This document shows positions 1 through 64,000 of a DNA stretch of 64,000 bases, one piece after another (position 1 is the stretch's first letter; each line of letters begins with the position of its first letter). The stretch is from Vicinamibacterales bacterium. Lineage in GTDB: Bacteria > Acidobacteriota > Vicinamibacteria > Vicinamibacterales > UBA8438. The stretch covers positions 1,763,949-1,827,948 of the forward strand of contig OZ253664.1 of NCBI GenBank assembly GCA_965263195.1, read 5' to 3'. The translations under genes were made by a program, and so were the position numbers. The notes under the pieces were generated by a model, which did no database searches, was not told where the DNA came from, and saw only the letters and a program-made list of their open reading frames with translations.

Positions 1-1795
1 CGACAATCTTCTCGCCCCTGATCGGATTGCAGCAGCGCGCGCGGAAAACCATCAGGTCGTCGAAGCCCCGCACCTTGATCTTGCGCTCCCGGGCGCCGAA
101 CATGCGCCGGACTACGGACGAAATCTGGCTCGCCTGGCTGGGCTCGCCAAGCTGCTCGCTGGACACCAGGCGCTCCAGGACCCGCTGGAGCGATGCTTTC
201 CCGTAGCCCAGGGCGGCAAGCACGTCCTCCCCCTTCTTGGCGGCGAAGTCGCTCGCAATATCGTCGAGCTTGCTGCTGTCGAGCACTGCCTTCGCGCTGA
301 GACCGAGCCGGCGGACCTCCTTCTCCAGCAGGCGGCGGCCGAGATCGACCGCCCGCGCCTTCTCTTCCACCGCGATGAAGTGCTTGATCTTGTTGCGCGC
401 ACGGGTGGTGGTGACGAGGTTCAGCCAGTCGCGGCTCGGCTTGCGCGTGCCGGACGTCACGATCTCGACGATGTCACCACTCTGGAGACGCGTCCGCAAC
501 GGCACCATCCGGCCGTTGATCCGGACGCCCACGCAGGTATGGCCGATGTCGGTGTGGATGGCGTAGGCGAAGTCGATCGGCGTGGCGCCGCGCGGCAATG
601 CCTTCACTTCGCCCTTGGGCGTGAACGTGTACACCTCCTCCGGGTACAGGTCGATCTTGAGGCTGTGTATGAACTCGTTCGGGTCGCGGACTTCCTGTTG
701 CCACTCGAGCAATTGCCGGAGCCACACGAAATACTGCTCGTCGGCGTTGGCACCGACGCGCCCCTCCTTGTACTTCCAGTGCGCCGCGATGCCGTCCTCG
801 GCCACCTGGTGCATCCGCTCGGAACGGATCTGCACCTCGATTGGAAACCCGCGATCGCTGATGACCGATGTATGCAGCGACTGGTAGGCGTTGGGGCGCG
901 GCATGGCGACGAAGTCCTTGAACCGCCCCGGCACGGGAGCCCAGGTCTGGTGGATGATGCCGAGCGCCGCGTAGCAGTCGCGGACCGACGGCGTGATGAC
1001 GCGCAGGGCCACGATGTCGTACACCTCGTCGAGGCTGATCTGCTGGCGCTTGAGTTTCTGCCAGATGCTGAAGAGACGCTTGAGGCGACCCTCGATCTCG
1101 ACGATCGGAATGCCCGACGCGTCCAGGTGTTTCGCGAGCGTCTGCTTGAAGTCGGCCATCGCCCGCTCGGTGGTGGGACGGCGCGTTTCCATCCAGGCGC
1201 GCAACGTCTCGTACGCCTTCGGCTCCAGATGCCGGAACGCCAGCTCCTCGAGCTCGTTCTTGATCTTGCTCATCCCGAGGCGGTGGGCAATCGGCGCGTA
1301 GATGTCGAGCGTTTCCTGGGCAATCTTGACGCGCTGCTCCTCGCTCAGCGAGCCGAGGGTGCGCATGTTGTGCAGGCGGTCCGCCAGCTTGACCAGGATC
1401 ACCCGCACGTCGCCGACCATGGCGAGCAGCATCTTGCGGAAATTCTCCGCCTGACGCTCCTCGCTAGATGAGAAGGGGATGGTGCTGATCTTGGTGACGC
1501 CCTCGACGACGTGCGCCACTTCTGGACCGAACAGCTCGCCGACGCTCTCGATGGTCGTCAGCGTATCCTCGACCACGTCGTGGAGCAGTCCGGCCGCGAT
1601 GGCCACGTCATCCAGCTTCATGTCGGCGACGAGCGCCGCCACCTCCAGGGGATGCGTGATGTACGCCTCGCCGGAGCGGCGCACCTGCCCCGTATGCTCC
1701 AGCGCGGAGAATTCGTAGGCTCGGTGCAGCAGGTCGATATCGGCGTCCGGGTTGTTGACCCGCGCCTTCGAGGCGAGATCTTCGAAGCTGATCAT
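1..1795 (-). CDS. spoT: bifunctional (p)ppGpp synthetase/hydrolase, RelA/SpoT family; C-terminal end cut by the window edge
   Basis: My own minus-strand translation from the ATG at 1795 gives MISFEDLASKARVNNPDADIDLLHRAYEFSALEH... It contains the HD hydrolase motif (ITHPLEVA..GLLHDVVEDT), the synthetase motif (RFKDFVAMPRPNAYQSLHTSV) and a TGS domain (VYTFTPKGEVKALPRGATPIDFAYAIHTDIG). It is absent from the ORF track because it has no in-window stop. The + ORF at 380..1471 is its antisense shadow. Confidence 0.95.
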   Translation of the reverse strand, partial: MISFEDLASKARVNNPDADIDLLHRAYEFSALEHTGQVRRSGEAYITHPLEVAALVADMKLDDVAIAAGLLHDVVEDTLTTIESVGELFGPEVAHVVEGVTKISTIPFSSSEERQAENFRKMLLAMVGDVRVILVKLADRLHNMRTLGSLSEEQRVKIAQETLDIYAPIAHRLGMSKIKNELEELAFRHLEPKAYETLRAWMETRRPTTERAMADFKQTLAKHLDASGIPIVEIEGRLKRLFSIWQKLKRQQISLDEVYDIVALRVITPSVRDCYAALGIIHQTWAPVPGRFKDFVAMPRPNAYQSLHTSVISDRGFPIEVQIRSERMHQVAEDGIAAHWKYKEGRVGANADEQYFVWLRQLLEWQQEVRDPNEFIHSLKIDLYPEEVYTFTPKGEVKALPRGATPIDFAYAIHTDIGHTCVGVRINGRMVPLRTRLQSGDIVEIVTSGTRKPSRDWLNLVTTTRARNKIKHFIAVEEKARAVDLGRRLLEKEVRRLGLSAKAVLDSSKLDDIASDFAAKKGEDVLAALGYGKASLQRVLERLVSSEQLGEPSQASQISSVVRRMFGARERKIKVRGFDDLMVFRARCCNPIRGEKIV

Positions 1796-1846
1796 GACAA
1801 CCGCTGCCTAGACAACAAGATGCACCGGTCTTGCATGTCGGTTCCC

Positions 1847-1875
1847 ATCATAGGAAGACCGCTCGGGACGGTCAA
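1847..1875 (-). promoter_or_regulatory. sigma70-like promoter for spoT (TTGACC-17 nt-TATGAT)
   Basis: Read on the minus strand: -35 TTGACC (1870-1875), 17-nt spacer, -10 TATGAT (1847-1852). It lies about 50 nt upstream of the spoT ATG in an AT-richer island. Confidence 0.5.
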
Positions 1876-1894
1876 GGACGGTTGTTTCTACGTC

Positions 1895-1924
1895 TTGACT
1901 TGACTTTTTTCACTTCACTATACT
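1895..1924 (+). promoter_or_regulatory. sigma70-like promoter (TTGACT-18 nt-TATACT) upstream of the TPR lipoprotein gene
   Basis: -35 TTGACT at 1895-1900, 18-nt spacer, -10 TATACT at 1919-1924. It sits in an AT-rich patch about 150 nt upstream of the start at 2075. Confidence 0.45.
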
Positions 1925-2074
1925 TCCATCGGTCTTGGCGGCTTTGAGAACAGTTTCTCTTCCGGGTCACCGGTTCCGAGACCAGGACTGAGCCTCCCGC
2001 GCCAGCCGGAAATTGTCGACCGCCGGCTGCAACGCGAGGATTATCTTTGGATGCGAAACGAAAGGGGAAGCAGG

Positions 2075-3064
2075 ATGCTGAGCGGACGCAGCCTTGCGAG
2101 ATTCGTCGTCGTGGCGGCGCTGATGGCGCCACTGGTGTCCTGTCAGTACCTGGACCAGGTGAGCGCGCTGCGGACGTTCAAGGAGGCCAACTCGGCGTAC
2201 GGCCGCGGCGACTACGTGCTGGCCGCGGAGCGTTACGAAGAGATCCTGGCCATTCTTGAAACGGCCGGCGCGGGCGACCAGCTGCTGAACCAGCAGCTGA
2301 CCGCCACCTACTTCTACATCGCGAACTCGTACGACAACCTGTACAAGCCGGGACGGCGCGGCGAGCCGGAGAACGACGCCTACCTGGAAGACGCCGTCCG
2401 GTACTACACGCTGGCGTCAGAGGAGATTGTGGAGCCGAGCCTGAGGCGGCTGTCGATGCAGTACCTGGTGTCGGCGTACGGCCCCGATAAGGCGAATGAT
2501 CCGGCGGCCTCGGAACCGGTGCTGCGCCAGATGATCCTGCTCGACCCCGAGAACCCCGACAACTACTTCGCGCTGGCGAACCTGTACGAGCAATCGGGCC
2601 TGTTCGAAGACGCCGAGGCGGTGATGCTGGAGGTGAGGAACCTGCGGCCGGACGACCCGATCGTCTACCTGCAGCTCGCCGGCTTCTACAACCGCTCCGG
2701 CGAGTTCGAGCTTACCATCGACGCCCTGGAGCAGCGTGCGCGCATCGAGCCGGACAATCCCGAGGCGTTCTATACGATTTCGACGTTCTACTGGGAAAAG
2801 GCGTTCCGGGACTTCCGGATTACGCAGGACCAGAAGGCCGAGTACATCGCCGCCGGGATCGCGGCTGCGGACTCTGCGATCGGCCTCAACGACCGCTACG
2901 TGGACGCTCTCGTCTACAAGAACATCCTGCTGCGCATGCAGGCGAACATGACCACCGACGTGGACGAGCAGGAAGCGCTGATCGCGGAAGCGGACGAGCT
3001 CCGCAGCCGAGCGGAGGAGTTGCAGAAAGAGCAGCGGGCCGGAGGAGCAGCACCCGCCGCCTAG
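2075..3064 (+). CDS. TPR-repeat lipoprotein
   Basis: The ORF track gives 2051..3064. The second ATG at 2075 follows a purine-rich AAAGGGGAAG stretch and yields a lipoprotein signal peptide, MLSGRSLARFVVVAALMAPLVS|C, with lipobox LVSC. TPR-like repeats are present (YFALANLYEQSGLFEDAEAVMLEV, YLQLAGFYNRSGEFELTIDALEQ). The stop TAG (3062-3064) lies inside the CTAG terminus of the repeat element. Confidence 0.8.
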   Translation: MLSGRSLARFVVVAALMAPLVSCQYLDQVSALRTFKEANSAYGRGDYVLAAERYEEILAILETAGAGDQLLNQQLTATYFYIANSYDNLYKPGRRGEPENDAYLEDAVRYYTLASEEIVEPSLRRLSMQYLVSAYGPDKANDPAASEPVLRQMILLDPENPDNYFALANLYEQSGLFEDAEAVMLEVRNLRPDDPIVYLQLAGFYNRSGEFELTIDALEQRARIEPDNPEAFYTISTFYWEKAFRDFRITQDQKAEYIAAGIAAADSAIGLNDRYVDALVYKNILLRMQANMTTDVDEQEALIAEADELRSRAEELQKEQRAGGAAPAA

Positions 3065-3136
3065 CAGCGCGTGGTGAAACCCCGCGTCGCACCGAGACCG
3101 GTCGAATGCAGCGGGGCTTTTGCCACGGGCTGCTAG
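3061..3136. repeat. MITE/REP-like element, shortest form (two arms only, 76 bp imperfect palindrome)
   Basis: Sequence is CTAGCAGCGCGTGGTGAAACCCCGCGTCGCACCGAGACCGGTCGAATGCAGCGGGGCTTTTGCCACGGGCTGCTAG. The termini CTAGCAGC/GCTGCTAG are perfect inverted repeats. The same arms flank the longer copies at 12870, 14356 and 48052. Confidence 0.85.
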
Positions 3137-3161
3137 CGCACGTCCCGAACCGTACGCACCC

Positions 3162-3192
3162 GAGGGCCGGGGATTCCCCCGGCCCTCTTTTT
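3162..3192 (+). terminator. rho-independent terminator of the TPR lipoprotein gene
   Basis: GAGGGCCGGGG-att-CCCCGGCCCTC forms an 11-bp GC-rich stem and is followed by TTTTT. Confidence 0.75.
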
Positions 3193-3235
3193 CGTTACGG
3201 CCGCGATCGGACAGGTTCCGGCTACTCGCCGCGTA

Positions 3236-3269
3236 CAGAAAAACGGCCGGAGCGCCCGTGGCGCCCCGA
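3236..3269 (-). terminator. possible terminator of the tonB-exbB-exbD-exbD operon
   Basis: Minus-strand read is CGGGGCGCC-acg-GGCGCTCCG, then CCG, then TTTTT, about 45 nt downstream of the exbD stop. The U-tract is separated from the stem by 3 nt, hence the modest confidence. Confidence 0.4.
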
Positions 3270-3311
3270 CCGCGCGTGTGCCTGCGTTCGCCCGGAGGGA
3301 AATGCCGGACC

Positions 3312-3782
3312 CTAGCCGACCGGAGCCGCGCCGGCCGCGCGACGCATCCCTTCGGTCACAATCCCGACCTTGTCGACGCCTGCCCCTTTGGCTGCGTCGA
3401 TCACGTCGACGATTTCGCCGTACGTCAACGAACCGGCGCCCGCGATGAACATCGTCTTGTTACGCCGCGTCTCGAAAATCTCGCGCAGCCTGGATTCGAG
3501 ACCCACGATGGTGACGTCCTGGTTGTTGATTGAAATCCGCCGATCGGCAGTGTACTCCAGCACGATCTGGCTGCTGTCGGCGGCGGCCTGCGCCGACCCC
3601 TGCGTCTCGAGGGGCAGGTTGATGTCGAGACCGCGTTGATTCAACGGCAGCGCCGCCAGGAAGATGACGATGAGGACCAGCAGCACGTCGATGAACGGCG
3701 TGATGTTGATCTCGGAGTTCGCCTCGGGCTTCTCCGCCTGGACGACGGACTCCGCGCCATGATGCTTGTGGTGGTGCGCCAT
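3312..3782 (-). CDS. exbD: ExbD/TolR family biopolymer transport protein
   Basis: 156 aa with a single N-terminal TM segment (INITPFIDVLLVLIVIFLAALPL) and an ExbD-type periplasmic domain. Last gene of the tonB-exbB-exbD-exbD cluster. Confidence 0.9.
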   Translation of the reverse strand: MAHHHKHHGAESVVQAEKPEANSEINITPFIDVLLVLIVIFLAALPLNQRGLDINLPLETQGSAQAAADSSQIVLEYTADRRISINNQDVTIVGLESRLREIFETRRNKTMFIAGAGSLTYGEIVDVIDAAKGAGVDKVGIVTEGMRRAAGAAPVG

Positions 3783-3784
3783 CG

Positions 3785-4216
3785 CTAGCCTCCCGCCGCT
3801 CCGCGCAGCTTGCGCTCGGTGATCAGTCCGATGTCCTCGATACCGGCCCGCTGCAGCCGGTCGAGCACGTTCATCACGTCGGCGTACCTGGCGCCCTGAT
3901 CGGCCTTGATCAGCACGATCCGCTCGAGCTTGCGGTCAAGCGCGCGCTGTACCGACGCCAGGAGCTGGCCGTCATTGGTGGGCTGGTTGTCCACGTAGAA
4001 CCGGCCGGAGGAATCCACGTGGAGCACCGTCTGCGAGTCGTTGTCCGCCTTTTCCACCGTGTTGGCCGCCTCCGGCAGGGCAACGAGCACACCCGCCTGC
4101 AGTAGCGGCGCAATCAACATGACGATGATCAGCAGCACCAGCATCACGTCAGCCAGCGGCGTTACGTTGATCTGCGAGTTCAGTCCGCCTGACTTGCCGC
4201 CTACATCCATCCCCAT
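3785..4216 (-). CDS. exbD: ExbD/TolR family biopolymer transport protein (second copy)
   Basis: 143 aa; QINVTPLADVMLVLLIIVMLIAPLL TM segment plus an ExbD-like C-terminal domain. Separated by 2 nt from the downstream exbD. Confidence 0.9.
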   Translation of the reverse strand: MGMDVGGKSGGLNSQINVTPLADVMLVLLIIVMLIAPLLQAGVLVALPEAANTVEKADNDSQTVLHVDSSGRFYVDNQPTNDGQLLASVQRALDRKLERIVLIKADQGARYADVMNVLDRLQRAGIEDIGLITERKLRGAAGG

Positions 4217-4255
4217 GTGGGCCTCCTTTACAGCGTCCCGTGCAACGCCCCGCCC

Positions 4256-4924
4256 CTACGACCTCTTGATGAAGTAGTCCACGAGCTCCGACGACGAGTT
4301 GTCCATCTCGACGTTGAAGTACTCGATGCGCCCGGTGAGGTAGTTGTAGAACCACACCGCCGGGATCGCCACGAACAGCCCGATGGCCGTTCCGACGAGC
4401 GCTTCCGAGATGCCGCCCGAGACGGCGCCCAGTCCGCCCGACCCGGTCTGCGCGATCCCCTGGAACGCGTTGATGACGCCGAGCGTCGTCGCCAGCAACC
4501 CCACGAACACGGCGGTCGACCCGATGGTGGCCAGAATGCCCAGCCCTTTCTTGAGATCGGCCGCCGTCAGGGCAGCGGCCCGCTGAATGGCCCGCCGGAC
4601 GCTGTCGACCACGTCTTCCTTGTCGAGCTGGACGCCCGTGTCCTGCTGGAACTGGTATTCCTGCAGACCCGCCAGGACGACCTTCGCCAGGTGGCTGTAC
4701 TTGTAGTTCTTGGACTGCGATACCGCGATCCCGTCCTTCAGCTTGTGGTCCTTCAGATGCTTCGCCACCTGCGGCGCGAACGTCTTGGACTGTTTCTGCG
4801 CCTGCATGAACGTGAAGATCCTCTCAAAGAACACGCCGACCGAGGCCATCGACATCACCGCCAGTATGCCCATCAAGGCCTTGACCGGCCAGCTCATCTG
4901 ATCCCACATTTCGAGTAAATCCAT
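4256..4924 (-). CDS. exbB: MotA/TolQ/ExbB proton-channel protein
   Basis: 222 aa with three predicted TM segments and the conserved C-terminal region (GLLATTLGVINAF..ISEALVGTAIGLFVAIPAVWFYNYL). Confidence 0.9.
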   Translation of the reverse strand: MDLLEMWDQMSWPVKALMGILAVMSMASVGVFFERIFTFMQAQKQSKTFAPQVAKHLKDHKLKDGIAVSQSKNYKYSHLAKVVLAGLQEYQFQQDTGVQLDKEDVVDSVRRAIQRAAALTAADLKKGLGILATIGSTAVFVGLLATTLGVINAFQGIAQTGSGGLGAVSGGISEALVGTAIGLFVAIPAVWFYNYLTGRIEYFNVEMDNSSSELVDYFIKRS

Positions 4925-4998
4925 CTGATCCTCCTGTACGATCGACTGGCGAACGCAGCACTAGAGCGGAACCAACGGTCTTCCCGGTCAGGTGCCAG

Positions 4999-5718
4999 TT
5001 ACTGCAGCGTGAAGTTCACGGTCACCGTCATGATGACCGGGACGGGCACGCCATTGAGCAGTGTGGGAGTGTACTCCCACTGCTTCACCGCGGTAACCGC
5101 CGCCTCGTCGAGCAGCGGCACCGACCGCAACACCTTGACGTCGGTGACCCGCCCGCTCGGACCGATCACGGCCTCAAGAATGACGATGCCCTGCACACGC
5201 GCCGACTGCGCAACCGGTGGATAGACCGGAGGCACGTCCCGGGTCTTGGTCGGCGGCGAGATGTTGCCGCCCACACGCACGGGCTCGGGTGGGGGCGGAG
5301 GCGGAGGGGGCGCTTCGATGATGCCCCCGACGATCCCTCCCGACACGACGCCGCCTACGATACCACCCTCGACACCGCCTACCGCGGACAGGTCGAACCC
5401 GGTCTCCTCCACGATCTCTATGGGAGCGACCACCGGCGCCGCATTCGGGTTGATGTCAATGATCGGGGGCGGTTCCGGCACCGCGGCAGTGGGCGGCGGG
5501 GGGGGGGGAGGTGGGGGTGGAGGCGGCGGTGGCGCGGCCACGAACGCCATCATCGACGCCGGCGTCGGCAGCACTTCGGTCGCCATCAAGGGAACGATCA
5601 CAATGGCACCGATCGCCGCGACATGGGCCACGATGGAGAGCGGCACGGTGTACCACTTGCGCGACCCCACTCTGATCGAAGGGTTTGCGATCTCACCAAA
5701 CATTTGACCGGCTGCCAC
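4999..5718 (-). CDS. tonB: TonB family energy transducer
   Basis: N-terminal TM anchor, two poly-proline linkers (a P15 run and a P9 run) and a TonB C-terminal domain (PPVYPPVAQSARVQGIVILEAVIGPSGRVTDVKVLRSVPLLDEAAVTAVKQWEYTP). The GTG start at 5718 is preceded by AAGGAGG with a 6-nt spacer. Confidence 0.9.
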   Translation of the reverse strand: MAAGQMFGEIANPSIRVGSRKWYTVPLSIVAHVAAIGAIVIVPLMATEVLPTPASMMAFVAAPPPPPPPPPPPPPPTAAVPEPPPIIDINPNAAPVVAPIEIVEETGFDLSAVGGVEGGIVGGVVSGGIVGGIIEAPPPPPPPPEPVRVGGNISPPTKTRDVPPVYPPVAQSARVQGIVILEAVIGPSGRVTDVKVLRSVPLLDEAAVTAVKQWEYTPTLLNGVPVPVIMTVTVNFTLQ

Positions 5719-5773
5719 CGATACCCTCCTTACCCCTGCCTGAAGCGTGGGGTTCTTCCTCTAGAGAGCGTTG

Positions 5774-5803
5774 ATTATATGCACGCCTTCCAGCGCCTGT
5801 CAA
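5774..5803 (-). promoter_or_regulatory. near-consensus sigma70 promoter of the tonB-exbBD operon (TTGACA-18 nt-TATAAT)
   Basis: Minus-strand read: TTGACA (5798-5803), 18-nt spacer, TATAAT (5774-5779). Both hexamers match consensus exactly, and the element sits about 55 nt upstream of the tonB GTG. Confidence 0.7.
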
Positions 5804-5903
5804 CGAAAGTGCCAAGTCGCTTGAAGGCGGCCGCGCCGCGCTCGCCAATCTTCGCCAAAATACTTGTTATCAATAGGTTGCAGGAATATTTGTGACAGCA
5901 TCG

Positions 5904-8012
5904 TCACAACATCCAGGCGACGACGAGGGGTGCGAAGATCACGGCGACGACGCTCATGAGCTTGATCAGGATGTTCAGGCTCGGTCCCGACGTGTCCTTG
6001 AACGGATCGCCGACCGTGTCGCCGATCACCGCCGCCTTGTGCGGCTCGGAGCCCTTGCCGCCGTGGTGCCCTTCCTCGATGTACTTCTTGGCGTTGTCCC
6101 ACACGCCGCCGGCGTTCGCCATCATCAGCGCCATCAGCACGCCGGTGACCAGCGCGCCGGCCAGCATCCCGCCCAACCCGGAAATGCCTAGCAGGAAGCC
6201 AGTGGCCACCGGCGCCAGCACCGCGATCAGCCCCGGCACGACCATTTCGCGGATGGCCGAGCGCGTGGAGATCTCAACGCAGCGGGCCGAATCGGGCTCG
6301 GCGTCGCCGGCGAGCAGGCCGGGAATCTCCTTGAACTGCCGGCGCACTTCTTCGATCATGGCGTTCGCCGAGCGCCCTACAGCGTTCATCGTCAGCGCCG
6401 AGAACAGGAACGGCAGCATACCGCCCAGCAGCAGGCCGATCAGCACGTTCGGGTTGTCGAGCGCCAGATCGAGAAGGCGCGGATTGAAGACGGCCGCGCC
6501 TCCCGCGTCCGCAACCGCGGTATCGGCCGTCGCGCGGAACGTGCTGAACAACGCGAGCGCCGTCAGCGCCGCCGACCCGATGGCGAATCCCTTGCCCATG
6601 GCGGCCGTCGTGTTGCCAACCGCGTCGAGCGCGTCGGTGCGCTCGCGGACGAACGCTTCGCAGCCGCTCATTTCCGCGATCCCGCCGGCGTTGTCGGCGA
6701 CCGGACCGTAGGCGTCGACGCCCAGGCTGATGCCCAGCGTGGAGAGCATGCCGACGGCGGCGATGGCAATCCCGTAGAGCTCCGCCTGCGAATAACTGAA
6801 GTAGATCGCCAGGCAGATGATGACGATCGGCAATGCGCAAGACATCATCCCGACGCCGAGGCCGGCGATGATGTTGGTGGCCGGGCCGGTCTCCGACTGC
6901 TGGGCAATTCTGTGGGCCGGCGGCTTGTCCTTGCCCGTGTAGTACTCGGTGACCTGGCCGATCAGCACGCCGGCCGCAACGCCGGTAACCACGCACCAGA
7001 GCACGGCCACCGGAATGTCGATCAGGACGATGAGTCCGCCGGCCCCCACGAAGACGAGCACCGACGCGACGAGCAGGCCGCGCTGCAGGGCGCTGCCGAT
7101 CTTGGTTTCATCGTCGGTGTTCACCACGAACGTGCCGAGAATCGAGGCAACGATGCCGACACCCGCCAGCAGGATGGGAAACATCACGAGCCTCGACTGC
7201 AGCGCGCCGAAAGCAGCCTCGTCGACACCCCATAGCGCGGCGGCCGACGACGCGCCCAGCGCCCACGCGAGCGCGATGGAGGCAATGATGCTCCCGACGT
7301 ACGACTCGAACAGGTCGGCGCCCATGCCGGCAACGTCGCCCACGTTGTCGCCGACGTTGTCGGCGATGGTGGCCGGGTTGCGCGGGTCGTCCTCCGGGAT
7401 GCCCGCCTCGACCTTGCCGGACAGGTCGCCGGCGACATCGGCGGCCTTCGTGTAGATCCCGCCGCCGACACGGGCGAACAGGGCGATCGACGAGGCGCCC
7501 AGCGAGAAGCCGAACAGCGACTCGACTGCGCTTGCGCCGGCGCCGGCGAGGCCGCCGTAAGCCATGTACAGGACGGAAATGCCCAGCGTGCCGAGCGCGA
7601 CCACCGTCAGGCCCATTACCGCGCCGCTGGAAAACGCCACCCGCAGCGCGCTGGACAGGCTCGTGGTCGCCGCGTGCGTCGTGCGCACCGCCGCGCTCGT
7701 GGCGGTCCGCATCCCGATCCAGCCGGCGCTGGCCGACAGCAGCGCGCCGACGAGGAAAGCCACGGCGGTCAGCAGCGCGTTGCCCGGGAGAAACGCCACC
7801 AGGATGACGAACATGATGGCTACGAAGCCCGCCAGGACGGTGTACTCCGTCTTCAGGAAAGCCATGGCGCCGGACCGGATCAGGCCGGCGATACGCTGCA
7901 TCCGGTCCGTGCCGGGGTCGTGTCGGTTGATGCTGCGGATCAGGAAGAAGGCGAAGAGCGCCGCCGCCACCGGCGCGCCCATTCCGAATACGAAATACAG
8001 TTGCTGTGTCAT
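5904..8012 (-). CDS. hppA: membrane-bound pyrophosphatase (ion-translocating PPase), K+-dependent-type motif
   Basis: 702 aa polytopic protein with PPase signatures ([44 protein letters not shown]). The motif reads [10 protein letters not shown] (Ala, not Lys), the signature of the K+-dependent subfamily. H+ versus Na+ specificity cannot be decided from this. Confidence 0.92.
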
Positions 8013-8055
8013 TCAATCCTCAGAACGCGGGCAGACTCGCCGCCGCAAAACGCCA

Positions 8056-8085
8056 GAGCGTAACAACCTGTTTTTCCGACTGTCA
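8056..8085 (-). promoter_or_regulatory. possible hppA promoter (TTGACA-18 nt-TACGCT)
   Basis: Minus-strand read: TTGACA (8080-8085, overlapping the DUF502 stop), 18-nt spacer, TACGCT (8056-8061). GAGGA lies 4 nt upstream of the hppA ATG. Confidence 0.4.
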
Positions 8086-8676
8086 AGAAGGCCTCGTCCG
8101 CACCTCCGACGACATCGCCATGCCCGCGGTCAGGAAAATCTGCACCCCTTCCTGAACGCTCAAGTCGGGATACGACACCACCGACGCCGGATATACGTGG
8201 ATGTCGCCGAAATAGATGTGGTTCGTCGGTACGTATACGGCGACGAGCTGCTCCGGGCCGTTGCCGCGATCGAGCACGAACCGCTTCGTCAGGAAGCCGA
8301 TGACCAGACCGCGGCGCGGGTCGTCAATCAGCACGACCTGCCGGAATCCGATCTGCGTGCCGGGCGAAAAAGCCGCCACGAGCTGCTTGACCGGCCCATA
8401 GACGGCCCGAAAGATCGGCAGCCGCATCAGGTAGTCCTCGCCCTTCTGCAGCACCCGGCCGCCGAGCCCGCTGGTCGCCAGGACGCCCACCAGCAGAACC
8501 ACCGCGAGCAGCGAAATCAGCCCCAGCCCCGGGATGTCATAGCCGGTCCAGCGCTGGTAGAGCGGGCCCATGACGCCGTCCATCAATTGGAACAGCCAGA
8601 CGAACGCCGCAACGGTGATGATCAGCGGGACCGTGACGACGAGGCCGGTGACCAGATTGCGTCGCAGCCACTGCAT
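8083..8676 (-). CDS. DUF502 family membrane protein
   Basis: The ORF track begins at a GTG at 8691. The ATG at 8676 is preceded by GAGGAG with a 7-nt spacer. The sequence (MQWLRRNLVTGLVVTVPLIITVAAFVWLF...LPIFRAVYGPVKQL) is typical of DUF502. Confidence 0.75.
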   Translation of the reverse strand: MQWLRRNLVTGLVVTVPLIITVAAFVWLFQLMDGVMGPLYQRWTGYDIPGLGLISLLAVVLLVGVLATSGLGGRVLQKGEDYLMRLPIFRAVYGPVKQLVAAFSPGTQIGFRQVVLIDDPRRGLVIGFLTKRFVLDRGNGPEQLVAVYVPTNHIYFGDIHVYPASVVSYPDLSVQEGVQIFLTAGMAMSSEVRTRPS

Positions 8677-8716
8677 CTCTGCACTCCTCACGCCGCCGGG
8701 ACGAATGGGGATTTCG

Positions 8717-9727
8717 TCACGCAGACTTGCGGGCCGGAACGCGCGTCTTCCGGTTCTGCCGCTTCGACTGCGGCTGTCGCTGTGGTGTGCGGGCGGTTGC
8801 CGGGGCCGGCGCGCCGCGGCTGGCGGCTCTTCCCTGCGTGATCAGGATGGCGATGGAGGCGGCGATGAAGATGGTCGAGTACGTGCCGCTGATGACCCCC
8901 ACGAGCATCGTGAACGCGAACCCCTTGAGCACTTCTCCGCCGAAGACGTACAGCGCGAGCACCGCGAAGCCGGTCGTGCCCGACGTGATCAGCGTACGTG
9001 CCAGCGTCTGGTTGATGCTGACGTTGACGAGCCGGTCGAACCGGTCGCGGCGCATCCGGCGCAGGTTCTCGCGCACCCGGTCGAAGACTACGATCGAGTC
9101 GTTCACCGAGTAGCCGGTTATCGTCAGCATCGCGGCGACGACGTTCAGCGACAGCTCGTAGCCGACGAACATCAACAGCGACACCGTGATCAGGATGTCG
9201 TGCGCCACGGCCACGATCGCGCCAACCCCGAAGCTGAAACGGAACCGCAAGCCGACGTATACGAGGATGCCGGCCATCGCGAACACGAACGCGTAGATGC
9301 CGCGCTCCCGCAGCTCCTGTCCAATGATGGGACCGACCAGTTCCTGCCCCACCACCTGGAAGTTGCCGACGCCGCTCGCCTGCAGCGCGGACCGCACCGC
9401 TTCGGCGCCGTCCTCCAGGCTTGTTCCCACCTCGGGCCCTGTCTGCGGCAGACGGACTATCACCTGGTTCGCGTCCGCGTCGCCGTACTGCTGGACGACC
9501 TTTTCGCCCTCGACGGACGCGAGGGCATCGCGCACGCGATCCTCTGTCACCGACTCGTCGAACTCGATGATGATCAAGGTCCCGCCGGAGAAATCAATGC
9601 CCAGCGGCAACCCGCCGCGCGCGAGCAGCACCACCGCGCCGGCGGCGATAATCAGCAGCGAGACCGCCAGGGACTGCCAGCGCCAGGCGATGAAATCGAA
9701 ATCCGGTTGACTCTGGAAAAGCTGCAC
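8717..9727 (-). CDS. secF: protein translocase subunit SecF
   Basis: 336 aa with the SecF topology and motifs (IDFSGGT, LSLNVVAAMLTITGYSVNDSIVVFDRVREN). Immediately downstream of secD. Confidence 0.93.
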   Translation of the reverse strand: MQLFQSQPDFDFIAWRWQSLAVSLLIIAAGAVVLLARGGLPLGIDFSGGTLIIIEFDESVTEDRVRDALASVEGEKVVQQYGDADANQVIVRLPQTGPEVGTSLEDGAEAVRSALQASGVGNFQVVGQELVGPIIGQELRERGIYAFVFAMAGILVYVGLRFRFSFGVGAIVAVAHDILITVSLLMFVGYELSLNVVAAMLTITGYSVNDSIVVFDRVRENLRRMRRDRFDRLVNVSINQTLARTLITSGTTGFAVLALYVFGGEVLKGFAFTMLVGVISGTYSTIFIAASIAILITQGRAASRGAPAPATARTPQRQPQSKRQNRKTRVPARKSA

Positions 9728-9760
9728 CCGCGCTAGCTCCTCATCCTTTTGCGTGGCGAA

Positions 9761-11329
9761 TCAGATGCTGAGCGTCGCCGCCCGGCGGCGGGCCAGCACC
9801 GTTTCGAAGATGGTGCGCGATACGAACATCGCTGTGAAGACATTGGACACGAGACCGATGGCCAGCGTCGTCGCGAATCCGCGGATCGGGCCCGAGCCGA
9901 ACTGGAACAGGAAGGCCGCCGCGATGAGCGAGGCAACGTGTGTGTCGAGAATCGTCAGCAGCACGCGGTCGAAGCCGGCCCCCACCGCGGCCCGTACACT
10001 CTTCTCCGCGCGCAGCTCTTCCTTGATCCGTTCGAAGATCAGGACGTTGGAATCGACGCCGATGCCGATCGTCAGGATGAGCCCGGCGATGCCCGGCAGC
10101 GTCAACACCGCCCCGACGTACGCCATGAATCCCATCAGCATCAACAGGTTCATCGCGACGGCGACGATGGCGTTGATGCCGGCCAGCCGGTAATAGGCCA
10201 GCATGAACAGCGCCACGGCAATCAACCCGGCGAGGGAGGCGGCAACGCCCGCGCGGATGGAGTCGGCCCCGAGCGTGGGCCCGACTGTCCGCTCTTCCAG
10301 ATAGGTGAGCGACGCGGGCAGCGCGCCCGACCGCAGCACCAGCGACAGGTCCGCCGCCTCCTGCTGGCTGAAGCTGCCCGTGATCCGTCCTTCGTCGCTG
10401 ATGCGGCTCTGGATCTGCGGCGCGGTCTGCACGCGCCCGTCGAGGATTACTGCAAGGTTGCGGCCGATGTTCTGCCCGGTGACGTCGCCGAACTTGCGGG
10501 CGCCATCACGGTTGAACGAGAAGCTGACGGCCGGCTGGTTGAACTCGTCGAGCGACGGGCGCGCGTTGCGCAGGTCGCGGCCGGTGACGGCGGCCACGCG
10601 CCGGACCAGGTAGTAGACGGTGCCGCCCGGACCACCGGAGTCGAGCACGTCCGATACGCCGGACACCACCTCCATGTCCGGCGGTATGACGCCGTTGCGC
10701 GCCGCCAGCAAATCCTCCTGGCTGAACGCCGGCCCTTCCTCGACGATCTTCAACTCGAGCAGGGCGGTGTTGCGGATGATTTCCTTGGCGCGCGCCACGT
10801 CGGATACGCCTGGCAGCTGGACGAGGATCTGATGGCCGCCAACGCTGTACGGGGCAACGATCGGCTCGGCCACGCCCAGCTCGTTGACGCGCCGCTCGAT
10901 GGTCTGCAGCGCCTGGCGCACCGATTCGTCGCGCAGGGTCGTCTCGACCGGGCCGCGCATGCGAAACGTGTACATCCCGCCCGCGCCCAATTCGCGGTCG
11001 TATGAGGCCGCGAGCTGGTCATCGGCGATCTGCCGGAACTCGGCGTCGCGGTCCTGCGGCACGCCCTCGACCCGAATCGTGGTCGGGTCCGTAGCGGCAA
11101 CCGAGGTACCCATGATGCCCTGCAGCTCGAGTTGCTCGCCGAGCTGCTCGCCCGCCGTCTCGGTTTCCACCTGGAGCGCGTCGTCCGTCTGGACGCGCAG
11201 CACCATGTGCACGCCGCCTTCCAGGTCGAGCCCCAGCCGGATCCGCTCATCCGGCGGGTAGAGGGCCGCGGCCGACAGTACCGTGACGGCAATGACGGTG
11301 ACCAGCTTCCACTGCGCGTTCCTGTTCAT
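9761..11329 (-). CDS. secD: protein translocase subunit SecD
   Basis: 522 aa with SecD motifs (LGLDLEGGVHMVL, TLPGIAGLILTIGIGVDSNVLIFERIKEE). Confidence 0.93.
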   Translation of the reverse strand: MNRNAQWKLVTVIAVTVLSAAALYPPDERIRLGLDLEGGVHMVLRVQTDDALQVETETAGEQLGEQLELQGIMGTSVAATDPTTIRVEGVPQDRDAEFRQIADDQLAASYDRELGAGGMYTFRMRGPVETTLRDESVRQALQTIERRVNELGVAEPIVAPYSVGGHQILVQLPGVSDVARAKEIIRNTALLELKIVEEGPAFSQEDLLAARNGVIPPDMEVVSGVSDVLDSGGPGGTVYYLVRRVAAVTGRDLRNARPSLDEFNQPAVSFSFNRDGARKFGDVTGQNIGRNLAVILDGRVQTAPQIQSRISDEGRITGSFSQQEAADLSLVLRSGALPASLTYLEERTVGPTLGADSIRAGVAASLAGLIAVALFMLAYYRLAGINAIVAVAMNLLMLMGFMAYVGAVLTLPGIAGLILTIGIGVDSNVLIFERIKEELRAEKSVRAAVGAGFDRVLLTILDTHVASLIAAAFLFQFGSGPIRGFATTLAIGLVSNVFTAMFVSRTIFETVLARRRAATLSI

Positions 11330-11338
11330 GGGCGATAC

Positions 11339-13125
<1,787 letters not shown>

Positions 13126-13176
13126 TACTACCGCCATTTCCCGGCCTACCCTTCCTCATCCACCGAGGGCCATCCA

Positions 13177-14337
13177 GTGAAACGCGTGCGGGTCGGGATT
13201 GTATATGGCGGCCGATCGAGCGAGCACGAAGTGTCGCTGGCATCCGCCGCCGCCGTGATCGCGCACCTGGATCCCGAACGCTACGAACGGATCCCGATTC
13301 ATATCGGCAGGGACGGCCGCTGGTCGCTGGCCGGCGAGCCACGCGGGTCGCTGACGGCGGCCGAGGCGATCGCGAGCGCGCGTTCGTCGCGCGGGGCTGG
13401 CGGCGACGCGCCGTCCGCGCAGGAGGTGCATTTTCTCCCGCGCCCGGCCGCGGCGCAGCTGCTCACGGTGCGGCCCGTTACCGGAGTCGCCGGCGATCGG
13501 GCGGACTTCGGGATGCTGGCGCTGGACGTGGTCTTTCCGCTCGTGCATGGCCCGTACGGCGAGGACGGCACGCTGCAGGGCCTGCTGGAGCTCGCCGGCG
13601 TGCCGTACGTGGGGGCGGGCGTGCTCGGCTCGGCCGCCGGCATGGACAAGGCGGTGGCAAAGACGCTGTTCGCCGCGCGCGGCCTGCCGATCACCCGTTA
13701 TGCGGTGGTGCGGGCGGCGCAGTGGGACGCGGGGGAAACCGCCGTGCTCGACGACCTGGAGCGCCGCCTCAACGGCCCGCTCTTCGTCAAGCCGGCCAAC
13801 CTCGGTTCGAGCATCGGCGTCTCGCAGGCGGCGAACCGCGCGGCGCTGGCGCGGGCAATCCGCCATGCCCGGCGGTTCGACCGGAAGATCCTCGTGGAGG
13901 AGGCGGTGCCGGATCCGCGGGAGCTGGAATGCGGCGTCATCGGCAACGACGCGCCGGAGGCTTCGCTGCCCGGCGAGATCGTGCCGGCCGGCGACTTCTA
14001 CGACTACGAATCCAAATACGTCGACGCGCGGTCCACGAGCGTCGTGCCGGCGGTGCTCGCGCAGGCGCGGGCGTCTGAAATACGGAAGCTGGCCATCGAG
14101 GCGTATCGCGCCATCGAAGCGGCCGGCATGGCGCGCGTCGATTTCCTGCTGTCCCGCTCTACCGGCCGTCTCTACGTGAGCGAGGTCAATACGATTCCGG
14201 GTTTCACGACGATCAGCATGTTCGCCAAGCTGTGGGAGGCAACGGGTTTGGACTACCCGCGGCTGCTCGATCGCCTGATCGAGCTGGCGTTCGAACGCCA
14301 CCGGGAACGCAGGGACCTGCGCACCAGCCTCAACTGA
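13177..14337 (+). CDS. ddl: D-alanine--D-alanine ligase
   Basis: Ddl motifs are present (VGIVYGGRSSEHEVSL, FPLVHGPYGEDGTLQGLLE, VKPANLGSSIGVS, EVNTIPGFT). The GTG at 13177 is preceded by GAGGG with a 7-nt spacer. The ORF-track start at 13102 lies inside the repeat. Confidence 0.92.
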   Translation: MKRVRVGIVYGGRSSEHEVSLASAAAVIAHLDPERYERIPIHIGRDGRWSLAGEPRGSLTAAEAIASARSSRGAGGDAPSAQEVHFLPRPAAAQLLTVRPVTGVAGDRADFGMLALDVVFPLVHGPYGEDGTLQGLLELAGVPYVGAGVLGSAAGMDKAVAKTLFAARGLPITRYAVVRAAQWDAGETAVLDDLERRLNGPLFVKPANLGSSIGVSQAANRAALARAIRHARRFDRKILVEEAVPDPRELECGVIGNDAPEASLPGEIVPAGDFYDYESKYVDARSTSVVPAVLAQARASEIRKLAIEAYRAIEAAGMARVDFLLSRSTGRLYVSEVNTIPGFTTISMFAKLWEATGLDYPRLLDRLIELAFERHRERRDLRTSLN

Positions 14338-14355
14338 ACATCCGTTCCGGGACGC

Positions 14356-14649
14356 CTAGCAGTCTGTGGTGAAACCCCGCGTCGCACAAAGAACGGCGAG
14401 GCGCTCGTCCGACAAGGCGCGAGGAGGGAGCATATTCGAAGACATGTGACTTAGGAACAACGCAGTCAGGAAGGGGGACGACGAGCACTCAAGCAGTCGT
14501 CCCCCAAGCCGCACACAGTGCGCCTCGGCGGACACGGCGCGGGGCGAAGGGGTCCCCGCTAGCGGCCGCCGGGGGTTTAGGGCGCAGCCCCAAGTGGTAA
14601 TGCCGCAGCGCCGGTCGAATGCAGCGGGGCTTTTGCCACAGGCTGCTAG
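14356..14649. repeat. MITE/REP-like element, longest form (294 bp)
   Basis: Bounded by CTAGCAGTCTGTGGTGAAACCCCGCGTCGCAC and CCGGTCGAATGCAGCGGGGCTTTTGCCACAGGCTGCTAG. It contains the core, an extra perfect 10-bp hairpin (GGGGGACGAC..GTCGTCCCCC) and the GC module. It has the same orientation as the copy at 12870. Confidence 0.88.
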
Positions 14650-16859
14650 GGGTCGAACGGCTGCACGCCGTCCCAGACGCGGACGCGCAGCATCGCGTCG
14701 CCCGGTTGGATCTGATCCACGACCTCCATGCCGTCGACCACCCGGCCGAATACGGTGTACCGGCCGTCGAGCCGGGGTTGCGGCAACCGCGTGATGAAGA
14801 ACTGGCTGCCCCCGGTGTCCTGCCAGTCGAGCGCCATGCCGACCGTGCCGCGGAGAAACGGCAGCTGGTTTATTTCGTCCCGGATCGTGTAGCCGGGACC
14901 GCCCTCGCTGTCGCTGCGCGGATCTCCGCCCTGCACCACATAGTTACTCACGGCGCGATGGAACGTCAGGCCGTCGTAGTAGCCGCGACGCGCCAGCCGC
15001 ATGAAGTTGGCGGCAGTGAGCGGCGCTTCGAGCACGGCCAGCTCGATCTGAATCGTGCCCCGGGCAGTATCTATGTACACGTGCGGCGATACGCTCGGAA
15101 CAACGAGGTCGCGCGCACCGTAGTCCGTACCGCCGGTCGGCGCAGGTCTGATCCGGGCGCCGTGATCCATGCCGGGCACGAGGTCCTCCAGGCGTTGGAC
15201 AGCGCGGATCCGCACCGCCCAGTCGCGATCAGCGAGCGCAGTCGTCAGGATGTCGCGACCGCCTGCGCCGCCGATGGCGCCTGCGGCGTCGATGATTGCC
15301 GCACGCGCCAGGTACTCCGGATCTTCGGCGGCGGCGGCGTAAGCCTTGGCGAGCGCCTCGATCGCGTCCGGCGGCTGCACCACGCCGAGCAACGTGGCCG
15401 CGGTCTTCTTCACGACGACGTCGTCGTCCTCGAGGTGCTCGATCAGTACCGCCCCGGCTTCCGGCACCCCGAGACCGACCAGCGCCGAGAGGACCGCCGG
15501 CACAACCCTACGATCGGCGTCGTCCAGCATCCCGATCAGATACGGCCCCGCCACCTCCGGCCCCGCGTACACCAGTCCGTCGGCCAGCGCGACGCGCACG
15601 CGCCAGTCCGAATCCGGTTCGATTCCCGACAACACCAGCAGGAACATTTCCGCGTCCGCCTCAGCGAGTCCGCGCAGAGCGGCGGCGCGCATCAGCGGCC
15701 ACGGGTCCGACAGCAGCTCGACGAACACTTGTACGACGACCGGATCGGCGCGGCCAGCCAACGCCACGACCGTCTCGTAGCGCAGCATCGGATCGATGTC
15801 CCGCCGCACGACGAACTGCCGCAGCGTCTCGGTCGCCGCCGGCTCCCGGAATTGCGCCAGCGCCCGCAGCGCCGCCAGCAGGACGCGCCGGTCACGCCGC
15901 TCCGGATCCAGCAGCTCGATCAGCGGCGCGACGGCGGCCGGATCGCCCAGCGCGCCCAGTCCCCGCGCCGCCAGCGACACACCCACGCTGCCCTGCACAC
16001 CGACGAGCGTGCTGAGGGCCGGGAATGCCCGCGCGTCGTCAATCCGCGAGAGGACGTCGGCGACCGGCCACCACCAGATCACCGGCTGGCCGTTCGGCTG
16101 CAGCAGCGCGGCCGCCAGCGGCTCGAACGCGCGGAGCTCAGCCAGGGCATACAGTCCGAGCCGGAACGCCTCCACTTCCGGTGTCTGGGGATAGGAGAGA
16201 TCTTCCGGGTCAATCCCGTACGTCTCGATGATGTAGCGGCTTACCAGCTCGCGAATTGCATCCCGGGCGCCGTCCACGCCGAGCCGGCCCAGCGCCTCCG
16301 CCGCCCGCCCCTGCACGAGCGGCGAGGAATCCCGCAGCGCGAGCAGCAGCGGCTCGGCCGCCGCTTCGTCGCCGATCAGGCCGAGGGCGAACGCCGCCAT
16401 TTGGCGCACCTCCGGCTCCGGATCGTGCAGGGCCACCGCCAGCGGCGTGATCCCCTCGGAACGTCCAACCCGGCCGACCGCCAGCGCAGCGCGGCGGCGC
16501 ACGCGCGGCGCGTCATCGGCCAGCAGGTCGACGAGATCAGGTACCGGGCGCAGCGCGGCCGGCGGCGTCGCCGCGGGAGGCTCCGCGGCAGAGGATGTCT
16601 CGGCCGCCGCGGGGATCTCCTCGCGCGGCGGCGCGTCCGGATCGCGGAGCACACGCTGGTCTTCCAGGCGCAGGATCCAGCCCAGCTTCTCCTGGAGGGG
16701 GGGCGGGCCGACAGGAACCGCCGGGGGGGCCGCGCCGGCGCAGCCCGCGACTGCGGCAAGCAGGCCTACCCGGACCGCAAGCGACGTCGGTCGGAGCCGT
16801 GTCTGCGTCACGTCAAGCGGAGGATGGACGGCGGCAACCACCCGCCGTCGGCGCGCCAT
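14646..16859 (-). CDS. HEAT-repeat protein fused to a C-terminal cyclophilin-type peptidyl-prolyl isomerase; probable lipoprotein
   Basis: The C-terminus is cyclophilin-like (YYDGLTFHRAVSNYVVQGGDP..GTVGMALDWQDTGGSQFFIT..LDGRYTVFGRVVDGMEVVD). The preceding ~500 aa are HEAT/PBS-lyase-like repeats (repeated ..VR..AA.ALG..GD..A...L...L.D). The N-terminus reads LAVRVGLLAAVAGC, with lipobox VAGC. The start is uncertain: ATG 16859, GTG 16811 or the ORF-track 16889. The stop lies within the CTAG end of the repeat. Confidence 0.8.
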   Translation of the reverse strand: MARRRRVVAAVHPPLDVTQTRLRPTSLAVRVGLLAAVAGCAGAAPPAVPVGPPPLQEKLGWILRLEDQRVLRDPDAPPREEIPAAAETSSAAEPPAATPPAALRPVPDLVDLLADDAPRVRRRAALAVGRVGRSEGITPLAVALHDPEPEVRQMAAFALGLIGDEAAAEPLLLALRDSSPLVQGRAAEALGRLGVDGARDAIRELVSRYIIETYGIDPEDLSYPQTPEVEAFRLGLYALAELRAFEPLAAALLQPNGQPVIWWWPVADVLSRIDDARAFPALSTLVGVQGSVGVSLAARGLGALGDPAAVAPLIELLDPERRDRRVLLAALRALAQFREPAATETLRQFVVRRDIDPMLRYETVVALAGRADPVVVQVFVELLSDPWPLMRAAALRGLAEADAEMFLLVLSGIEPDSDWRVRVALADGLVYAGPEVAGPYLIGMLDDADRRVVPAVLSALVGLGVPEAGAVLIEHLEDDDVVVKKTAATLLGVVQPPDAIEALAKAYAAAAEDPEYLARAAIIDAAGAIGGAGGRDILTTALADRDWAVRIRAVQRLEDLVPGMDHGARIRPAPTGGTDYGARDLVVPSVSPHVYIDTARGTIQIELAVLEAPLTAANFMRLARRGYYDGLTFHRAVSNYVVQGGDPRSDSEGGPGYTIRDEINQLPFLRGTVGMALDWQDTGGSQFFITRLPQPRLDGRYTVFGRVVDGMEVVDQIQPGDAMLRVRVWDGVQPFDP

Positions 16860-16882
16860 GATAGCATGCGGGCCGCCGGTCC

Positions 16883-17605
16883 GTGGCACACGCCGGGCCG
16901 GCCGCTCTGCGGCTCGGGCCTGCCCCGCAGACTGCTATACTGCGAGGCACCTTGGACTTTCAGTATCTTGCCATCGAAGGTCCGATTGGCGCCGGCAAGA
17001 CAACCCTCGCCCGACATCTCGCACTCAGGCTCGACGCGACGACGGTCCTCGACCAGACCGACAATCCATTCGTCGCCGACCTGTACGCCGGCCGCCCCGG
17101 CGCGGCGTTCCAGGCGCAGCTGTTCTCACTGCTCGCGCGCCACCGCCAGCAGTCGATGCTGCGGCAGACGGATCTGTTCAATCAACTGGTCATTGCCGAC
17201 TACCTCTTCGACAAGGACAAGATCTACGCCTACCTCAATCTGGACGACAACGAGCTGTTCATCTACCAGCGGCTCTATGACCTGCTCGTACCGGAGCTCG
17301 TCACCCCGGACCTCGTCGTCTACCTCCAGGCGCCATCCGACCTCGTACGCCAGCGCGTGCGCCAGCGGCTGCAGCACGATTCGGACGCCGCTCCACTACC
17401 GGACGACACGTACCTCGGCGAGTTGAACGAGGCGTACAACCACTTCTTCTTCCACTACAACGCGACGCCCTTGCTGGTGGTCGAAACCTCGGAGTTCACC
17501 CTCGACTGGGACGCAGCCGCCCTGGACGATCTGATTCGGCAGCTACGCGATATGGGCCGCGGAACGCGCTATTACGTGCCGCGCACCGGGCCCAACCCGT
17601 CTTGA
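16883..17605 (+). CDS. deoxynucleoside kinase family protein
   Basis: P-loop YLAIEGPIGAGKTTLA and a dNK-like body (DYLFDKD..FIYQRLY..PDLVVYLQAP). The start is uncertain: the ORF track uses a GTG at 16883, and an in-frame TTG at 16952 sits just before the conserved N-terminus. Confidence 0.75.
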   Translation: MAHAGPAALRLGPAPQTAILRGTLDFQYLAIEGPIGAGKTTLARHLALRLDATTVLDQTDNPFVADLYAGRPGAAFQAQLFSLLARHRQQSMLRQTDLFNQLVIADYLFDKDKIYAYLNLDDNELFIYQRLYDLLVPELVTPDLVVYLQAPSDLVRQRVRQRLQHDSDAAPLPDDTYLGELNEAYNHFFFHYNATPLLVVETSEFTLDWDAAALDDLIRQLRDMGRGTRYYVPRTGPNPS

Positions 17606-17638
17606 CCCACCTTCGCCGGACAACCTAAGCTCGGTTTA

Positions 17639-18532
<894 letters not shown>

Positions 18533-18535
<3 letters not shown>

Positions 18536-18585
18536 TCCGAGGAGCCCGTGGCGAGACCCCGCGCGGCACCGCGACCCCACCGTCC
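18533..18585. repeat. probable solo arm of the MITE/REP-like family
   Basis: TTAGTCCGAGGAGCCCGTGGCGAGACCCCGCGCGGCACCGCGACC aligns by eye to the left arm CTAGCAG..CGTGGTGAAACCCCGCGTCGCACCGAGACC. It starts at the accD TAG stop and fills the accD-folC spacer. Confidence 0.35.
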
Positions 18586-19887
18586 ATGAGCGCCACACGG
18601 GAATCCCTCGACTTCCTGTTCGATCTGGAACGATTCGGCGTCAAGCTTGGACTCGATAACATCCGCCTGCTCCGCGATGCGCTGGGACAGCCGGACCGAT
18701 CCTTAAAGTCGATCATCGTGGCCGGCACGAACGGCAAGGGCTCGGTTGCGGCAATGGTCGATACCGCCCTGCGCGCGGCCGGCTACGGGACGGGCCGTTT
18801 CTGCTCTCCGCACCTCTTGGCGCTGGAGGAGCGGTTCACCGTCGGCGGGCGGCCGGTCACCCGGGAGACGCTGGCGACGGAAGCCGAGCGCCTGCGGATG
18901 ACGATCACCCGGTTGTTGGAGGACGGCCGCCTGACGGCCCCGCCCACGTTCTTCGAAACCACCACCGCCATCGCCCTGTCGCTGTTCGCCCGCGCGGGCG
19001 TCGATGCGGCGGTGCTGGAGGTCGGCATGGGCGGACGCTTCGACGCCACCAACGTGGTCCAGCCGGTTGCGGTGGCGATTCCGTCGATTGACCTCGACCA
19101 CCAGCAGTACCTCGGCACGACGTTGGCCGAGATTGCCTATGAGAAGGCGGGCGTGATCAAGCCGGGCGCGGTAGTGGTCACTGGCGAGTCGAAACCGCCG
19201 GCCCTCGACGTGCTGCGGCGCGCCTGCCGCGAGCGCGGCTGCCGCCTGATCGAGGCGCCGCAAGACGTCGAGGTCCGCACCGCCCTGCGCGGCGGATGGA
19301 CGGAGCTGACGATGACCACGCCCAGGCGGCGCTACGGACCGCTCCGCCTGGGTCTGCGCGGCCGGCACCAGGTGGGCAACGCAGCAGTGGCGGTGCGCCT
19401 GCTGGAGGCGCTCGGTGAGCGCGGGCTGCCGGTCCCTCCGGAAGCCATCCTCGAGGGGCTTGCCGGCGTCCGCGTGGCCGGTCGCCTGGATGTGGCGACT
19501 GTCGACGCACGCCGGTCGATCGTCCTGGATACGGCCCACAACGTGGCCGCGGCCGCAGCGTTCGCCGGGTACGTAAAGGAGGTGTGGCCGGCCGGCCTGC
19601 CGCTCGTGTTCGCGGCGCTGCGCGACAAGGATGTCGGGGGCATGCTGCGCGCGCTGGGATCGGCGGCCACCGCCCTCGTCTGCCCCCCGCTGGCCAGCCC
19701 GCGCGCGCTGCCGCCCGCCGCAGTGCTCGCGGAGATCCGGGCCGTGCGGCCGGACCTTACGGCGGTCGCGGCGCCGTCGCCCGCCGCGGCGCTCGAAGCC
19801 GCCTGGCGCCTGGGCGATGTCATAGGAGCAGCTGGCTCCACGTATCTGGTCGGCGAGATCATGGCCAACCTGGCGCTGCCGGCGTAG
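18586..19887 (+). CDS. folC: bifunctional folylpolyglutamate synthase/dihydrofolate synthase
   Basis: Mur-ligase-type P-loop (VAGTNGKGS) and the FolC body. accD-folC synteny is conserved in many bacteria. Confidence 0.9.
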   Translation: MSATRESLDFLFDLERFGVKLGLDNIRLLRDALGQPDRSLKSIIVAGTNGKGSVAAMVDTALRAAGYGTGRFCSPHLLALEERFTVGGRPVTRETLATEAERLRMTITRLLEDGRLTAPPTFFETTTAIALSLFARAGVDAAVLEVGMGGRFDATNVVQPVAVAIPSIDLDHQQYLGTTLAEIAYEKAGVIKPGAVVVTGESKPPALDVLRRACRERGCRLIEAPQDVEVRTALRGGWTELTMTTPRRRYGPLRLGLRGRHQVGNAAVAVRLLEALGERGLPVPPEAILEGLAGVRVAGRLDVATVDARRSIVLDTAHNVAAAAAFAGYVKEVWPAGLPLVFAALRDKDVGGMLRALGSAATALVCPPLASPRALPPAAVLAEIRAVRPDLTAVAAPSPAAALEAAWRLGDVIGAAGSTYLVGEIMANLALPA

Positions 19888-19893
19888 GAGCTG

Positions 19894-22263
19894 ATGATCC
19901 TGAAACACCCGCGCCAGTTGAGCCGCCGCAGCGCCGCGGCGTGCCTCCTTGTCATTGCCGCCGCCGGCAGCGCCGAGGCACAGCTGCTGCCCGGATTCGA
20001 CTTCGACTCGCGGCAGTTCCGCATCGAGCAGGTGGGGGATGACCATTTCCGCCTGATCGGCGAGGTGGAAATCGACGGCGACGGCTATCAGTTCTTCGCG
20101 GACCAGGTCGACCTGTATCCGGCCGAGACGCGGCTGGTGGCCGAGGGCAACGTCGTCTACGTCGGCGACGGCGGCCGCGTGGCCGCCGAGCGGGCGGAGT
20201 TCGACACCGAGGCGCTCACGGCCACCTTCTACGACGCCACCGCGGCGGTGACCCTCGGCGAAGGCGAGGTCGAGCGCAGCATGTTCGGCAACCACGAGCC
20301 GGACATGCAGTTCTACGGCGAGACAATCCAGAAACTCGGCCCGCGCACCTACCGCCTGACCAAGGGCGGCTTCACCAGCTGCCTGCAGCCGACGCCGCGC
20401 TGGCAGATGACGGCCTCCTCGATCACGCTCAACCTGGAGTCGTACGCCCTCCTGCGGAATTCCGTGCTCAAGATCAAGGGGGTGCCGCTGTTCTACCTGC
20501 CGGCCATGTATTTCCCCGTCCAGCAGGATGATCGCGCAACCGGGTTCCTGATGCCCACCTACGGCGCGTCCACCCTGCATGGATCGAGCCTGAGCAATGC
20601 GTTCTTCTGGGCGGTCAACCGCAGCCACGACGCGACGATGTACCACGACTGGTTCACGCAGACCGGCCAGGGCACCGGCGCCGAGTACCGTTACGTGCTG
20701 GGGCAGGGATCCGAGGGCCAGATTCGGACGTACTTTCTGCAGGAGAACGCCACCACTCAGTCGTTCAACGGGATCGAGCGGGAATACCCCGCGCGCCAAA
20801 GCTTCGAAATGCGGGGAGAAGCCCGCTACGGGATTACGGACAGCATCAACGCCCGGGGGCAGGTCAACTATTTTTCCGACGTGACCGTTCAGCAGCAGTA
20901 TCAGACCAGTATCTACGACGCCTCCAACAGCCGGCGCAACATGAGCGGCAACGTCAGCGGCAACTGGGGGCTGTACCAGGTGAGCGGAACGTACGACATG
21001 AACGAGACGTTCTTCGGCGACAGCCGGTCGACCCTCCACGGCGCCGGCCCGCGCATCAAGTTCGACCAGGGCCAGCGCGAGCTCCCGTTCACCCCGTTCT
21101 ACTTTTCCTTTCAGTCGGAGTTCGGGCACCTGCTCCAGCGATCGAGCGTCACGCGCGGCCGCCCGGTCAGCGAGGGCGGCCGCGGTGAGCAGGTCGAGAT
21201 CGCCGACTCGGGTCTCAACCGCTTCGAGTTCGCCCCGATCGTACAGATACCGTTCACCCGCTGGCCGTTCCTCATCATCGATTCGTCGGTCGCCTGGCGC
21301 GGCGCCTTCTGGACCGAGAGCCTCGGCACCGGCGAAGAGTTCGGCATGCAGGTAAACGACGGGATCAGCCGGGGTTACTTCGAGCTGCAGTCGGAGATCA
21401 CCGGTCCGAGCCTCGTCAAGGTATGGGACACGCCGAACAGCACCTTCTCGGAGCGGATGAAGCACGTGATCGAGCCGTGGGTTTCGCTGCAGCGGGTCAC
21501 GGCGGTGGACAATTTCGACCGCATCGTCCAGCTCGAAGGCACCGACTCGGTGCTCGGCAACGTCACGCAGCTCCGCTACGGCATCAACAACCGGCTGTAC
21601 GCCAAGGAACCGCATCCAGACGGCAACGGGCTCGCGCGGGAGATCGTCAGCGTGCAACTGACGCAGAGCTACTACACCGACGCCCGGGCGGCGCAGTACG
21701 ACCGGCGGTTCCGGACCAGCTTCAACAGCACGCCGCCGAGCAACTTCTCACCGCTGTCACTGATCGCGCGCGCCGATCTGACCGAGACGCTGGGCGGTTC
21801 GTTCCGCACCGAGTACGACACGCAGTTCGGGGCGATCCGCACGATCAGCGCGGAGGGATCCTTCGGCTTCCGAGGATGGGCACACGCGGAGGCGGGCTGG
21901 AGCCAGCGCCGGTTCGTGGCGGGCCTGAGCGGCTTCGATGACCCGAGCCGGCTCGACCACTACCTCAACCTGCGCACCAGCTTTCGCACGCCGAGCAACA
22001 ACGTCGGGGTTGCGTACTCGTTCCACTACGACGTGATGCGCAAGCGCTACCTGCAACAGCGGGCGCTGGTCTACTACAACGCGCAGTGCTGCGGCGTGAG
22101 CGGCGAATACGAGGTGTTCAACTTCCAGGGACTCGGCAGCCGGGCGCGCGTGCCGCAGGACCGCCGCTTCCATCTGTCGTTCACGCTGGCCGGGCTGGGG
22201 ACGTTCGCCAATGTCCTCGGCGCCTTCGGCCTGGGCCAGGGAACCGGCCTGAACAACCGCTGA
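19894..22263 (+). CDS. lptD: LPS-assembly outer membrane protein LptD (OstA family)
   Basis: 789 aa with a signal peptide (AACLLVIAAAGSAEA), an OstA-like N-terminal domain and a long beta-barrel-like region rich in alternating aromatic residues. AGGAG lies 4 nt upstream of the ATG. Confidence 0.75.
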   Translation: MILKHPRQLSRRSAAACLLVIAAAGSAEAQLLPGFDFDSRQFRIEQVGDDHFRLIGEVEIDGDGYQFFADQVDLYPAETRLVAEGNVVYVGDGGRVAAERAEFDTEALTATFYDATAAVTLGEGEVERSMFGNHEPDMQFYGETIQKLGPRTYRLTKGGFTSCLQPTPRWQMTASSITLNLESYALLRNSVLKIKGVPLFYLPAMYFPVQQDDRATGFLMPTYGASTLHGSSLSNAFFWAVNRSHDATMYHDWFTQTGQGTGAEYRYVLGQGSEGQIRTYFLQENATTQSFNGIEREYPARQSFEMRGEARYGITDSINARGQVNYFSDVTVQQQYQTSIYDASNSRRNMSGNVSGNWGLYQVSGTYDMNETFFGDSRSTLHGAGPRIKFDQGQRELPFTPFYFSFQSEFGHLLQRSSVTRGRPVSEGGRGEQVEIADSGLNRFEFAPIVQIPFTRWPFLIIDSSVAWRGAFWTESLGTGEEFGMQVNDGISRGYFELQSEITGPSLVKVWDTPNSTFSERMKHVIEPWVSLQRVTAVDNFDRIVQLEGTDSVLGNVTQLRYGINNRLYAKEPHPDGNGLAREIVSVQLTQSYYTDARAAQYDRRFRTSFNSTPPSNFSPLSLIARADLTETLGGSFRTEYDTQFGAIRTISAEGSFGFRGWAHAEAGWSQRRFVAGLSGFDDPSRLDHYLNLRTSFRTPSNNVGVAYSFHYDVMRKRYLQQRALVYYNAQCCGVSGEYEVFNFQGLGSRARVPQDRRFHLSFTLAGLGTFANVLGAFGLGQGTGLNNR

Positions 22264-22288
22264 AGGGGCTGAACCTCCGCGTCGGCCA

Positions 22289-23431
22289 CTAGAAAAGGGA
22301 CGCGTACGCGTCCAACGTCCGGCGCGCAGCCGTCTCCCACGTGAATTGCCGGGCGCGGGCGATGCCCTCGCGCCGCAGGCGCTCACGAAGCGGCTCGTCC
22401 CGCAGCACCCGGGCGATCGTGGCAGCCATCTCATCGACATCGAGGGGATCGACGAGCAGCGCCGCACCGCCCGCCACCTCGGGCATGGCCGAGGTGTTCG
22501 AAGTGACGACCGGCACGCCGCACGCCATGGCCTCGAGCACTGGCAAACCGAATCCCTCGTACAGCGATGGAAACGCGACCAGCTCGGCCCCGCGGTACAC
22601 GGCCGGCAGGTCGTCGTCGTCAATGAACCCCGGAAAACAGACGACATCCTCCAGCCCCAGCGACCGGACGGTCTGATAGATGGGATCGTCAAGCCAACCG
22701 CGCGCGCCGGCGAGGACGAGCCCCGGCGTCGGTTCGCATTCGGCGGTGTCACGCAGGCGAGCGAAGGCGCGCAGAAGAGTGGTCAGGTTCTTGCGCGGCT
22801 CCAGTGTGCCCACGGCCAGCACATAGCGCGACGGTAAGCCGAGCCTGGCCGCCACGGCGCGGAACGCCGTCTCGTCCGCCGCTGGCTGGAAACGCGGTCC
22901 GCACCCGTGAGGTATGACCACCACGCGGTCCTCGCGGACGCCAAGGTGTTCCACCACGTCGCGTTCGACGGCACGCGAAGGCACGATGACGAGGTCGGCC
23001 TTCCGCCGGACACGGGCCAGCGCCAACCTGACGATCGCGCGATGCCGGGGGGTGAAGGTGTGGGGCAGAATCAGCGGGATCAGGTCGTGAACCGTGACGA
23101 CGTATTTGCCCCTCCGGCCGATGAACGGGATGCCGACGTGGTCCATGCCGTGAAAAATGTCGATGTGCATGCGGCGGAGAGCTGCCGGGATGAACGCCAG
23201 CGACCGGAGAACACTGCTTTTCGCGTTCAGGAAACGTTCATCGCACAAGCCGCGAAACTCCTCCATGACGGCGGGGGATGTCTGCGGACCGCTGAGAATG
23301 GTGAATTCCAGATCAGGGTGGCGCGCGGACGCCTCGGCGAGCATCGCCCTCGTCAGGTCGATGGCGTAGCGCCCGATACCGCCGGCCCGGAGGGTCAGCA
23401 GCTTTCCGTCGAGCCCGATTCTCACGCACAT
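22289..23431 (-). CDS. glycosyltransferase family 4 (GT-B, group 1)
   Basis: The ATG at 23431 gives MCVRIGLDGKLL.. (380 aa) with the GT4 C-terminal signature (FPSLYEGFGLPVLEAMACGVPVVTSN). The track ORF extends to 24046 only by running into the upstream gene. Confidence 0.85.
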   Translation of the reverse strand: MCVRIGLDGKLLTLRAGGIGRYAIDLTRAMLAEASARHPDLEFTILSGPQTSPAVMEEFRGLCDERFLNAKSSVLRSLAFIPAALRRMHIDIFHGMDHVGIPFIGRRGKYVVTVHDLIPLILPHTFTPRHRAIVRLALARVRRKADLVIVPSRAVERDVVEHLGVREDRVVVIPHGCGPRFQPAADETAFRAVAARLGLPSRYVLAVGTLEPRKNLTTLLRAFARLRDTAECEPTPGLVLAGARGWLDDPIYQTVRSLGLEDVVCFPGFIDDDDLPAVYRGAELVAFPSLYEGFGLPVLEAMACGVPVVTSNTSAMPEVAGGAALLVDPLDVDEMAATIARVLRDEPLRERLRREGIARARQFTWETAARRTLDAYASLF

Positions 23432-23465
23432 CCCCCGGCCGACGCGGCCATCAGTTGGAACTGCA

Positions 23466-25196
23466 TCAGTAGGCGCCCAGTCGATCGAACCAGACCTTAC
23501 CTTCCGCGGCGAATTCGTCAGTGCCAGGGTCGATATGGAAAACCAGCCCCACGACGCGGCGAAGGTCGAGCTTGCGGTCGACGTTGTTGCCGGCCGGGTG
23601 TAGACGCTCGAAGGGAATCGCCTGGCGGCGCCACGCGGTCGACGTGCGGACGGACGACAGCCACCAGTCCGGTTCATCGCCGACCTGGCCAGGTCGTTCT
23701 TCCCAGAGCCCCACCCATACGCGGTACACCCCGTCCGCCCTGATGTCGAAGACGAGTCCGGAATCGCGGGACAAGTCCCGGCGGGACCGATCGACGAGCG
23801 CACCCCAGATGGCGGAACGATCCGGCCTGGGCTCCGCGAAGCGAAAGTGGAGCCGCGCGGCGGCAGCCCCGGGGATGCGCTCGCTGGCGACCCGCACCTC
23901 GGGATTGACCCACGTCCCTGCATCCGATTCCGCGGCGAGCGCGGACTCTCGTTCGAAAGCGTCCAGATTCCGTGCAAGCGCCGGCAAGGGGGGCTCGGCC
24001 GGCCATGCGGCCCGGCGCGCGCGGACGGCCGCCTCGGCGGCCCCATAGACGTAGATCGGGTTGGACAGTACCCAGGGAATATCCCATCCCTCTATACCGA
24101 CCTCTATGCGGTAGGCGCCGGGTTCGCGGGCCGGGAACTCCAGCCTGCCGCGCCCATCCGCGACGCGTTTCCCGTCGCGGTAGAGCTCGATGCGCGCTCC
24201 GCGCGGCAGACGTCCGCCGGCGCGCAGCAGCAGATCCGGCGCGGGCGGGACCGTGTCCCCCATGCGCCAGGTCTCGTTGCCTCGAGCTGCATGGAAAAAG
24301 AACCCGTCGGCCGCTGCGAGCGCCTCCATGGCCATGTAGGAACGGCCATGAGCCAGGGCGTCGCGCACCTCGCCAGCGTCACGCGCAGGGTCCCCCGTAA
24401 GTGCGGAGTCGAGCACGGCGTAGGTTTGGAGCACGCGAAACAGACTGCTGTACGACGGGAACTCGGGCAGGTATTCATGCTGCCCAACGAGACTGCCGTG
24501 CGCGTCAACGCCGGCGATTCCGGCGACGTCGCGGCGACCCAGCAACGTGTCCCAGCGCGCGAGCGCCGCGCTCGGCCGGTCGAGACCGTGCGCAAGGGCA
24601 AAGACCGGGTTGACCGGATACGCAGCCAGTCCGCCCAGCAGCGCGGGCCACGACGCCCGCCGCCACAGACTGTCCATGTTGAGCACCTCCAGACCCCAGG
24701 GTCCGTCGAGCTCCCAGCCGCTCCACGCGAGTGCGTCGCGCGGGCTGGCCGGGTGTGCGGCGAACGCCGCGCCGCCGAGATGGCGCACGTCATCGAGCGC
24801 GTCCGGCGCATCCGGCGCAAAGGGGAATGTGGACGGCTGCATGCCCAAGCCGAGGAGGTGACCCTGGTGCGTCGAGAGCTCCGCTCCTGCCAGCACCAGC
24901 ATCCCGTCCGAGTATTCCGCGATCGAGCGGGCGGCTCCATTGGTGTTGTGGTCGGTGATGACGAGAAAGGACAGCCCGGCTTCACGGCCGGCCTGCACGA
25001 CGTCCGCGGGGCTGCTCGTACCGTCCGAGAGCGTGGTGTGCACGTGCAGCGCGCCGGCGATGCGCACCAGTCCATCGCGCGGCGGCTCGCCGTCAAGTGG
25101 CGGCGGCCGCCAGACCAGCCCCGTGCCGACCCACAGCGCCAGCGGTACCGCGATGGCCGTCACCACCAGCAACGGCAGCCGCCGTCGGCGAATCAC
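23466..25196 (-). CDS. PHP-domain (CehA/McbA-like) metal-dependent phosphoesterase with a C-terminal beta-sandwich-like domain; membrane-anchored
   Basis: N-terminal anchor MIRRRRLPLLVVTAIAVPLALWV and the PHP motif ALHVHTTLSDGTSSP..FLVITDHN. The ~150-aa C-terminal domain has uncertain family assignment and may be carbohydrate-binding or CIA30-like. Confidence 0.7.
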   Translation of the reverse strand: MIRRRRLPLLVVTAIAVPLALWVGTGLVWRPPPLDGEPPRDGLVRIAGALHVHTTLSDGTSSPADVVQAGREAGLSFLVITDHNTNGAARSIAEYSDGMLVLAGAELSTHQGHLLGLGMQPSTFPFAPDAPDALDDVRHLGGAAFAAHPASPRDALAWSGWELDGPWGLEVLNMDSLWRRASWPALLGGLAAYPVNPVFALAHGLDRPSAALARWDTLLGRRDVAGIAGVDAHGSLVGQHEYLPEFPSYSSLFRVLQTYAVLDSALTGDPARDAGEVRDALAHGRSYMAMEALAAADGFFFHAARGNETWRMGDTVPPAPDLLLRAGGRLPRGARIELYRDGKRVADGRGRLEFPAREPGAYRIEVGIEGWDIPWVLSNPIYVYGAAEAAVRARRAAWPAEPPLPALARNLDAFERESALAAESDAGTWVNPEVRVASERIPGAAAARLHFRFAEPRPDRSAIWGALVDRSRRDLSRDSGLVFDIRADGVYRVWVGLWEERPGQVGDEPDWWLSSVRTSTAWRRQAIPFERLHPAGNNVDRKLDLRRVVGLVFHIDPGTDEFAAEGKVWFDRLGAY

Positions 25197-25283
25197 CCGC
25201 TCACCCGATCATGAGGTAACATCGCGTCGGTCTACGCCTCACTGGCCCCGTGTGGACGATTCTCCGCCAGCACGCACAGGTCG

Positions 25284-26672
25284 ATGGTACCCCCTCCGGA
25301 GCCACCCAGTCTCCCAACGCCGCCGCGGAGCCCCGGCAGATCGAAGAAGGCGCCAAGGGTGTTCCGCACGCTCGGGAGATTGCTCGCCGCGGCGGGCAAG
25401 GGAGCGCATCGCGCCGCACTGACCGGATTCCCGCTGGCGTGGCCCACCCCGCGGCGGGTCGCCGCCACCTGGCGCTGGGTGCGGCAAGTCGCGGCCGGCA
25501 TCGTGCGCCGCCGCCAGGAGGATGGCCTGACGGTGGCCGTAGACATCTCGCCGCTGTTCGAACCGCTGACCGGCGTCGGATGGTACCTCCACGAATTGTT
25601 GCACCAACTCGCCGACCGACCCGGGCTTCGCTTCAGACTCTACGGCCCGTCGATGTTCATGCGTCCCGACGCTCCGCAGCCGGTCATTACGCTCGCTGAC
25701 GGACGCGCCGTCGAATGGGTCAGGCACGAGCTACCCGACGACCTTCTCGTGAGACGCCCCTGGCTGGCGCTGCTGCTGCGCAGCATCGAGCCGTGGCTGG
25801 TCGCCGCGGAGCGCAACGACGTGCTGTTCGCCCCCAACTTCGTTCTGCCGTGGCAGCTCACCGTATCGCGGCGACCGTTGGTGGTAATGGTGCACGACAT
25901 GACCCTGCTCCGTACATCGTGGGCGATGCAGGAAGAGACCCGCGCGGCACTCGAAGAGAATCTGGAACGGACGATCGTCCGCGCACGCGCCATCCTCACG
26001 CCTTCGGAAACCGTCCGAACGGAGCTTCTCGAAGGCCGGGACGTGGTGCAGGACGCCGTGCACGTCACGCATGAAGCCAGCCGGCTGGACGGGGTCGCGC
26101 TCGGCGAGCTGCCGCCAGCTGTACCTGAGCGCTTTGTCCTGCACGTCGGCACGATCGAACCGCGCAAGAATGTGGCGATCCTGCTGTCCGCCTGGCCCCG
26201 ACTGCGGGCCGTGATGCCGGACGCGCCGCCGCTCGTACTGTGCGGGAAGCTGGGCTGGCAGCACGCGTCGATCGAAGACGACCTGGCCCGGGCGTCGGCC
26301 GAGGGCTGGCTCATATGCCTCGGCTACGCGCCTGACGAGGTGGTGCGCTGCCTTTACGTTCGCGCGGACGCGGTCGTCTGCCCGTCCGTCTATGAAGGCT
26401 TCGGACTGCCGCTGGTGGAGGCGATGGCCGCAGGGGCGCCGCTCGTCTGCAGCGACATTCCGGTGTTCAGGGAGGTAGCCGCGGACGCGGCGCTCTTCGT
26501 CCCGACCCACGATGACGCCGAGTGGGCGGCGGCGCTGGCGCGGGTGCTCTCGGACCCGGAGACGGCGCGGAATCTGCGGACCCGGGGTACCGCGCGCAGC
26601 CGCGATTTCAACTGGCGGCGCACGGCGGACAGGACTCTCGCGGTCTGGTCCAACGTCGCGGCAGCGGAGTGA
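25284..26672 (+). CDS. glycosyltransferase family 4 (GT-B, group 1); start uncertain
   Basis: GT4 body starts near LTVAVDISPLFEPLTGVGWY, and the C-terminal signature is PSVYEGFGLPLVEAMAAGAPLVCSD. Alternative starts are GTG 25359 and GTG 25533. Third-codon-position GC stays high from about 25300, so an N-terminal extension is possible. Confidence 0.8.
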   Translation: MVPPPEPPSLPTPPRSPGRSKKAPRVFRTLGRLLAAAGKGAHRAALTGFPLAWPTPRRVAATWRWVRQVAAGIVRRRQEDGLTVAVDISPLFEPLTGVGWYLHELLHQLADRPGLRFRLYGPSMFMRPDAPQPVITLADGRAVEWVRHELPDDLLVRRPWLALLLRSIEPWLVAAERNDVLFAPNFVLPWQLTVSRRPLVVMVHDMTLLRTSWAMQEETRAALEENLERTIVRARAILTPSETVRTELLEGRDVVQDAVHVTHEASRLDGVALGELPPAVPERFVLHVGTIEPRKNVAILLSAWPRLRAVMPDAPPLVLCGKLGWQHASIEDDLARASAEGWLICLGYAPDEVVRCLYVRADAVVCPSVYEGFGLPLVEAMAAGAPLVCSDIPVFREVAADAALFVPTHDDAEWAAALARVLSDPETARNLRTRGTARSRDFNWRRTADRTLAVWSNVAAAE

Positions 26673-26761
26673 GATCACGTTGGCGCCCGACCCGCTGCCC
26701 TTGCGGGTTCTGCCCGGCCTGACATCCAAACCCGGCGGCGGGCACACGATGGAGAACGTGC

Positions 26762-26790
26762 TTGACACTGCCGCTTCTCCCGCGCATGAT
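26762..26790 (+). promoter_or_regulatory. sigma70-like promoter (TTGACA-17 nt-CATGAT) for the radical-SAM gene
   Basis: TTGACA at 26762-26767, 17-nt spacer, CATGAT at 26785-26790. It lies about 22 nt upstream of the ATG at 26813. Confidence 0.5.
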
Positions 26791-26812
26791 ATGGCGAATA
26801 AAAGACGAAAAC

Positions 26813-27765
26813 ATGCGCACTGCCGCCCACATCCCCGCTTCGTTGCTCGATTCGCCGCAGTTGCCGACCGTGCGGGAGGTCGCCCTCTGGCGCCGGGAAC
26901 ACGGCAGCGGCGCGCTGCCGGGTGCTGTGCGGCGCGGGGACGGCGCCGCCTATCAGGAGGTCATCTGCCGTTCCGCACTCAACCGGGTGCAGGGTATGCC
27001 GTTCGCCTGGACGCTCAACCCGTATCGCGGCTGCACCCACGGCTGCCACTACTGCTTCGCGCGGCGGTATCAGTCGCAGCTCGAAATGGATGCGGGCGGC
27101 GAGTTCTCTTCCGTCATCCTGGTCAAGGTCAATTTTCCGGACGTGCTGCGGCGCGAGCTGATCCGCAAACCGCGGCCTGGCGAGCGGGCGGCATTCGGCA
27201 CGGCAACGGATCCGTATCAGCCTATCGAGGGAAGCTACCGGCTGACGCGGCGCAGCCTGGAAGCACTGGTCGAGCGTCCGATGCGCATCGACCTGGTCAC
27301 CCGCGGTCCGCTGGTCGTCCGTGACACCGACCTGCTTGTCGAACTGTCACGCAGGTTCGCCTGTACGGTCAGCATCAGCGTGCCGACCACGGACGAGGAG
27401 GCCTGGAAGCGTCTGGAGCCGGGCACGGCGCACCCGCTGCAACGGCTGCGCGCGCTGAGGACGCTGGCGGCCGCCGGCGTCGACGCCGGCGTGCTGATGG
27501 CGCCTATCGTGCCCGGCATCAGCTCGGCGCCGGGAAACACCCCACGGCGGGTTATGCGGAGCAGGTGCTGTCAATGCTGGGCGGGCTGCAAGCGCGCTTC
27601 GGACTCACGCGGCGGCCCTACAGGCGACCCGCTGCCGCCGCTGCGGGGGGCGGACGACCGGCACAGCCGACGTGGCGGCAGCGACGGCTCGACTGGAGCG
27701 ATTCGCCGCTTACGCGGGCTGGAGCAGACGCTCGATCCGCTGCTCGGTCGGCGGGTGCGTGCTGA
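26813..27765 (+). pseudogene. radical SAM protein (COG1533/SplB-like 'DNA photolyase-like' family), apparently frameshifted and internally shortened
   Basis: Frame A reads ..LNPYRGCTHGCHYCFARRY (the CxxxCxxC motif) ..GTATDPYQPIE..APIVPGISS and then degenerates into Arg/Cys-rich nonsense after about 27530. A plausible C-terminal piece (YAEQVLSMLGGLQARFGL) continues in a different frame (27565..27765). The 602-aa track ORF is an artefact that runs on as the antisense of htpX. Confidence 0.55.
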
Positions 27766-28549
27766 ACAGCGCCTTCATCCCGCGGCCGGCAAACGGCTTC
27801 ATGATGAACATGTGCGCCGTCGCCGGATTGGCGTCGAGCGGCACCCGGCGGGCGGCCGCGTCGATCTTGCGCAGGGCGTCGGCGAGGCCGTACGGACTGC
27901 CGACGATCTGCGCCGCGCGGCGGTCCGCGGCAAACTCCCGGGAGCGGGAAATGGCCATCTGAATCATCGTCGCCGCCAAAGGCGCCAGGATCGCCATGGC
28001 CAGCATGGCCAGCGGATTCCCGTCGTCGCCGTCGTCGCGGCCACCGAATCCGCCGAATATGAACGCCCAGCGCGCCATGCTGGCGACCATCATGATGGTG
28101 GCCGCGACCGTGGCGGCAATCGAGCCAATCAGGATGTCGCGGTGCTTGACGTGCGCCAGTTCGTGGGCGATCACCCCTTCGAGCTCACGCTCGCTGAGCA
28201 GGCGCAGGATCCCCTCGGTGGCCGCAACCGCGGCATGATTCGGATTGCGCCCCGTCGCGAACGCGTTCGGGGAGGCATCCGGGATGACGTAGACACGGGG
28301 CATCGGCAGGTCGGCCTGCTGCGCAAGCCGGGCGGTCATCCGATGCAGCGGATGCTCGGGACCGACCTCGCCCGCCTTGTACATCCGGAGGACGACCTTG
28401 TCGGAAAACCAGTACGAACCGAAGTTCATGATGATCGCGAACGCAAACGCGATCATCAGCCCCACCTGTCCGCCGAGCAACTCGCCGATGAACAGCAGCA
28501 ACCCGCTGAGCAGGGTCAACAGCAGCGCCGTCTTGAAGGCGTTTCCCAT
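27710..28549 (-). CDS. htpX: zinc metalloprotease HtpX (M48 family)
   Basis: 279 aa with [10 protein letters not shown] (the HExxH motif), four TM segments and typical HtpX ends. Confidence 0.92.
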
Positions 28550-28574
28550 GGATTCTGTCAGTTGGACTGATCTC

Positions 28575-29841
28575 TCATTCTAGCCCAAGTTTAACAACGG
28601 CATAGTCAAGACGTTTTAGAATCAGTAGTTTACGCCGACGGGATGGCGCAAGTGGCACTACAAACGCGGGTCGACCCGGGAATGGGTCGGTCAGATGATC
28701 GTCTTGCGGGCGCAGGCCGAGCTCGGACTTGAGCGAGCGGAAGACGGCTTCGACGTCGGTGAGCGTGGTGTAGGTGCGCCACAAGGCGTCTTCGTCCCAG
28801 TCGGTCTCGCTGCTGCGCAGGCAGTAGACGCCGGGATGGGTGGCCATCGAGCCGTCATGAGGGCGGCGGGTCCAGGTGACGGCGACGGCCTTCTCGCCGG
28901 CCTCGTCGGGGGCGACGGCGATCTGGTAGTGCGCGGCGACGCGGGAGTGTTGTGCCTTCAAGCGCCCGATACGCTGCCAGATGCACGGTCTGCTTCGACT
29001 GCGTGCGGACCGACACGGCGGCATCGGCATCGAACTGCCGGTGGCGTTCCCGGCTGACGACCAGGTAGCGGTAGCCGTGCTGGCGCAACCACGTGATGCA
29101 GGCGTCTCGGTGGCGACGCCGCGGTCCATCACCACCAGGGCGCCGGCCGGCGCGTGAAGCGCCTCGAGCATGCCGGCCAGCGTCCGGTGCTCGCGGACGT
29201 TGCCGGCGAAGAGTTGCGAGCGGCGCACGAAGCCGCTGGCGTCGAGCATGAGCCCCAGGGTCAACAACGGGCAGTCACTGCGCTTCTCTTTCGAGTGCCC
29301 GCGCTGTGCCTGCGGTTGCTCGCTCGCCTCGCCCTCGAAATAGGTGTTGGTCAGGTCGTAGAGGGTCACGGTCGGCTGCAGGTCGAACAGCCCCAGGGCC
29401 CGGTCGAACAGGTGCGCCTCGACCGCCTCGCGATGCTTCACCAACGCGTCCGAGGCGCGGTACAGCTGCATCGCGCTGACCGTCTCGAAGTCGACGCCGA
29501 GCAACTCTCCGAGGCCGCTGCACGTCTGTCGGTCCGGCGGCCGTCCCGTCCCCCGGTGCGCCGCGGGCGACCAACTGCGCGGCGATGCGCTGCGCCTCGT
29601 GTTCGACGGCGGACGGGCAATCGGCCACCAGGGGCGCTTGGCCGGACAAGACGTCGTCGATGCGGGTGCACAACAGCGGCCACTGTGCCCGGGGGATGTC
29701 GAAGTGGCGCCCGAAATTGAGCAGCGTGCGCTGACGGACGGTGTTTCCGACGCGCTCGGAGTGGACGAGGCGATGGGAGAAGTAGGGCTGTCCGTCCTCG
29801 GTGCGGCGGGTTTGGGTGCGCCGAACGAACATACGCCCCAC
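28575..29841 (-). pseudogene. IS1634-family DDE transposase, multiple frameshifts and a C-terminal deletion
   Basis: Three fragments are visible:
- N-terminal piece in the 29275..29841 ORF: MGRMFVRRTQTRRTEDGQPYFSHRLVHSERVGNTVRQRTLLNFGRHF.
- Middle piece in the 28575..29897 ORF: LYDLTNTYFEGEA..KEKRSDCPLLTLGLMLDASGF..VMDRGVATE.
- A third frame (28855..29088): LRQHGYRYLVVSRE.
The C-terminus breaks off after ..LGLRPQDDHL. Confidence 0.8.
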
Positions 29842-30007
29842 GATAGCGGGTGGACCTGTTCCAGCGAAACCCGGCCTATGCGATTATGGCACTGCATCGT
29901 GCGCGACCAAACCCCGAACCTGTGGAATCAATAACTTGCAGAGATGAGACGCTCGAAATGCCGCCCAAATCGGCAAAATGCCCGGCCATCTTGTTAAACA
30001 TGGGCTA
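28580..30007 (-). mobile_element. decayed IS1634-like (IS4-superfamily) insertion sequence with intact terminal inverted repeats
   Basis: Left end is CTAGCCCAAGTTTAACAA (28580-28597). The right end, CTTGTTAAACATGGGCTAG (29989-30007), reverse-complements to CTAGCCCATGTTTAACAAG, matching 17 of 18 positions. The interior holds transposase fragments in at least 3 frames. Confidence 0.8.
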
Positions 30008-30016
30008 GCAGTCCGT

Positions 30017-31171
30017 CTAGCCGTCCGCGGCGATGCGCCGCAGCAATCCGGCGACCAACGCGGCGCGCCACGGCATCTGGCCCACGTCGACATGCTCGTG
30101 GAGCGCGTGCGCACCGTCGCCGACCGCCCCCAGGCCGTCGAGCGTGGGCACGCCGAGCGCCGCGGTGAAGTTGCCGTCCGACCCGCCGCCGGCCGCACCC
30201 TCCGCCAGGTCGCGGCCGAGCGCGCGCGCCACCTCGCGGGCCAGGCCGTACAGGCGCGCCACGCCCGCGGTGCGCTCCAGCGGCGGCCGGCTGAAGCCGC
30301 CGCCGAGGACAAGGGCGGTCCGCCGGTCGCGCGACTGCAACTGCCGCATGGCCACCTCGACGCGGCGCGCGTCCTCTGCGGATTGGACGCGCACGTCCAC
30401 CACCGCGCGCGCATGCTCGGCAACCACGTTCGGCCGGCTGCCGCCCGCGACCAGGCCGACGTTCACGGTGACGCCGCGCGCCGGATCGGCGAGCGCGTCA
30501 AGCGCGCCAATCTGCGCCGCCAACTCGGAGATCGCGCTCGCGCCCTTCTCCGGCTCGAGGCCGGCGTGCGACGCAACGCCGCGGACCAGCAATTCGAATT
30601 CGCCGGAGCCCTTGCGGCAGGTCTTCAGGGCGCCCCCGGGGAGCGCCGGCTCCAGGACGCAGACCGCGTCGGAGCGGCGCGCTTCCGCCTCAACAAGCGC
30701 CCGCGACGCACCGCTCCCGCGCTCCTCATCGGCGGTCAGCAGCAGCACCACGCGTCGGCCCAGGTCCACCTCCGGCCGCGTAACCGCCGCGGCGGCCAGC
30801 ATGCCGATGGCAATCCCGGCCTTCATGTCGAAAACGCCCGGGCCGTACAAGCGGTCGCCGTCCCGTCGAATCGGCATCCGCTCTATCTGCCCGACCGGCC
30901 AGACGGTGTCGATGTGACCGAGCAGCAGTATCTGGCCGGCGCCGCTGCCGAACGTGGCGCGCAGGTGGTCGCCGGTCGTACCCGACGGCACGGCGTCAAC
31001 TGCGGCGTCCAACGCCTCCATGCGCTTGGCGACTTCGCGGCCGCAACGGTCCACCGCCGCCTTGTCCGGTGTCGGTGACTCCAGATTGACCAGCGCCGTC
31101 GTCGTCTCGACCAGCCAGTCCCGTCGCGACGTGCAGAACGCGAGCAGCCCGCTCATCTCATCATTTGACAT
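30017..31171 (-). CDS. M20-family metallopeptidase (carboxypeptidase G2 / acetylornithine deacetylase-like)
   Basis: LLLGHIDTVWP, GPGVFDMKAG and LLLTADEERGS are M20 metal-site motifs. The ATG at 31171 (MSNDEMSGLLAF..) is preferred over the track start at 31279. Confidence 0.85.
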   Translation of the reverse strand: MSNDEMSGLLAFCTSRRDWLVETTTALVNLESPTPDKAAVDRCGREVAKRMEALDAAVDAVPSGTTGDHLRATFGSGAGQILLLGHIDTVWPVGQIERMPIRRDGDRLYGPGVFDMKAGIAIGMLAAAAVTRPEVDLGRRVVLLLTADEERGSGASRALVEAEARRSDAVCVLEPALPGGALKTCRKGSGEFELLVRGVASHAGLEPEKGASAISELAAQIGALDALADPARGVTVNVGLVAGGSRPNVVAEHARAVVDVRVQSAEDARRVEVAMRQLQSRDRRTALVLGGGFSRPPLERTAGVARLYGLAREVARALGRDLAEGAAGGGSDGNFTAALGVPTLDGLGAVGDGAHALHEHVDVGQMPWRAALVAGLLRRIAADG

Positions 31172-31226
31172 GGACTCTTCCCTGCACCGGCCGGCGGGGT
31201 TGCGCCGCGTTGCGGCCGCCCGCATA

Positions 31227-31724
31227 ATGGAATTCGTGCCTCCGAAGCGCGCGGTCGCCGCCCTGTCGCTGTTCTGCATCTGCCTGACGCCGGCAGCGCC
31301 GGCGTGGTCGGCTCAGCAGGATGCAGTGGCTGCCGATCAGGCCGCGGCCGAGCAGTCGCCGACCGCGGAGACGCTCGGCTTCCCGATCTACCCGAGTGCC
31401 CGGTTCCTCCGATCGTACGACGCCGGGCAGGGTCAGCGTTACTACCTGTTCGGTACCGACTCCACATTTGTGGACATGGTCAACTACTATCGCCTGTTGT
31501 TGGAAGAGCGTGGCGACCGTGTCTTCGATGCGCCGGCCACGCACATCTTCGAAGTGGGGCGTTTTCGTGAGGAGAGCATGGCGTTCCCGCCCGGCGTGAC
31601 CATCAAGGACTATACCTGGAACGGCGCGGAAGGCTACCTCCATGCGGGGGGCGAAGCCGGGCCGGAGCGGTACGGCACCATCATCCAGATCGTTCCGGCG
31701 CCGCCAACCCCGCCAGACCGCTAG
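31227..31724 (+). CDS. hypothetical secreted protein
   Basis: The ATG at 31227 gives MEFVPPKRAVAALSLFCICLTPAAPAWSAQQ, a signal peptide with an AWS|A cleavage site. The protein is 165 aa with no family I recognise. The stop TAG is part of a CTAG repeat terminus. Confidence 0.6.
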   Translation: MEFVPPKRAVAALSLFCICLTPAAPAWSAQQDAVAADQAAAEQSPTAETLGFPIYPSARFLRSYDAGQGQRYYLFGTDSTFVDMVNYYRLLLEERGDRVFDAPATHIFEVGRFREESMAFPPGVTIKDYTWNGAEGYLHAGGEAGPERYGTIIQIVPAPPTPPDR

Positions 31725-31812
31725 GAGTGGCAAAAGCCCCGCTGCGCCTGATGGCTGCAGGAGTGTGAGGTGCGGATGCCGTCCGCGGCTCGCACTGATC
31801 AGACATATTGGA
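31721..31812. repeat. truncated/degenerate copy of the MITE/REP-like family
   Basis: CTAGGAGTGGCAAAAGCCCCGCTGCGCC matches the arm CTAGCAGCCTGTGGCAAAAGCCCCGCTGCATTC. The remainder has diverged, with ..TCAGACATATTGG possibly a core remnant. Confidence 0.45.
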
Positions 31813-31816
31813 ACGG

Positions 31817-34567
31817 TCAGGACAGAACGCCCTTGTGCAACGCGTAGCGGACGGCGTCGTTCCGTCTGGAGACGCCGGTCCTCCGGTATATCTTCTTCAG
31901 GTGATAACGTACGCCTTCGTCGCTGATCCCAAGGTGCTCCGCGATTACCTTGTTCCGGTGGCCGCGGCGCACCTCCGCCAGTATTTCCAGCTCCCGCGAC
32001 GTGAATTCGGGCGCAACCGTGGCGGACCGTTTCCCCAGACTCGCCAGTATGGATTCGACGGTCTCTTGGAGGTCTCCGTGCGGGTTTCCGGTTAGATATT
32101 GTTGCAGCACGGTCAGGCTCACATCCCGGTGGCGTTCCAGCGGCCTGATGTAGTCAACGTCACGCGCACGGCTGAGGAATTCGACCAATCGCTTGAGCGC
32201 CAGCTCCGGTTGTCTGGCGTGGTGGGCAACGACCATCGACAACGCCAGGCTCCGCATGACGGTGCGCATCAGACCGCGCGCCGAGGCCGTGCGGTATATG
32301 GCGTTCGCGAGCGCGCCCGCGGCGTCGAAATCACCCTTCCCGACCAGCAACCGCACGCGCGCGCATGACAGCGCCTCCATCGTCCGCCAGGACCGGGTGT
32401 CCAGGTCCAACAGCTCCGCGTCGGCATGGGGCAGACCGTAGTTCCGCCACGCGTACCCCGCCTCGTCAGACTGTCCGGTCTCCGCCAGATAGGACGCCAA
32501 CAGCGCGGCCAGGTAGTGCGAAACGTGCCCGATGCCCGCTGCCCGCGCCTCGTCGATCGTGTGCGTCAGGAGCTTCACGACCGCTTGGCCGTCATATTGT
32601 GCGAACGTCAATTCCGCGTGAACTGCGACTGCCGCGGCATAGATGTCGATCCATCCGCTCCGCAGCTCGGTCATGCCTCGCAGCGTACGCTGCTGAAGGG
32701 CTTTCTTGCGGTTCCGCTCCAGATCGAGCTCGATGGTCACGACGTCGGTGCTGGCCGAAAGGTAGGGATCGGACGGAAAGTATTTGCGGGCACCCTGCCG
32801 AGCACGCCTGTACCAATCGGCGGCATCCCGCGGCCTTCCCTGCGCCATCGCGACCATCCCCAGGGAGATACTTATGTAGATGTCGCCATACGGCGCATCC
32901 TCGCCGAAGTATGCCTGCGCCTGCATCCCGTGCCGGCGACTCTCCTCGAAGCGGGCGCGTCCGTAGCTGGCACCGCAGCGCAGGGCGTGCCGGACGGCGG
33001 GGTTGAACCAGGAGGACTCGCCATCGCCAGGGACGGTCTCGTCGTCCGGCAGTTTCGCGTCGAACTCAGTTTGCTGCAGCCGGCACGTGCCGCCCAACAG
33101 TGCGACTTGGGTGAAGACTCCGTCGAAGGACAACGCCTCAACATCGCCGCCGTCCCGGTCCCGCGTGAAGCCCTCTGTTCTGCGCGCGACGTCTTCGTAC
33201 AGGGCGGCGGCCTTATCGAACTTGAAGGCCAGCTTGAGGAAAACGCAGTGGAGAAGCGCCAACCGCGGATAGGCCTCTATGCTCTCCGGCGTCAGGAACC
33301 GAGCGGCGGAAACGACCTGCGCCAACCCCCCACGCACCCAAAGCCCGACCACGCCGACACTCTCGATCAGCTCCCCCACAAGCCGAACGTCACCTGCCGC
33401 GTTCGCGTGCCGCCACGCCGGCGTGAGCTGGCTGCGGCGCGTCAGCGCCCGCGCGATCCGGGTGTGCAGGGTCCGTTTGCGAGCCGGATCCTCCACCGCG
33501 AAGCGCGCGACGCAATATTCCCGAACGAGCGGGTGCAAGAGCTGCACGGTGTCGTTGTCGTCGCTGGGCAACAAGAGACCGTCCAGCGATGACAACGCAG
33601 CTATCCGCAGGCGGGCGTCACTCGATCCCAATACCTCGTCCACGAGATCCGCCTCGATCCAATCGAAGACCGCCAGATCAAGCAGGAACGTGCGATCCGC
33701 CGCCGACAGATCGCGCAGCAGGCGCACGCCGACAAAGTTCGACGTCAGGCTTGCGGCGTCCGCCCCCGGCTGCCCAGCCTCCCGGACCTGCATGTTGCGA
33801 TAGACCACCAGTGCAACCGGCCAGCCGGCTGTCCGCTTCTCAACCGCCGCCAACTTGCGCCGCGACAGGTCGCCGTGGAAGAACTGTGCGATCTCATGCT
33901 TGGAAAAACGAAACGCACGCGGCCCCACGATGATGGCGGAGCCGTCGAGAATATGTGCGGCCAGATCCAGCCCTGGATTGGATCGGAATGCCGCAGCAAA
34001 GTGCAGGTTCGGCGGCGCGCGCTTCAACAGCAGATCGATCAACCCCACCGCGTGGCTCGGCAGCCGCTCCACTTCATCGAGTACCAGCAGGCACGGCGCA
34101 GCATGCCGCTCGATGGCGCGGGCCAGCATCCCGATCTGACACGCAATCGGCGAAGACAACCACGCACCCTGAGCAGCCATGACCGCGAGATCCAGCCCGG
34201 CATGTTCGAGTGCGTAGGCGATGTAGCTCCCGAACAAGTCCGGCGTATCGTCCTCGTCCAGCGTGAGCCATCCGACGACGAGCCCCTGATCCTTCTTCCT
34301 GCGGCTGACATCCGCCAGCACGGTCGTTTTGCCGAACCCGGCTGGTGCCTGCAGCGCGGTGAGCCGTCGCTGCAGCGCCGAATCGATTTGTTCCAGTAGC
34401 AGCGGACGGCGCAGGTATTCCGGCGGCGGCGGCGGCGCGACAACCTTCGCCTTCAACAACCAGGGCGGGAGAACTCCGGGAACGGAGGACTTACCAACGC
34501 TGGCGGCCCCAGTGGCATCTGACAGCATTCCGGTGGCGATCTGCCGGGCTACGGAATATGACGGCAT
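31817..34567 (-). CDS. LuxR-family large ATP-binding (LAL/MalT-like STAND) transcriptional regulator, paralog 1
   Basis: 916 aa with Walker A LQAPAGFGKTTVL and Walker B CLLVLDEVERL. A long helical/TPR-like sensor region is followed by a C-terminal LuxR HTH (SRELEILAEVRRGHRNKVIAEHLGISDEGVRYHLKKIYRRTGVSRRNDAV). Confidence 0.88.
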   Translation of the reverse strand: MPSYSVARQIATGMLSDATGAASVGKSSVPGVLPPWLLKAKVVAPPPPPEYLRRPLLLEQIDSALQRRLTALQAPAGFGKTTVLADVSRRKKDQGLVVGWLTLDEDDTPDLFGSYIAYALEHAGLDLAVMAAQGAWLSSPIACQIGMLARAIERHAAPCLLVLDEVERLPSHAVGLIDLLLKRAPPNLHFAAAFRSNPGLDLAAHILDGSAIIVGPRAFRFSKHEIAQFFHGDLSRRKLAAVEKRTAGWPVALVVYRNMQVREAGQPGADAASLTSNFVGVRLLRDLSAADRTFLLDLAVFDWIEADLVDEVLGSSDARLRIAALSSLDGLLLPSDDNDTVQLLHPLVREYCVARFAVEDPARKRTLHTRIARALTRRSQLTPAWRHANAAGDVRLVGELIESVGVVGLWVRGGLAQVVSAARFLTPESIEAYPRLALLHCVFLKLAFKFDKAAALYEDVARRTEGFTRDRDGGDVEALSFDGVFTQVALLGGTCRLQQTEFDAKLPDDETVPGDGESSWFNPAVRHALRCGASYGRARFEESRRHGMQAQAYFGEDAPYGDIYISISLGMVAMAQGRPRDAADWYRRARQGARKYFPSDPYLSASTDVVTIELDLERNRKKALQQRTLRGMTELRSGWIDIYAAAVAVHAELTFAQYDGQAVVKLLTHTIDEARAAGIGHVSHYLAALLASYLAETGQSDEAGYAWRNYGLPHADAELLDLDTRSWRTMEALSCARVRLLVGKGDFDAAGALANAIYRTASARGLMRTVMRSLALSMVVAHHARQPELALKRLVEFLSRARDVDYIRPLERHRDVSLTVLQQYLTGNPHGDLQETVESILASLGKRSATVAPEFTSRELEILAEVRRGHRNKVIAEHLGISDEGVRYHLKKIYRRTGVSRRNDAVRYALHKGVLS

Positions 34568-34788
34568 CTACCTATTCGGACGCTTCCACCCCATCCTCGG
34601 GGTTCAACCGTTCTGCAGATCGCGCAATCGAATCGACTGCCGCCGCCGCCCGGTCCTCCGTCACGCGCCGTGAGGCCCGCGCCGGAATGCGACCGGCGGG
34701 CTGCTGGATGGCGGGTTGGTGTCGCGGTGGTGGAAGAGCCGCTCATTGGTGGGTCGGACATGGAGCGGCAGTGCGAGAGCGTGGAGGG

Positions 34789-34843
34789 CTAGCAGTCCGT
34801 CGCGACACTCCGCATCGCACCGAGAGCGGCCAGGTGAGGCGCC
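34789..34843. repeat. solo left arm of the MITE/REP-like family
   Basis: CTAGCAGTCCGTCGCGACACTCCGCATCGCACCGAGAGCGGCCAGGTGAGGCGCC aligns to the left arm plus the adjacent GGCGAGGCGC segment of the copies at 14356 and 48052. No matching right arm was seen. Confidence 0.5.
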
Positions 34844-34978
34844 AACCAACGATTTCGCGGGCGTCGTGGACCTGGGAGTTGGTATCCCACACGCGTCGGT
34901 TGCGCCTGGCTTGCGTTTATCACCAGCCCGATCCTCTCAACAGATCGAGACTTCGAATGACCCGGGGCGGTTCAGCTG

Positions 34979-37762
34979 TCAGGACAGCATCCCCTTGGCC
35001 TGCGCGTAACGTACGGCGTCGAGCCGTCTGGAGACGCCTGTCTTGCGGTAGATCTTCTTCAGGTGGTAGCGAACGCCTTCGTCGGTGATGCCCAGGCGTT
35101 CGGCGATTTCCTTGTTGCGGCGACCGTGGCGGACCTCCATCAGCACCTCCAGCTCGCGCGACGAGAAACCCTGTGCCTTGGCGGCGGCCGGTTCGGCGAG
35201 GTGTGCGAGCGCAGCCTCGGCAGTCTCTCGCAGCTCCGCGTCGAGATCCCCGGCGAGCAGTTGTCGCAGGACGGTCGCGCTTACGTCGCCGTGGCGCACG
35301 AGCGGCCGGATGTAGTCCGCTTCGCGCAACCGGCGGAGGAATTCGACGAGCCATTTGACGGCCCGATCCGGCTGTGCGGCATGGTGGGCGACAACCATTG
35401 ACAGCGCGAGGCTCCGCATGGCCGTGCGTACCAGACCATGCGCCGACGCCGTGCGATTCACATGGCTGGCGAGCTCACCGGCCGCGTCGAGGTCTCCCTG
35501 CGCGATCAACAACCGGACGCGCGCACAACACAGCGCCTCCATCGTCCGCCAGGAATGGCCGTCGAGATCGAGCAGCTCCGCTGCACTGCAGGGCAGCGCG
35601 GCGTTCCGCCACACGTTTCCAGCCTCCTCGGAGCGGCCGATCTCAACCAGGTAGGAAGCCAGTAGCGCCGACAAATAGTGCAACAGGTTGTCATTGCCCA
35701 TCGCCCGCGCGCCGTCAATCCTGCGCGTCAGCAGTGTGACGACCGCGTGGCTGTCGCTCTGTTCGAACGTCAATTCGGCGCGCACGGCCACGGTCGCGGC
35801 ATAGAGGTCGATCCATCCGCGCATCTCGGTCATGCCTTGCAGCGTCCGCTGTTGAATGGCTTTGCCGCGGTTCCGCTCGAGATCGAGTTCGATCGTCATG
35901 ACATCGATGTTTACCGAGAGGTAGGGGTCGGAGGGAAAATACTTCCTGGCGCCCTGCCGTGCGCGGCGGTACCACTCGGTGGCCTCTCGCACACGTCCTT
36001 GCGCCATGGCGGCCATACCGAGGCAAATGCTCACGAATATGCTGCCGTACCGCGCGTCTTCCCCGAAACGGGCCCGTGCCTGCATGCCATGCTGGCGGGC
36101 CTCCTCGAAACGGCCGCGCTCGTAGCAGGCAACGCAGCACACCATGTGCCGGGCACCCAGCCTGAACGACGCAAATTCGTTGTCGCCGGGGGTGGTCACG
36201 TTGGCGGGGAAGGCCGTATCGAACTCGCCGTGCTCCGATCGGCACGGCCCCCCCGCCAATACCAACTCCGTGAAGACCTGGTCGACGGACAGTGCAGCTG
36301 CATCGCCGCCATCCCGGTCGCGCGTGAACCCGTCGGTCTTCCGCGCTACCACCTCGTACAGCGTGGCCGCCTCGTCGAACTTCGACAACAGGTTGAGAAA
36401 GACGCAGCGCAGGAGCGCGAGCCGCGGATAACGTTCCGTAATCTCCGGAGTCAGGAACTGCCCGGCCGAAACTACCCGCACCAGCCCCTCCCGCAACCAC
36501 AACCTGGCTACGCCGACCTCTTCGATGAGTCGGCCCACCAGCCCGCTGTCACCTGCCTCGCTGGCGTGACGGCAGGCCGGCGTCAATTGACCCCGGCGCG
36601 CCAGCGCCAGCGCAATCCGCGTATGCAGCGACCGCTTGCGGACCGGGTATTCGACCGCGAACCGCTCGACGCAATACTCCCGAACGAGCGGGTGCAGGCG
36701 CCGCACGGTGCTGTCATGATCCATAGGCAACAGCAGGCCGTCGAGAGACGACAGCGTGGCGATCCGCAGGCGCGCATCGCTCGATCCGAGCACCTCGTCC
36801 ACCAGATCCGCCTCGATCCAGTCGAAGACCGCCAGATCGAGCAGGAATGTGCGGTCCTCGGCCGAGAGATCGCGCAGCAACCGCACGCCGATGAAGTTCG
36901 AGGTGAGTCTCGCGGTGTCCGCTCCGGGTTGTCCCACCTCGCCGGACCGCATGTTGCGGTAGACCATCAACGCAACCGGCCAGCCAGCCGTACGCTCCGC
37001 GACCACCGCCAGCTTGCGTCGCGAAAGATCTCCGTCGAAGAACCGGGCGATCTCGGGTTTCGAGAAACGGAACTCCTGTGCACTGACGATGACCGCCGAG
37101 CCCTCGAGAACGTGCGGCGCCAGGTCCAGTCCCGGATTGGACCGGAACGCCAGGGCAAAATGGAGATTGGGCGGCGCGCGCTTCACCAGCAGGTCTATCA
37201 GCGCCACGGTGCTGGCCGGCAGACGATCGACCTCGTCGAGTACCAGCAGGCACGCCGCCGCATGCAACTCGATCGCGCGCGCCAGCATCCCGATCTGATG
37301 CGCAATCGGCGACGAAGACCAGCCGTCATGGCTGGCCAGGCTCGCGAGGTCCAGCCCGGCGTGCTCGAACGCATACGCGATGTAGCTCCCGAATACGTTC
37401 GGCACATCGTCCTCGTCCAACGACAACCATCCGACGACGAGCCCCTGCTCTTTCTTCCTGCGGCTCACGTCGGCCAGCACGGTCGTCTTGCCGAATCCGG
37501 CCGGCGCCTGCAGCGCGGTGACCCGCCGGTCGAGCACCGCGTCGATTTGTTGCAGCAGCGACGAACGGTAGACATATCCCGGCGTCGCTGCCGGCACCAT
37601 CACCTTCGCCTTCAGCAACCAGGGCGGGACAACGCTGGAAACAGGGCCTTCACGAAGGGCGCCGGCGGCAGCAGTGTCTGACGGTTCTCCGGAAGCAGCT
37701 CGTCGAGCTGTACGGGAAGACGAGGTACGTTTGAGCCGACCCGTCGTCTCATCCACATCCAA
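34979..37762 (-). CDS. LuxR-family large ATP-binding (LAL/MalT-like STAND) transcriptional regulator, paralog 2
   Basis: 927 aa, collinear with paralog 1 over its full length; I estimate roughly 70% amino-acid identity by eye. It has the same Walker A/B and LuxR HTH (SRELEVLMEVRHGRRNKEIAERLGITDEGVRYHLKKIYRKTGVSRRLDAV). The start (TTG at 37762) is uncertain. Confidence 0.88.
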   Translation of the reverse strand: MDVDETTGRLKRTSSSRTARRAASGEPSDTAAAGALREGPVSSVVPPWLLKAKVMVPAATPGYVYRSSLLQQIDAVLDRRVTALQAPAGFGKTTVLADVSRRKKEQGLVVGWLSLDEDDVPNVFGSYIAYAFEHAGLDLASLASHDGWSSSPIAHQIGMLARAIELHAAACLLVLDEVDRLPASTVALIDLLVKRAPPNLHFALAFRSNPGLDLAPHVLEGSAVIVSAQEFRFSKPEIARFFDGDLSRRKLAVVAERTAGWPVALMVYRNMRSGEVGQPGADTARLTSNFIGVRLLRDLSAEDRTFLLDLAVFDWIEADLVDEVLGSSDARLRIATLSSLDGLLLPMDHDSTVRRLHPLVREYCVERFAVEYPVRKRSLHTRIALALARRGQLTPACRHASEAGDSGLVGRLIEEVGVARLWLREGLVRVVSAGQFLTPEITERYPRLALLRCVFLNLLSKFDEAATLYEVVARKTDGFTRDRDGGDAAALSVDQVFTELVLAGGPCRSEHGEFDTAFPANVTTPGDNEFASFRLGARHMVCCVACYERGRFEEARQHGMQARARFGEDARYGSIFVSICLGMAAMAQGRVREATEWYRRARQGARKYFPSDPYLSVNIDVMTIELDLERNRGKAIQQRTLQGMTEMRGWIDLYAATVAVRAELTFEQSDSHAVVTLLTRRIDGARAMGNDNLLHYLSALLASYLVEIGRSEEAGNVWRNAALPCSAAELLDLDGHSWRTMEALCCARVRLLIAQGDLDAAGELASHVNRTASAHGLVRTAMRSLALSMVVAHHAAQPDRAVKWLVEFLRRLREADYIRPLVRHGDVSATVLRQLLAGDLDAELRETAEAALAHLAEPAAAKAQGFSSRELEVLMEVRHGRRNKEIAERLGITDEGVRYHLKKIYRKTGVSRRLDAVRYAQAKGMLS

Positions 37763-38184
37763 TCGGTCTACGCCTCGTACGATCTACTCAACTGTAAACG
37801 CCAAATCGTCCCGCTGCTGGGCGCCCCGGCGGCTGCGCGCGACGCCATTCGCACCTGGCGGGGTCGGCACGCCATGCAGCCGCGAGACCTGTCGTGCCCA
37901 TGACTTTCTCCGGTGCCAGCAGGGACGTGGTGGCCTGTGACGATGTCGTCGACAGAGTGGAAGCAGCAAAGAGCCAGGAAACCCTTTTCCGGCGCGGTCC
38001 CGACTCACATCCGCTCGGCGACATCCCGTCGCCTGCACGAGTCTTGACCGTAGCGAGCACCGCCGACAAGGTAGCGGCGAGCCAAAAGCCGGTAGCCGGC
38101 GACTCGGCCAGTCGTATTCACAAACTACTGATACGTTGCGCTCAACGCGGTGGGAATTGGGACGACGGTAGCGCGCTAGCGCGG

Positions 38185-39906
<1,722 letters not shown>

Positions 39907-40019
39907 TCACGCGGACGGTGTAGCTGCAAGCGGCGACTTCGGCGCCGGGCCGCAACCGGCGGCACTGACTATATTACGCCTGCACCCGCGGGCGCGGCGG
40001 GCACGGTGCACTACGGCAC

Positions 40020-40030
40020 TATAGTAGAAT
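40020..40030 (+). promoter_or_regulatory. -10-like elements (TATAGT / TAGAAT) immediately upstream of rpiB
   Basis: TATAGTAGAAT occupies 40020-40030. TAGAAT ends 6 nt before the rpiB ATG at 40037, so a start site at or next to the A of the ATG is plausible. No good -35 was seen. Confidence 0.35.
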
Positions 40031-40036
40031 TCGACG

Positions 40037-40513
40037 ATGCGGATCGCGCTGGGAGCCGACCATGCCGGCGTCGATCTCAAGACGCGGGTCAAGCAGTTCC
40101 TCGACCGCCAGCGCCTCGATCACGAGGACTTCGGACCGCACACAACCGAATCGGTCGACTACCCGGACTACGCCGCCCGCGTGGCCCACAGCGTCGCTTC
40201 AGGATCGTGCGATCGGGGCGTTCTGATCTGCGGCAGCGGGATCGGTATGGCAATCGCCGCCAACAAGGTCCGGGGCGTCCGCGCGGCGCCGGTCACCACG
40301 CCGGACGCGGCGCGTCTGGCGCGCAGGCACAACGACGCCAACGTGCTGGCGCTCGGCGCCCGCACCCTTGAGGTGGATGACGCGCTCGCCATCGTCGAGA
40401 CATTCCTGGCCGAACCGTTCGAGGGCGGGCGGCACCAGCGCCGGGTGGACAAGATTTCCACGGCCGAAGCGAGCCTCGTCGATCGGCCGCACAGGACGGA
40501 TACTGCCCCATGA
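40037..40513 (+). CDS. rpiB: ribose-5-phosphate isomerase B
   Basis: 158 aa; [15 protein letters not shown].., [38 protein letters not shown]. Confidence 0.92.
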
Positions 40514-41784
40514 CGCACGCGCTGGAAGCATCCGCCAGCGACCGCCTGCGGACTGCCGCCGAGATCGACCCCGAGATCGCCAGGGCGGTTCGCGACGAGA
40601 TCAACCGCCAGAACACCGGTCTGGAGCTGATTGCCTCGGAGAACTTCGTCAGCGCCGCCGTGCTCGAGACGCTCGGATCGGTGCTCACCAACAAGTACGC
40701 GGAGGGCTATCCCGGCCGCCGCTACTACGGCGGATGCGAATTCGTCGACGTAGCCGAATCGCTCGCCATCGAGCGGGCGAAGGCGCTCTTCGGCGCCGAG
40801 CACGCCAACGTCCAGCCGCATTCGGGTGCGCAGGCGAACATGGCGGCGTATTTCGCGCTGGTCAAGCCGGGCGACACGGTGCTCGGCATGAACCTGGCGC
40901 ACGGCGGGCATCTGACGCACGGCCACCCGCTCAACTTCTCGGGGCAGCTGTACGATATCGTGCCGTACGGCGTGCGGCGGGACGACGAGCGGATCGATTA
41001 CGACGAGCTCGAGCGGCTGGCGCAGGAGCGCAAGCCGCGGATGATCATGGTCGGCGCCAGCGCCTATCCGCGCGTGATCGACTTCGGGCGCATCGGCCGG
41101 GCCGCGCAGCAGGTGGGCGCCGCGATGGTCACCGACATGGCGCATATCGCCGGGCTGGTCGCCACCGGCGTCCACCCGAGCCCGGTGCCCTACTCCGACA
41201 TCGTCACGACCACGACCCACAAGACGCTGCGGGGACCGCGCGGCGGGCTGGCGCTCTGCCGCGCCGACCACGCGAAGAACCTCAACCGCGCGCTGTTCCC
41301 CGGCGTGCAGGGCGGGCCGCTGATGCACGTCATCGCCGCCAAGGCGGTCTGCCTGAAGGAAGCGGCCGAGACGGGCTTCGCGGCGTACCAGCGGCAGGTC
41401 GTGGCCAACGCGCAGCGCCTCGCCGCGGCACTGGCCGCCAGCGGCTTTCGACTGGTCAGCGGGGGCACCGACAATCACCTGCTGCTCGTCGACGTCTTCT
41501 CGCAGGGGCTGACCGGCAAGGTGGCCGAGGCGGCGCTGGGACGCGCCGGCATCACGGCCAACAAGAACGCCATTCCGTTCGACGAGAACCCCCCGATGGT
41601 GGCGAGCGGCATACGCCTCGGCACGCCTGCGCTCACCACCCGCGGCATGACCGAACTCGAAATGGATGGGATCGGCGAGCTGATCGCGCGCGTGCTGGCC
41701 GCGCCCGACGACGACCGGGTGGCGCGCATGGTGCGCGGCGAGGTCGAGGCGCTCTGCCGCAAGTTTCCGCTGTATCCGGACTAG
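40510..41784 (+). CDS. glyA: serine hydroxymethyltransferase
   Basis: 424 aa; [39 protein letters not shown] (the PLP lysine motif). Overlaps the rpiB stop by 4 nt. Confidence 0.96.
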
Positions 41785-41815
41785 CCGCCCACAGGCGCAG
41801 CCGGCTGGAACCGAT

Positions 41816-43789
41816 GTGAGCAAGACCGCAGGCGAGACGCTCGGCGTGCGCGTGGCCGCCGCGTTCGCCGACGGCGGGCCGTTGGCCGCCGCGCTGCCCG
41901 CGTTCGAGCCGCGCACCAGCCAGCGTGCGATGGCGGCGGCGGTCGGAGACATCTTCGCCGGGGGCGGCGTGCTGCTCGCCGAGGCCGGCACCGGCACCGG
42001 CAAGACGCTGGCCTACCTGGTTCCAGCCATCCTCAGCGGACGCCGGGTGCTGGTGTCCACCGGCACCCTGAACCTCCAGGATCAGATCTATTACAAGGAC
42101 CTGCCGGCGTTGCGCGACGCGCTGGGCGTACCGTTCACGGCGGCCTACATGAAAGGCCGCGGCAACTACCTCTGCCTCCAGCGGTTCGAGAACCTGCTGC
42201 AGAGCGACGAGCCGCGCAGCCGGGCCGACAGCACCTACATCGACGCCTTGCGGGAGTGGGCGGACCAGACGGATACGGGCGACCGGGCAGAGGTGGAAGA
42301 TCTCCCCGACGACTACCCGCTCTGGAACGAAATCTCCGCGTCGTCGGAGAACTGCATCGGGACGGACTGCCCGCGCTATGACGACTGCTTCGTCACGCGC
42401 ATGCGCCGGCAGGCGCTCGAATCCGACCTGGTCATCGTGAACCACCATCTGCTGTGCGCCGACGCGGCGGTGCGCCAGGGCGCGTACGGCGAGGTCATCC
42501 CGTCGTGCGCCTACACCGTGATCGACGAAGCGCACCAGCTCGAAAACGTCGCCACGCAGTACTTCGGCATCAACGTCAGCAACTACCGGCTCGAAGACCT
42601 GGTGCGGGACGGACACCGGCTGCTGGTGGCGGACGTTCCAAGCGGCGGGCCGGAAGGCGATGCGCGCCGCCGCGTGGACGATATCCGCTACCGGGCCCAG
42701 GTTTTCGTCGAGGCGCTAAAGGGCCTCGTCCTGGACGGTGATCGCGTCCGGGTGACCGCCGAGCAATTGGCGCCCGCGGCAGAAACGGCCGCCAGCCTCG
42801 CCGAGAGCCTGTCCGCGCTGGAGGGCAGCCTCGCGGGACTGGCCGAGGCGCCCGAAGAGCTGGCGGCGCTGGCGCGGCGCGCGGCGGAGCTGCGCGACCA
42901 GATTCGGTTCCTGCTGGACGCCGGCGACACCGGCTTCGTCTATTTCCTCGAGCGCCGCGGCACCGGGGTGTTCCTGCGCGCCGCCCCGATCGACGTGTCG
43001 CACATCGTGCGGACCCTGCTCCTCGAACGTGCGGAGGGCACCGTCCTGACGTCCGCAACGCTGGCCGTCGACGACAGGTTCGACTACGTGCGCGGCCGGC
43101 TCGGCATCGACGACGCGTTCGAGCTGCGGTTGCCGCCGGAATTCGACTTCACGGAGCAGGCAGTGCTGTTCCTCCCGCGGCGGATGCCCGACCCCAGAAG
43201 CGCGGGGTTCGCCGGCGCCATGGCGCAGGAACTCGGAGAACTGCTGCGCGCCACCCGCGGGCGCGCCTTCGTGCTGTTCACCAGCTACGCCAACCTGCGC
43301 GCGGTGCACCGCCAGCTCGACCCGGCGCTGCCGTATCCGTTGCTGGTACAGGGCTCGGCGCCGCGCACGGTGCTGCTGCGCGAATTCCGATCGACGCCGC
43401 AGGCGGTGCTGCTGGCCACCTCCAGCTTCTGGCAGGGCGTGGACGTGGCGGGGGAAGCGCTGAGCTGCGTCGTGATCGACAAGCTGCCGTTCGCATCTCC
43501 CGCCGATCCGGTCACGGCGGCGCGCATCGAAGCGATCGCGGCGGCCGGCGGCAGCCCCTTCTCGGACTATCAGGTGCCGCTCGCGATCCTGACGCTGCTG
43601 CAGGGGCTCGGGCGGCTGATCCGGCACCGTAGCGACCGCGGCGTGCTGGCGCTGTTCGATGCCCGGGTACGCACCCGGGGGTACGGGCGGCGCTTCCTCG
43701 CCAGTCTGCCGCCCGCGCCGGTCACGCACGAAATCGACGATGTACGGCGTTTTCTCGAAGCAGGCGGTGACCCCGGCGGCGGGGTGTAG
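41816..43789 (+). CDS. dinG: DinG/XPD-family ATP-dependent DNA helicase (Fe-S type)
   Basis: Walker A AGTGTGKTLAYLVPA, DEAH box (VIDEAHQL), four Cys in the Fe-S region (C..C..C..C around NCIGTDCPRYDDCF) and C-terminal helicase motifs (SFWQGVDV, LPFASP, QGLGRLIR). Confidence 0.85.
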   Translation: MSKTAGETLGVRVAAAFADGGPLAAALPAFEPRTSQRAMAAAVGDIFAGGGVLLAEAGTGTGKTLAYLVPAILSGRRVLVSTGTLNLQDQIYYKDLPALRDALGVPFTAAYMKGRGNYLCLQRFENLLQSDEPRSRADSTYIDALREWADQTDTGDRAEVEDLPDDYPLWNEISASSENCIGTDCPRYDDCFVTRMRRQALESDLVIVNHHLLCADAAVRQGAYGEVIPSCAYTVIDEAHQLENVATQYFGINVSNYRLEDLVRDGHRLLVADVPSGGPEGDARRRVDDIRYRAQVFVEALKGLVLDGDRVRVTAEQLAPAAETAASLAESLSALEGSLAGLAEAPEELAALARRAAELRDQIRFLLDAGDTGFVYFLERRGTGVFLRAAPIDVSHIVRTLLLERAEGTVLTSATLAVDDRFDYVRGRLGIDDAFELRLPPEFDFTEQAVLFLPRRMPDPRSAGFAGAMAQELGELLRATRGRAFVLFTSYANLRAVHRQLDPALPYPLLVQGSAPRTVLLREFRSTPQAVLLATSSFWQGVDVAGEALSCVVIDKLPFASPADPVTAARIEAIAAAGGSPFSDYQVPLAILTLLQGLGRLIRHRSDRGVLALFDARVRTRGYGRRFLASLPPAPVTHEIDDVRRFLEAGGDPGGGV

Positions 43790-43801
43790 ACTGGGACCGG
43801 G

Positions 43802-44779
43802 ATGCAAGTTGCGCGTGGCGTCCGCTGGGCGCGGCTGGCGTGGACCGCGGCGCTGTGCGGGACGGCTTCCATAGCGCTGGCGGCACAGGAAACGGGCGCG
43901 CTGCACGGACGCGTCGTTGACGAGCAGCAACGCCCCGTCGCGGACGCGCAGGTCGCGATACGCCCGTTCGCCGGCGACAGCGACGGCGAAGCCGTTACCC
44001 TCGCAACGGCGGCCGACGGAACGTTCCGGCACGGGAGCATCGTCTCCGGGTTGTACACCGTCACCGCCGGCAAGGACGACCTGAGCGGTGATCTGTACAG
44101 GGTCCGCGTCCGTACCGGCCGCACGGTGCTGGTGAACGTCCAGCTTGCTGCCGGGCGCCGCGACGCGGCATGGATCGCGGAGCTCGGCGACCGCGAGGCG
44201 ACGTCGCGAGCGTTCGCGGCCGGGGTGCGCGCCAGCCGCGCCGCCGACCACGCCACCGCCATCGAGCAATTCATGCGGGCGATCGCGCGGACACCCGACT
44301 GCGCGGCATGCCACTACAACCTGGCCATCGCCTACACGGCACTCGATCGGCTGGCGGACGCCGAGACGGCGTTCAGGCAGGTTGTGCAGCTGACCCCGGA
44401 ATATGCAGCCGCCCACTACGGTCTGGCCAGCATCTACACGCGCCAGGGCCGCACGACCGACGCCCAGGCAGCCCGGAACGAAGCTACCCGCCTGGCGCGT
44501 GAGCGTCTGGCGGACCGTCAACGGCGGATCGAGGAGACCCTGCAACAGATCGTCGCGGGGCTGGACGCCGGCGATACGGCCGGGGCGTTGGCCAGCCTCG
44601 AGACGCTCCTGAGACGGGATTCCAGCTTCGCCCCGATCCACTACTGGCTCGGCGTAGTCCTGCTGGGGTCGGATGCGCCCGACCGTGCGGCGACCGAGTT
44701 CCAGCGCTACCTGGAGCTCGACGGCGAAGGCGAGCATGCCACGCGCGCGCGCGCTGCGCTTGCCGATCTGGGCCGCTGA
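43802..44779 (+). CDS. secreted CarboxypepD_reg-like domain + TPR repeat protein
   Basis: Signal peptide (WTAALCGTASIALAAQE), GRVVDEQQRPVADAQV..DGTF....SGLYTV (a carboxypeptidase-regulatory-like fold) and then TPR repeats (HYNLAIAYTALDRLADAETAFRQVVQLTPEYAAAHYGLASIY). Confidence 0.7.
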   Translation: MQVARGVRWARLAWTAALCGTASIALAAQETGALHGRVVDEQQRPVADAQVAIRPFAGDSDGEAVTLATAADGTFRHGSIVSGLYTVTAGKDDLSGDLYRVRVRTGRTVLVNVQLAAGRRDAAWIAELGDREATSRAFAAGVRASRAADHATAIEQFMRAIARTPDCAACHYNLAIAYTALDRLADAETAFRQVVQLTPEYAAAHYGLASIYTRQGRTTDAQAARNEATRLARERLADRQRRIEETLQQIVAGLDAGDTAGALASLETLLRRDSSFAPIHYWLGVVLLGSDAPDRAATEFQRYLELDGEGEHATRARAALADLGR

Positions 44780-44781
44780 CG

Positions 44782-45531
44782 GTGACCATGGGCGGGCCCT
44801 CCGGCGAGCTTGCCGAGACGATCGAACGCAATCTCCGCGGCGTCCGTGAACGGATGGCGCGCGCCTGCGAACGCGCCGGGCGCGACCCCGGCGCCGTCCG
44901 TCTGGTAGGCATCTCCAAGACTTTTCCCGCCAGTCACGTGCGCGCCGCCGCGGCGGCCGGCCTGACCGACCTGGGCGAAAACCGGGTACAGGAAGCGCTC
45001 GACAAGATCGCCGAGACGGCGGACGTCCGCGGCATCACGTGGCACCTGGTCGGGCATCTGCAGTCGAACAAGGCGCGGCGCGCGGCAGCGGCCTTGGCAT
45101 GGATCCAGTCGGTGGACAGCGTCGGGCTGCTGCTGCGACTCGACAACGCGGCCGCCGCGGAGCGGACGACGCCGCAGCTGCTTGTACAGGTCGACTTGGC
45201 GGGCGAGCGAACCAAACACGGCGCGCCGGGCGAAGCCGTCCGGGAAATCCTCGATGCCGGAACGGAGTGCCGGGCGGTCGACATTCGCGGCCTGATGGTG
45301 CTCCCCCCGTGGTCGGCAGACCCCGAGCAGGCCCGGCCCTGGTTCCGGCGGTTGCGGGAGCTCCGCGACCGGCTTGTCGATTCCGGCGTGCCCCGCGCTC
45401 AACTGCGCGAGCTGTCGATGGGCATGAGCCACGACTTCGACGTGGCCATCGAGGAAGGCGCGACGATTGTACGGGTGGGTACGGCGATCTTCGGCCGGCG
45501 CGAGCCGCGGCAGGCGGCGGCTGATCCGTAG
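44782..45531 (+). CDS. yggS: YggS-family pyridoxal-phosphate homeostasis protein
   Basis: LVGISKTFP.., WHLVGHLQSNK, ELSMGMSHDFDVAIEEGATIVRVGTAIFG. Confidence 0.9.
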   Translation: MTMGGPSGELAETIERNLRGVRERMARACERAGRDPGAVRLVGISKTFPASHVRAAAAAGLTDLGENRVQEALDKIAETADVRGITWHLVGHLQSNKARRAAAALAWIQSVDSVGLLLRLDNAAAAERTTPQLLVQVDLAGERTKHGAPGEAVREILDAGTECRAVDIRGLMVLPPWSADPEQARPWFRRLRELRDRLVDSGVPRAQLRELSMGMSHDFDVAIEEGATIVRVGTAIFGRREPRQAAADP

Positions 45532-45544
45532 CCGATCGCCGGCG

Positions 45545-46231
45545 TCAACCCACCTGCCTGAACATCCGCTTCCAGCGGGTGCCCGTGAAGAAGCGTCCCA
45601 CCCCCGACGCAAAGCGGCGGATTCCCGACCCGCCGCCGTCGATGATCGGTGGCCGTGCATCGTACGACCAGTAGACCAGCATGGCCCGGCCCTTCAGATG
45701 GCCGTGCGGCAACGGACCCCAGTAGCGGCTGTCCTGCGAGTTATCGCGGTTGTCGCCCATCATGAAGTAGTGGCCGTCGGGAATGGTTACCGGGCCGTAG
45801 TTGTCGCGCCCGTCAATGGGCGTTGCATCAGCGCGCAACGTCGTCGCCTCGGGGCGCAGGTACGGCTCGTCGAGAGGCCTCCCGTCGATGTGCACCTGCT
45901 TCCGCCGCACTTCCAGCGTCTCGCCCGGCAGGCCGATGACGCGCTTGATGAAGTCGCGTTCCGGATCCTCGGGGAACTTGAATACGAGGATGTCGCCGCG
46001 CTCGACCCGGCCGACCGGCAGCAGTTGCTCCTCCACACCGCCCCGGGCGGGACCGAATACGAACTTGTTGACCAGAAGGTGATCCCCGATCAGCAGATTC
46101 TGCTCCATGGAGCCGGTCGGGATCTTGAACGCCTGCACCACCCACGTGCGGATGAAGAGCGCCAGAATCACCGCGATGACGATTGACTCGAAATACTCGC
46201 GGGCGGTCGACTTGCGCGCCGGTGATGACAT
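45545..46231 (-). CDS. lepB: signal peptidase I
   Basis: The ATG at 46231 (MSSPARKSTAREYFESIVIAVILALFIR..) lies 2 nt after the lepA stop. Catalytic motifs are IPTGSMEQNL and GDNRDNSQDSRYWG. The track ORF extension to 46387 overlaps lepA. Confidence 0.9.
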   Translation of the reverse strand: MSSPARKSTAREYFESIVIAVILALFIRTWVVQAFKIPTGSMEQNLLIGDHLLVNKFVFGPARGGVEEQLLPVGRVERGDILVFKFPEDPERDFIKRVIGLPGETLEVRRKQVHIDGRPLDEPYLRPEATTLRADATPIDGRDNYGPVTIPDGHYFMMGDNRDNSQDSRYWGPLPHGHLKGRAMLVYWSYDARPPIIDGGGSGIRRFASGVGRFFTGTRWKRMFRQVG

Positions 46232-46233
46232 GA

Positions 46234-48051
46234 TCAGCTGCTTCCCGCCGGATCGTCTCCGATCCTGAGCACCGCGAGAAACGCCTCCTGCGGGATTTCC
46301 ACCCGGCCCACCCGCTTCATGCGGCGCTTCCCTGCCTTTTGCTTCTCCAGCAACTTGCGCTTGCGGCTTATGTCGCCCCCGTAGCACTTGGCCAGAACGT
46401 TCTTGCGCAGCGGCCGGACCGTTTCGCGCGCGATGACGCGCGTCCCGATGGCCGCCTGGATGGCGACCTCGAACATCTGGCGCGGAATCAACGCCCGCAT
46501 CCGGGCGGCCAGCGCGCGGCCGCGTACATACGCCGTGTCGCGGTGCACGATGACCGACAGGGCGTCCACCGGCTCGCCGTTGACGAGCAGGTCCAGACGG
46601 ACCAACGGCGAATCCCAGTACTTCGACACATGATAGTCGAGCGATGCGTAGCCGCGCGACACCGTCTTCAGGCGGTCGTAGAAGTCGAGCACCACCTCGT
46701 TGAACGGCAGCTCATAGGTGATCACCACCCGCTTCGCCCCGTGGTATTCCAGGTTCTTCTGGACGCCCCGCTTCTCCTGGCACAGCTTCAATATTGCGCC
46801 GACGCAGTCGGCCGGCGCCAGAATCACGGCGTCTATGACCGGTTCCTCGACGCGCTCGATGCTGCCCGGCGGAGGGAGCTTGGCCGGGCTGTCGATCTCG
46901 GTCACGGCGCCGTCGGTGGTCGTCACCCGGTACAGGACACCCGGCGCCGTAGTGACCAGGTCCATGTCGAACTCACGTTCCAGGCGCTCCTGCACAATCT
47001 CCATGTGCAACAGGCCGAGAAAGCCGCACCGGAAGCCGAACCCGAGCGCGGCGGACGTCTCCGGCTCGAACACTAACGACGCGTCGTTGAGCTGCAGCTT
47101 GTCGAGCGCGTCGCGCAGCTCGGGGTACTCGTGGCCCTCGACCGGATACAGCCCCGCGAACACCATCGGCTTCAATTCGCGGAATCCGGGAAACGGGACG
47201 GACGTTGGCCGCGCCGCCTCCGTCAACGTATCGCCGATACGGGCATCCTCCACCTGCTTGATGCCGGCAATCACGAAGCCGACCTCGCCTACACCGAGGG
47301 CATCCGTGTCGACCGGCTTCGGCGAGAACACGCCGACCTGCTCGATCTCGTATTCCTGCCCCTCGGCCATCAGCCGCACCCGCATACCCGGCCGGATGGC
47401 GCCGTCGACGACCCGGATCAGCACCACGACGCCGCGATACGCGTCGTACCACGAATCGAAGATCAGCGCCTTGAGCGGCGCGTCGGGCGAACCCTGCGGC
47501 GGCGGCACGCGCGCCACCACCGCCTCGAGAACCTCGCGCACGCCGGTCCCGTCCTTGGCGCTCGCCCGGATCGACATCGCCGGATCGAGGCCCACCAACT
47601 CCTCCACCTCTCGCGCAGTCTCCTCCGGCTGCGCGCCGGGGAGATCGATCTTGTTGATGACCGGGATGATCTCCAGGTCATGGTCCGCGGCCAGGTAGGC
47701 GTTCGCCACGGTCTGCGCCTCCACGCCCTGGGAGGCATCCACCAGCAGCAGGGCGCCCTCGCACGCCGCGAGCGAGCGGGCGACCTCGTACGAAAAATCC
47801 ACGTGCCCGGGTGTGTCGATCAGGTTCAGGATGTACGACTCGCCGTTCTCCGCCGTGTAGGACAGACGTACCGCGTGGGCCTTGATCGTGATGCCGCGCT
47901 CGCGCTCCAGGTCCATGGTGTCGAGCACCTGCGCCTCCATTTCGCGCGGGCGCAGCGCTCCGGTCAGCTCGAGGAAGCGGTCGGCGAGCGTCGATTTCCC
48001 GTGATCGATATGGGCGATGACGGAGAAGTTGCGGATGCGGTGGTGGTCCAT
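46234..48051 (-). CDS. lepA: elongation factor 4 (LepA)
   Basis: 605 aa; [28 protein letters not shown], the LepA C-terminal domain. The ATG directly abuts the CTAG end of the repeat at 48052. Confidence 0.96.
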
Positions 48052-48216
48052 CTAGCAGCCTGTGGCAAAAGCCCCACTGCATTCGACCGGCGGTGCATCC
48101 CGCCTGAGCTGCGTTGCTCGTCGGTCACATATCGAGAATATGCTCCCTCCTCGCGCCTTATCAGCCGGGCGCCTCGCCGGTCTCGGTGCGACGTGGGGTC
48201 TTGCCACAGGCTGTAA
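48052..48216. repeat. MITE/REP-like element, 165-bp form (arms + AT-rich core), inverted relative to the copies at 12870 and 14356
   Basis: Sequence is CTAGCAGCCTGTGGCAAAAGCCCCACTGCATTCGACCGG ... GGTCACATATCGAGAATATGCTCCCTCCTCGCGCCTT ... GGTGCGACGTGGGGTCTTGCCACAGGCTG. It fills the whole lepA-gltA spacer. Confidence 0.85.
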
Positions 48217-48220
48217 ACGG

Positions 48221-49363
48221 TCAGCGGCCCGCCAGCGGAACGAAAGTCTGGGGATACGGCGGACCGTCGTACTCGGCGCGCGGCCGGATGAGGCGGTTGT
48301 TGGCGTACTGCTCCAGGACGTGCGCGGTCCAGCCCGAGACGCGGCTGACGGCGAACACCGGCGTGAACAGCTCGACCGGAATACCGAGCAGCGAGTAGGT
48401 GGACGCCGAATAGAAATCGACGTTCGCGTTGATCTCCCGCTTTTCCTTCATCGCCGCCTCGATGCGCCGCGACATCTCGTACCACCGCGTGCGGCCGGCG
48501 CGCTCCCCGAGTTCGCGCGACATCCGCCGCAGGTGCGTGGCGCGCGGATCCTCCGTGCGGTATACGCGGTGCCCGAACCCCGGCACTTTCACCTTGCGGT
48601 CCAGCATGTCGCGGATGACGCGGTCCACCCGCTGGTCGTCGGCGTCCTCACCGATGTCGACCAGCATCTTCATCACCGCCGCGTTTGCACCGCCGTGGAG
48701 TGGTCCCTTGAGCGCGCCGATGCCGGCAACCACGGCCGAGTGGATGTCGCTCAGCGTGGCAGCCGTCACCCGCGCGGCGAACGTCGATGCGTTCAGTTCA
48801 TGATCGGCGTGCAGGATCAAGGCGACGTCGAAGGCGCGCGCGGCGACGGCGCTGGGCCTTTCGCCGGTCAGCATCAGCAGGAAGTTCGCGGCGTGGCCAA
48901 GGGTCGGATCGGGATCGACCGGGCGCCGGCCGGCGGCGACACGGCCCCAGGCCGCCACGACGCTGCCGAGCTGGGCCGTCAAGCGCACGGCCGTGCGCAA
49001 GCGGGCCTGCGGCGAGCTGTCGCCGGCGTCCGGGTCGAAGTGCGCCAGTGCCGACGTGAGCGTACGCAGCGCGTCCATGGCGTCGCCCGGGGGCAGCAGC
49101 CGGACGAGCCGCTGCAGCGGCTCGTCGAGCGCCCTGGCGCTGGCAAGCTGCGACTGCAGGTCCCCCAGTTCGGCGCGCGTCGGCAGCCGCTTGTGCCACA
49201 GCAGGTGGCACACCTCCTCGAACGTGGCGTGCTCGGCCAGATCGTGGATATCGTGACCGGCATAGGCGAGCACACCGCGAGCGCCATCGAGATAGCAGAT
49301 TGCGGACGAGGTTGCGACGACCCCTTCGAGGCCCGCCTTGGCCGGTGCAGCTGGCGCAGTCAT
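48221..49363 (-). CDS. gltA: citrate synthase (or 2-methylcitrate synthase) family protein
   Basis: 380 aa; LILHADHELNAST, GALKGPLHGGAN, PGFGHRVY. The ATG overlaps the TGA of the upstream GT2 gene by 1 nt. Confidence 0.9.
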   Translation of the reverse strand: MTAPAAPAKAGLEGVVATSSAICYLDGARGVLAYAGHDIHDLAEHATFEEVCHLLWHKRLPTRAELGDLQSQLASARALDEPLQRLVRLLPPGDAMDALRTLTSALAHFDPDAGDSSPQARLRTAVRLTAQLGSVVAAWGRVAAGRRPVDPDPTLGHAANFLLMLTGERPSAVAARAFDVALILHADHELNASTFAARVTAATLSDIHSAVVAGIGALKGPLHGGANAAVMKMLVDIGEDADDQRVDRVIRDMLDRKVKVPGFGHRVYRTEDPRATHLRRMSRELGERAGRTRWYEMSRRIEAAMKEKREINANVDFYSASTYSLLGIPVELFTPVFAVSRVSGWTAHVLEQYANNRLIRPRAEYDGPPYPQTFVPLAGR

Positions 49364-50943
49364 CAGGAGGTCCGCGGGCGGGTCATGTGGAGCAGACTAT
49401 ACACTGACGTCCCGGCGCCGTCCCGGCGCTGCTGCGCCAGCGAAACGCCGCCAACATACAGGAAGCCGCACTGGAAGATGCACAGCACGGGTATGGCTGC
49501 GAACAGGCCGGTTGCCAGCGCTGCGATCACGGCAACCGTGAAATACAGCCCCAGCGCCAGCTCGACGAAGGGCTGGCCGGCGCGCGTCTGCCGATACCGT
49601 TTCGCCCGCCACACGTCGCTGCGATCCACGACCCCGTACTTCGGCGTGCGCCGGAAATGAGGGCGTCCGCGGCGCAGCGCGCCGAACACGGCGCGCGTGT
49701 TGTTGACAGACAGGCCGAACCCGACCGCGATCGCCAGCGGGACCCACTTCAACTGTGACAGCCAGTCGCGCCGGACCGCGCGCTGGCTGACCGCGTAGAA
49801 GTTGACCATCGACAGTGCTGCCGCGCAGAACAGGGGCAGGTCGACCGCCAGAAAGCTCGGCGCGCCGCCCGGCGTCCGCACGAACAGCGCCGGCACCATC
49901 AGGACGGCCGCCAGCAGCAGCAGCGGATAGTTGAGGTTGGCGGTGAGGTGAAAGAAGGCCTCCAGCTTGAGCCGGAAGCGAATGCCGCTACGCAATACGG
50001 ACGGCAGTACCTTCAGGCAGGTCTGGATCGACCCTGTCGCCCAGCGCTGCTGCTGCAGCTTGAACGCCGTCATCTCGACCGGAACCTCGGCGGGTGCGAC
50101 CAGATCCGACAGGAACACGAAGCGCCAGCCCGCCAACTGTGCGCGGTAGCTCAGGTCGAGATCTTCCGTGAGCGTGTCGGGCTGCCAGCCGCCGGCGTCC
50201 TCGATCGTCTGGCGGCGCCACACGCCGGCCGTGCCGTTGAAATTGAAGAAGCAGCCTCCACGGTAGCGGGCGCCGTGCTCCAGGACGAAGTGCGCGTCCA
50301 ACAGCAGGGCCTGGACGCGCGTGAGCCACGAGTACTCCCGGTTCACGTGCCCCCAGCGCGCCTGGACCATGCCCACGCCCGGCTCGCCGAGGGACGGGAT
50401 TGCACGCCGCAAGAAATCGCGGGGCGGCAGGAAATCGGCGTCGAAGATGGCGATTGCATCACCGCGGGCGCAGCGCAGGCCGGCGGCCAGCGCCCCCGCC
50501 TTGTAGCCGGACCGCACGGCGCGCGGCAGCCGGCGAATCCTTACCCCGCGGGCGCTCCAGCGGGCAACGGCCCGCGCGGCGACCTGCCGGGTCTCGTCCG
50601 TCGAGTCATCCAGCACCTGGATTTCCAGGCGGTCGGACGGATAGTCGAGGCGCGCCGCCGCGTCGATGAGGCGCTCGACGACGTACAGCTCGTTGTAGAT
50701 CGGCAACTGCACGGTGACGATCGGCAGGTGTTGCGGCGCGCGGCCCGGCGGCGTTCCCGGCGGCCGATATCTTGTATAAAGGTAAAGCAGATAGCAACGG
50801 TGCGCGCCGTACGCGCTCAGGCAGAGCAGGAGCGTGAAGTAGAACCCGAGCAGCAGCGATTCCGGTGAGGGATTGAAGACCGCGTCAATGCGAGGCACGC
50901 TGCGACGCACGGTACAGGCCACGGTTCTGCAAGTCAATCGCAC
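49363..50943 (-). CDS. family 2 glycosyltransferase, processive (cellulose/chitin/hyaluronan-synthase-like), integral membrane
   Basis: VLDDSTDET, FDADF and QQQRWATG (the QxxRW motif) with flanking TM helices. The start is uncertain: the track uses a GTG at 50943, and the GTG at 50898 is more plausible given the promoter-like motif at 50909-50937. Confidence 0.85.
   Translation of the reverse strand: MRLTCRTVACTVRRSVPRIDAVFNPSPESLLLGFYFTLLLCLSAYGAHRCYLLYLYTRYRPPGTPPGRAPQHLPIVTVQLPIYNELYVVERLIDAAARLDYPSDRLEIQVLDDSTDETRQVAARAVARWSARGVRIRRLPRAVRSGYKAGALAAGLRCARGDAIAIFDADFLPPRDFLRRAIPSLGEPGVGMVQARWGHVNREYSWLTRVQALLLDAHFVLEHGARYRGGCFFNFNGTAGVWRRQTIEDAGGWQPDTLTEDLDLSYRAQLAGWRFVFLSDLVAPAEVPVEMTAFKLQQQRWATGSIQTCLKVLPSVLRSGIRFRLKLEAFFHLTANLNYPLLLLAAVLMVPALFVRTPGGAPSFLAVDLPLFCAAALSMVNFYAVSQRAVRRDWLSQLKWVPLAIAVGFGLSVNNTRAVFGALRRGRPHFRRTPKYGVVDRSDVWRAKRYRQTRAGQPFVELALGLYFTVAVIAALATGLFAAIPVLCIFQCGFLYVGGVSLAQQRRDGAGTSVYSLLHMTRPRTS
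50909..50937 (-). promoter_or_regulatory. possible promoter of the GT2-gltA unit (TTGACT-17 nt-TACCGT)
   Basis: Minus-strand read: TTGACT (50932-50937), 17-nt spacer, TACCGT (50909-50914). The GTG at 50898 follows 10 nt later. Confidence 0.35.
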
Positions 50944-50960
50944 ACCGCCGCGCCGCCGGC

Positions 50961-51722
50961 ATGGATCAAGATCAGCTGCGGGACGTTCTCGAACGGGTTG
51001 CGCGCGGAGCCGCGACTGCCGATCAGGGGACCGCCGAGCTGACCGCCATGCTGCGGCGCCTGCCGTTCGAGGACCTTGGGTTTGCGCGTGTGGATCATCA
51101 CCGGGCCATCCGGCAGGGATTCCCGGAAGTGGTCTTTGGCGCCGGCAAGACGCCGGGCCAGGTGGCGGCGATCGCCGAGCGGATCGTGGCCGCCGGTGAT
51201 GCGCTGCTGGTTACCCGTACCGATCAGGCGGCCTACGCGGCCGTGGCGCAGGTGGTGCCCGCTGCGCAGTTCCACCCGGCGGCGCGCATCATCGCGTATC
51301 GCGCCCGAGCCGCCACCAGCGGCCAGGGCACCGTCCTCATCGCTGCCGCCGGCACCTCCGACCTGCCGGTAGCGGAAGAGGCGCGGGTGAGCGCCGAACT
51401 GCTCGGCAACCAGGTGGATGCGCTGTACGACGTGGGTGTCGCGGGCCTGCACCGGTTGCTCTCCGAGCGGGAACGGATCGAGCGCGCGCGGGTTATCATC
51501 GCCGTCGCCGGCATGGAAGGCGCGCTCCCGAGCGTGATCGGGGGGCTGGTCGGCGTTCCCGTCATCGCGGTGCCGACGAGCGTCGGCTACGGCGCCAGCT
51601 TCGGCGGGCTGGCGGCGCTGCTGGGGATGCTGAACAGTTGCGCGTCCGGCGTGGCGGTCGTCAACATCGACAACGGCTTCGGGGCGGCAGCGATGGCCAG
51701 CCTCATCAACCATCCGCCCTGA
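50961..51722 (+). CDS. larB: nickel-pincer cofactor biosynthesis protein LarB (AIR-carboxylase-like)
   Basis: 253 aa; DLGFARVDHHRAIRQGFPEVVFGAGKT, AAAGTSDLPVAEEA, AVAGMEGALPSV..PVIAVPTSVGYG. Confidence 0.85.
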   Translation: MDQDQLRDVLERVARGAATADQGTAELTAMLRRLPFEDLGFARVDHHRAIRQGFPEVVFGAGKTPGQVAAIAERIVAAGDALLVTRTDQAAYAAVAQVVPAAQFHPAARIIAYRARAATSGQGTVLIAAAGTSDLPVAEEARVSAELLGNQVDALYDVGVAGLHRLLSERERIERARVIIAVAGMEGALPSVIGGLVGVPVIAVPTSVGYGASFGGLAALLGMLNSCASGVAVVNIDNGFGAAAMASLINHPP

Positions 51723-51749
51723 GCCGCGGTCGTTCTCGGAGGATCCAGC

Positions 51750-54209
51750 ATGCACGAAAGCACGATCCGGTCGCTCGAGTTCGACCGGATCGTCGAAGTC
51801 GTCCGCAGCTTCGCTCTGACGCCGCTCGGTTCGGCGCGGCTGGCCAGGCTCGAGCCGCAAGCCGACATCCACAGCGCGCAGGCCGCGCTGGCCGCCACCA
51901 CCGAGTGCATCGGGTACGTCGAATCGAACGGCCCGATCGCGCTCGAGGCCCCCGCGGACCTCGACCGGATCCTGACGGGCCTGGCGGTCGAGGGGCTGCC
52001 GCTCGAAGCGGCTCAACTGCGCGGACTCGCCAGCTTCCTGGCGTCCATCGAGGCCGTCCGGCGCGCGGTCGGCGAAGCGGGCGCCGGACCGTTCCCGCTG
52101 CTGGAGGAGGCTCTCGAAGGCTGCCGTTCGTTCACCCGCGAAATTTCGGACATCCGGACCCGGATCGACGACGCCGGCGAGGTCGTGGACGAGGCTTCAG
52201 CCGAGTTGCGCTCCCTGCGCGAGCAGCTGCGCCGTCAGGCAGGCCGCCTGCGGAGAACACTCGACTCCTATCTGCGCGGCAAGACCACCGCCCGCTATCT
52301 CCAGGATCAGGTCGTGATGGAACGCGCCGGGCGCTGCGTACTGTTGGTCAGGGCCGAGCACCGCGGCGCCATCCCGGGCATCGTCCACGGCAACTCCGGT
52401 AGCGGGGCGAGCCTGTTCCTCGAGCCGCTCAGCACGGTGGACGTCAACAACGAGATCGTCACCCTGCGCGAGCGCGAGGCGGCGGAGGTCCAGCGGATTC
52501 TGGTCGAGCTGGCGAATGCCCTGCGCAAGCGGGCGGCCGACCTCCAACTGACGCTGGAAGCCGCCGCCGGGATCGACGCGCTGCAGGCGCGGGCGGCGTT
52601 CGCGCGGCTCTGCGGCGGCTGCGCCCCGGAGCTGGTCTCGACACCGCACCTGGAGCTGCTGGATGCGCGGCACCCGCTGCTGATCCCGGCCGTGCGGCGC
52701 CGGCTCGGCGCCGGGGATCCGGAAACGGACGCACCGCCCGTTCCGGTCGAGATACGGATCGTCCCACCGCAGTCGGTGCTCGTGATCACCGGTCCCAACA
52801 CCGGCGGCAAGACCGTGGCGCTGAAGACCGCCGGGCTGCTGGCGATGATGGCGCAGGCCGGTCTGTACGTGCCGGCGGCGCCCGGTTCGCGGGTCACGGC
52901 CTTCCGCACAGTGTTCGCCGACATCGGGGACGAGCAGTCGATCACCGCCAGCGTCTCGACCTTCTCCGGCCATATCCGCAACGTGGTCGCCATGGACCAG
53001 CAGCTGCAATTGCCGGCGCTCGTGCTGCTCGACGAGGTGGGCGGAGGCACGGACCCGCTCGAAGGCGGCGCGCTCGGTGCGTCGCTCGTCGACCATTTCC
53101 GCCAGCGCGGCGCCGTCGTCGTAGCGACCACGCACGACGACATGCTCAAGACGTACGCGGCGACCACCAGCACGGTGACATGCGCCGGCTTCGGCTTCGA
53201 TGCGGAGACGTACGCGCCGAACTACCAGTTGACCTACGGCACGCCGGGACGCAGCCTGGCCCTGGAGATCGCCGCCCGGCTCGGCGTCCCGCCGGCTGTC
53301 ATAGGAGCGGCGCAGCAGCGGCGCAGCAAGCGCGAGGCGCAGCTCGCCGAGCACCTCGCCAAAGTGGACAGCGACCTGCGTGCACTCACCAGGGAGCGGG
53401 AGCAGATCGCTGCGGAACGAAAGCGTCTGGCGGCTGACGGGGCGGCGCTCGAAGCAGCGCAACGGGAGCTGCGCGCGCGCGGCCGGGAGCTGCGGCAACG
53501 CGCCGGCGGCGCCATCGACGACCGTGTGCGCGAGGCCCGCAAGGAGATTGATGCCATTGTCGGGGCGCTGCGGTCGCGGGCGGCCGAGATGGAGCGCGCC
53601 GCCGCCGGGCGGGTCGCCGCCGGCGCGGCGGCGTTGACGACGGGCGATGCGGGCGCCGCGCGCGCCTCCGCGCAGGCCGCGATTGCCTCTGTCGCAACGG
53701 CGACACGCAGCACCGCCGGCGAAGCGGCGGCGCCTCCGCCGCCGGAGCGCCCGCGCCGGAAGGCGGCGCTGCGCGTGGGATCGACCGTCAGCGTGGCCGG
53801 ACTGGGCCTCCGCGGCCAGTTGCGGGCGTTGTATCAGACCGAGGCGGAGGTGGATGTGCGCAACAAGCGGCTGCGCGTCCCGCTCTCCGACCTGCAGGCG
53901 GCGGATGGCGGCAAGGCCGCGGCCACCGGGCGCGTCACGACGAACACATCGGCCTCGTCCGCGCTGGCGGCGGAATTGAACGTCATCGGCTGCACGGCCG
54001 ACGAGGCGCTGGCACGGGCCGAGCGGTATCTCGATCAGGCGGTGCTGCACGAACAGCGACAAGTTCGGATCATCCACGGTCGCGGCTCCGGCGTACTGCA
54101 GCGGTCGATTGCCGGCCTGCTCGCGGGGCATCCACAAGTCGACCGTTTCGCGCCGGCGCAGCGGGAGCAGGGCGGTGACGGCGTCACGGTCATCGAGCTG
54201 AAGGACTAA
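51750..54209 (+). CDS. mutS2: endonuclease MutS2 (MutS domain V ATPase + C-terminal Smr)
   Basis: Walker A ITGPNTGGKTVALKT, LLDEVGGGTDP, and a C-terminal Smr domain (LNVIGCTADEAL..VRIIHGRGSGVLQ). Confidence 0.92.
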   Translation: MHESTIRSLEFDRIVEVVRSFALTPLGSARLARLEPQADIHSAQAALAATTECIGYVESNGPIALEAPADLDRILTGLAVEGLPLEAAQLRGLASFLASIEAVRRAVGEAGAGPFPLLEEALEGCRSFTREISDIRTRIDDAGEVVDEASAELRSLREQLRRQAGRLRRTLDSYLRGKTTARYLQDQVVMERAGRCVLLVRAEHRGAIPGIVHGNSGSGASLFLEPLSTVDVNNEIVTLREREAAEVQRILVELANALRKRAADLQLTLEAAAGIDALQARAAFARLCGGCAPELVSTPHLELLDARHPLLIPAVRRRLGAGDPETDAPPVPVEIRIVPPQSVLVITGPNTGGKTVALKTAGLLAMMAQAGLYVPAAPGSRVTAFRTVFADIGDEQSITASVSTFSGHIRNVVAMDQQLQLPALVLLDEVGGGTDPLEGGALGASLVDHFRQRGAVVVATTHDDMLKTYAATTSTVTCAGFGFDAETYAPNYQLTYGTPGRSLALEIAARLGVPPAVIGAAQQRRSKREAQLAEHLAKVDSDLRALTREREQIAAERKRLAADGAALEAAQRELRARGRELRQRAGGAIDDRVREARKEIDAIVGALRSRAAEMERAAAGRVAAGAAALTTGDAGAARASAQAAIASVATATRSTAGEAAAPPPPERPRRKAALRVGSTVSVAGLGLRGQLRALYQTEAEVDVRNKRLRVPLSDLQAADGGKAAATGRVTTNTSASSALAAELNVIGCTADEALARAERYLDQAVLHEQRQVRIIHGRGSGVLQRSIAGLLAGHPQVDRFAPAQREQGGDGVTVIELKD

Positions 54210-56015
54210 ATGGGACGTTTTCCGCCGCACTTCATCGACGATCTCAAGGCGCACGCCGACATCGTCCAGGTCGTGCAGGACGTCGTCCCGCTGAAGAAGG
54301 CCGGCAGCACCTACAAGGGCTTGTGCCCGTTCCACAACGAAAAGACACCCTCGTTCCATGTGAACCACGAGAAGGGGTTCTTTCACTGCTTCGGCTGCGG
54401 CACCGGCGGCGACGTCGTCAAGTTCGTCGAGCTGCAGGAGAAGCTCGGGTTTCCCGACGCGGTCCGACTCCTCGCCCAACGATTCGGCGTCCAGGTCCCC
54501 GAGTCCGGCGATCCCGAGCGCGACGCGGCGGCCGACGCCAGACGCGAGGCGCTGCTCAAGGTCCACAGCCTGGCCGCCGAGTTCTTCCAGCGGCAGCTGG
54601 GCGAGCCGCCCGGCCGCGGCGCCCGCGCGCACCTCGAGGCACGCGGCATCCGCCCCGAAACGATCGAACGACTTGGTCTCGGCTATGCTCCCTCACAGCG
54701 CGACAGCCTGCGGCGGCACTTGGGCGACGCCGGCCAGCCGCTCGACGTGCTGCTCGAAAGCGGTCTGGTCGTGGAGCGGGACGGGGGCCGCGTGGTGGAC
54801 CGTTTCCGGAATCGGCTGATGATTCCGATCTGCCGCGACAGCGGGTCCGTAGTGGCGTTCGGCGGGCGGGCGCTGGAGACCGGCCAGCAGCCGAAGTACA
54901 TCAACTCGCCGGAGTCGCCGCTGTATACGAAGAGCCGGACATTGTATGGTTTACATTTCACCAAGGCCGCAATCCGGCGATTGGGCTACGCCGTAATGGT
55001 AGAGGGGTACTTCGACTTCGCACAGATCGTGCAGGCGGGCGTGCAGCCGGCTGTGGCTTCGTGCGGCACCGCGGTTACCGCGCAACAGGCGCGCCTGCTG
55101 CGCCGGTTCGCGTCGAAGGTCATCGTCAGCTTCGACCCCGACACCGCCGGCCGGACCGCGGCCGCGCGCACGGGCGAGCTGCTGATCGGGGAAGAGCTGC
55201 AGGTCAACATCGCGACGCTGCCGGCGGGAGAAGATCCCGACACCTGCGTGCGCCGGCACGGCGTTGCACGCTACGCCGAGGCCCTGCGCACGTCGCGGCC
55301 GTACCTGGATTACGTGCTCGACGACGCGGCGGAGGGACGCGACCTCTCGCGCAATGCGCACCGCAGGGCGTTCCTGTCCGATATGCTGGCAGTGGCCCGC
55401 AGCATTCCGAACAGCGCGGAGCGGGAAGAATTCGCCGATAGAGTGATGCACAAGGCCGAGGTCAAATCGGAAACTGTTCGATCCGATTTTCTGCGCGCTG
55501 CTGTCGCGCGGCAGACCTCCCTCGGCGCCGCCACTACTGTATCGGTCGGGCACGCAGTCACGACCGTCGAGAAGGACCTGCTCTGGGCCACGATGAACAA
55601 CACGCGTGTGGCGCTGGACGCGCTAAAGGACGCGGAACCGGCGGACTTCGAAGGGCTTGCGACGGAGTCGATCCTGCGGATCGCCCGGACGCTCGTCGAG
55701 TGGCCCGCCGAGACGGTGCCGCAGGCGCTGCTGGAGCGCGTGAGCAGCGAAGACGCCGCAGTGGCGGAGGGTATCGCAAGAGAGTCGCGGAAGCCGGCGG
55801 ACGCCGGTGACTGCGTGCTGGAAATGCAGCGGTGGCGGCTCGAGCGGCAACGCGTCACGCTGCAGGACGAGATCGCGCGGCGGCAGCAGATCGACTCCGA
55901 CGATGCGGCCGCCGAGATCGATTCGCTCTTACGGCGCAAGATGGAATTGGTACAACGCATAGAGCAACTGGGAGGAAATGATTCGCGACAAGTTCCACGC
56001 GCGCCGAGCGTCTGA
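54210..56015 (+). CDS. dnaG: DNA primase
   Basis: Zinc ribbon [30 protein letters not shown] and TOPRIM ([16 protein letters not shown]). The ATG directly follows the mutS2 TAA. Confidence 0.95.
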
Positions 56016-56104
56016 CTCCGCGTAGCGGCGGCAGGCAGGTTGCGGACGCCTCACACGGGGCGGCGGCGCCTGCCATCGGCTCCTGGAAACCAGAAGGACA
56101 GCTG

Positions 56105-57802
<1,698 letters not shown>

Positions 57803-57815
57803 CGCCAACGTGACG

Positions 57816-57891
57816 GGGCCCATAGCTCAGCGGTCAGAGCCGCCGGCTCATAACCGGCTTGTCCCAGGTTCGAATCCTGGTGGGCCCACCA
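57816..57891 (+). tRNA. tRNA with CAU anticodon (elongator tRNA-Met or lysidine-modified tRNA-Ile2), CCA encoded
   Basis: Hand-folded cloverleaf:
- Acceptor stem GGGCCCA/TGGGCCC.
- D-arm GCTC-AGCGGTCA-GAGC.
- Anticodon stem GCCGG/CCGGC with loop CTCATAA.
- T-arm CCAGG-TTCGAAT-CCTGG.
- Discriminator A plus CCA.
The G1-C72 pair and the lack of three G-C pairs at the base of the anticodon stem argue against an initiator. C4-G69 and C5-G68 resemble E. coli TilS determinants, so Ile2 is possible. Confidence 0.9.
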
Positions 57892-58053
57892 TTCGAAGCG
57901 CGTCACACCGGCCACGCCAGGCAGCTCCCCGAACCATGCTAGGATGTGGTCCCGTGCCGGCAATCTCGCGCCTGCTCTGGCGCCAAACCCCGCGTGCCGT
58001 CGCCTGCCGGACCACGCGCCGTCCGGCCGCCACACTGAAACCTCGAACTTTAA

Positions 58054-58078
58054 CGCCCCGCCCCGCGGGGCTTTTTTT
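58054..58078 (+). terminator. rho-independent terminator
   Basis: GCCCCGC-ccc-GCGGGGC forms a 7-bp all-G/C stem and is followed by T8. Confidence 0.8.
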
Positions 58079-58098
58079 TGCCCGGAAAGCAGCCGCCG

Positions 58099-58836
58099 AT
58101 GCTGGCCGACCTTGAACAACTGATCACGCTGCAGCACATCGAAGACGATGCGGCGGCTGCCGGCGCGAGGATTGAAGAGATCCCGGCCACCGTCGAAGCG
58201 CTGGGCGCGCGGCTCGAGGCGAGCACGGGGGAACTGGCGCTCGCGCAGCAGAATCTCGACGATTCGCGGACCGACCGGCGGGAGCTGGAAAAGAAACTCG
58301 CGGCGGTGCAGACCCGGCTGGACCGGTTCCGCGAGCAGTTGATGCAGGTCAAGACCAACAGGGAGTACCAGGCGATGCAGGTCGAGAGCGGCTCTGCCGA
58401 AGGTGAAATCCGCCGCCTGGAGGACGAGATCCTCGAACGGATGATCGAGGGGGACGACCTTACGGCGGAGGTCGAGAGCGCCAGCGGCCGTCTGGCCGCG
58501 GAAAAGAACTCGGTCGAGGCGGAACGCGCCGCCCTGGAACTCGAGCGGGATGCGTTGGAGAGCCGGCTCGGACACATGGTGGACGAGCGTGCAAAGCATG
58601 TCGGAACGCTGGCGCCGCATCTGCTGTCGCTCTTCGAGACTGTCGCGGATCGCCGCAATGGCACGGTCGTCGCCAGGGCGCGCGACGGGCGGTGCTCAGC
58701 CTGCCAGGTCCGGCTGCGGCCCCAGCTGTTCAACGACGTGCGAACAAACACCCGCCTGATCCGGTGCGAGAGCTGCCAGCGCGTCCTGTACTACGAGCAG
58801 GAGGCGGCCGCCGCGGAGGGCGGCACGGCGGAGTGA
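58099..58836 (+). CDS. COG1579-type coiled-coil + C4 zinc-ribbon protein
   Basis: A long coiled-coil N-terminal region is followed by a C-terminal [22 protein letters not shown] zinc ribbon. The ATG at 58099 is preferred, because the track start at 58078 lies in the terminator T-run. Confidence 0.8.
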
Positions 58837-59687
58837 GCGCCGGACCGATCGTCGCGTACATCGACGGCGGCTCGCGCGGCAATCCGGGCGTGGCCGGCTA
58901 CGGCGTGCGCATCGAGGCGGGCGACGGCTCGCTCATCGAGGAGTTGACCGGCGCCATCGGCATCGCCACGAACAACGTCGCGGAGTACCGCGGCCTGCTC
59001 GCCGCGCTCGCGTGGTTCGACCGCAACGGCTATCGCGACGCGATTGTCCGGTCGGACTCCGAGCTCCTTACCCGGCAGATGACCGGACAGTTCAAGGTCC
59101 GGCATCCGGGACTCAAGCCGCTGCACACCGAGGCGACGGCGATCGTCAGACGGCTTGGTCGCGTGCGGTTCGAGCACGTGCGCCGGTCGGCCAACACCGA
59201 GGCTGATCGGCTGGCGAATGCAGCCATGGACGGCGCCGCCGCGGGCGGCCGCGCGCAGGCGCCGCGTCCGGCACTGCCGCCCACCGCCGTCCACGCCGGG
59301 CACGGCGGCGGCGTCATCGGTATCGGCATCGACATCGAATCCATCGCGCGCGTCGGCGGGTTGCTCGAACGCTACGGCCCACGGTTCGTCGAGCGGGTCT
59401 TCACCGCCGACGAAGCCGCGTACAGCCTGCGCCGCGCACGGCCCGCGCAACATCTTGCCGCCCGTTTCGCCGCCAAGGAGGCGGCGATGAAGGCGCTGGG
59501 CACGGGTCATTCACGGGGCGTCGTCTGGCGCAGCATCGAAGTCGTGCGCGAAGCCGGCCCTCCCCGGTTGCGGCTCCATGGCGCGGCGGCTCGCCAATTC
59601 GACGCAATCGGCGCAACGCGTTCGCTGGTCGCCATCAGCCATTCGGGCGACTTCGCTCTGGCCCAGGTCATGTTGCTCGATCGCTGA
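58833..59687 (+). CDS. fusion protein: RNase HI-like domain + holo-[acyl-carrier-protein] synthase (AcpS)
   Basis: N-terminal half: VAYIDGGSRGNPGVAGYG..TNNVAEYRGLLAAL..VRSDSELLTRQM..ANTEADRLAN (the RNase H D-E-D-D pattern). C-terminal half: IGIGIDIESI..RVFTADE..LAARFAAKEAAMKALG..VAISHSGDFALAQVML (AcpS). This is a single ORF with no in-frame ATG/GTG/TTG at the domain junction. The GTG start overlaps the upstream TGA (GTGA). Confidence 0.8.
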   Translation: MSAGPIVAYIDGGSRGNPGVAGYGVRIEAGDGSLIEELTGAIGIATNNVAEYRGLLAALAWFDRNGYRDAIVRSDSELLTRQMTGQFKVRHPGLKPLHTEATAIVRRLGRVRFEHVRRSANTEADRLANAAMDGAAAGGRAQAPRPALPPTAVHAGHGGGVIGIGIDIESIARVGGLLERYGPRFVERVFTADEAAYSLRRARPAQHLAARFAAKEAAMKALGTGHSRGVVWRSIEVVREAGPPRLRLHGAAARQFDAIGATRSLVAISHSGDFALAQVMLLDR

Positions 59688-59857
59688 CGCCCGCGGTTTC
59701 CGGTCGGCATACCGCCGGCACCGGATCGCCGTCCCCACCACCCTCCAGGTCCCACAAGTCACGCCAGCTGTATCAGTTGCGCCAACACCGCAATTTCGAT
59801 GCGGACGGAATGCGGTTTGCTGTCCTCACTGGGACCGGTTAGTGGGAGGAGAGAAAG

Positions 59858-60175
59858 ATGACTGTGAAGATCGTGCCCAGCACCGCGGGGGCGCCGGCGG
59901 GCAAGCTGGCGGATGTCGAGTTGCACTTTTCCGAGGGAATCCTGGCGGGGCTGAAGCTCGTGGGATTTACGGTGTGGGACCGGCGCGACGACCGGGGACG
60001 CGGAGTGACCTTCCCCGCCCGGCAGTACCTTGTCAACGGCGAGCGGCGCCACTACGTGTTGCTCCGCGCGACCGCGGACGCCGGCACCACCGAGCCGCTC
60101 CGCGAGTTGATCCTCAGTACGTACAACGCCTACGAGCAGAGTGCTGCCGCGGGTGATGCCTCCGGTGAGCGCTGA
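59858..60175 (+). CDS. hypothetical protein, possibly SpoVG-like
   Basis: 105 aa with a strong SD (GGGAGGAG, 6-nt spacer). KLADVELHF..LKLVGFTVWD..GRGVTFPARQY..RHYVLLR..LRELILSTY loosely follows the SpoVG pattern. This is a family assignment by eye only. Confidence 0.45.
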   Translation: MTVKIVPSTAGAPAGKLADVELHFSEGILAGLKLVGFTVWDRRDDRGRGVTFPARQYLVNGERRHYVLLRATADAGTTEPLRELILSTYNAYEQSAAAGDASGER

Positions 60176-60196
60176 GGTCGGCGCCGCGCACCCGAG

Positions 60197-61504
60197 TCAG
60201 CGGCGGGCCCGGATGAGTGGCGCGTCGAGATCGATCGCGATATCGACGTCGAGCTGCTGGTCGCCCGCGTCGTAGGCGGCCGGGGCCTCCTCCGACAGAT
60301 ATTCTTCGGCGATTTCGGGGGCTGGTTCAGGGGCCGGTTCCGCAGCGGGTTCGGGGACCGGTTCAACGGCTACTTCCTCCTCGGGGTCGGGCCGTCGCCA
60401 ACCGGAGTACGCCTCCAGATCGACCGGCGTCTGCACCGTGCCGGAAACCTGCGCCGCAGCGTCGGCAGCGTCCTGGAAGCCCGTGGCGATTACCGTAATC
60501 TTGACCTCACCCTCCATGTGGGGGTCGACGACGGCCCCGAAAATGATATTGGCTTCCTCATCCGCCGCCTGTTGAATAATCGATACCGCCTCGCTCACCT
60601 CGATCATGGTTAGGTCGTCGCCGCCGGTGACGTTCACCAGCACGCCGCGCGCGCCGTCTACCGATACGTCTTCCAGCAGCGGGCTGGCAATGGCGCGCCT
60701 GGCGGCGTCGACGGCCCGCGTGTCGCCGCGCCCCACGCCGGTGCCCATGATGGCCAGGCCCATGCGCGACATGATGGTGGTGACGTCCGCGAAGTCGAGG
60801 TTGATGAGTCCGGGCACGAGGACGAGATCGGAGATCCCGTGAATCGCGTGGAGGAGCACCTCGTCCACCTTGGCGAACGCCTGCGTCAGGCTGGTTCTCC
60901 GATCGATCATCGACAGCACCCGCTCGTTCGGAATCGTGATCACCGTATCCACGCACTTGCGGAGATCTTCCAATCCGCGCGTCGCCTGCGCTGAGCGCTG
61001 CCTGCCTTCGAAGGCGAACGGCTTGGTCACGACCGCCACCGTCAGCGCCCCCAGCTCGGCGGCGAGATTGGCGATGACCGGCGCCGCGCCGGTGCCGGTG
61101 CCGCCGCCGAGCCCGGCGGTGACAAACACCATGTCGGCCCCGTCGAGCGCGGTAATCAGCTCCCCCGTGTCCTCCAGCGCCGCCCGGCGTCCGATGTTCG
61201 GATCGGCGCCGGCGCCGAGCCCCTTTGTCAGCTTGGCGCCGATCTGCAGCCGCACGGGCGCCTTGGTGCGCGCGAGCGCCTGCGTATCCGTGTTGGCCAC
61301 GATGAACTCGACGCCGTCGATGCCGGCGCCCACCATCTGCTCCACGGCATTGCCGCCGCCGCCGCCGACCCCGATGACCTTTATCCGCGCGCCCGGATCC
61401 GCGGCGGCATCCAGGGAAAGGCGCATGTCGTCACCGGCTGTCCAGTCCTCGTTGCGATCCCCGCTGATTCGATCCGTCATGTCTCGCTGCCCTCCTCCGA
61501 ACAT
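60197..61504 (-). CDS. ftsZ: cell division protein FtsZ
   Basis: [39 protein letters not shown], and a C-terminal peptide [11 protein letters not shown]. The start is uncertain: 61504, or the ATG at 61480, which has AGGAGG 10 nt upstream. Confidence 0.95.
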
Positions 61505-61513
61505 CCGTCCCGG

Positions 61514-62749
61514 CTAGAAAAACTCCTTGAACAGCCCGCGTAGGCGGACCGCGGCGCGACCGAACGTGCCGACCCCCACAACCTGCTCCCGTTCCGCCTT
61601 CTGTTTGCGGTGCGCATGCAGGATCAGACCGACCGCCGTGGCGAACGCGGGGTTGCTCACGTGGTCGGACAGGCCGCCCACCCCTACCGGGTGCCCGCGC
61701 CGAATCTGGAGGTCGAACATCTGTCCCGCCACCTCCAGGATGCCGTCGAGCATGCCGCAGCCCCCTGCCAGCACGATGCCCGAATGCAGAGAGCGCTCGT
61801 AGCCGTCGTTGCGGATCTCGTCCCACAAGCGGCGGAAGATCTCTTCAACGCGCGGCTGAATCACGTCCGCCAGGATCCGCCGCGGTATCGTGCGCGGCGG
61901 GCGGCCGCCGACGCTGGCCACGTCGATCGTCTCTTCGTCGTCGAGGAGACTGGCGAGCGCGCAGCCGTAGCGGCGCTTCGTCTTTTCGGCCTCCGGGATC
62001 GGCATGCGCAGGCCGACGGCGATGTCGTTGGTGATGTGTTCACCGCCGAGCGCCAGGGCGCCCGTGTGCCACAGGCTGCCCTTCTCGTAAATCGCAAAGT
62101 CGGTGGTGCCGCCCCCGATATCGACGAGCGCCACCCCCAGTTCCTTCTCATCGTCCGTGAGCACCGCGTCCGCGGCAGCCAACTGGTCGAGCACGGTGTC
62201 GACCACCGCGACGCCCACGCGGTTGACGCAAGCGACGACGTTCTGCGTGGAGGCTGTCCTGCCGGTGACGACGTGCACGTTGACTTCCAGCCGTGTACCG
62301 GTCATCCCTATCGGCGCGTCTATCCCTTCCTGCTCATCGACGACAAAGTCCTGTGGCAGCACATGCACGATCTCTCGCCCGCTCGGCAGCGCCACGGCCT
62401 TGGCGGCATCAATCGCCCGCCGTACGTCCTCACGCGTGATCTCCCGGTTCTTCCCGGTCACGGCAACGACGCCGCGGCTGTTGACCGCCTTTGCGTGGGT
62501 CCCCGACAGTCCGAGATGCACCGAATCGATCTCGACGCCCGCGGTCAGCTCCGCTTCCTCTATCGCGCGTTTGATCGATTCGACCGCGGCGTCGAGATTG
62601 ACAACCGCGCCGCGGCGAATGCCGCACGACTCGGCGCGTCCGATGCCGATGACGTCCAGGCCGCCGTCGTCGAGCGCCTCTGCCACCACCGCTACGATGG
62701 ACGAGGTCCCCACATCAAGGCCGACGAGATACTGCTCCATCCGCGCCAC
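61514..62749 (-). CDS. ftsA: cell division protein FtsA
   Basis: 411 aa with the actin-like ATPase fold (VGLDVGTSSIVAVV, VDIGGGTTDFAI, LAGGCGML). Confidence 0.93.
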   Translation of the reverse strand: MARMEQYLVGLDVGTSSIVAVVAEALDDGGLDVIGIGRAESCGIRRGAVVNLDAAVESIKRAIEEAELTAGVEIDSVHLGLSGTHAKAVNSRGVVAVTGKNREITREDVRRAIDAAKAVALPSGREIVHVLPQDFVVDEQEGIDAPIGMTGTRLEVNVHVVTGRTASTQNVVACVNRVGVAVVDTVLDQLAAADAVLTDDEKELGVALVDIGGGTTDFAIYEKGSLWHTGALALGGEHITNDIAVGLRMPIPEAEKTKRRYGCALASLLDDEETIDVASVGGRPPRTIPRRILADVIQPRVEEIFRRLWDEIRNDGYERSLHSGIVLAGGCGMLDGILEVAGQMFDLQIRRGHPVGVGGLSDHVSNPAFATAVGLILHAHRKQKAEREQVVGVGTFGRAAVRLRGLFKEFF

Positions 62750-62776
62750 ACATCCTCCGACGTCACCTCTCGGTGG

Positions 62777-63598
62777 TCACTCCGTGTATCCGTCGCTGGC
62801 CGGGCGAACGTACACGCGTTTTTCGTATCGCAAGTCGACGTAGTCGATCTCCGGCACCGAAGCCCGCAAGGCGTGCGCCAGATCGAGATAACGGTCCAAC
62901 CGCTCGATAAACCGCTCGTCGCCGAGATGCAGCAGCGTCGGGTCGTCGCTCAGCAGGACAATCGCGTCCGACGCATCCGACACATCGATCTGGGACACGA
63001 GTCCGGACAGGTCCGGCCGGGCCGCAAGCGCACCCATCAAGTGCGCCACGAGCTGTGCGCGGGCCCGATCGACGGCCGATCCACGTGCGTTCCGCATCTG
63101 CAAGCCATCGATCACCGGCAGCCGGAGATCCGCGAACTGCGGCCGGTACTCGTCGATGACCGTCCCAGTGGCATCGATGAGATAAAGCTGCGTCGCCAGC
63201 CGGACCAGGCCGACCGGTTCGCGCTCGGTGACCGCTACTTCAATGGTAGACGGCAATAGCCGCCGCAGTGTCGCCCCCCGCACCCAACCGGACGTGAGCA
63301 ACAGTTGCCGGTGGGCTTTCAGATCGATTTCAAGGATATTTTCGCCGTGCAACCTGTCGAGGAGCGCCAGCACTTCCCCTTGAGACAGGTAGCGGTTGCC
63401 CTTGATGGTGATGTGCTCGACACGCAGGAGGTCGGAGCGGCTCAGAAGCTGCGCTCCCTGGTGCACCCCGAGCGCCATCACGGTACACGCCAGCAGCAAC
63501 CGCAGGGTGCGGCCGGAGACCGCAAGGGACCGGCGGCGAAACGGTTGCACGCGCGCGCGCCTGAAACGCTTGTCCGCCTGCAGCTGCACTGACGTCAT
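62777..63598 (-). CDS. ftsQ: cell division protein FtsQ (POTRA domain)
   Basis: 273 aa with an N-terminal TM segment, a POTRA region (VEHITIKGNRYLSQGEVLALL) and an FtsQ-type C-terminal domain. Its ATG overlaps the murC TGA (ATGA). Confidence 0.85.
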   Translation of the reverse strand: MTSVQLQADKRFRRARVQPFRRRSLAVSGRTLRLLLACTVMALGVHQGAQLLSRSDLLRVEHITIKGNRYLSQGEVLALLDRLHGENILEIDLKAHRQLLLTSGWVRGATLRRLLPSTIEVAVTEREPVGLVRLATQLYLIDATGTVIDEYRPQFADLRLPVIDGLQMRNARGSAVDRARAQLVAHLMGALAARPDLSGLVSQIDVSDASDAIVLLSDDPTLLHLGDERFIERLDRYLDLAHALRASVPEIDYVDLRYEKRVYVRPASDGYTE

Positions 63599-64000
63599 GG
63601 CTTGGCTCCGGTCTCGCGACGCAACGCTTCCACAATCCGCGCGGGAACCGCCGCAATCGACCCGGCGCCCAGGGTGACCACGACGTCCCCCGCGCGCGCC
63701 TCGACCGCGACCAGCGCCGGAATCAGATCCAGCGAGCCGACCACCCGCACCGGTGTCCGCGAGACGCGGCTGACGGCCGCGGCAACCGCCGCGGCCGTCG
63801 CCCCCGGAATGGGCGCCTCGCCCGCGCCGTAGACATCCGCGAGAAGCACATTGTCGGCCGCGGCGAGCGCCGCGCCGAACCGCTCCAGCAGACGAATCGT
63901 CCGGCTGTACCGATGCGGCTGGAACACCACGTGGACGCGCGCAGGCGCGCGCAGTCTGACGGCCTCGAGCACCGCCTCGATCTCGGTGGGATGGTGGCCG
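63595..64000 (-). CDS. murC: UDP-N-acetylmuramate--L-alanine ligase, C-terminal part (5' end beyond the window)
   Basis: ..HHPTEIEAVLEAVR..VVFQPHRYSRT..LADVYGAGE.. matches the MurC C-terminal domain. The reading frame stays open to the window edge. Confidence 0.85.
   Translation of the reverse strand, partial: GHHPTEIEAVLEAVRLRAPARVHVVFQPHRYSRTIRLLERFGAALAAADNVLLADVYGAGEAPIPGATAAAVAAAVSRVSRTPVRVVGSLDLIPALVAVEARAGDVVVTLGAGSIAAVPARIVEALRRETGAKP

Follow-up and report, generated by a model that had tools for sequence, protein, structure and literature searches.

ERIC (enterobacterial repetitive intergenic consensus), which is carried by E. coli genomes, is ~127 bp long, and the Correia element of Neisseria (CREE) is ~104-157 bp. 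Size variants of ERIC arise by internal deletion and insertion, and we know of no parent insertion sequence for either element. ERIC copies are TA-flanked and intergenic, form a stem-loop when transcribed, often lie at gene ends, and are often co-transcribed (PMC3184786). TA is also the target of the IS630 family, whose members insert there with a preference for CTAG and make a 2-bp duplication, occasionally of AA or TT (PMC2170065). In this study, we analysed a 64-kb stretch of DNA from a Vicinamibacterales bacterium (64,000 nucleotides of contig OZ253664.1, hereafter the window), and found that it contains four copies of a previously undescribed element of a known kind, an ERIC/Correia-like bacterial MITE. 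The element is a non-autonomous inverted-repeat transposon located between genes. Taken as a whole, the observations are very probably best explained by a TA-inserting MITE which has a strand-specific conserved hairpin and whose size variants are due to deletion and to a nested repeat.

Like ERIC and Correia, the element is a small non-coding intergenic repeat with terminal inverted repeats and TA at both termini, and it would form a long stem-loop when transcribed, often at gene ends. Its size variants by internal deletion and insertion are another feature shared with ERIC. Unlike ERIC in sequence, it has no blastn match in 5,426 E. coli genomes, nor in the plasmids and phages searched in the same way. 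It occurs in uncultured bacteria of three phyla (Acidobacteriota, Gemmatimonadota, and Gammaproteobacteria) and not in a single family, and its predicted rod-like fold differs from those two in having three tandem G.A steps as well as a conserved G.U. The spread over three phyla, the strong strand-specific covariation, and the conserved non-canonical motifs set it apart from a routine case. The first-pass annotation, made from the letters of the window, did not recognise a described family, and this judgement stands: against Rfam 15 only a tRNA at 57816-57888 of the window reaches the gathering score, permissive scans of the copies gave only sub-threshold, chance-level matches, a viral contig collection gave none, and a literature search returned no description of this family.

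The four copies lie at 3061-3136, 12870-13125, and 14356-14649 on the plus strand and at 48052-48216 on the minus strand, in the positions and orientations first given for them, and when the window is searched with a covariance model trained on copies of other genomes, these four are recovered and no fifth. The right-arm core CCGGTCGAATGCAGCGGGGC has four matches at up to two mismatches where 0.06 are expected, and the left-arm core has six where 0.7 are expected, four of the six being the copies. At 31727-31745 (-), 19 nt identical to the central part of the right arm (ATGCAGCGGGGCTTTTGCC) stand alone without the rest of the element, and the covariance model did not detect them. The canonical unit is ~160 bp, with two ~38-bp arms that are imperfect inverted repeats, running from GCAGCCCGTGG... 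to ...CCACGGGCTGC, and a self-pairing interior; the outer 13 bp of the arms form nearly perfect terminal inverted repeats. Direct inspection of the four copies bore out the first-pass description of the arms as imperfect reverse complements, together with the correlated substitutions it listed (CCCCGC/GCGGGG, CCCCAC/GTGGGG, the G.T intermediate of the 12870 copy, and the U.G/G.U positions). The ghost peptides that it had ascribed to the right arm do come from there, as ATG CAG CGG GGC TTT TGC CAC in the arm gives them. The element accounts for spurious ORFs such as MQRGFCH..., including a 935-aa ORF starting at 14619 which is an annotation artefact, and also for the unusual lengthening of intergenic spacers in many uncultured, apparently marine MAGs.

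Three of the window copies are presence/absence polymorphisms when orthologous loci of graded relatives, retrieved with LepA and Ddl of the window as queries, are compared. The 14356 copy is absent from all four relatives examined, at 96-84% Ddl identity. The empty site in the relative L101 reads GGGACGCC-TA-GGGCTCGAACGG, in short GCC-TA-GGG, and the filled site of the window reads GGGACGCC-TA-[GCAGTCTG...CAGGCTGC]-TA-GGGGTCGAACGG, in short GCC-TA-[GCAG...CTGC]-TA-GGG. The element proper is therefore the 288-bp long variant at 14359-14646, and the duplicated TA stands at 14357-14358, inside the CTAG of 14356-14359, and at 14647-14648. Similarly, the 12870 site is empty in L101, L102, and L104 (CGG-TA-TACTAC) and filled in the window (CGG-TA-[TCAG..CTGA]-TA-TACTAC), with a 252-bp long variant at 12872-13123 (+) between TA at 12870-12871 and TA at 13124-13125. 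A fourth relative, L103, has a variant of the 12870 type at the same site (1705-1951) with the same internal structure. The 48052 copy is missing from four relatives (96-89% LepA identity), in which the citrate synthase gene abuts lepA, and is present in the same-species contig L096; the comparison of lepA sites is consistent with TA duplication. This copy is the 159-bp canonical form at 48055-48213, with its sense strand on the minus strand and with TA at 48053-48054 and 48214-48215. For the fourth copy, a 70-bp arms-only deletion form at 3064-3133 (+), the sequence itself has TA at 3062-3063 and 3134-3135. Outside the window, L098 carries one more polymorphic copy, which L097 lacks, and a copy in L077 has itself received a short copy, at a TA of its apical hairpin.

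These comparisons show that the element inserts into TA, preferably within CTAG, and duplicates the TA. The first-pass annotation had called the element CTAG-bounded, which no longer holds: comparison of empty with filled sites makes CTAG the preferred target plus the TA duplication and not element sequence, the outer C and G belonging to the flank. The flanks of 66 copies agree. The inner flank bases are conserved (G at left position 4 in 59 of 66, C at right position 1 in 57 of 66) and the outer ones are looser (C in 43 and G in 42 of 66), an asymmetry predicted by a 2-bp duplication in an xTAy target around an element G-CAG...CTG-C. Furthermore, conservation is mirror-symmetric at both ends, as expected for two equivalent inverted-repeat ends. 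At CTAG sites, a 4-bp, IS5-like duplication of CTAG would be indistinguishable in sequence from the 2-bp one. The 12870 site excludes it, however, with GTAT standing against ATAT, and it also misfits the asymmetry of inner and outer bases. CTAG as part of the stem was likewise rejected, as non-CTAG flank tetramers are direct repeats in eight cases and mirrored in three, and the empty sites settle the matter.

The size variants noticed in the first-pass annotation are real, but they do not form the single modular series that was proposed there: the short copies are internal deletions of the element that keep only the arms, and the long ones contain an unrelated nested repeat. In the covariance model, the 70-bp window copy (78.6 bits) is the canonical element minus 90 model positions with its arms kept, and forms of ~62-78 nt make up 13 of the 99 copies listed. 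The GC-rich module and the perfect hairpin had been taken for modules of the element, and instead belong to a separate repeat, here called module B (..GCGGCGCGGGGCGNAGGGGTCCCCGCTAGCNGCCGCCGGGGGTTTGGGGCGCAGCCCCA..), which also stands alone elsewhere. It is found at L026 3500-3585 (-), where its ~85 nt lie between a stop codon and the RBS of the next gene, and at L008 ~2085-2225 (+), where ~130 nt lie outside any MITE copy. The window has two occurrences against 0.01 expected, a short form at 12986-13069 and a long form at 14473-14602 (both with approximate ends, + strand), the latter including the 10-bp perfect hairpin GGGGGACGAC..GTCGTCCCCC that had been correctly reported for the 14356 copy. 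Module B is also seen at L103 ~1800-1893 and L027 ~3400-3425. Within MITE copies (12870 and 14356 of the window, L103, and L027) it always stands just 5' of ...CCGGTCGAATGC, and this fixed internal position, together with the free-standing examples, indicates that the long forms are a subfamily which acquired a second repeat, either by capturing it or through invasion by it. Comparison of module B with Rfam gave chance-level matches only.

Species-representative genomes were scanned with the 19-nt core CCGGTCGAATGCAGYGGGG, which matched at least 95 stretches of DNA, and a covariance model (R1) seeded with 20 canonical copies finds at least 99 distinct copies of 62-280 nt in 0.81 Mb. This census, of the kind that the first-pass annotation had envisaged, resolves the listed copies into classes of ~62-78, 95-101, 164, 175-188, 200-227, and up to 280 nt. 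The dominant class is that of 164 nt with ~30 copies, so that the 48052 copy is the typical family form, and the 294-nt form of the 14356 copy is an outlier. The hosts among the matches listed are mostly Vicinamibacterales or other Vicinamibacteria, plus one Bryobacterales (Acidobacteriota), Longimicrobiales (Gemmatimonadota), and three Gammaproteobacteria including Ca. Rariloculus; a match in a Chloroflexia MAG looks like chance. The record names suggest that the hosts are marine, host-associated MAGs, and these host orders have been reported from sponges in the literature. Gammaproteobacterial and acidobacterial copies reach 0.88-0.90 identity with each other, which equals the spread within a single genome (0.81-0.91), and such cross-phylum identity of non-coding DNA points to horizontal spread between phyla. 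The distribution over three phyla thus implies recent horizontal transfer of the element and of its mobiliser. The Longimicrobiales variant is found twice in L094, at 2693-3055, where the two copies stand head-to-tail with a junction ..GCTGCCAGCAG.. common to both.

The strand that folds carries CCGGUCGAAUGCAG in its 3' half, and a single long rod is predicted for it. A 20-bp stem forms the outer part of this rod, which further comprises two invariant internal loops, a stem with a conserved G.U, and an AU-rich apical hairpin. The invariant loops lie near the arms, where the 19-mer core is located, and the G.U pair is kept in 64 of the 71 copies scored. Three 2x2 interior loops place 5'-GA-3' opposite 5'-GA-3' (tandem G.A), each bracketed by covarying Watson-Crick pairs. 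Double compensatory changes are seen in 27 of 59 pairs in the seed of 20 and in 37 of 59 in 74 copies, in which 94.6% of cells are paired, and compensatory cells number 262 against 73 +/- 6.5 after shuffling (none of 500 shuffles reaches the observed value) and 27-50 with the partners slid; in all these counts the copies are related by descent, so that events are not independent, and the large alignments were fitted to the model. The structured fold which the first-pass annotation had suspected from covariation in four copies thus holds on 74-99 copies, with compensatory substitutions maintaining the pairing across the three phyla. In the orthologous pair L007/L023, a comparison of sequences after insertion found only five differences.

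The polarity of the fold is evident from the mismatches that the stems tolerate. The stems of 99 copies have 357 G.U against 96 A.C, or 259 against 96 when the two conserved G.U columns are removed, and this excess of G.U over A.C means that one strand of fixed polarity folds. For the 48052 copy, the covariance model gives 179.5 bits in sense and 53.1 in antisense. The RNA minimum free energy is -98.7 kcal/mol (z -10.1) for the sense strand and -86.4 (z -6.0) for the complement; with DNA parameters the values are -48.5 and -44.9, a strand gap of 3.6 kcal/mol compared with 12.3 for RNA. The first-pass annotation had argued from the wobble pairs that the fold was one of RNA and not of DNA. The strand-specific single-strand fold in this argument was retained, but the exclusion of DNA was too strong, because G.T pairs also form in single-stranded DNA hairpins. 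Thus, the data strongly support a strand-specific single-strand fold, be it of RNA or of ssDNA.

What keeps the fold is most probably selection acting on the transcript. Copies in UTRs and intergenic spacers would be read through with the neighbouring genes, and the hairpin would then be a determinant of RNA stability or processing, as with ERIC or Correia. Alternatively, the fold may serve the propagation of the element itself. It is also conceivable, although we regard it as unlikely, that the rod is more than a by-product of inverted repeats. With its invariant internal loops, its conserved G.U, and its tandem G.A steps, it would then be a functional RNA or ssDNA domain that binds protein and is maintained by purifying selection; a TA-inserting transposon would have carried it horizontally across three phyla, and it would rewire the expression of neighbouring genes, the copy against the lepA start codon being an example. 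With at least 99 copies, the family offers a large natural data set for separating selection on a fold from selection on transposase binding sites.

The window is ordinary chromosome, with relA/spoT, exbD, hppA, secD, yajC, tgt, ddl, and lepA. The 3061 copy begins in the TAG stop codon of a TPR gene (2111-3064), whose intrinsic terminator (3162-3187) lies downstream of the copy; located between stop codon and terminator, the copy should be co-transcribed in sense. Facing intrinsic terminators, 3162-3187 (+) and 3273-3243 (-), separate the TPR gene from exbD, and the 3061 copy lies in the 3'UTR, upstream of the first of them. The order around ddl is tgt(-), the 12870 copy, ddl(+), the 14356 copy, and a HEAT/cyclophilin gene(-): the 12870 copy is situated between the starts of tgt (12840, -) and ddl (13177, +), and the 14356 copy between the stops of ddl (14337) and the HEAT/cyclophilin gene (14646-16889, -). 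Accordingly ddl (13177-14337) is bracketed by two directly oriented long copies, both with the nested second repeat. The closest Ddl relative (96%) has neither of them, and the 12870 copy is common to the window and the 88% relative L103, a distribution out of step with Ddl identity. The 48052 copy separates lepA from a citrate-synthase-like gene, and its end adjoins the ATG of lepA (48051) directly, as ..GCTGCTAG|ATG. In relatives that lack this copy, the citrate synthase stop overlaps or abuts the lepA ATG, so the insertion replaced any translational coupling or RBS there.

Within the family, none of the 99 copies listed lies inside a gene called by a crude gene caller, which mis-called ddl. 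With the same caller, orientation is weakly biased (23 tandem co-oriented copies against 14 antisense, approximate numbers), and approximately 26 copies lie between divergent and 15 between convergent genes; a gene stop codon falls in the left end of the element 15 times and in the right end nine times. A sequence scan found no sigma-70-like promoter and no canonical intrinsic terminator inside the element. Copies stand in 3'UTRs, between divergent promoters, and against a start codon, positions which make them candidates for lineage-specific changes in gene expression.

The strength of the covariation raises the question of whether the family is primarily a structured non-coding RNA gene with its own expression, acting in trans or binding protein, for which multi-copy state would be secondary. 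Besides the covariation, the G.U conserved in 64 of 71 scored copies, the invariant internal loops and three tandem G.A steps kept across three phyla, and RNA energies that part the strands better than DNA energies (12.3 against 3.6 kcal/mol) would all fit such a gene. However, the copies are made by DNA transposition, as the polymorphic insertions with their duplicated targets show, and they occur in both orientations relative to neighbouring genes and directly on stop and start codons. Deletion forms without interior, ~62-78 nt and 13 of the 99 copies listed, have nevertheless spread, and the element has no promoter-like or terminator-like signals. We therefore consider an RNA gene family quite improbable as the primary identity.

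The fold might instead be a transposition substrate, as in a REP/REPIN-like element whose ssDNA hairpin is moved by a RAYT (HUH, Y1) transposase. Like REP, BIME, and REPIN sequences, the element is palindromic and hairpin-forming with correlated changes in its arms; its copies are exclusively intergenic, its fold is strand-specific with compensatory changes between arms, its arms-only 70-bp form is REPIN-like in size, and REP-like GTAG-hairpin repeats exist in one of these genomes. Unlike them, it has 38-bp arms with a structured interior and its insertions duplicate the target TA, and target duplications are, to our knowledge, not known for REPs or REPINs. The mirror-symmetric conservation of the ends fits two equivalent inverted-repeat ends, and the loci examined contained no RAYT-like gene, whether near copies or between single arms. 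An origin by RAYT activity is thus very unlikely, and of the MITE/REP-type assignment in the first-pass annotation the MITE part was confirmed by the empty sites with TA duplication and by the nested copy, and the REP part was not, since TA is duplicated. The strand-specific fold and conserved structure could also recall an IS200/IS605-type element of which a remnant is left, or a TnpB/IscB-type guide-RNA scaffold that has become an orphan, but as far as we know IS200/IS605-type elements have neither terminal inverted repeats nor target duplication, and both are present here. No tnpA/tnpB-sized ORF adjoins any copy and no Rfam match was obtained, and such a remnant is extremely improbable. Taken together, TA duplication and inverted repeats place the element outside the definitions of both REP/RAYT and IS200/IS605.

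The TA-inserting MITE encodes no protein, so a transposase made elsewhere would have to move it. An IS630/Tc1-mariner DDE transposase, acting by cut-and-paste on terminal inverted repeats, is the most likely mobiliser, as far as we can infer from target behaviour. Insertion into TA with a 2-bp duplication is shared with IS630, ISY100, Tc1-mariner, and their MITEs such as Stowaway, and so are terminal inverted repeats beginning near TA|(G)CAG; further points of likeness to IS630 are that CTAG is preferred and that the duplication is occasionally not TA but, for example, AA (PMC2170065). In contrast to IS630/Tc1-mariner, an autonomous element or cognate transposase gene with the element's ends, the search for which had been suggested in the first-pass annotation, was not found in the ~0.9 Mb examined. 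The arms of the element also covary with each other, which transposase binding to inverted repeats does not require. As a DDE transposase reads double-stranded inverted repeats, it leaves the compensation between arms and the strand-specific fold unexplained, and something else must select the hairpin; an RNA role, an ssDNA step, and hairpin-templated repair are the alternatives.

Several candidates for an autonomous relative were examined and rejected. An arm pair 2.4 kb apart in L012 proved to be two split remnants around crotonase-ssb-infA, a left-arm fragment at 5186-5211 and a right-half fragment at ~7540-7650 in the same orientation, possibly left behind when two copies rearranged with each other. 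Uncalled gaps of more than 700 nt beside copies, considered as transposase loci, contain ordinary genes (rsmE, clpX, and an oxidoreductase). An orphan arm in L049, considered as an autonomous end, belongs to a truncated copy interrupted by tandem REP-like units: in place of its interior it has, at 6270-6345 (-), a 34-nt unit repeated three times in tandem (CTGTAGGGGCAACCCTTGTGGTTGCCCGGTTCGT; GTAG and then a hairpin). Inverted 10-mer termini 0.6-3.5 kb apart were mostly GC-rich noise, and the sole real case, in L042, is a group II intron. This intron (~129-2112) interrupts a MITE copy within its left arm, where it separates GCAGCCCGTGGTG from AAACCC; it begins with GTGCG and ends with CTAC, and contains a 452-aa RT/maturase ORF (603-1961) with a YADD motif.

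Follow-up and report, generated by a model that had tools for sequence, protein, structure and literature searches.

Two anciently diverged MalT-type STAND regulators predicted side by side at the thiC locus of a Vicinamibacterales genome

In a soil acidobacterium, two adjacent genes, here called regA and regB, lie next to thiC in the window, i.e., the whole 64-kb stretch of DNA that was analysed. Profile searches and a structure model show them to be predicted MalT-type STAND transcription activators, each composed of an oligomerisation module (NOD), a helical-repeat sensor and a LuxR/GerE helix-turn-helix (HTH). Judged from their divergence, they are old versions of one regulator gene standing side by side and not the product of a fresh local duplication. 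The pair is an uncharacterised member of a known regulator class. The explanation put forward here, which combines MalT-type activators, a CTACC operator and regulator lineages stacked within an exchangeable cassette, is as a whole reasonably probable.

The gene pair, its family and its neighbours

The genes and their domains are as follows.

31817..34567, minus strand: regA, 916 aa, ATG start, predicted MalT-type STAND transcription activator
regA residues 1-34 (approximate): unstructured N-terminus
regA residues ~46-360, nt 34432-33488: NOD, with Walker A at residues 77-82 and Walker B at 160-165
regA residues ~361-845, nt 33487-32033 (approximate): arm and helical-repeat sensor
regA residues 855-916, nt 32005-31820 (approximate): LuxR/GerE HTH
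34979..37762, minus strand: regB, 927 aa from a TTG start, predicted architecture as in regA
regB residues 866-927, nt 35167-34982: HTH

An earlier, sequence-only reading of this DNA had described two adjacent same-strand open reading frames (ORFs) of these lengths as collinear paralogs about 70% identical. The coordinates match exactly, both genes being on the minus strand, and BLASTP gives 643/914 identities (70%) with one single-residue gap. The long near-identical nucleotide stretches that it reported did not hold up: DNA identity is 74% overall and 86-87% in the best 120-nt windows, and the longest exact run is only 25 nt. A stop codon lies immediately 5' of the regA ATG.

The assignment to LuxR-family STAND (MalT/LAL-like) regulators, also made in that reading, is upheld by sequence profiles and fold alike. 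Each copy contains the P-loop NTPase motifs named there, GFGKTT (Walker A) and LLVLDE (Walker B), and profile searches returned weak AAA_16, AAA_22, NACHT and nSTAND5 matches. The C-terminal LuxR/GerE HTH is recognised by Pfam GerE (PF00196) at 44.4 and 48.2 bits (cut-off 23.5), while TPR_MalT scores 38-41 bits, slightly under its cut-off of 45. The winged helix and arm fall within an alignment to MalT that spans residues 45-401, and precomputed annotation assigns WHD_MalT (PF25873) to the near-identical proteins P0001 and P0007 as well as to every one of the 120 homologs listed. By phmmer, the MalT NOD structure 8BOB is matched at 3e-19. In the AlphaFold2 model (mean pLDDT 79), residues 427-845 are all-helical with pLDDT mostly 85-97. 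Foldseek placed 8BOB first (6e-13, TM-score relative to target 0.58) and the archaeal TPR-STAND protein 6MFV second (6e-12), and the predicted helical-repeat sensor is further identified by MalT domain III, 1HZ4 (E 1.7e-5, TM-score relative to target 0.64). The recognition helix, GVRYHLKxIYRK, shows little or no variation among 44 homologs with 52-77% identity to regA, and is identical in regA and regB; the sensor is their most diverged part.

It is important to note that these proteins are not MalT proper, the maltotriose-responsive mal regulator. The NCBIfam MalT model NF003420 gives 183.3 and 184.2 bits against an equivalog cut-off of 537, and mal genes are absent nearby; no genes of maltodextrin uptake or catabolism were present in the window or in the fetched loci carrying a family member (for L001 and L002, among the flanking genes). 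The subfamily is uncharacterised, abundant and multi-copy, and its named members and located genomes belong to Acidobacteriota / Vicinamibacterales.

The immediate neighbours are listed below.

28580..30008: IS element with 18-nt terminal inverted repeats; 440-aa DDE transposase ORF at 28575-29897 (minus)
30017..31183, minus strand: M20 peptidase gene, start probably near 31183, ORF open up to 31279; conserved neighbour, divergent from the small-protein gene
31227..31724, plus strand: small secreted-protein gene, 165 aa, signal peptide, no Pfam family; convergent with regA, conserved right border of the variable cassette
38185..39894, minus strand: thiC, conserved left border of the variable cassette; the identity drop in L004 starts at its stop codon

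The sequence-only reading had named these four neighbours correctly, and an M48 peptidase gene is also present. Its term 'remnant' does not fit the IS element, in which the terminal repeats are intact and the transposase ORF is uninterrupted; the element is strain-specific, lies where the segment 97-98% identical to L003 ends on the right, and, being absent from close relatives, is a recent, intact insertion. The wider neighbourhood comprises thiC, rpiB, glyA, a dinG-like helicase gene, the M20 and M48 peptidase genes and glycosyltransferase genes, and no PKS, NRPS or tailoring genes were found among the neighbours in the window. The view that the pair has no obvious local target genes stands for the 64-kb window. 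It had been allowed that orthologs might adjoin a defined pathway; they do not, and the position between thiC and the small-protein and M20 genes recurs in 9/9 distinct related loci. The paralog L008 is found in a mobile-element context, together with a reverse transcriptase and AlpA.

Age of the two lineages and history of the locus

The 5' regions of the two genes contain the following features.

37763..38184, minus strand: thiC-regB spacer, the predicted ancestral control region, with a segment common to the thiC-regulator spacer of every single-copy locus
38167..38171, minus strand: CTACC box 0, 76 nt upstream of box 1, a distance kept in L004, L057 and L058
38039..38129, minus strand: conserved non-coding block, 46 of about 105 aligned columns invariant across loci with near-saturated synonymous sites
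38129-38125, minus strand: inverted AGTAG, in the conserved block
38095-38091, minus strand: CTACC box 1, in the conserved block
38074-38070, minus strand: CTACC box 2, abutting a -35-like TTGTCG at 38069-38064
38045-38040, minus strand: -10-like AAGACT, 18-nt spacer from TTGTCG, within the invariant GTCAAGACTC at 38048-38039
34568..34978, minus strand: regB-regA spacer, without homolog in single-copy loci
34572-34568: a single GGTAG in that spacer, directly before the regA ATG
about 34790-34834: degenerate copy of a dispersed 45-nt repeat, in the same spacer

The two genes differ at their 5' ends. regB keeps an N-terminal extension of ~45 aa (LDVDETTGRLKRTS...) common to the single-copy orthologs, and a TTG or GTG lies ~45 codons before the PxWLLKAK motif in 7/8 loci (in L004, TTG at codons -48 and -50). 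In regA, homology to the orthologs starts only at codon ~34, and DNA homology to L058 begins at window position 34468. By these comparisons, both the control block and the N-terminal extension of regB are ancestral, and the 5' end of regA, namely its first ~33 codons and the 411-bp spacer, has been replaced.

Between regA and regB, dS is 0.82, a value close to saturation, with a dN/dS of 0.24; between each copy and its L003 counterpart, dS is 0.03-0.04. regA is closer to every single-copy ortholog than to regB. In a phylogeny based on neighbour joining and site-pattern counts, not on maximum likelihood, regB lies outside the clade of regA and the syntenic single-copy orthologs, an arrangement also favoured by quartet site counts (26.4 vs 13.8 and 6.4). 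Outgroup paralogs share 61.7% identity with regB and 58.7% with regA. Among private regA residues, 5/56 (9%) match regB, compared with 0-12% for other alleles; on the pattern of substitutions, the lineages are old and there is no gene conversion between regA and regB. Outside regB's own 90% cluster, no close regB-type relative was found in 5.8 billion proteins. According to the sequence-only reading, the coding region was duplicated without its control region. The unlikeness of the two upstream spacers on which it drew is real, with no detectable similarity between them, but the recent duplication it implied has to be replaced by old lineages with regB outside the regA clade.

Against the L003 counterparts, dN/dS is 0.33 for regB and 0.41 for regA, the latter figure resting on few substitutions; within regA, all domains beyond the first 45 codons have values below 1 (0.36 in the NOD and in the HTH). 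Because of these ratios, together with that between the copies and with ORFs intact in three assemblies, both copies are shown, at the level of coding sequence, to be functional.

The locus from thiC to the small-protein gene behaves in genome comparisons as a recombining, hyper-divergent cassette. Against L004, the flanks are 96.1% and 96.8% identical and the regulators only 77-81% at the DNA level, with dS of 0.07-0.23 for flank genes and 0.60 for regA. Against L003 the relation is reversed, the flanks being 93.9% and 92.1% identical and the cassette 97.3-98.4%. Such a drop against near-identical flanks in one genome, and a cassette exceeding its flanks in another, indicate that whole-cassette exchange occurs, and this is an uncommon population pattern for a transcription factor. 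The preferred history would be that a replaceable cassette carries anciently diverged regulator lineages, which pass from one related genome to another through homologous recombination in the flanks, these being conserved. In the host lineage two of these lineages would have become stacked, regB taking the ancestral promoter and N-terminus, and regA, the ortholog of the single-copy genes, being left with a new 5' end. While divergence and phylogeny are seen directly in the comparisons, the route is one that we infer, and it may have been either an ancient tandem duplication with repeated loss or the insertion of a foreign allele.

The first of these alternatives is possible, if doubtful. It would place an in-situ tandem duplication in an ancestor shared by these Vicinamibacterales, after which most lineages recombined back to one chimeric gene (regB promoter and N-terminus, regA body) and only the host lineage kept both. 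Single-copy loci do combine a regB-like 5' region (block and N-terminal extension) with a regA-like body, tandem paralogs readily collapse through unequal crossing-over, and the regB block is an outlier among all blocks, matching the basal position of regB in the protein tree. However, several independent collapses, all at the extreme 5' end, would be needed in L004, L001, L057, L058 and the L002/L005/L006 group; the protein search returned no other regB-type gene; and the L004 and L003 patterns show that whole-cassette exchange happens.

In a second alternative, one copy, most likely regA, is silenced or decaying, having lost its promoter and N-terminus too recently to degrade. regA is without the ancestral control block and N-terminal extension, no promoter is recognisable for it, and the regB-regA spacer has neither a box array nor a promoter-like site. 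Of the two copies, regA has the higher dN/dS against L003, and its GC3 is the lowest in the window apart from the IS transposase. Yet its 916-codon ORF is intact in three assemblies, the Walker motifs and recognition helix are preserved, the domain-wise dN/dS values given above, including those of the NOD and HTH, stay below 1 beyond the first 45 codons, and transcription by read-through from regB or from a non-consensus promoter is possible. We consider decay of regA unlikely.

The earlier reading implied that the pair arose by local duplication not long ago and that one copy then diverged fast, a model that would fit two adjacent, same-strand, fully collinear genes whose alignment has one single-residue gap. 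It is nevertheless highly improbable, given the gulf between the dS of the pair and that to L003 and the closer relationship of regA to every single-copy ortholog than to regB; moreover, since regB is nearer than regA to the outgroup paralogs, acceleration after duplication cannot explain the divergence. Finally, an assembly artefact (a repeat collapsed or expanded) has practically no chance of being correct: the copies share too little DNA identity (74%), and the arrangement recurs in three assemblies from different samples, the pair being found also in two other independent assemblies, L003 (97-98% identical) and L062 (99.5-99.9%), which rules out the assembly duplication of one copy that the earlier reading had allowed for.

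The candidate operator

CTACC, often extended to (G/A)CTACC(G/T), is probably the operator of this family, a proposal that rests on enrichment, conservation and geometry. In the 5.8 kb of intergenic DNA of the window there are only four CTACC/GGTAG words, all upstream of regA or regB. In L057, 11/11 intergenic occurrences lie upstream of the regulator or between the regulator and an adhesin cassette, and the latter site repeats the layout of the conserved block (CCGACTACC-N-GACGCTCCCTTGGC). At other loci, the paralog L007, whose context is unrelated, contains the palindrome CTACCGGTAG as well as the identical 10-mer GCTACCTTGT beside -35-like and -10-like hexamers, and the paralog L063 has 6 boxes in 564 nt vs 0.76 expected. 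The thiC-locus block was the source of the box, which was then checked in only three independent paralog contexts, two of which (2/3) show upstream CTACC clusters, L008 having none. Five-base words also cluster by chance in coding DNA, as with 5 in 250 nt near window position 17400, and the conserved recognition helix itself encodes two CTACC words.

Upstream of regB the array reads box 0, 42 nt, inverted AGTAG, 34 nt, box 1, 21 nt, and box 2 abutting TTGTCG. A consensus promoter scan found nothing, the -35-like and -10-like hexamers being weak. Such an array would most likely give positive autoregulation of regB.

The conserved block could instead be an RNA element, either a small RNA derived from the thiC 3'-UTR or a structured 5' leader of the regulator mRNA. 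The block is located 3' of thiC on the same strand, and its distance from each of the two genes varies; in the window, a short hairpin leads into a T-run at 38100-38088. But RNAalifold gave neither strand any support from covariation (its covariation term is unfavourable, and pairs that are conserved show no change), several loci lack an intact small hairpin, and no Rfam match was obtained. What is conserved is a set of separate invariant words phased at 21 nt, and these words are found again before the adhesin cassette and, at unrelated loci, upstream of paralogs. An RNA element is quite unlikely.

Proposed mechanism, significance and relation to known systems

E. coli MalT, the activator of the maltose regulon, is the prototype of STAND transcription factors, and the steps proposed here are drawn from what is established for it (PMC10427625, PMC4381067, PMC6468293). 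By homology, the resting state would be an ADP-bound, autoinhibited monomer. Ligand binding at the helical-repeat sensor would open the NOD, allowing ADP to be exchanged for ATP and the protein to oligomerise, and the arrayed C-terminal LuxR HTHs would bind repeated short boxes beside a weak promoter, bringing RNA polymerase to it. By analogy, both proteins are expected to oligomerise and to activate transcription in a manner dependent on ligand and ATP (PMC10427625). Because their recognition helix is identical and nearly invariant in the family, whereas the sensor is the part that diverged most, regA and regB probably each respond to a signal of their own but share their target boxes, acting there singly or in mixed oligomers.

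The rest of the 64-kb window has no other array of boxes, so any regulon would lie elsewhere in the genome. In relatives, box arrays precede genes for large secreted or surface repeat proteins, and adhesin or RTX-like genes are adjacent; proteins of this kind are the best available guess as to the targets.

It is also conceivable, although decidedly improbable, that the slot downstream of thiC is a balanced, frequency-dependent 'allelic' sensor locus, in which old lineages of differing specificity are shuffled by recombination, sense strain-specific biotic cues and switch on variable surface adhesin or exoprotein genes. If so, the cues may be molecules derived from kin, competitors or phages, two stacked alleles would widen the recognition range of a cell, and the locus would be comparable to the pherotype loci of quorum sensing or to polymorphic NLR loci in eukaryotes, with NLR-type recognition carried out in bacteria by a transcription factor.

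Good knowledge of MalT-type STAND activators is confined to E. coli, a few actinomycetes and mycobacteria, and Acidobacteria are abundant in soil. A literature search found no paper on acidobacterial MalT-type regulators. Under the preferred reading of stacked cassette lineages with a CTACC operator, the ~135-bp fragment with phased CTACC boxes (38039-38172) is a defined predicted protein target, the family-wide candidate operator could be used for regulon prediction in Vicinamibacterales genomes, and control of large secreted or adhesin-like proteins by this family becomes a lead.

Of the known systems, E. coli MalT is the closest, being the best match by sequence (8BOB) and by fold (8BOB, 1HZ4). 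The shared plan comprises the N-loop, with which the conserved PxWLLKAKV segment of regA/regB aligns, the NBD-HD-WHD (NOD), the arm, the SUPR/TPR-like helical-repeat sensor and the LuxR/GerE HTH. With its multiple short boxes and a proximal box directly next to a poor -35, the predicted regB control region resembles MalT-dependent promoters. Unlike MalT, however, the proteins have only about 21% identity over the NOD, regB and its orthologs carry the extra N-terminal extension, and their candidate box, CTACC, bears no relation to that of MalT.

Actinomycete LAL regulators (PikD, RapH, GdmRI/RII, NysRI/RIII) are similar in overall size and in their layout from P-loop to LuxR HTH, and tandem LAL paralogs occur in polyene and ansamycin gene clusters. 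They sit inside the biosynthetic cluster that they control, whereas regA and regB lie among housekeeping genes, syntenic across the order and without biosynthetic genes; cluster-situated regulation of secondary metabolism was rejected on this account.

Mycobacterial IniR (Rv0339c) is a multimeric, trehalose-responsive, MalT-like STAND protein that directly activates iniBAC (PMC5760070). regA and regB share with it the ATPase domain, the MalT domain III-like sensor and the LuxR-type HTH, but a close sequence relationship is undetectable. The IniR gene adjoins its target operon, and regA/regB have no adjacent target in the window.

Antiviral STAND proteins of the Avs/bNACHT type likewise combine a NOD with a repeat sensor, with weak fold matches to Avs4 and Avs5, and the locus is hyper-variable between close strains. 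In regA and regB, however, the effector is a DNA-binding HTH of the GerE type, not a nuclease, protease or SIR2 domain, and dN/dS is below 0.9 in every computable 60-codon window. PADLOC defence profiles gave only weak HTH-level matches (E > 1e-3), so that by profile and effector the pair does not belong with antiphage or NLR-like defence proteins. In location the signs are mixed: the thiC locus looks like a conserved housekeeping neighbourhood more than a defence island, but it is hyper-variable between close genomes, and the paralog L008 sits among mobile elements. The likeness to NLR-like proteins noted in the sequence-only reading is one of architecture and does not extend to defence profiles. 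The archaeal STAND protein PH0952 (6MFV), which has a TPR sensor, matches the predicted fold over NOD and sensor at 11% identity in the fold alignment, and this match supports an autoinhibited NOD-arm-TPR arrangement (PMC6468293).

Organization of the regulator pair and its surroundings

The window (high-GC DNA, ~68% G+C) stems from a Vicinamibacterales member (Acidobacteriota), and its best genome matches are Vicinamibacterales MAGs; the named homologs of its two regulators are annotated as 'LuxR C-terminal-related transcriptional regulator [Acidobacteriota bacterium]'. The sequence-only reading had proposed two long adjacent genes on one strand, and both were confirmed at exactly those positions, as open reading frames on the minus strand. 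The genes of the immediate region are as follows:

31817-34567, minus: regA, 916 aa, ATG start
34979-37762, minus: regB, 927 aa, TTG start
38185-39894: thiC, on the regB side of the regulator pair
31227-31724, convergent with regA: gene for a 165-aa signal-peptide protein (the small-protein gene)

Read along the gene strand, the order is thiC, regB, regA, the small-protein gene (convergent), M20, an IS element, M48, a disrupted radical-SAM gene and a GT4 glycosyltransferase. Beyond thiC lie rpiB, glyA, a DinG-like helicase, lepA and citrate synthase, and the region is therefore a housekeeping one. The two regulators can be aligned over their full lengths with a single gap of one residue; their identity is 70% for the proteins and 74% for the DNA. 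Their GC3 (0.79-0.80 vs a mean of 0.865 ± 0.029 for the long genes in the window) is the lowest among those genes, the IS transposase excepted, which fits low expression or foreign origin.

Gene order (thiC / regulator / small protein on the opposite strand / M20 / M48 / radical SAM / GT4) is conserved in all the syntenic relatives for which context was obtained (L001, L002, L004, L005, L006, L057 and L058-L061, fetched from other genomes), each of which carries one regulator. The regB-regA pair is found elsewhere only in L003, where the cassette, that is, the variable regulator segment between thiC and the small-protein gene, is 97-98% identical, and in L062, which represents the window strain sequenced from a different sample. 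A single regulator gene at the thiC-M20 address is probably the ancestral state. The suggestion that the pair has no obvious target nearby held when orthologs beside a defined pathway were looked for: none is so placed, and the orthologs keep the thiC/M20 address.

Several other features of the region were observed. The IS element (28580-30008) is intact: its terminal inverted repeats are 18 nt long (CTAGCCCAAGTTTAACAA / TTGTTAAACATGGGCTAG), and its transposase ORF of 440 aa (28575-29897, minus; weak DDE_Tnp_1 match) has no interruption. L003 and L004 lack the element, which indicates a recent insertion between M48 and M20, and it lies at the right edge of the segment with 97-98% identity to L003. 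The radical-SAM gene (26813-27723, plus), whose product has 349-371 aa in all relatives, carries a 155-bp deletion vs L003 (L003 15739-15894); the frame shifts after residue 242, so the gene is probably a pseudogene in the window strain. Upstream of thiC, in the thiC-rpiB stretch (39895-40036), Rfam gave no TPP riboswitch, whether with the gathering score or with a cut-off of E <= 1, which is unusual for a bacterial thiC; few other stretches are as poorly conserved between close relatives as this one (83-91% identity). Further on, where window 40468-40515 corresponds to L003 3838-4114, rpiB and glyA overlap by 4 nt in the window, whereas in L003 they are separated by a ~230-bp insertion carrying a dispersed ~45-nt intergenic repeat, CTCGGTGCGACGCGGGGTTTCACCAC..GACTGCTAG. 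In the window, this repeat occurs at 3071-3096 and 14366-14391 and as a degenerate copy at ~34790-34834 (all minus), and it is also present in L001, L002, L003, L004 and L057. Its copies follow same-strand genes at a distance of 145-255 nt. By chance no copy would be expected; the repeat has no Rfam match, and candidate identities are a REP- or MITE-like element and a 3' element. Finally, 14646-16889 (minus) encodes a 747-aa protein with six HEAT-repeat matches and a C-terminal cyclophilin-type peptidyl-prolyl isomerase, an unusual domain combination.

Age of the pair and exchange of the cassette

The pair is not a recent duplication: two regulator lineages, both old and both belonging to a recombining cassette, lie stacked here as a tandem. 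The dS between regA and regB is 0.82 (dN/dS 0.24), and the long near-identical nucleotide stretches that had been reported by eye do not exist, the longest identical DNA run being 25 nt. With protein identities of 64-78% to the single-copy orthologs, and 85% to the homologous regulator P0002, regA is nearer to each single-copy ortholog than to regB, and against each of them regB scores 4-8 points lower. A neighbour-joining tree of 65 family members puts regB, together with its 90% cluster, outside the clade of regA and all syntenic orthologs, and quartet site patterns give 26.4 informative sites for this topology vs 13.8 and 6.4 for the others. Acceleration after a recent duplication cannot explain the pattern, because regB is nearer to the outgroup paralogs than regA (61.7% vs 58.7% identity). 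A search with regB returned no regB-type protein beyond its own cluster. Taken together, dS, tree, quartets and outgroup identity replace the local duplication of the coding region assumed in the sequence-only reading. A mosaic origin of regB was rejected, its sliding-window identity being uniformly intermediate over the full length without a switch point; so was gene conversion between the two genes, as regB does not share private residues with regA more often than with other alleles, and long identical runs are lacking.

The history of the cassette differs from that of its flanks. Compared with L004, the left and right flanks are 96.1% and 96.8% identical, whereas the regulators are only 77-81% identical and the spacers mostly unalignable; the stop codons of thiC and regA mark where the drop begins and ends, respectively. 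Compared with L003, the flanks are 93.9% (left) and 92.1% (right) identical, the cassette, from the thiC stop to M20, 97.3-98.4%, and the spacers 97.3-97.4%. The dS vs L004 is 0.07-0.23 in the eight flank genes measured (including thiC, rpiB, glyA, the dinG-like helicase gene, the small-protein gene, M20 and M48) and 0.60 for regA, and regulator dS is 0.6-0.9 vs every relative, irrespective of flank divergence (0.07-0.8). These contrasts, and the independence of regulator dS from the flanks, indicate that old regulator lineages have been exchanged between backgrounds via recombination in the conserved flanks. Such a population pattern is unusual for a transcription factor and adds to the interest of the locus.

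Both genes are under purifying selection relative to their L003 counterparts (dN/dS 0.41 for regA and 0.33 for regB). Positive selection was rejected, since dN/dS exceeds 1 in no 60-codon window of eight allele pairs (Nei-Gojobori); in most of these pairs, the sensor shows peaks of ~0.4-0.57 at residues 461-550 and 670-760.

The 5' ends bear on how the stacking came about. A conserved block is common to the thiC-regulator spacers of all single-copy loci and to the thiC-regB spacer of the window (37763-38184), and is not in the regB-regA spacer (34568-34978). Likewise, regB and the single-copy genes have in common a ~45-codon N-terminal extension and a conserved TTG/GTG start. The homology of regA to its closest allele, L058 (85% protein identity), runs from codon ~34 on (window 34468), and a TAG stop codon stands immediately 5' of the regA ATG. 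For the first 33 codons of regA and the 411-bp spacer, no homolog was found except in L003 and L062; the only recognisable element in the spacer is the degenerate ~45-nt repeat. This distribution suggests that the body of regA is the ortholog of the single-copy genes with a replaced 5' end, and that regB, the basal lineage, has the ancestral promoter region in front of it. The earlier view that a duplication had covered the coding but not the control region is right in that the spacers differ; in our reading, it was regB that kept the ancestral control region and regA that had its 5' end replaced. We favour the insertion of a foreign thiC-block-regB segment ahead of a resident regA, because cassette exchange demonstrably occurs and no further gene of the regB type is known. 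A possible alternative is that a tandem pair of ancient origin collapsed repeatedly elsewhere into chimeras of a regB 5' end and a regA body.

The conserved block and a candidate operator

The block ahead of regB can be described as follows:

38039-38129, with an extra box at 38167-38171, gene strand: conserved block with 46 invariant columns
Layout, gene strand: CTACC box 0, 42 nt, inverted AGTAG, 34 nt, CTACC box 1, 21 nt, CTACC box 2
Directly abutting box 2: TTGTCG, 18-nt spacer, then AAGACT within the invariant word GTCAAGACTC

The 46 columns are invariant across loci whose synonymous sites are near-saturated. An RNA structure was rejected: RNAalifold on both strands gave no supporting covariation, and the block is therefore treated as a DNA-level element. 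No Rfam family matches it, a Sigma-70 consensus scan over the region found nothing, and the promoter hexamers in the block are weak.

Within the 5.8 kb of the window that is intergenic, CTACC/GGTAG words number only four: the thiC-regB spacer has three, and the fourth immediately precedes the regA ATG. A second CTACC-N15-17-CTACC pair is absent, as is any intergenic CTACC beyond the regions upstream of the two regulators. No boxes occur in the promoter region that separates the small-protein gene from M20, where the two start codons are only 14-55 nt apart. In L057, 11/11 intergenic occurrences either precede the regulator or fall within the 312 bp that separate it from an adhesin-like gene set, a gap that repeats the block layout, CCGACTACC...GACGCTCCCTTGGC. 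Among paralogs, L007, whose context is unrelated, has CTACCGGTAG and the identical 10-mer GCTACCTTGT, followed by TTGTGG, 18 nt and TAATGT; L063 has six boxes in 564 nt vs 0.76 expected (P about 1e-4), with more clusters in neighbouring intergenic regions; and L008 has zero. In the JGI metagenome collection, all 48 matches to CTACCTTGTC-N14-18-GTCAAGAC were chance matches, with the wrong GC content and without the extended block or a regulator or thiC nearby. The recognition helix GVRYHLKxIYRK is identical in regA and regB and invariant or almost so in 44 homologs, which fits one common box for the family. From enrichment, conservation and geometry, we infer that CTACC is the candidate operator box of the family, a motif picked after the data were seen and of a length at which words also cluster by chance in coding DNA. 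The regB promoter region is ancestral and probably autoregulated. As the candidate operator is testable, it adds further interest to the locus.

Leads on targets and comparison with MalT

At two single-regulator loci, the regulator is followed by a set of fragmented genes that encodes a giant protein of adhesin type:

L057 12874-18576, regulator strand: adhesin-like gene set, directly downstream of the regulator
L004 12920-16051, regulator strand: adhesin-like gene set, directly downstream of the regulator

The set contains Calx-beta, LapA-like, cadherin-like and Big_9 repeats and a 477-aa C-terminal piece without a Pfam family; it is split into 4 ORFs in L057, and degradation has gone further in L004, where the boxes are also lost. 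The neighbours of the L063 paralog are HemolysinCabind (RTX-like), LRR and FG-GAP proteins, those of L007 are genes for an amidohydrolase, a peptidase and amino-acid catabolism, and L008 lies within a mobile element. The adhesin sets and the RTX-like surroundings make large secreted or surface proteins the best, if weak, guess at the targets. The window has neither adhesin-like or secreted repeat-protein genes of those kinds nor another box array, and the regulon here either lies in other parts of the genome or consists of autoregulation alone.

The original assignment to the LuxR-family STAND (MalT/LAL-like) regulators proved right by HMM scores, structural match and fold. Walker A (GFGKTT) and Walker B (LLVLDE) motifs are present in both proteins, and GerE HTH scores above the Pfam cut-off in both, with TPR_MalT slightly under its own. 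The NCBIfam MalT equivalog model gives 183-184 bits, far below its cut-off of 537. In a sequence search of solved structures, the oligomerisation module (NOD) of MalT, 8BOB (3e-19), was the sole relative besides short HTH matches. The AlphaFold2 model of regA (44 homologs, mean pLDDT 79) has a Rossmann-type NBD, helical and winged-helix domains, all-helical repeats at residues 427-845 and a four-helix HTH; Foldseek ranked 8BOB first and the archaeal TPR-STAND 6MFV second, and also matched MalT domain III, 1HZ4 (E 1.7e-5, TM-score relative to target 0.64). Membership in a defence system was rejected, as PADLOC profiles match nothing except the HTH.

Profile scores and structural matches thus identify regA and regB as MalT-type STAND activators, yet not MalT orthologs; they are an uncharacterised member of a known regulator class. 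MalT at rest is an ADP-bound autoinhibited monomer, in which a ligand on the sensor opens the NOD, after which ATP-dependent oligomers form and hold the C-terminal domains stable for binding to DNA (PMC10427625, PMC4381067, PMC6468293). By homology, regA and regB would work by the same mechanism: each would rest as an ADP-bound autoinhibited monomer, ligand binding by the sensor would open the NOD, and ATP-dependent oligomers would stabilise the C-terminal domains for DNA binding, as in MalT.

Follow-up and report, generated by a model that had tools for sequence, protein, structure and literature searches.

A CTAG-targeting MITE family related to IS5-type insertion sequences, and its placement at stop and start codons in an uncultured Vicinamibacterales bacterium

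Results and Discussion

A MITE family and its likely parent

The dispersed element that lies at gene boundaries in this uncultured Vicinamibacterales bacterium is a MITE related to IS5-type insertion sequences (ISs); the kind is already known, and this family is newly found. From its sequence, we consider it very probable that the element targets CTAG and is moved in trans by a DDE transposase of the IS5/IS1182 type, and that its placement at gene ends results from target choice. What follows describes, with verification at empty sites, an abundant MITE family that had not been reported before, together with the IS5-type element that is likely its parent. That the ends of copies so often meet stop and start codons requires no functional explanation.

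The canonical element is 158 nt long, non-coding, and runs from CAG to CTG, with arms of about 40 nt that form terminal inverted repeats and a consensus that folds along its whole length (-101.6 kcal/mol, z=-7.7). A pattern scan returned more than 106 matching stretches with a modal copy length of 158 nt, so that small size, non-coding content, and high copy number are all those of a MITE. Our counts come from 106 loci chosen for carrying the element, drawn from about 20 genomes rather than from one whole genome; the profile used with nhmmer was built from 69 copies, genes were called with a simple codon-score caller, and the totals of 102 and 105 copies used below refer to copies among the matches listed. 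The element also occurs in Bryobacterales, Gammaproteobacteria, and Gemmatimonadota MAGs, and its full 158 nt show about 90% conservation between orders and between phyla. A scan of the whole window (the 64-kb stretch of DNA that was analysed) against Rfam at the gathering score returned only a tRNA and left the element unmatched, and the MITE was not found in PLSDB plasmids (blastn) or IMG/VR viral contigs (exact pattern).

An autonomous partner with matching termini was found in the genome of a relative, at locus L057 (3997-5461), where a 1465-bp IS has CTAG on both sides and the tips CAGCCCGTGG.../...CCACGGGCTG; what it shares with the MITE is only the terminal 12-14 nt. Its 442-aa protein passes the Pfam models DUF772, at 64.5 bits, and DDE_Tnp_1, at 28.9 bits, and scores below the NCBIfam curated cut-offs (IS1182, 165.6 < 270; IS5_4, 87.3 < 140). 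It shares 52% identity with a pLB1 plasmid transposase annotated as IS5 family; the ends of that IS read CTAA-CAGGCCG...GCGCTG-CTAA. The L057 IS is likely the parent of the MITE, with a putative mobilising transposase of the IS5 type. When solo ends were tested as IS ends, nine of the 10 neighbouring ORFs were ordinary genes and only L057 gave a transposase.

Target site and 4-bp duplication

The main target is CTAG, with CTAA, CTAT, ATAG, CTTG, CTGA, and TTAA used less often, and 4 bp are duplicated. Among the matches listed, 38 of 102 copies had CTAG/CTAG flanks (37 tabulated copies plus copy C of the window, 14360-14645, whose left coordinate was set by hand), one had TTAA/TTAA, seven had identical non-palindromic direct 4-mers (CTAT/CTAT, ATAG/ATAG, and CTAA/CTAA, for example), and two had flanks that were inverted only. 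This is the YTAR-type 4-bp duplication of the IS5 group, in which CTAG is dominant, CTAA, TTAG, and TTAA are also seen, and CTAT, CTTG, and CTGA are off-pattern. The initial annotation had proposed insertion at CTAG or TA; the CTAG-type target stands, but what is targeted is the duplicated 4-bp CTAG (YTAR-like) and not the TA dinucleotide.

A blastn comparison of the window with the 106 pattern-derived loci gave no usable orthologous empty sites among them, and empty sites were located via homologues of LepA, Ddl, and the TPR protein. These relatives, at 88-99% protein identity, showed presence/absence polymorphism at four window sites, and because the orthologous sites are empty, insertion at these exact points is proven. 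Where L123, the closest relative, has a single CTAG (...gggacgcCTAGggctcgaacgg), the window has CTAG[286 nt]CTAG (...gggacgcCTAG[286 nt]CTAGgggtcgaacgg). CTAG is the duplicated target and not the terminus of the element.

It had been proposed, conversely, that the element itself ends in CTAG and donates a TAG stop to upstream genes. CTAG is directly followed by CAG at 127 of 243 detected ends among the matches listed, a palindromic CTAG by itself resembles an extension of the inverted repeat, and the two inverted cases read CTGG...CCAG. The empty sites in L123, L119, and L120, however, hold one CTAG that is already a stop codon, which makes the stop older than the insertion and the duplication the means by which it is kept. 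The seven copies with non-palindromic direct 4-mers compare with the approximately 0.1 that chance would produce for CTAT/ATAG, the full-length IS and the pLB1 IS are likewise flanked by direct repeats of CTAG and CTAA, and the two inverted cases fit the approximately 0.9 expected from independent CTAG-to-CTGG mutations (both expectations being our own estimates from end frequencies). A terminal CTAG is ruled out for copies A and C by their empty sites, and is highly improbable for the family.

We give even less credence to a MITE of the IS630/Tc1-mariner type that duplicates only the TA within CTAG. IS630 elements do target CTAG and duplicate TA, and the copy at tgt, whose GTAT/ATAT flanks are compatible also with a 2-bp TA duplication, fits this model exactly (GG-TA-[TCAG...CTGA]-TA-TACTACC against an empty GGTATACTACC), while L012 reads TTA-...-TAA. 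Against this, direct repeats extend to all four bases and in some cases lack TA (CTGA/CTGA, CTTG/CTTG, CTGG/CTGG), the CTAT/CTAT, ATAG/ATAG, and CTAA/CTAA copies would demand non-complementary tips, and the DUF772 and DDE_Tnp_1 protein of the IS with the same tips has no IS630-family match among the NCBIfam matches listed, the best of which are the IS1182 and IS5 family models (both below their cut-offs). A TA-only (2-bp) duplication was rejected on the direct 4-mer repeats, including those without TA.

Copies and remnants in the window

The window holds four clear copies, three remnants, and one stub. Copy A (3065-3132, plus strand; nhmmer matches to model positions 1-41 and 128-166) is internally deleted to an A-arm and a B-arm of 68 nt in all. 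Its target copies are a CTAG at 3061-3064, containing the TAG stop (3062-3064) of a TPR lipoprotein gene (2075-3064), and a second CTAG at 3133-3136; the gene's own intrinsic terminator (3162-3187) lies downstream of the copy. L119 and L120 have no copy here, and their TPR gene has a native CTAG stop; L121 has a 34-nt remnant.

Two copies carry an extra internal segment. One, of 250 nt (12873-13122, plus strand; nhmmer E=5e-17 and 2e-9), lies in the divergent intergenic region between tgt and ddl, flanked by GTAT (12869-12872) and ATAT (13123-13126), at a site where L116 also has a copy and L115 and L123 have none (catTGGGGTATACTAGCG). The other, copy C, of 286 nt (14360-14645, plus strand; nhmmer E=1.6e-26 and 5.6e-12), lies between ddl and a HEAT-cyclophilin gene (14646-16841, minus strand). 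It is flanked by CTAG at 14356-14359 and again at 14646-14649, the latter with the HEAT-cyclophilin stop (14646-14648, minus strand; CTA on the plus strand). At this point L123 has the single CTAG, which is the stop of its HEAT-cyclophilin gene, and L115 and L116 read TTAC, giving a TAA stop.

The remnants are less well preserved. A CTAG with a degenerate B-arm lies at 31721-31745 (minus strand; a weak match, nhmmer E=0.018), and its CTAG (31721-31724) contains the stop of a gene (31227-31724) for a 165-aa signal-peptide protein, called on coding score and signal peptide. A solo A-arm with a CTAG flank (34786-34836, plus strand; nhmmer E=2.8e-6) lies between two tandem paralogous genes and involves no stop codon. 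The solo arm that had been placed at the accD TAG is retained as a marginal A-arm-like match (18538-18574, plus strand; nhmmer E=0.052, model positions 3-37) between accD and folC (ATG 18586); it starts at about 18538-18540, which leaves 3-5 nt between it and the TAG (18533-18535), rather than at the stop itself. An 8-nt stub, CTAG-CAGTCCGT-CTAG (30005-30020), whose second CTAG is the stop of a minus-strand gene (30017-31279), is probably the footprint of a lost copy. Copies thus decay via internal deletion, with 68 nt, 34 nt, and the 8-nt stub as examples.

The sequence bears out the initial observation: a CTAG that directly flanks an element arm contains the TAG stop at 3062-3064, at 14646-14648 (minus strand; copy C), and at 31722-31724. 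At the HEAT-cyclophilin and TPR loci, the stop position is the same in relatives.

The lepA and tgt junctions

The fourth copy is a full-length MITE of 158 nt (CAG...CTG; 48056-48213, minus strand; nhmmer E=2.3e-47) between the genes for citrate synthase (gltA) and LepA, oriented A-arm to B-arm on the lepA sense strand and missing at the orthologous junction in L108-L114. The lepA gene (EF4; 46234-48051, minus strand) encodes 605 aa with Pfam GTP_EFTU and LepA_C domains, and its ATG (48049-48051) directly abuts the flanking CTAG (48052-48055), as had been stated. This ATG is the only possible start because an in-frame TAG lies immediately upstream, and the start call stands, with LepA being 605 aa in all relatives (93-99% identity). 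The other flank (48214-48217) has diverged to TAAA on the plus strand, or TTTA on the lepA strand, and the gltA stop (TCA, 48221-48223) lies 3 nt past it. Relatives have CTTG directly before the lepA ATG where the window has CTAG; the unequal flanks count against a 4-bp duplication at this site unless three substitutions followed the insertion or the ancestral 4-mer was another one.

The missing Shine-Dalgarno motif noted at lepA is not an effect of the element: in relatives that lack the copy, gltA and lepA overlap (TGATG) or are 12 nt apart and likewise have no such motif. To judge from these junctions, lepA had no Shine-Dalgarno motif before the insertion. Across called genes, GGAG, GAGG, or AGGA occurs at -20 to -4 in only 34-39%.

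At tgt (ATG 12864-12862), the reported proximity of the start to the element end holds, the exact gap being 4 nt (12865-12868) from the ATG to the flanking GTAT; Tgt is 394 aa in relatives too. Both genes had also been described as essential, which lepA and tgt are not in E. coli.

Stop and start codons as a by-product of target choice

The initial annotation had called for a comparison of element ends with the nearest start or stop codon, and the outcome depends on the expectation chosen. Among the matches listed, the flanking 4-mer ends in a stop codon in 30 of 102 elements (29%), far above the 0.5% expected under a model of uniform non-genic insertion (p=2.5e-43), but of the 160 non-genic CTAG sites without an element, 58 (36%) are stops as well, leaving no excess over CTAG availability (Fisher p=0.28). 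Starts show no excess either: about 10 of 102 elements (about 10%) and 18 of 160 empty CTAG sites (11%) have a gene start at a distance of 0-6 nt.

The idea that CTAG is largely confined to gene boundaries in the host genome (68% GC) was upheld: in 0.91 Mb of sequence, the 217 CTAG sites outside elements comprised 57 genic sites, 58 stops, and 102 intergenic sites. At most four of 105 copies among the matches listed were possibly intragenic, compared with 26% of empty CTAG sites. The stop and start pattern is explained by target availability together with loss of genic insertions, and the coincidence with stops and starts is an ordinary by-product of target choice.

In the mechanism we propose, the transposase inserts at CTAG, less often at related 4-mers, and duplicates 4 bp. 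Within the genes of these genomes of 64-70% GC, CTAG is rare, and outside genes it is concentrated at TAG stops and tight gene junctions; for this reason copies come to lie at the stop of the incoming gene or the start of the next. The incoming gene keeps its own stop and reading frame because the target is duplicated, and its neighbour keeps its own start codon. Genic insertions would presumably be cleared by purifying selection, with boundary insertions being near-neutral. At lepA, the insertion split a gltA-lepA junction of the kind seen in relatives, overlapping or 12 nt apart and free of a Shine-Dalgarno motif. In GC-rich genomes, the ends of genes are safe places to insert when the target contains a stop and the duplication regenerates it.

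RNA hairpins and selection on placement

A transcribed element would be expected to form a hairpin of about -100 kcal/mol with both CTAGs included in its base, and by our folding models this hairpin could modulate translation or mRNA decay. The RNA hairpin of the lepA copy with its flanks folds at -113 kcal/mol, and a model of the lepA transcript has the AUG paired at the stem foot, facing the region that lies 3 nt past the gltA stop. Sigma-70 promoter scans found none at the lepA copy, the tgt/ddl copy, or the empty site in L123, leaving an outward promoter unsupported. The polymorphic lepA, tgt/ddl, HEAT-cyclophilin, and TPR sites are natural with/without pairs for the effect of the hairpin on expression.

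These folds bear on an alternative in which placement is selected, as with REP, ERIC, and Correia elements, and the hairpin would stabilise 3' ends or act as an intercistronic regulator; at lepA, the gltA stop would be held beside the lepA start and coupling preserved. The two strands fold differently (-101.6 vs -89.8 kcal/mol), one of them better because the arm mismatches are G.U wobbles there, and copies are oriented 31:17 among co-directional neighbours (p=0.06), with the A-arm toward incoming genes at 38:21. This weak orientation bias hints at some selection on the RNA, although its cleanest test is not significant at 0.05. Selected placement would also accommodate the pairing of the AUG at the stem foot, the same stop[158]start layout in L074 (a gammaproteobacterium), and the roughly 90% conservation of 158 nt across orders and phyla, which recent spread explains equally well. 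Stops and starts, however, show no excess over CTAG availability, and copies decay by the internal deletions described above. No terminator-like site (a GC-rich hairpin followed by a U-tract) was found at the lepA copy, such sites at copy A lie only outside the element, and the TPR gene retains its own terminator. Weighing these models, we think selected placement unlikely.

Similarly doubtful, and likewise built on the folding models, is a reading of the element as a partly domesticated RNA module, in which the paired CTAGs would rejoin stop and start. The G.U wobbles would keep one strand as the better hairpin, and a ribosome terminating on gltA would melt the stem foot and release the sequestered lepA AUG, so that coupling survives. 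If this were true, an insertion of 162 nt would leave coupling intact, and operon junctions would be open to colonisation by a 'topologically neutral' transposon.

Comparison with known systems

The closest parallel in kind is MITEPsy1 of Pseudomonas syringae pv. phaseolicola, a short, non-coding element of 100 nt related to the IS5-family ISPsy2, with matching repeats and a 4-nt duplication of CTAG or YTAA (PMC3189936). Its 18-nt repeats start from GGAAGG, whereas the present element is 158 nt long with arms of about 40 nt from CAGCCCGTGG; the two have no sequence similarity, and the present host is an uncultured acidobacterium (Acidobacteriota) with a much higher copy density. The pLB1 IS (AB244976.1, 'IS5 family transposase') resembles the present family in its CAG...CTG tips, its 4-bp YTAR duplication (CTAA), and the transposase to which that of L057 is 52% identical, but it is autonomous, belongs to Proteobacteria, and has another inner repeat sequence, and its record describes no MITE derivative. 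In the literature, we found no statement of prokaryotic MITE target duplications coinciding with stop codons.

Correia elements of Neisseria (CREE/NEMIS) are abundant intergenic MITEs of approximately 100-160 nt that are co-transcribed and form long hairpins (PMC2229807). They too use a TA-holding target in a genome where such sites lie at gene boundaries, but differ in their IHF sites, promoter elements, and demonstrated RNase III processing, promoter scans of the present element being negative. Correia elements duplicate TA. The MIRUs of Mycobacterium tuberculosis, reportedly described by Supply et al. in 1997, are said to be operon-internal repeats of a GC-rich genome whose ends overlap flanking stops and starts, and to consist of tandem 40-100-bp direct repeats with small ORFs; unlike the present element, they are not inverted-repeat transposons and have no target duplications. 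REP/BIME and ERIC sequences of enterobacteria are transcribed palindromes in 3' UTRs or intercistronic regions that can stabilise upstream mRNA, an analogy of function only. REPs are 20-40 nt long and depend for their movement on RAYT enzymes (IS200/IS605-like), with no target duplication, whereas the present element has a 4-bp duplication and the tips of a DDE-type IS.

Target-site duplication at stop codons

A 23-nt arm motif, searched against species-representative genomes, gave at least 106 stretches; among the matches listed, 100 paired elements could be delimited, with a modal length of 158 nt from CAG to CTG. Among the flanking 4-mers, CTAG stood on both sides of 38 copies (37 as tabulated, plus copy C once a 1-nt coordinate error had been corrected by hand), TTAA on both sides of one, and an identical, non-palindromic direct 4-mer on both sides of seven (CTAT twice; ATAG, CTAA, CTGA, CTTG, and CTGG once each). 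In 37 copies the two flanks differed by a single base. Only two copies had flanks that agreed solely in inverted form, and about 0.9 would be expected from independent CTAG-to-CTGG mutations, as estimated from end frequencies. Over all loci, the flanking CTAG had become CTGG or CCAG by transitions at 35 of 243 ends, with other variants far rarer.

The initial annotation had taken the terminal CTAG as an element end that supplies genes with TAG stop codons. We rejected CTAG as an element end because empty orthologous sites show target-site duplication. In L123, the closest relative (Ddl 96% identical), the empty site reads TGAacatccgctccgggacgcCTAGggctcgaacgg, and the corresponding window sequence is ...gggacgcCTAG[286 nt]CTAGgggtcgaacgg. 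The lone CTAG of L123 is the existing stop of the HEAT-cyclophilin gene (14646-16841, minus strand); the more distant relatives L115 and L116 have TAA at this stop codon. The TPR gene (2075-3064) has a native CTAG end and no element in L119 and L120, a TGA stop in L122, and an element remnant after it in L121. Since the empty sites carry single native CTAG stops, the targets were the genes' own stop codons, and the stop stays in place through target duplication. The element thus did not supply the TAG stops, which L123, L119, and L120 already have without it. The copy behind the TPR gene spans 68 nt in the window; a 97%-identical strain (L121, ~2518-2551) retains 34 nt of it and a 90%-identical strain has none, which suggests stepwise internal deletion with the tips and both CTAGs kept.

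Element copies in the window

The window has a GC content of 67.7%; its LepA protein is encoded identically on a metagenome contig and has relatives of 93-95% identity on Vicinamibacterales MAG chromosomes (Acidobacteriota). An nhmmer profile built from 69 copies found a full-length copy at 48056-48213 (158 nt, E=2e-47), copy C at 14360-14645 (286 nt, E=2e-26), copy B at 12873-13122 (250 nt, E=5e-17), and the internally deleted copy A at 3065-3132 (68 nt, E=6e-10). Arm remnants followed at 34786-34836 (E=3e-6) and 31721-31745 (E=0.018), with a marginal one at 18538-18574 (E=0.052). The codon coincidences reported initially were all recovered at their coordinates except the solo arm said to begin at the accD TAG, where the remnant only just approaches significance and its first base falls 3-5 nt past the TAG.

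Copies B and C have in common an extra GC-rich internal segment (12985-13080 and 14470-14602; 84% identity over 88 nt) that contains a CTAG and small palindromes of its own. Elements of ~297 nt in loci L036 and L059 point to either a longer subfamily or a nested insertion. At 30005-30020 the window reads CTAG-CAGTCCGT-CTAG, so that a pair of CTAGs encloses the initial 8 nt of the A-arm. The second CTAG doubles as the stop of the gene at 30017-31279 (minus strand), and the stub resembles a footprint left by a copy since lost from a further stop codon. A tandem pair of paralogous ~900-aa genes (31817-34567 and 34979-37762, minus strand; 72-77% DNA identity in a register of 3162 nt) has an element remnant after each member (31721-31745 and 34786-34836, respectively).

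Codon coincidence and CTAG availability

Genes were called in the window and 106 loci (0.91 Mb) using a codon log-odds model whose training set was long high-GC3 ORFs. The stop of a called gene formed the last three bases of the flanking 4-mer at 31 of 204 ends, or 30 of 102 elements (29%), where a uniform non-genic insertion model predicts 0.5% stops (p=2.5e-43). The 217 CTAG sites outside elements in the same 0.91 Mb comprised 57 genic sites, 58 stop codons, and 102 intergenic sites, which bears out the earlier proposal that this target is scarce within genes. Stops make up 36% of non-genic CTAG sites, against the 29% seen for elements (Fisher p=0.28). A real gene start lay 0-6 nt past the flank for ~10 of 102 elements versus 18 of 160 empty non-genic CTAG sites, and at most 4 of 105 copies were possibly intragenic, the genic share of empty CTAG sites being 26%. 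Tabulated in this way, element ends are far above the uniform expectation at stops but show no excess over CTAG availability at stops or starts. Target specificity and loss of genic insertions account for the pattern, and further selection is not needed. The window alone has 25 CTAG sites: 3 genic, 9 at stops (three with an element or remnant, one with the 8-nt stub), 6 unoccupied and intergenic, and the remainder element-associated.

The lepA and tgt junctions

The insertion point at lepA (46234-48051, minus strand) is the 4 bp immediately 5' of the ATG, which read CTTG in relatives. The window has TTTA[158]CTAG here, and with these diverged flanks the site is untidier than the other three. 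The start of lepA is securely placed: it is directly preceded by an in-frame TAG, and every relative has a LepA of 605 aa. In element-free relatives, gltA (citrate synthase) and lepA meet at ...cttgATG with TGA overlapping the ATG (L108-L111) or are 12 nt apart (L112-L114), and no Shine-Dalgarno motif precedes lepA in any of L108-L114. GGAG, GAGG, or AGGA occurred at -20 to -4 in only 34-39% of called genes, over a background of 8-15%. The missing motif is therefore ancestral and unremarkable, and was not removed by the element. The initial observation, CTAG targeting, and genic rarity hold, while the supply of stops and the removal of a Shine-Dalgarno motif do not.

L074, a gammaproteobacterial MAG, matches the lepA layout exactly (gaagcCTAG[158]CTAGATG), and co-directional stop-to-start junctions hold 8 of 105 copies. 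L116 has a LepA 99% identical to that of the window, a Ddl only 88% identical, and copy B without copy C, which suggests recombination between close strains and copies of different age.

The tgt ATG (12864-12862) and the 394-aa length are constant across all relatives. The tgt copy landed in GTAT inside the 58-nt divergent tgt|ddl spacer; L116 also carries an element at this site, whereas L115 and L123 do not. The element-free spacer (L123, 1443-1500; 58 nt) corresponds to window region 12865-13176, where the element interrupts the AT-rich palindrome GGTATACT. If this palindrome is a shared -10 region, insertion rearranged both the tgt and ddl promoters; the spacer showed no consensus promoter with or without the element.

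Predicted hairpin in transcripts

The consensus RNA is predicted to fold end to end at -101.6 kcal/mol on one strand and -89.8 kcal/mol on the other. The difference arises from mismatches between the arms, as seen in the consensus and the window copy at 48056-48213: they read as G.U wobbles on the first strand and as C.A mismatches on the second. In a predicted gltA-lepA read-through transcript the stem continues into both flanks, where the lepA AUG is paired. We found no U-tract terminator at the lepA copy and no sigma-70-like promoter in our scans, and the TPR gene retains its own terminator past the element. Orientation bias was weak (31:17 among co-directional neighbours, p=0.06; A-arm towards incoming genes, 38:21). 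The hairpin might act on mRNA as REP or Correia elements do, or bridge gltA and lepA for translational coupling, but both ideas are unsupported.

Element type and distribution

No Rfam family matched the repeat. Locus L057 (Vicinamibacterales OZ253576.1) contains a 1465-bp IS at 3997-5461 with CTAG at each side and the tips CAGCCCGTGGTGAAAG... and ...CTTCTGCCACGGGCTG. The 442-aa product of this IS carries the Pfam domains DUF772 and DDE_Tnp_1 and is nearest in NCBIfam to IS1182 (165.6 bits) and IS5 (87.3 bits), with both scores under the curated cut-offs. Its closest annotated relatives are 52-54% identical; one of them, encoded on plasmid pLB1, is annotated as an 'IS5 family transposase', and its IS (CTAA|CAGGCCG...GCGCTG|CTAA) has CAG...CTG tips and a 4-bp YTAR duplication like those of our repeat and the L057 IS. 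From the IS tips, CTAG flanks, and transposase likeness, we class the repeat as a probable MITE of an IS5/IS1182-type IS, a kind already known: a published precedent is MITEPsy1, related to ISPsy2, with CTAG or YTAA duplicated (PMC3189936).

The full 158-nt MITE is also found on chromosome-scale contigs of Gammaproteobacteria and Bryobacterales, with 87-92% identity to the consensus, like copies within Vicinamibacterales. These loci belong to Ca. Rariloculus (L005, L019, L028, L089), Gammaproteobacteria OY762933.1 (L074, L090, L098, L099), and Bryobacterales (L012 and others); contigs of Ca. Palauibacter (Gemmatimonadota; L041, L097) gave MITE matches that do not enter the 87-92% figure. Such equal identity across phyla and within Vicinamibacterales would imply recent cross-phylum transfer. 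Searches of IMG/VR viral contigs and PLSDB plasmids turned up no copy. The value of the MITE lies in its clean natural pairs with and without the element and in its cross-phylum distribution.

In L057 (3835-5465), a MITE copy (3835-3992) stands head to tail with the full-length IS (3997-5461), one CTAG serving both; apparently one of the two elements, the IS or the MITE, inserted at the other's duplicated target.

Follow-up and report, generated by a model that had tools for sequence, protein, structure and literature searches.

The locus raises the question of whether a ribonuclease HI (RNase HI) and a holo-ACP synthase (AcpS) are truly encoded as one protein in Vicinamibacterales and, if so, whether their activities are coupled. 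In the window (the whole 64-kb stretch of DNA analyzed), the rnhA-acpS gene is embedded in a longer open frame, 58692-59687, and its 284-aa product comprises, from the N to the C terminus, an RNase HI domain, a disordered linker of ~27 aa rich in Ala, Pro, and Gly, and an AcpS domain (Table 1). An earlier note on this DNA had described a single ORF holding both domains complete; profile matches above curated thresholds bear this out, and all of the RNase H and AcpS motifs quoted there were found in the translated product. The start-stop overlap with the upstream COG1579 gene was also recovered, with the GTG start of the fusion (58833-58835) and the TGA that ends COG1579 (58834-58836) sharing a GTGA at 58833-58836. 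The locus is confirmed as a genuine single fusion gene, and an assembly artefact is ruled out. The reading favored here, with a probability of about 0.75, is a genuine bifunctional gene of Vicinamibacterales that arose by merger of neighbors, was inherited vertically, and encodes domains that most likely act independently.

Table 1. Features of the rnhA-acpS locus, in window coordinates
Feature	Position	Strand	Basis or remark
dnaG (DNA primase)	54210..56015	+	ORF; L080 ortholog with Zn_ribbon_DnaG, DNAG_N, Toprim
rpoD (primary sigma-70 factor)	56105..57802	+	ORF; L080 ortholog with Sigma70_r1_1 through Sigma70_r4
tRNA-Met (CAT)	57816..57891	+	ARAGORN; Rfam tRNA, 69.5 bits
Terminator-like GC hairpin, then T8 run	58055..58079	+	~20 nt 5' of COG1579 ATG
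COG1579/DUF164 gene, CT398-like coiled-coil hairpin and C4 zinc ribbon	58099..58836	+	Pfam, NCBIfam
rnhA-acpS fusion gene, GTG start, TGA stop	58833..59687	+	284 codons and stop
RNase HI domain, aa 6-133	58848..59231	+	RnhC / LC11 / archaeal-like subgroup; Pfam, PDB, Foldseek
Linker, disordered, Ala/Pro/Gly-rich, aa 134-160	59232..59312	+	pLDDT, homolog alignment
AcpS (group I 4'-phosphopantetheinyl transferase) domain, aa 161-284	59313..59684	+	Pfam, NCBIfam, structural matches
Conserved 105-aa ORF, family unassigned	59858..60175	+	ORF; orthologs 3' of acpS

The N-terminal half matches type 1 RNase H profiles, with scores above the curated thresholds for Pfam RVT_3 (aa 11-131, 3.4e-17, 62.9 bits against a gathering score of 21.6) and RNase_H (aa 6-131, 2.4e-6, 28.2 bits against 25.8). 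The D-E-D-D carboxylates are D11, E51, D75, and D125, kept in 121-122 of the 122 fused homologs used for residue and linker statistics; D75 aligns with the position that carries an Asn substitution in 4H8K, a substrate complex of LC11-RNase H1. The assertion that this RNase H is of the Rv2228c type held up. The RNase H domain of Rv2228c (PDB 3HST) was matched in sequence at 48% identity (5.2e-33), and the AlphaFold2 model, with pLDDT mostly >90 across the domain, was placed by Foldseek in the RNase H fold, superposing on 3HST with a target-normalized TM-score of 0.92 and an rmsd of 1.3 Å and likewise matching 4H8K and 4E19. Among NCBIfam models, this half (aa 10-142) was matched best by PRK07238, "bifunctional RNase H/acid phosphatase", in its RNase H portion. 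The whole protein reached 144.5 bits with that model (PRK07238/NF005567), whose cutoff is 326, and aligned only to profile positions 8-141 of 378; Pfam assigns the C-terminal half of the fusion to AcpS, not His_Phos. We infer that the N-terminal half is a Mg2+-dependent type 1 RNase H that cuts the RNA strand of RNA:DNA hybrids.

The C-terminal half scored above the curated thresholds of Pfam ACPS (aa 163-254, 2.7e-18, 66.5 bits against 25) and of the NCBIfam models TIGR00516 acpS (82.1 bits, cutoff 59.8) and TIGR00556 (94.8 bits, cutoff 45.35). AcpS enzymes are single domains of ~120 aa that form homotrimers with active sites at the interfaces, and they conserve an N-terminal Asp that binds Mg2+, a Lys-Glu pair in the AAKEA helix, and a C-terminal His. 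The size of the fusion half is consistent with one such domain. Its conserved residues D167, K215, E216, K220, and H270, invariant in 122 of 122 sequences, supply these features, and we take them to correspond to D8, E58, K62, and H105 of the Bacillus subtilis enzyme. The best structural matches of the model were the Rv2228c RNase H domain and bacterial AcpS, including the enzymes of Escherichia coli (5VBX) and Streptomyces coelicolor (2JBZ/2WDY), and the fold of the C-terminal half is that of the ~125-aa stand-alone enzymes of E. coli, B. subtilis, and S. coelicolor (target-normalized TM-scores of 0.88-0.93). Unlike these, the fusion half lacks a separate start codon and is preceded by 160 aa of RNase H and linker. 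We infer that it moves 4'-phosphopantetheine from CoA to apo-ACP; given the homotrimeric state of AcpS enzymes, the fusion protein probably trimerizes and would thereby present three RNase H domains. Searches of the 64-kb window (tblastn, E < 0.05) returned no further rnhA-like, acpS, or pgeF copy. The organisms of the fused clade may nevertheless possess a second acpS, an Sfp-type PPTase, or other RNases H, which bears on the essentiality of each half. Should these genomes carry just one acpS, an essential enzyme would be made solely as a fusion, which would constrain AcpS trimer assembly in a way that can be tested, although no long-standing question is opened by it.

The same architecture is widespread among relatives. 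The best 120 database matches all (120/120) share the two domains, with lengths of 271-315 aa and identities down to 56%, and 120 or more clusters at 90% identity carry the fused form. These matches span numerous Vicinamibacterales assemblies, independent of one another and built from long or short reads. Both the fusion and its synteny recur in the independent contigs L080-L086, from ENA long-read and Logan short-read data. Every record or contig retrieved was a MAG or metagenome assembly, and none came from a cultured host. Fusions outside the family were sought among the best 150 representatives (at least ~115 bits) of a 1.84-billion-protein library; both halves were found only in P0113, P0145, and the fragments P0147 and P0190, and the other matches in multiple stretches were tandem RNase H repeats. 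A description of an RNase H-AcpS fusion was absent from the literature searched, and within that literature the view that AcpS is undescribed as a fusion partner was upheld. The earlier note had also allowed that the architecture might prove already common and characterized: it is common, but not characterized. Database names for the fusion are incomplete or wrong, as members are called just "holo-ACP synthase" at NCBI, and some JGI entries read "probable phosphoglycerate mutase", a name that appears to be inherited from the RnhC family.

Related loci show how the two genes came together. Three states were found: fused (the window and L001-L008), adjacent (L014 and L015), and split by pgeF (26 loci). 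Split loci are ordered COG1579, stand-alone rnhA, pgeF/YfiH (Cu-oxidase_4 family) on the opposite strand, and stand-alone acpS; at the adjacent loci, pgeF is gone, and rnhA and acpS are separate genes 2-16 nt apart. Both adjacent loci are from MAGs, L014 with ambiguous bases and L015 from a long-read assembly, making frameshift errors conceivable, and both have the canonical AcpS Met start that fused genes lack. In neighbor-joining trees, whether built from the concatenated proteins or from COG1579 only, the fused loci formed one clade, with the adjacent loci as sister and the split loci as outgroup; on this topology, the fused clade is monophyletic. The stand-alone acpS of sister lineages is orthologous to the fusion half and occupies the same chromosomal position. 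In the reconstruction, the ancestral order was COG1579, rnhA, opposite-strand pgeF/YfiH, and acpS. Loss of pgeF from the locus first made rnhA and acpS close neighbors; the frames were then joined as rnhA gave up its stop codon and acpS its start, with the old rnhA tail and the intergenic spacer becoming the flexible linker. The fusion is best described as a merger of two co-directional neighbors, inherited vertically in one lineage of soil Acidobacteriota (Vicinamibacterales). Because the neighbors merged after an intervening gene was lost, it appears incidental rather than a designed link between lipid metabolism and the processing of RNA/DNA hybrids. Split, adjacent, and fused states, each sampled in related genomes, offer a clean natural series for the birth of a bifunctional gene.

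The closest analogue is the actinobacterial RNase HI-CobC-like acid phosphatase RnhC (MSMEG_4305/Rv2228c), whose N-terminal domain belongs to the same RNase H subfamily. In both proteins, a variable low-complexity linker connects the N-terminal RNase H to an unrelated enzyme domain, and in both a COG1579 zinc-ribbon gene lies directly upstream, as at L062 from Dactylosporangium; the mycobacterial counterpart of this gene is MSMEG_4306/Rv2229c, and the MSMEG_4306 structure paper mentions neither an RNase H nor the neighboring gene. The C-terminal partner, however, is a histidine-phosphatase/CobC domain there and AcpS here, and the two fusions belong to different phyla and originated independently, the present one by merger with a downstream acpS. 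One RNase HI subfamily has in this way acquired an unrelated C-terminal enzyme on two occasions, in Actinobacteria (CobC) and in Vicinamibacterales (AcpS). In a study of MSMEG_4305/RnhC (PMC7466739), the domains are reported as functionally dissociated in vivo, the linker as varying from 24 to 162 aa, and the authors conclude that the fusion was fixed by drift. By analogy with this protein, the two halves of the Vicinamibacterales fusion are most likely independent activities on one chain. In fungi, the alpha subunit of the type I fatty acid synthase likewise has an AcpS-family domain fused to its C terminus (4V58, 7BC4, 2WAS, and 2WAT), but the partner there is the PPTase's own substrate complex and the coupling is functional, whereas here the partner is an unrelated nuclease. 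RNase H-AcpS is a new partner in a known sort of fusion, a tidy case and an unsurprising one.

An adaptive explanation would hold that the tether between RNase HI and AcpS is itself useful, either by making RNase H trivalent on the AcpS trimer or by co-regulating ACP activation and lipid synthesis with the replication and transcription functions of the dnaG-rpoD-COG1579 block. The fusion has been kept despite deep divergence and was never reversed across a clade with pairwise identities of only 48-62%, a retention compatible with some selective advantage too. E. coli offers a precedent for a link between an RNase H and lipid pathways: its RNase HII (RnhB) gene lies in the lpx/fab operon, and an interaction with LpxA has been reported (PMC10326835). 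The CobC domain was also reported to affect the RNase activity of Rv2228c in vitro (PMC7466739). The linker argues the other way. It is disordered (pLDDT <50 at aa 139-158), composed of 19% Ala, 14% Pro, and 13% Gly, and devoid of sequence conservation across the 122 homologs, in which it ranges from 14 to 58 aa in 27 distinct lengths, every one in frame. Its dN/dS of 0.54-1.08 is almost neutral, with all indels in frame; both domains are under purifying selection, RNase H at 0.11-0.22 and AcpS at 0.12-0.25. AlphaFold2 modeled the two domains at pLDDT >90 with a pTM of only 0.50, predicting neither an interdomain interface nor a fixed relative orientation. The partners were, moreover, mere neighbors joined once another gene had left the locus, separate genes suffice in the sister and outgroup lineages, and RnhC is itself dissociated in vivo. 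Adaptive coupling is on these grounds unlikely. A related proposal, in which the physical link is non-neutral, with the AcpS trimer serving as a scaffold for trivalent RNase HI or the RNase H modulating AcpS, would connect ACP activation and lipid synthesis to R-loop or primer processing in the dnaG-rpoD-COG1579 operon; it draws on the likeness to the reported RnhB-LpxA interaction and is, in our estimate, quite improbable.

The fusion could also be nominal, with AcpS and RNase H freed as separate proteins by linker proteolysis or internal translation initiation. A long, exposed, and disordered linker should be open to proteases, but no conserved cleavage motif was found in it. For internal initiation, an in-frame ATG (M132) lies 32 codons 5' of the AcpS core and is the sole in-frame ATG, GTG, or TTG between aa 131 and 166. 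This codon, however, belongs to a conserved "AMD" motif at the RNase H C terminus that is common to Rv2228c and stand-alone RNases H; no Shine-Dalgarno-like sequence lies 5' of it, it is missing in the relative L007, and the position is Ile in 2 of 122 sequences. The start Met of split and adjacent AcpS is replaced in every fused gene. With no conserved in-frame internal start, the earlier claim that AcpS has no usable start nearby stands, and release of separate proteins is very unlikely. Finally, joining of two genes in the window by a frameshift or missed stop is effectively refuted, for although long open frames arise by chance in high-GC genomes and the related loci L014 and L015 carry separate genes, the in-frame fusion recurs across 120 or more database clusters, appears independently in ENA long-read and Logan short-read assemblies, keeps frame through 27 linker lengths, and is missing the AcpS start codon.

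The gene order in the window, dnaG, rpoD, tRNA-Met, COG1579, and rnhA, with the last pair co-directional, is that of the conserved dnaG-rpoD-tRNA-Met-DUF164(COG1579)-rnhA block published earlier (Pereira et al. 2011, PMC3372290), except that rnhA in the window lineage has taken in the next co-directional gene, acpS. Tight COG1579-rnhA coupling is older than the fusion, which would be expressed from the COG1579 operon via translational coupling. The COG1579 product matched Pfam CT398_CC (1.6e-10) and Zn_ribbon_9 (1.7e-10) as well as NCBIfam Zn_ribbon_CdsZ (1.7e-18, under that model's cutoff), and its homologs are FlgZ/HP0958, CdsZ/CT398, and MSMEG_4306/Rv2229c. Its start is most likely the ATG at 58099 (245 aa) rather than the TTG at 58078, because the gene call in the relative L080 is also 245 aa. 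The putative terminator upstream, a consensus match only, has 7 GC pairs, a loop of 3, and the tail TTTTTTTTGC. An Rfam scan of 57700-60300 returned the tRNA alone, and a promoter scan of the same interval gave 0 sigma-70-like sites, a scan that is uninformative for a high-GC acidobacterium. Downstream, the 105-aa ORF had no Pfam, NCBIfam, or meaningful PDB match, and a SpoVG-like identity was dropped when Pfam, NCBIfam, and PDB sequence searches gave it no support. Orthologs of this ORF occupy the same place 3' of acpS in L011, L080, L082, and L085.

The fusion gene is a single open frame (see table) whose product carries three Pfam domains above their gathering scores, RVT_3 and RNase_H in the N-terminal half and ACPS in the C-terminal half. 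The latter also passes TIGR00516, the acpS equivalog-domain model of NCBIfam (82.1 bits vs. a cutoff of 59.8); the best NCBIfam match of the N-terminal half is to PRK07238 (bifunctional RNase H/acid phosphatase), over the RNase H part of that model. The upstream gene encodes CT398_CC and Zn_ribbon_9 domains (Pfam), typical of COG1579/DUF164, and overlaps the fusion-gene start in the sequence GTGA. Between residues 131 and 166, the sole in-frame start codon is an ATG, that of M132, a residue in a conserved AMD motif closing the RNase H fold and common to stand-alone relatives and Rv2228c. M132 is absent in one related locus (L007), and no Shine-Dalgarno-like sequence was found upstream of its ATG. 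The earlier note had described an RNase HI-AcpS fusion in one frame, overlapping a COG1579 gene and offering AcpS no separate start nearby. Because the frame, overlap, Pfam and NCBIfam matches, and COG1579 identity hold, every element of that observation is real, far beyond chance, and its structural interpretation is supported.

Features of the fusion gene and its surroundings (nucleotide positions in the window; aa, residues of the fusion protein)
Feature	Position	Strand	Remarks
MutS2-like ORF	51750-54209	+	819 aa; upstream of dnaG
tRNA-Met	57816-57891		part of conserved block
Terminator-like hairpin	58055-58071	+	7 GC pairs; T8 run to 58079; between tRNA-Met and COG1579
COG1579 gene	probable ATG 58099; TGA 58834-58836
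Fusion gene, open frame	58692-59687	+	GTG start 58833; product 284 aa
RVT_3	within aa 6-131		Pfam 3.4e-17
RNase_H	within aa 6-131		Pfam 2.4e-6
ACPS	aa 163-254		Pfam 2.7e-18
Small ORF	59858-60175	+	directly downstream of acpS, upstream of convergent ftsZ

Judged from residues, selection, and the structural model, both halves look functional. Of the RNase H carboxylates, E51 and D75 are kept in all 122 fused sequences and D11 and D125 in 121 each; the AcpS residues D167, K215, E216, K220, and H270 are each invariant in this set. Nei-Gojobori estimates for six pairs of loci gave dN/dS values of 0.11-0.22 for the RNase H domain, 0.12-0.25 for the AcpS domain, and 0.54-1.08 for the linker, which in the same 122 sequences spans 14-58 aa and is composed of 19% A, 14% P, and 13% G. 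The AlphaFold2 model, built from a 23-sequence alignment, has a mean pLDDT of 87.7, with both domains above 90 and residues 139-158 below 50; its pTM of 0.50 indicates no fixed interdomain geometry. A Foldseek search of the PDB matched the N-terminal domain to the RNase H domain of Rv2228c (3HST; 48% identity, TM-score 0.92), LC11-RNase H1 (4H8K), and Halobacterium RNase H1 (4E19), and the C-terminal domain to AcpS from S. coelicolor, E. coli, and V. cholerae (TM-scores 0.88-0.93), in agreement with a PDB sequence search for both domains. These data show two intact domains under selection and a flexible, unselected linker in a single ORF lacking an internal start. The protein would hydrolyze RNA in RNA:DNA hybrids through one half and phosphopantetheinylate apo-ACP through the other. 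AcpS enzymes are homotrimers, so the product is probably trimeric, with three RNase H domains per complex.

The RNase H half, AcpS half, and COG1579 protein were mapped onto 79 genome loci and the window. In fused loci (the window and L001-L008), no stop codon separates the halves of a single frame. Two loci (L014 and L015) have adjacent genes, where the rnhA stop is followed 16 and 2 nt on by an acpS ATG in a different frame. In 26 split loci, stand-alone rnhA (~135-150 aa) and acpS (~125 aa) lie 0.8-5.7 kb apart, typically with an intervening gene of ~283 aa on the opposite strand encoding a Cu-oxidase_4 (YfiH/PgeF) protein (4e-57). This divergent pgeF (-)/acpS (+) pair is widely conserved in Acidobacteriota (L009-L013, L016-L027, and others), including Terriglobia (L055, L066, L069-L079). 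No fused or adjacent locus has it, nor does any part of the 64-kb window. At three Acidobacteriota loci (L028, L029, and L047), COG1579 directly precedes pgeF (-) and acpS (+), and no rnhA was detected in between, so a COG1579-acpS neighborhood exists even without an RNase H gene. Neighbor-joining trees of concatenated RNase H, AcpS, and COG1579, and of COG1579 alone, which lies outside the fusion, both recovered the fused loci as a single clade, to which the two adjacent loci were sister; split loci fell outside. Where split and adjacent genes open AcpS with Met (MNILGIGLD, MQILGTGLD), fused genes have another residue instead (e.g., GVIGIGID). The simplest history has two steps: pgeF would first have disappeared from the locus, and the rnhA stop and acpS start would afterwards have been lost, a single time, the linker representing the former rnhA tail plus spacer.

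The best explanation for the fusion is that neighboring genes merged incidentally. The best precedent for independent domain action is mycobacterial RnhC (MSMEG_4305/Rv2228c), an RNase HI-phosphatase fusion of the same RNase H subfamily, likewise with an upstream COG1579 neighbor and a variable linker (24-162 aa in RnhC); its domains are functionally dissociated in vivo, and the authors concluded that it was fixed by drift (PMC7466739). By analogy, the two reactions of the RNase H-AcpS protein are likely carried out independently. By sequence, it falls outside the RnhC bifunctional family, since it scores 144.5 bits vs. a cutoff of 326 and lacks the phosphatase domain; sequence and model instead assign it to the RNase HI and AcpS families, whose testable defining features it displays. 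Adaptive coupling of the two activities is an improbable reason for its retention: in its favor are the survival of the fusion over deep divergence and a reported interaction of E. coli RnhB with LpxA (PMC10326835), but neither an interface, linker conservation, nor co-variation supports coupling. Release of separate proteins, by proteolysis or internal initiation, is less probable still, internal initiation being unlikely with M132 as the only candidate start.

Searching 5.8 billion proteins gave 3343 matches, and architecture was checked in the best 120. All 120 contained RVT_3, ACPS, and RNase_H, with the RNase H half preceding the AcpS half in our own domain mapping; they were 271-315 aa long and 93% down to 56% identical to the window protein. 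The fusion gene also occurs in identical synteny (mutS2, dnaG, rpoD, COG1579, fusion, small ORF, then ftsZ, ftsA, and ftsQ on the opposite strand) on multimegabase ENA contigs and short Logan contigs from different samples. An assembly artefact is effectively excluded by this recurrence on independent contigs and in 120/120 best matches, and by a linker of 27 distinct lengths that is nevertheless in frame every time. GTDB-representative genomes with the fusion carry titles naming them as Vicinamibacterales, Vicinamibacteraceae, or Acidobacteria MAGs. Because the family reduces to two full-length representatives at 50% clustering, and no other RNase H-AcpS fusion was found among the best 150 representatives, the architecture looks confined to one lineage, though abundant there. 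Of these 150, 25 (296-1267 aa; e.g., P0149, P0159, P0163, P0166, P0173, and P0214) carry two to three tandem copies of the fusion-type RNase H domain without AcpS. Databases contain many members of the family, yet these are under-annotated: in NCBI they appear as "holo-ACP synthase [Acidobacteriota bacterium]" (e.g., MCE2542659.1 and MCY4601115.1), and in JGI under names such as "ribonuclease HI" and "probable phosphoglycerate mutase". The literature searched contained no account of an RNase H-AcpS protein, in line with the earlier suggestion that this partner was undescribed. AcpS is a new fusion partner for RNase HI, whose fusion to an unrelated enzyme was already known, as was the surrounding synteny; the useful outcomes are a stepwise evolutionary series and an annotation correction.

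Operon linkage of the fusion gene to COG1579 was evident. The 4-nt COG1579/rnhA overlap occurs in loci of all three arrangements (fused, adjacent, and split), so this coupling is older than the fusion; most loci without it have a gap of 0-40 nt. The window shows exactly the order dnaG, rpoD, tRNA-Met, DUF164, and rnhA described across several phyla (Pereira et al. 2011; PMC3372290), and the MutS2-like ORF, whose counterpart in a related locus (L080) has MutS_V and Smr domains, extends the conserved block to mutS2-dnaG-rpoD. Since the strong terminator-like hairpin and T run leave only ~20 nt for any promoter before the probable COG1579 start, read-through from rpoD/tRNA-Met or an atypical promoter may be needed for COG1579 and the fusion gene. 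The small ORF is conserved downstream of acpS whether or not acpS is fused, with orthologs of 102-113 aa (L011 7777-8118, L080 7008-7325, L082 3989-4297, and L085 4088-4426). It had no match in Pfam or NCBIfam and none meaningful among PDB sequences; a resemblance to SpoVG, seen by eye only, was supported by no search and was rejected. In one close relative (L086 899-1975), an IS-type transposase gene (DDE_Tnp_1, DUF772) is inserted between rpoD and COG1579, breaking an otherwise invariant spacing.
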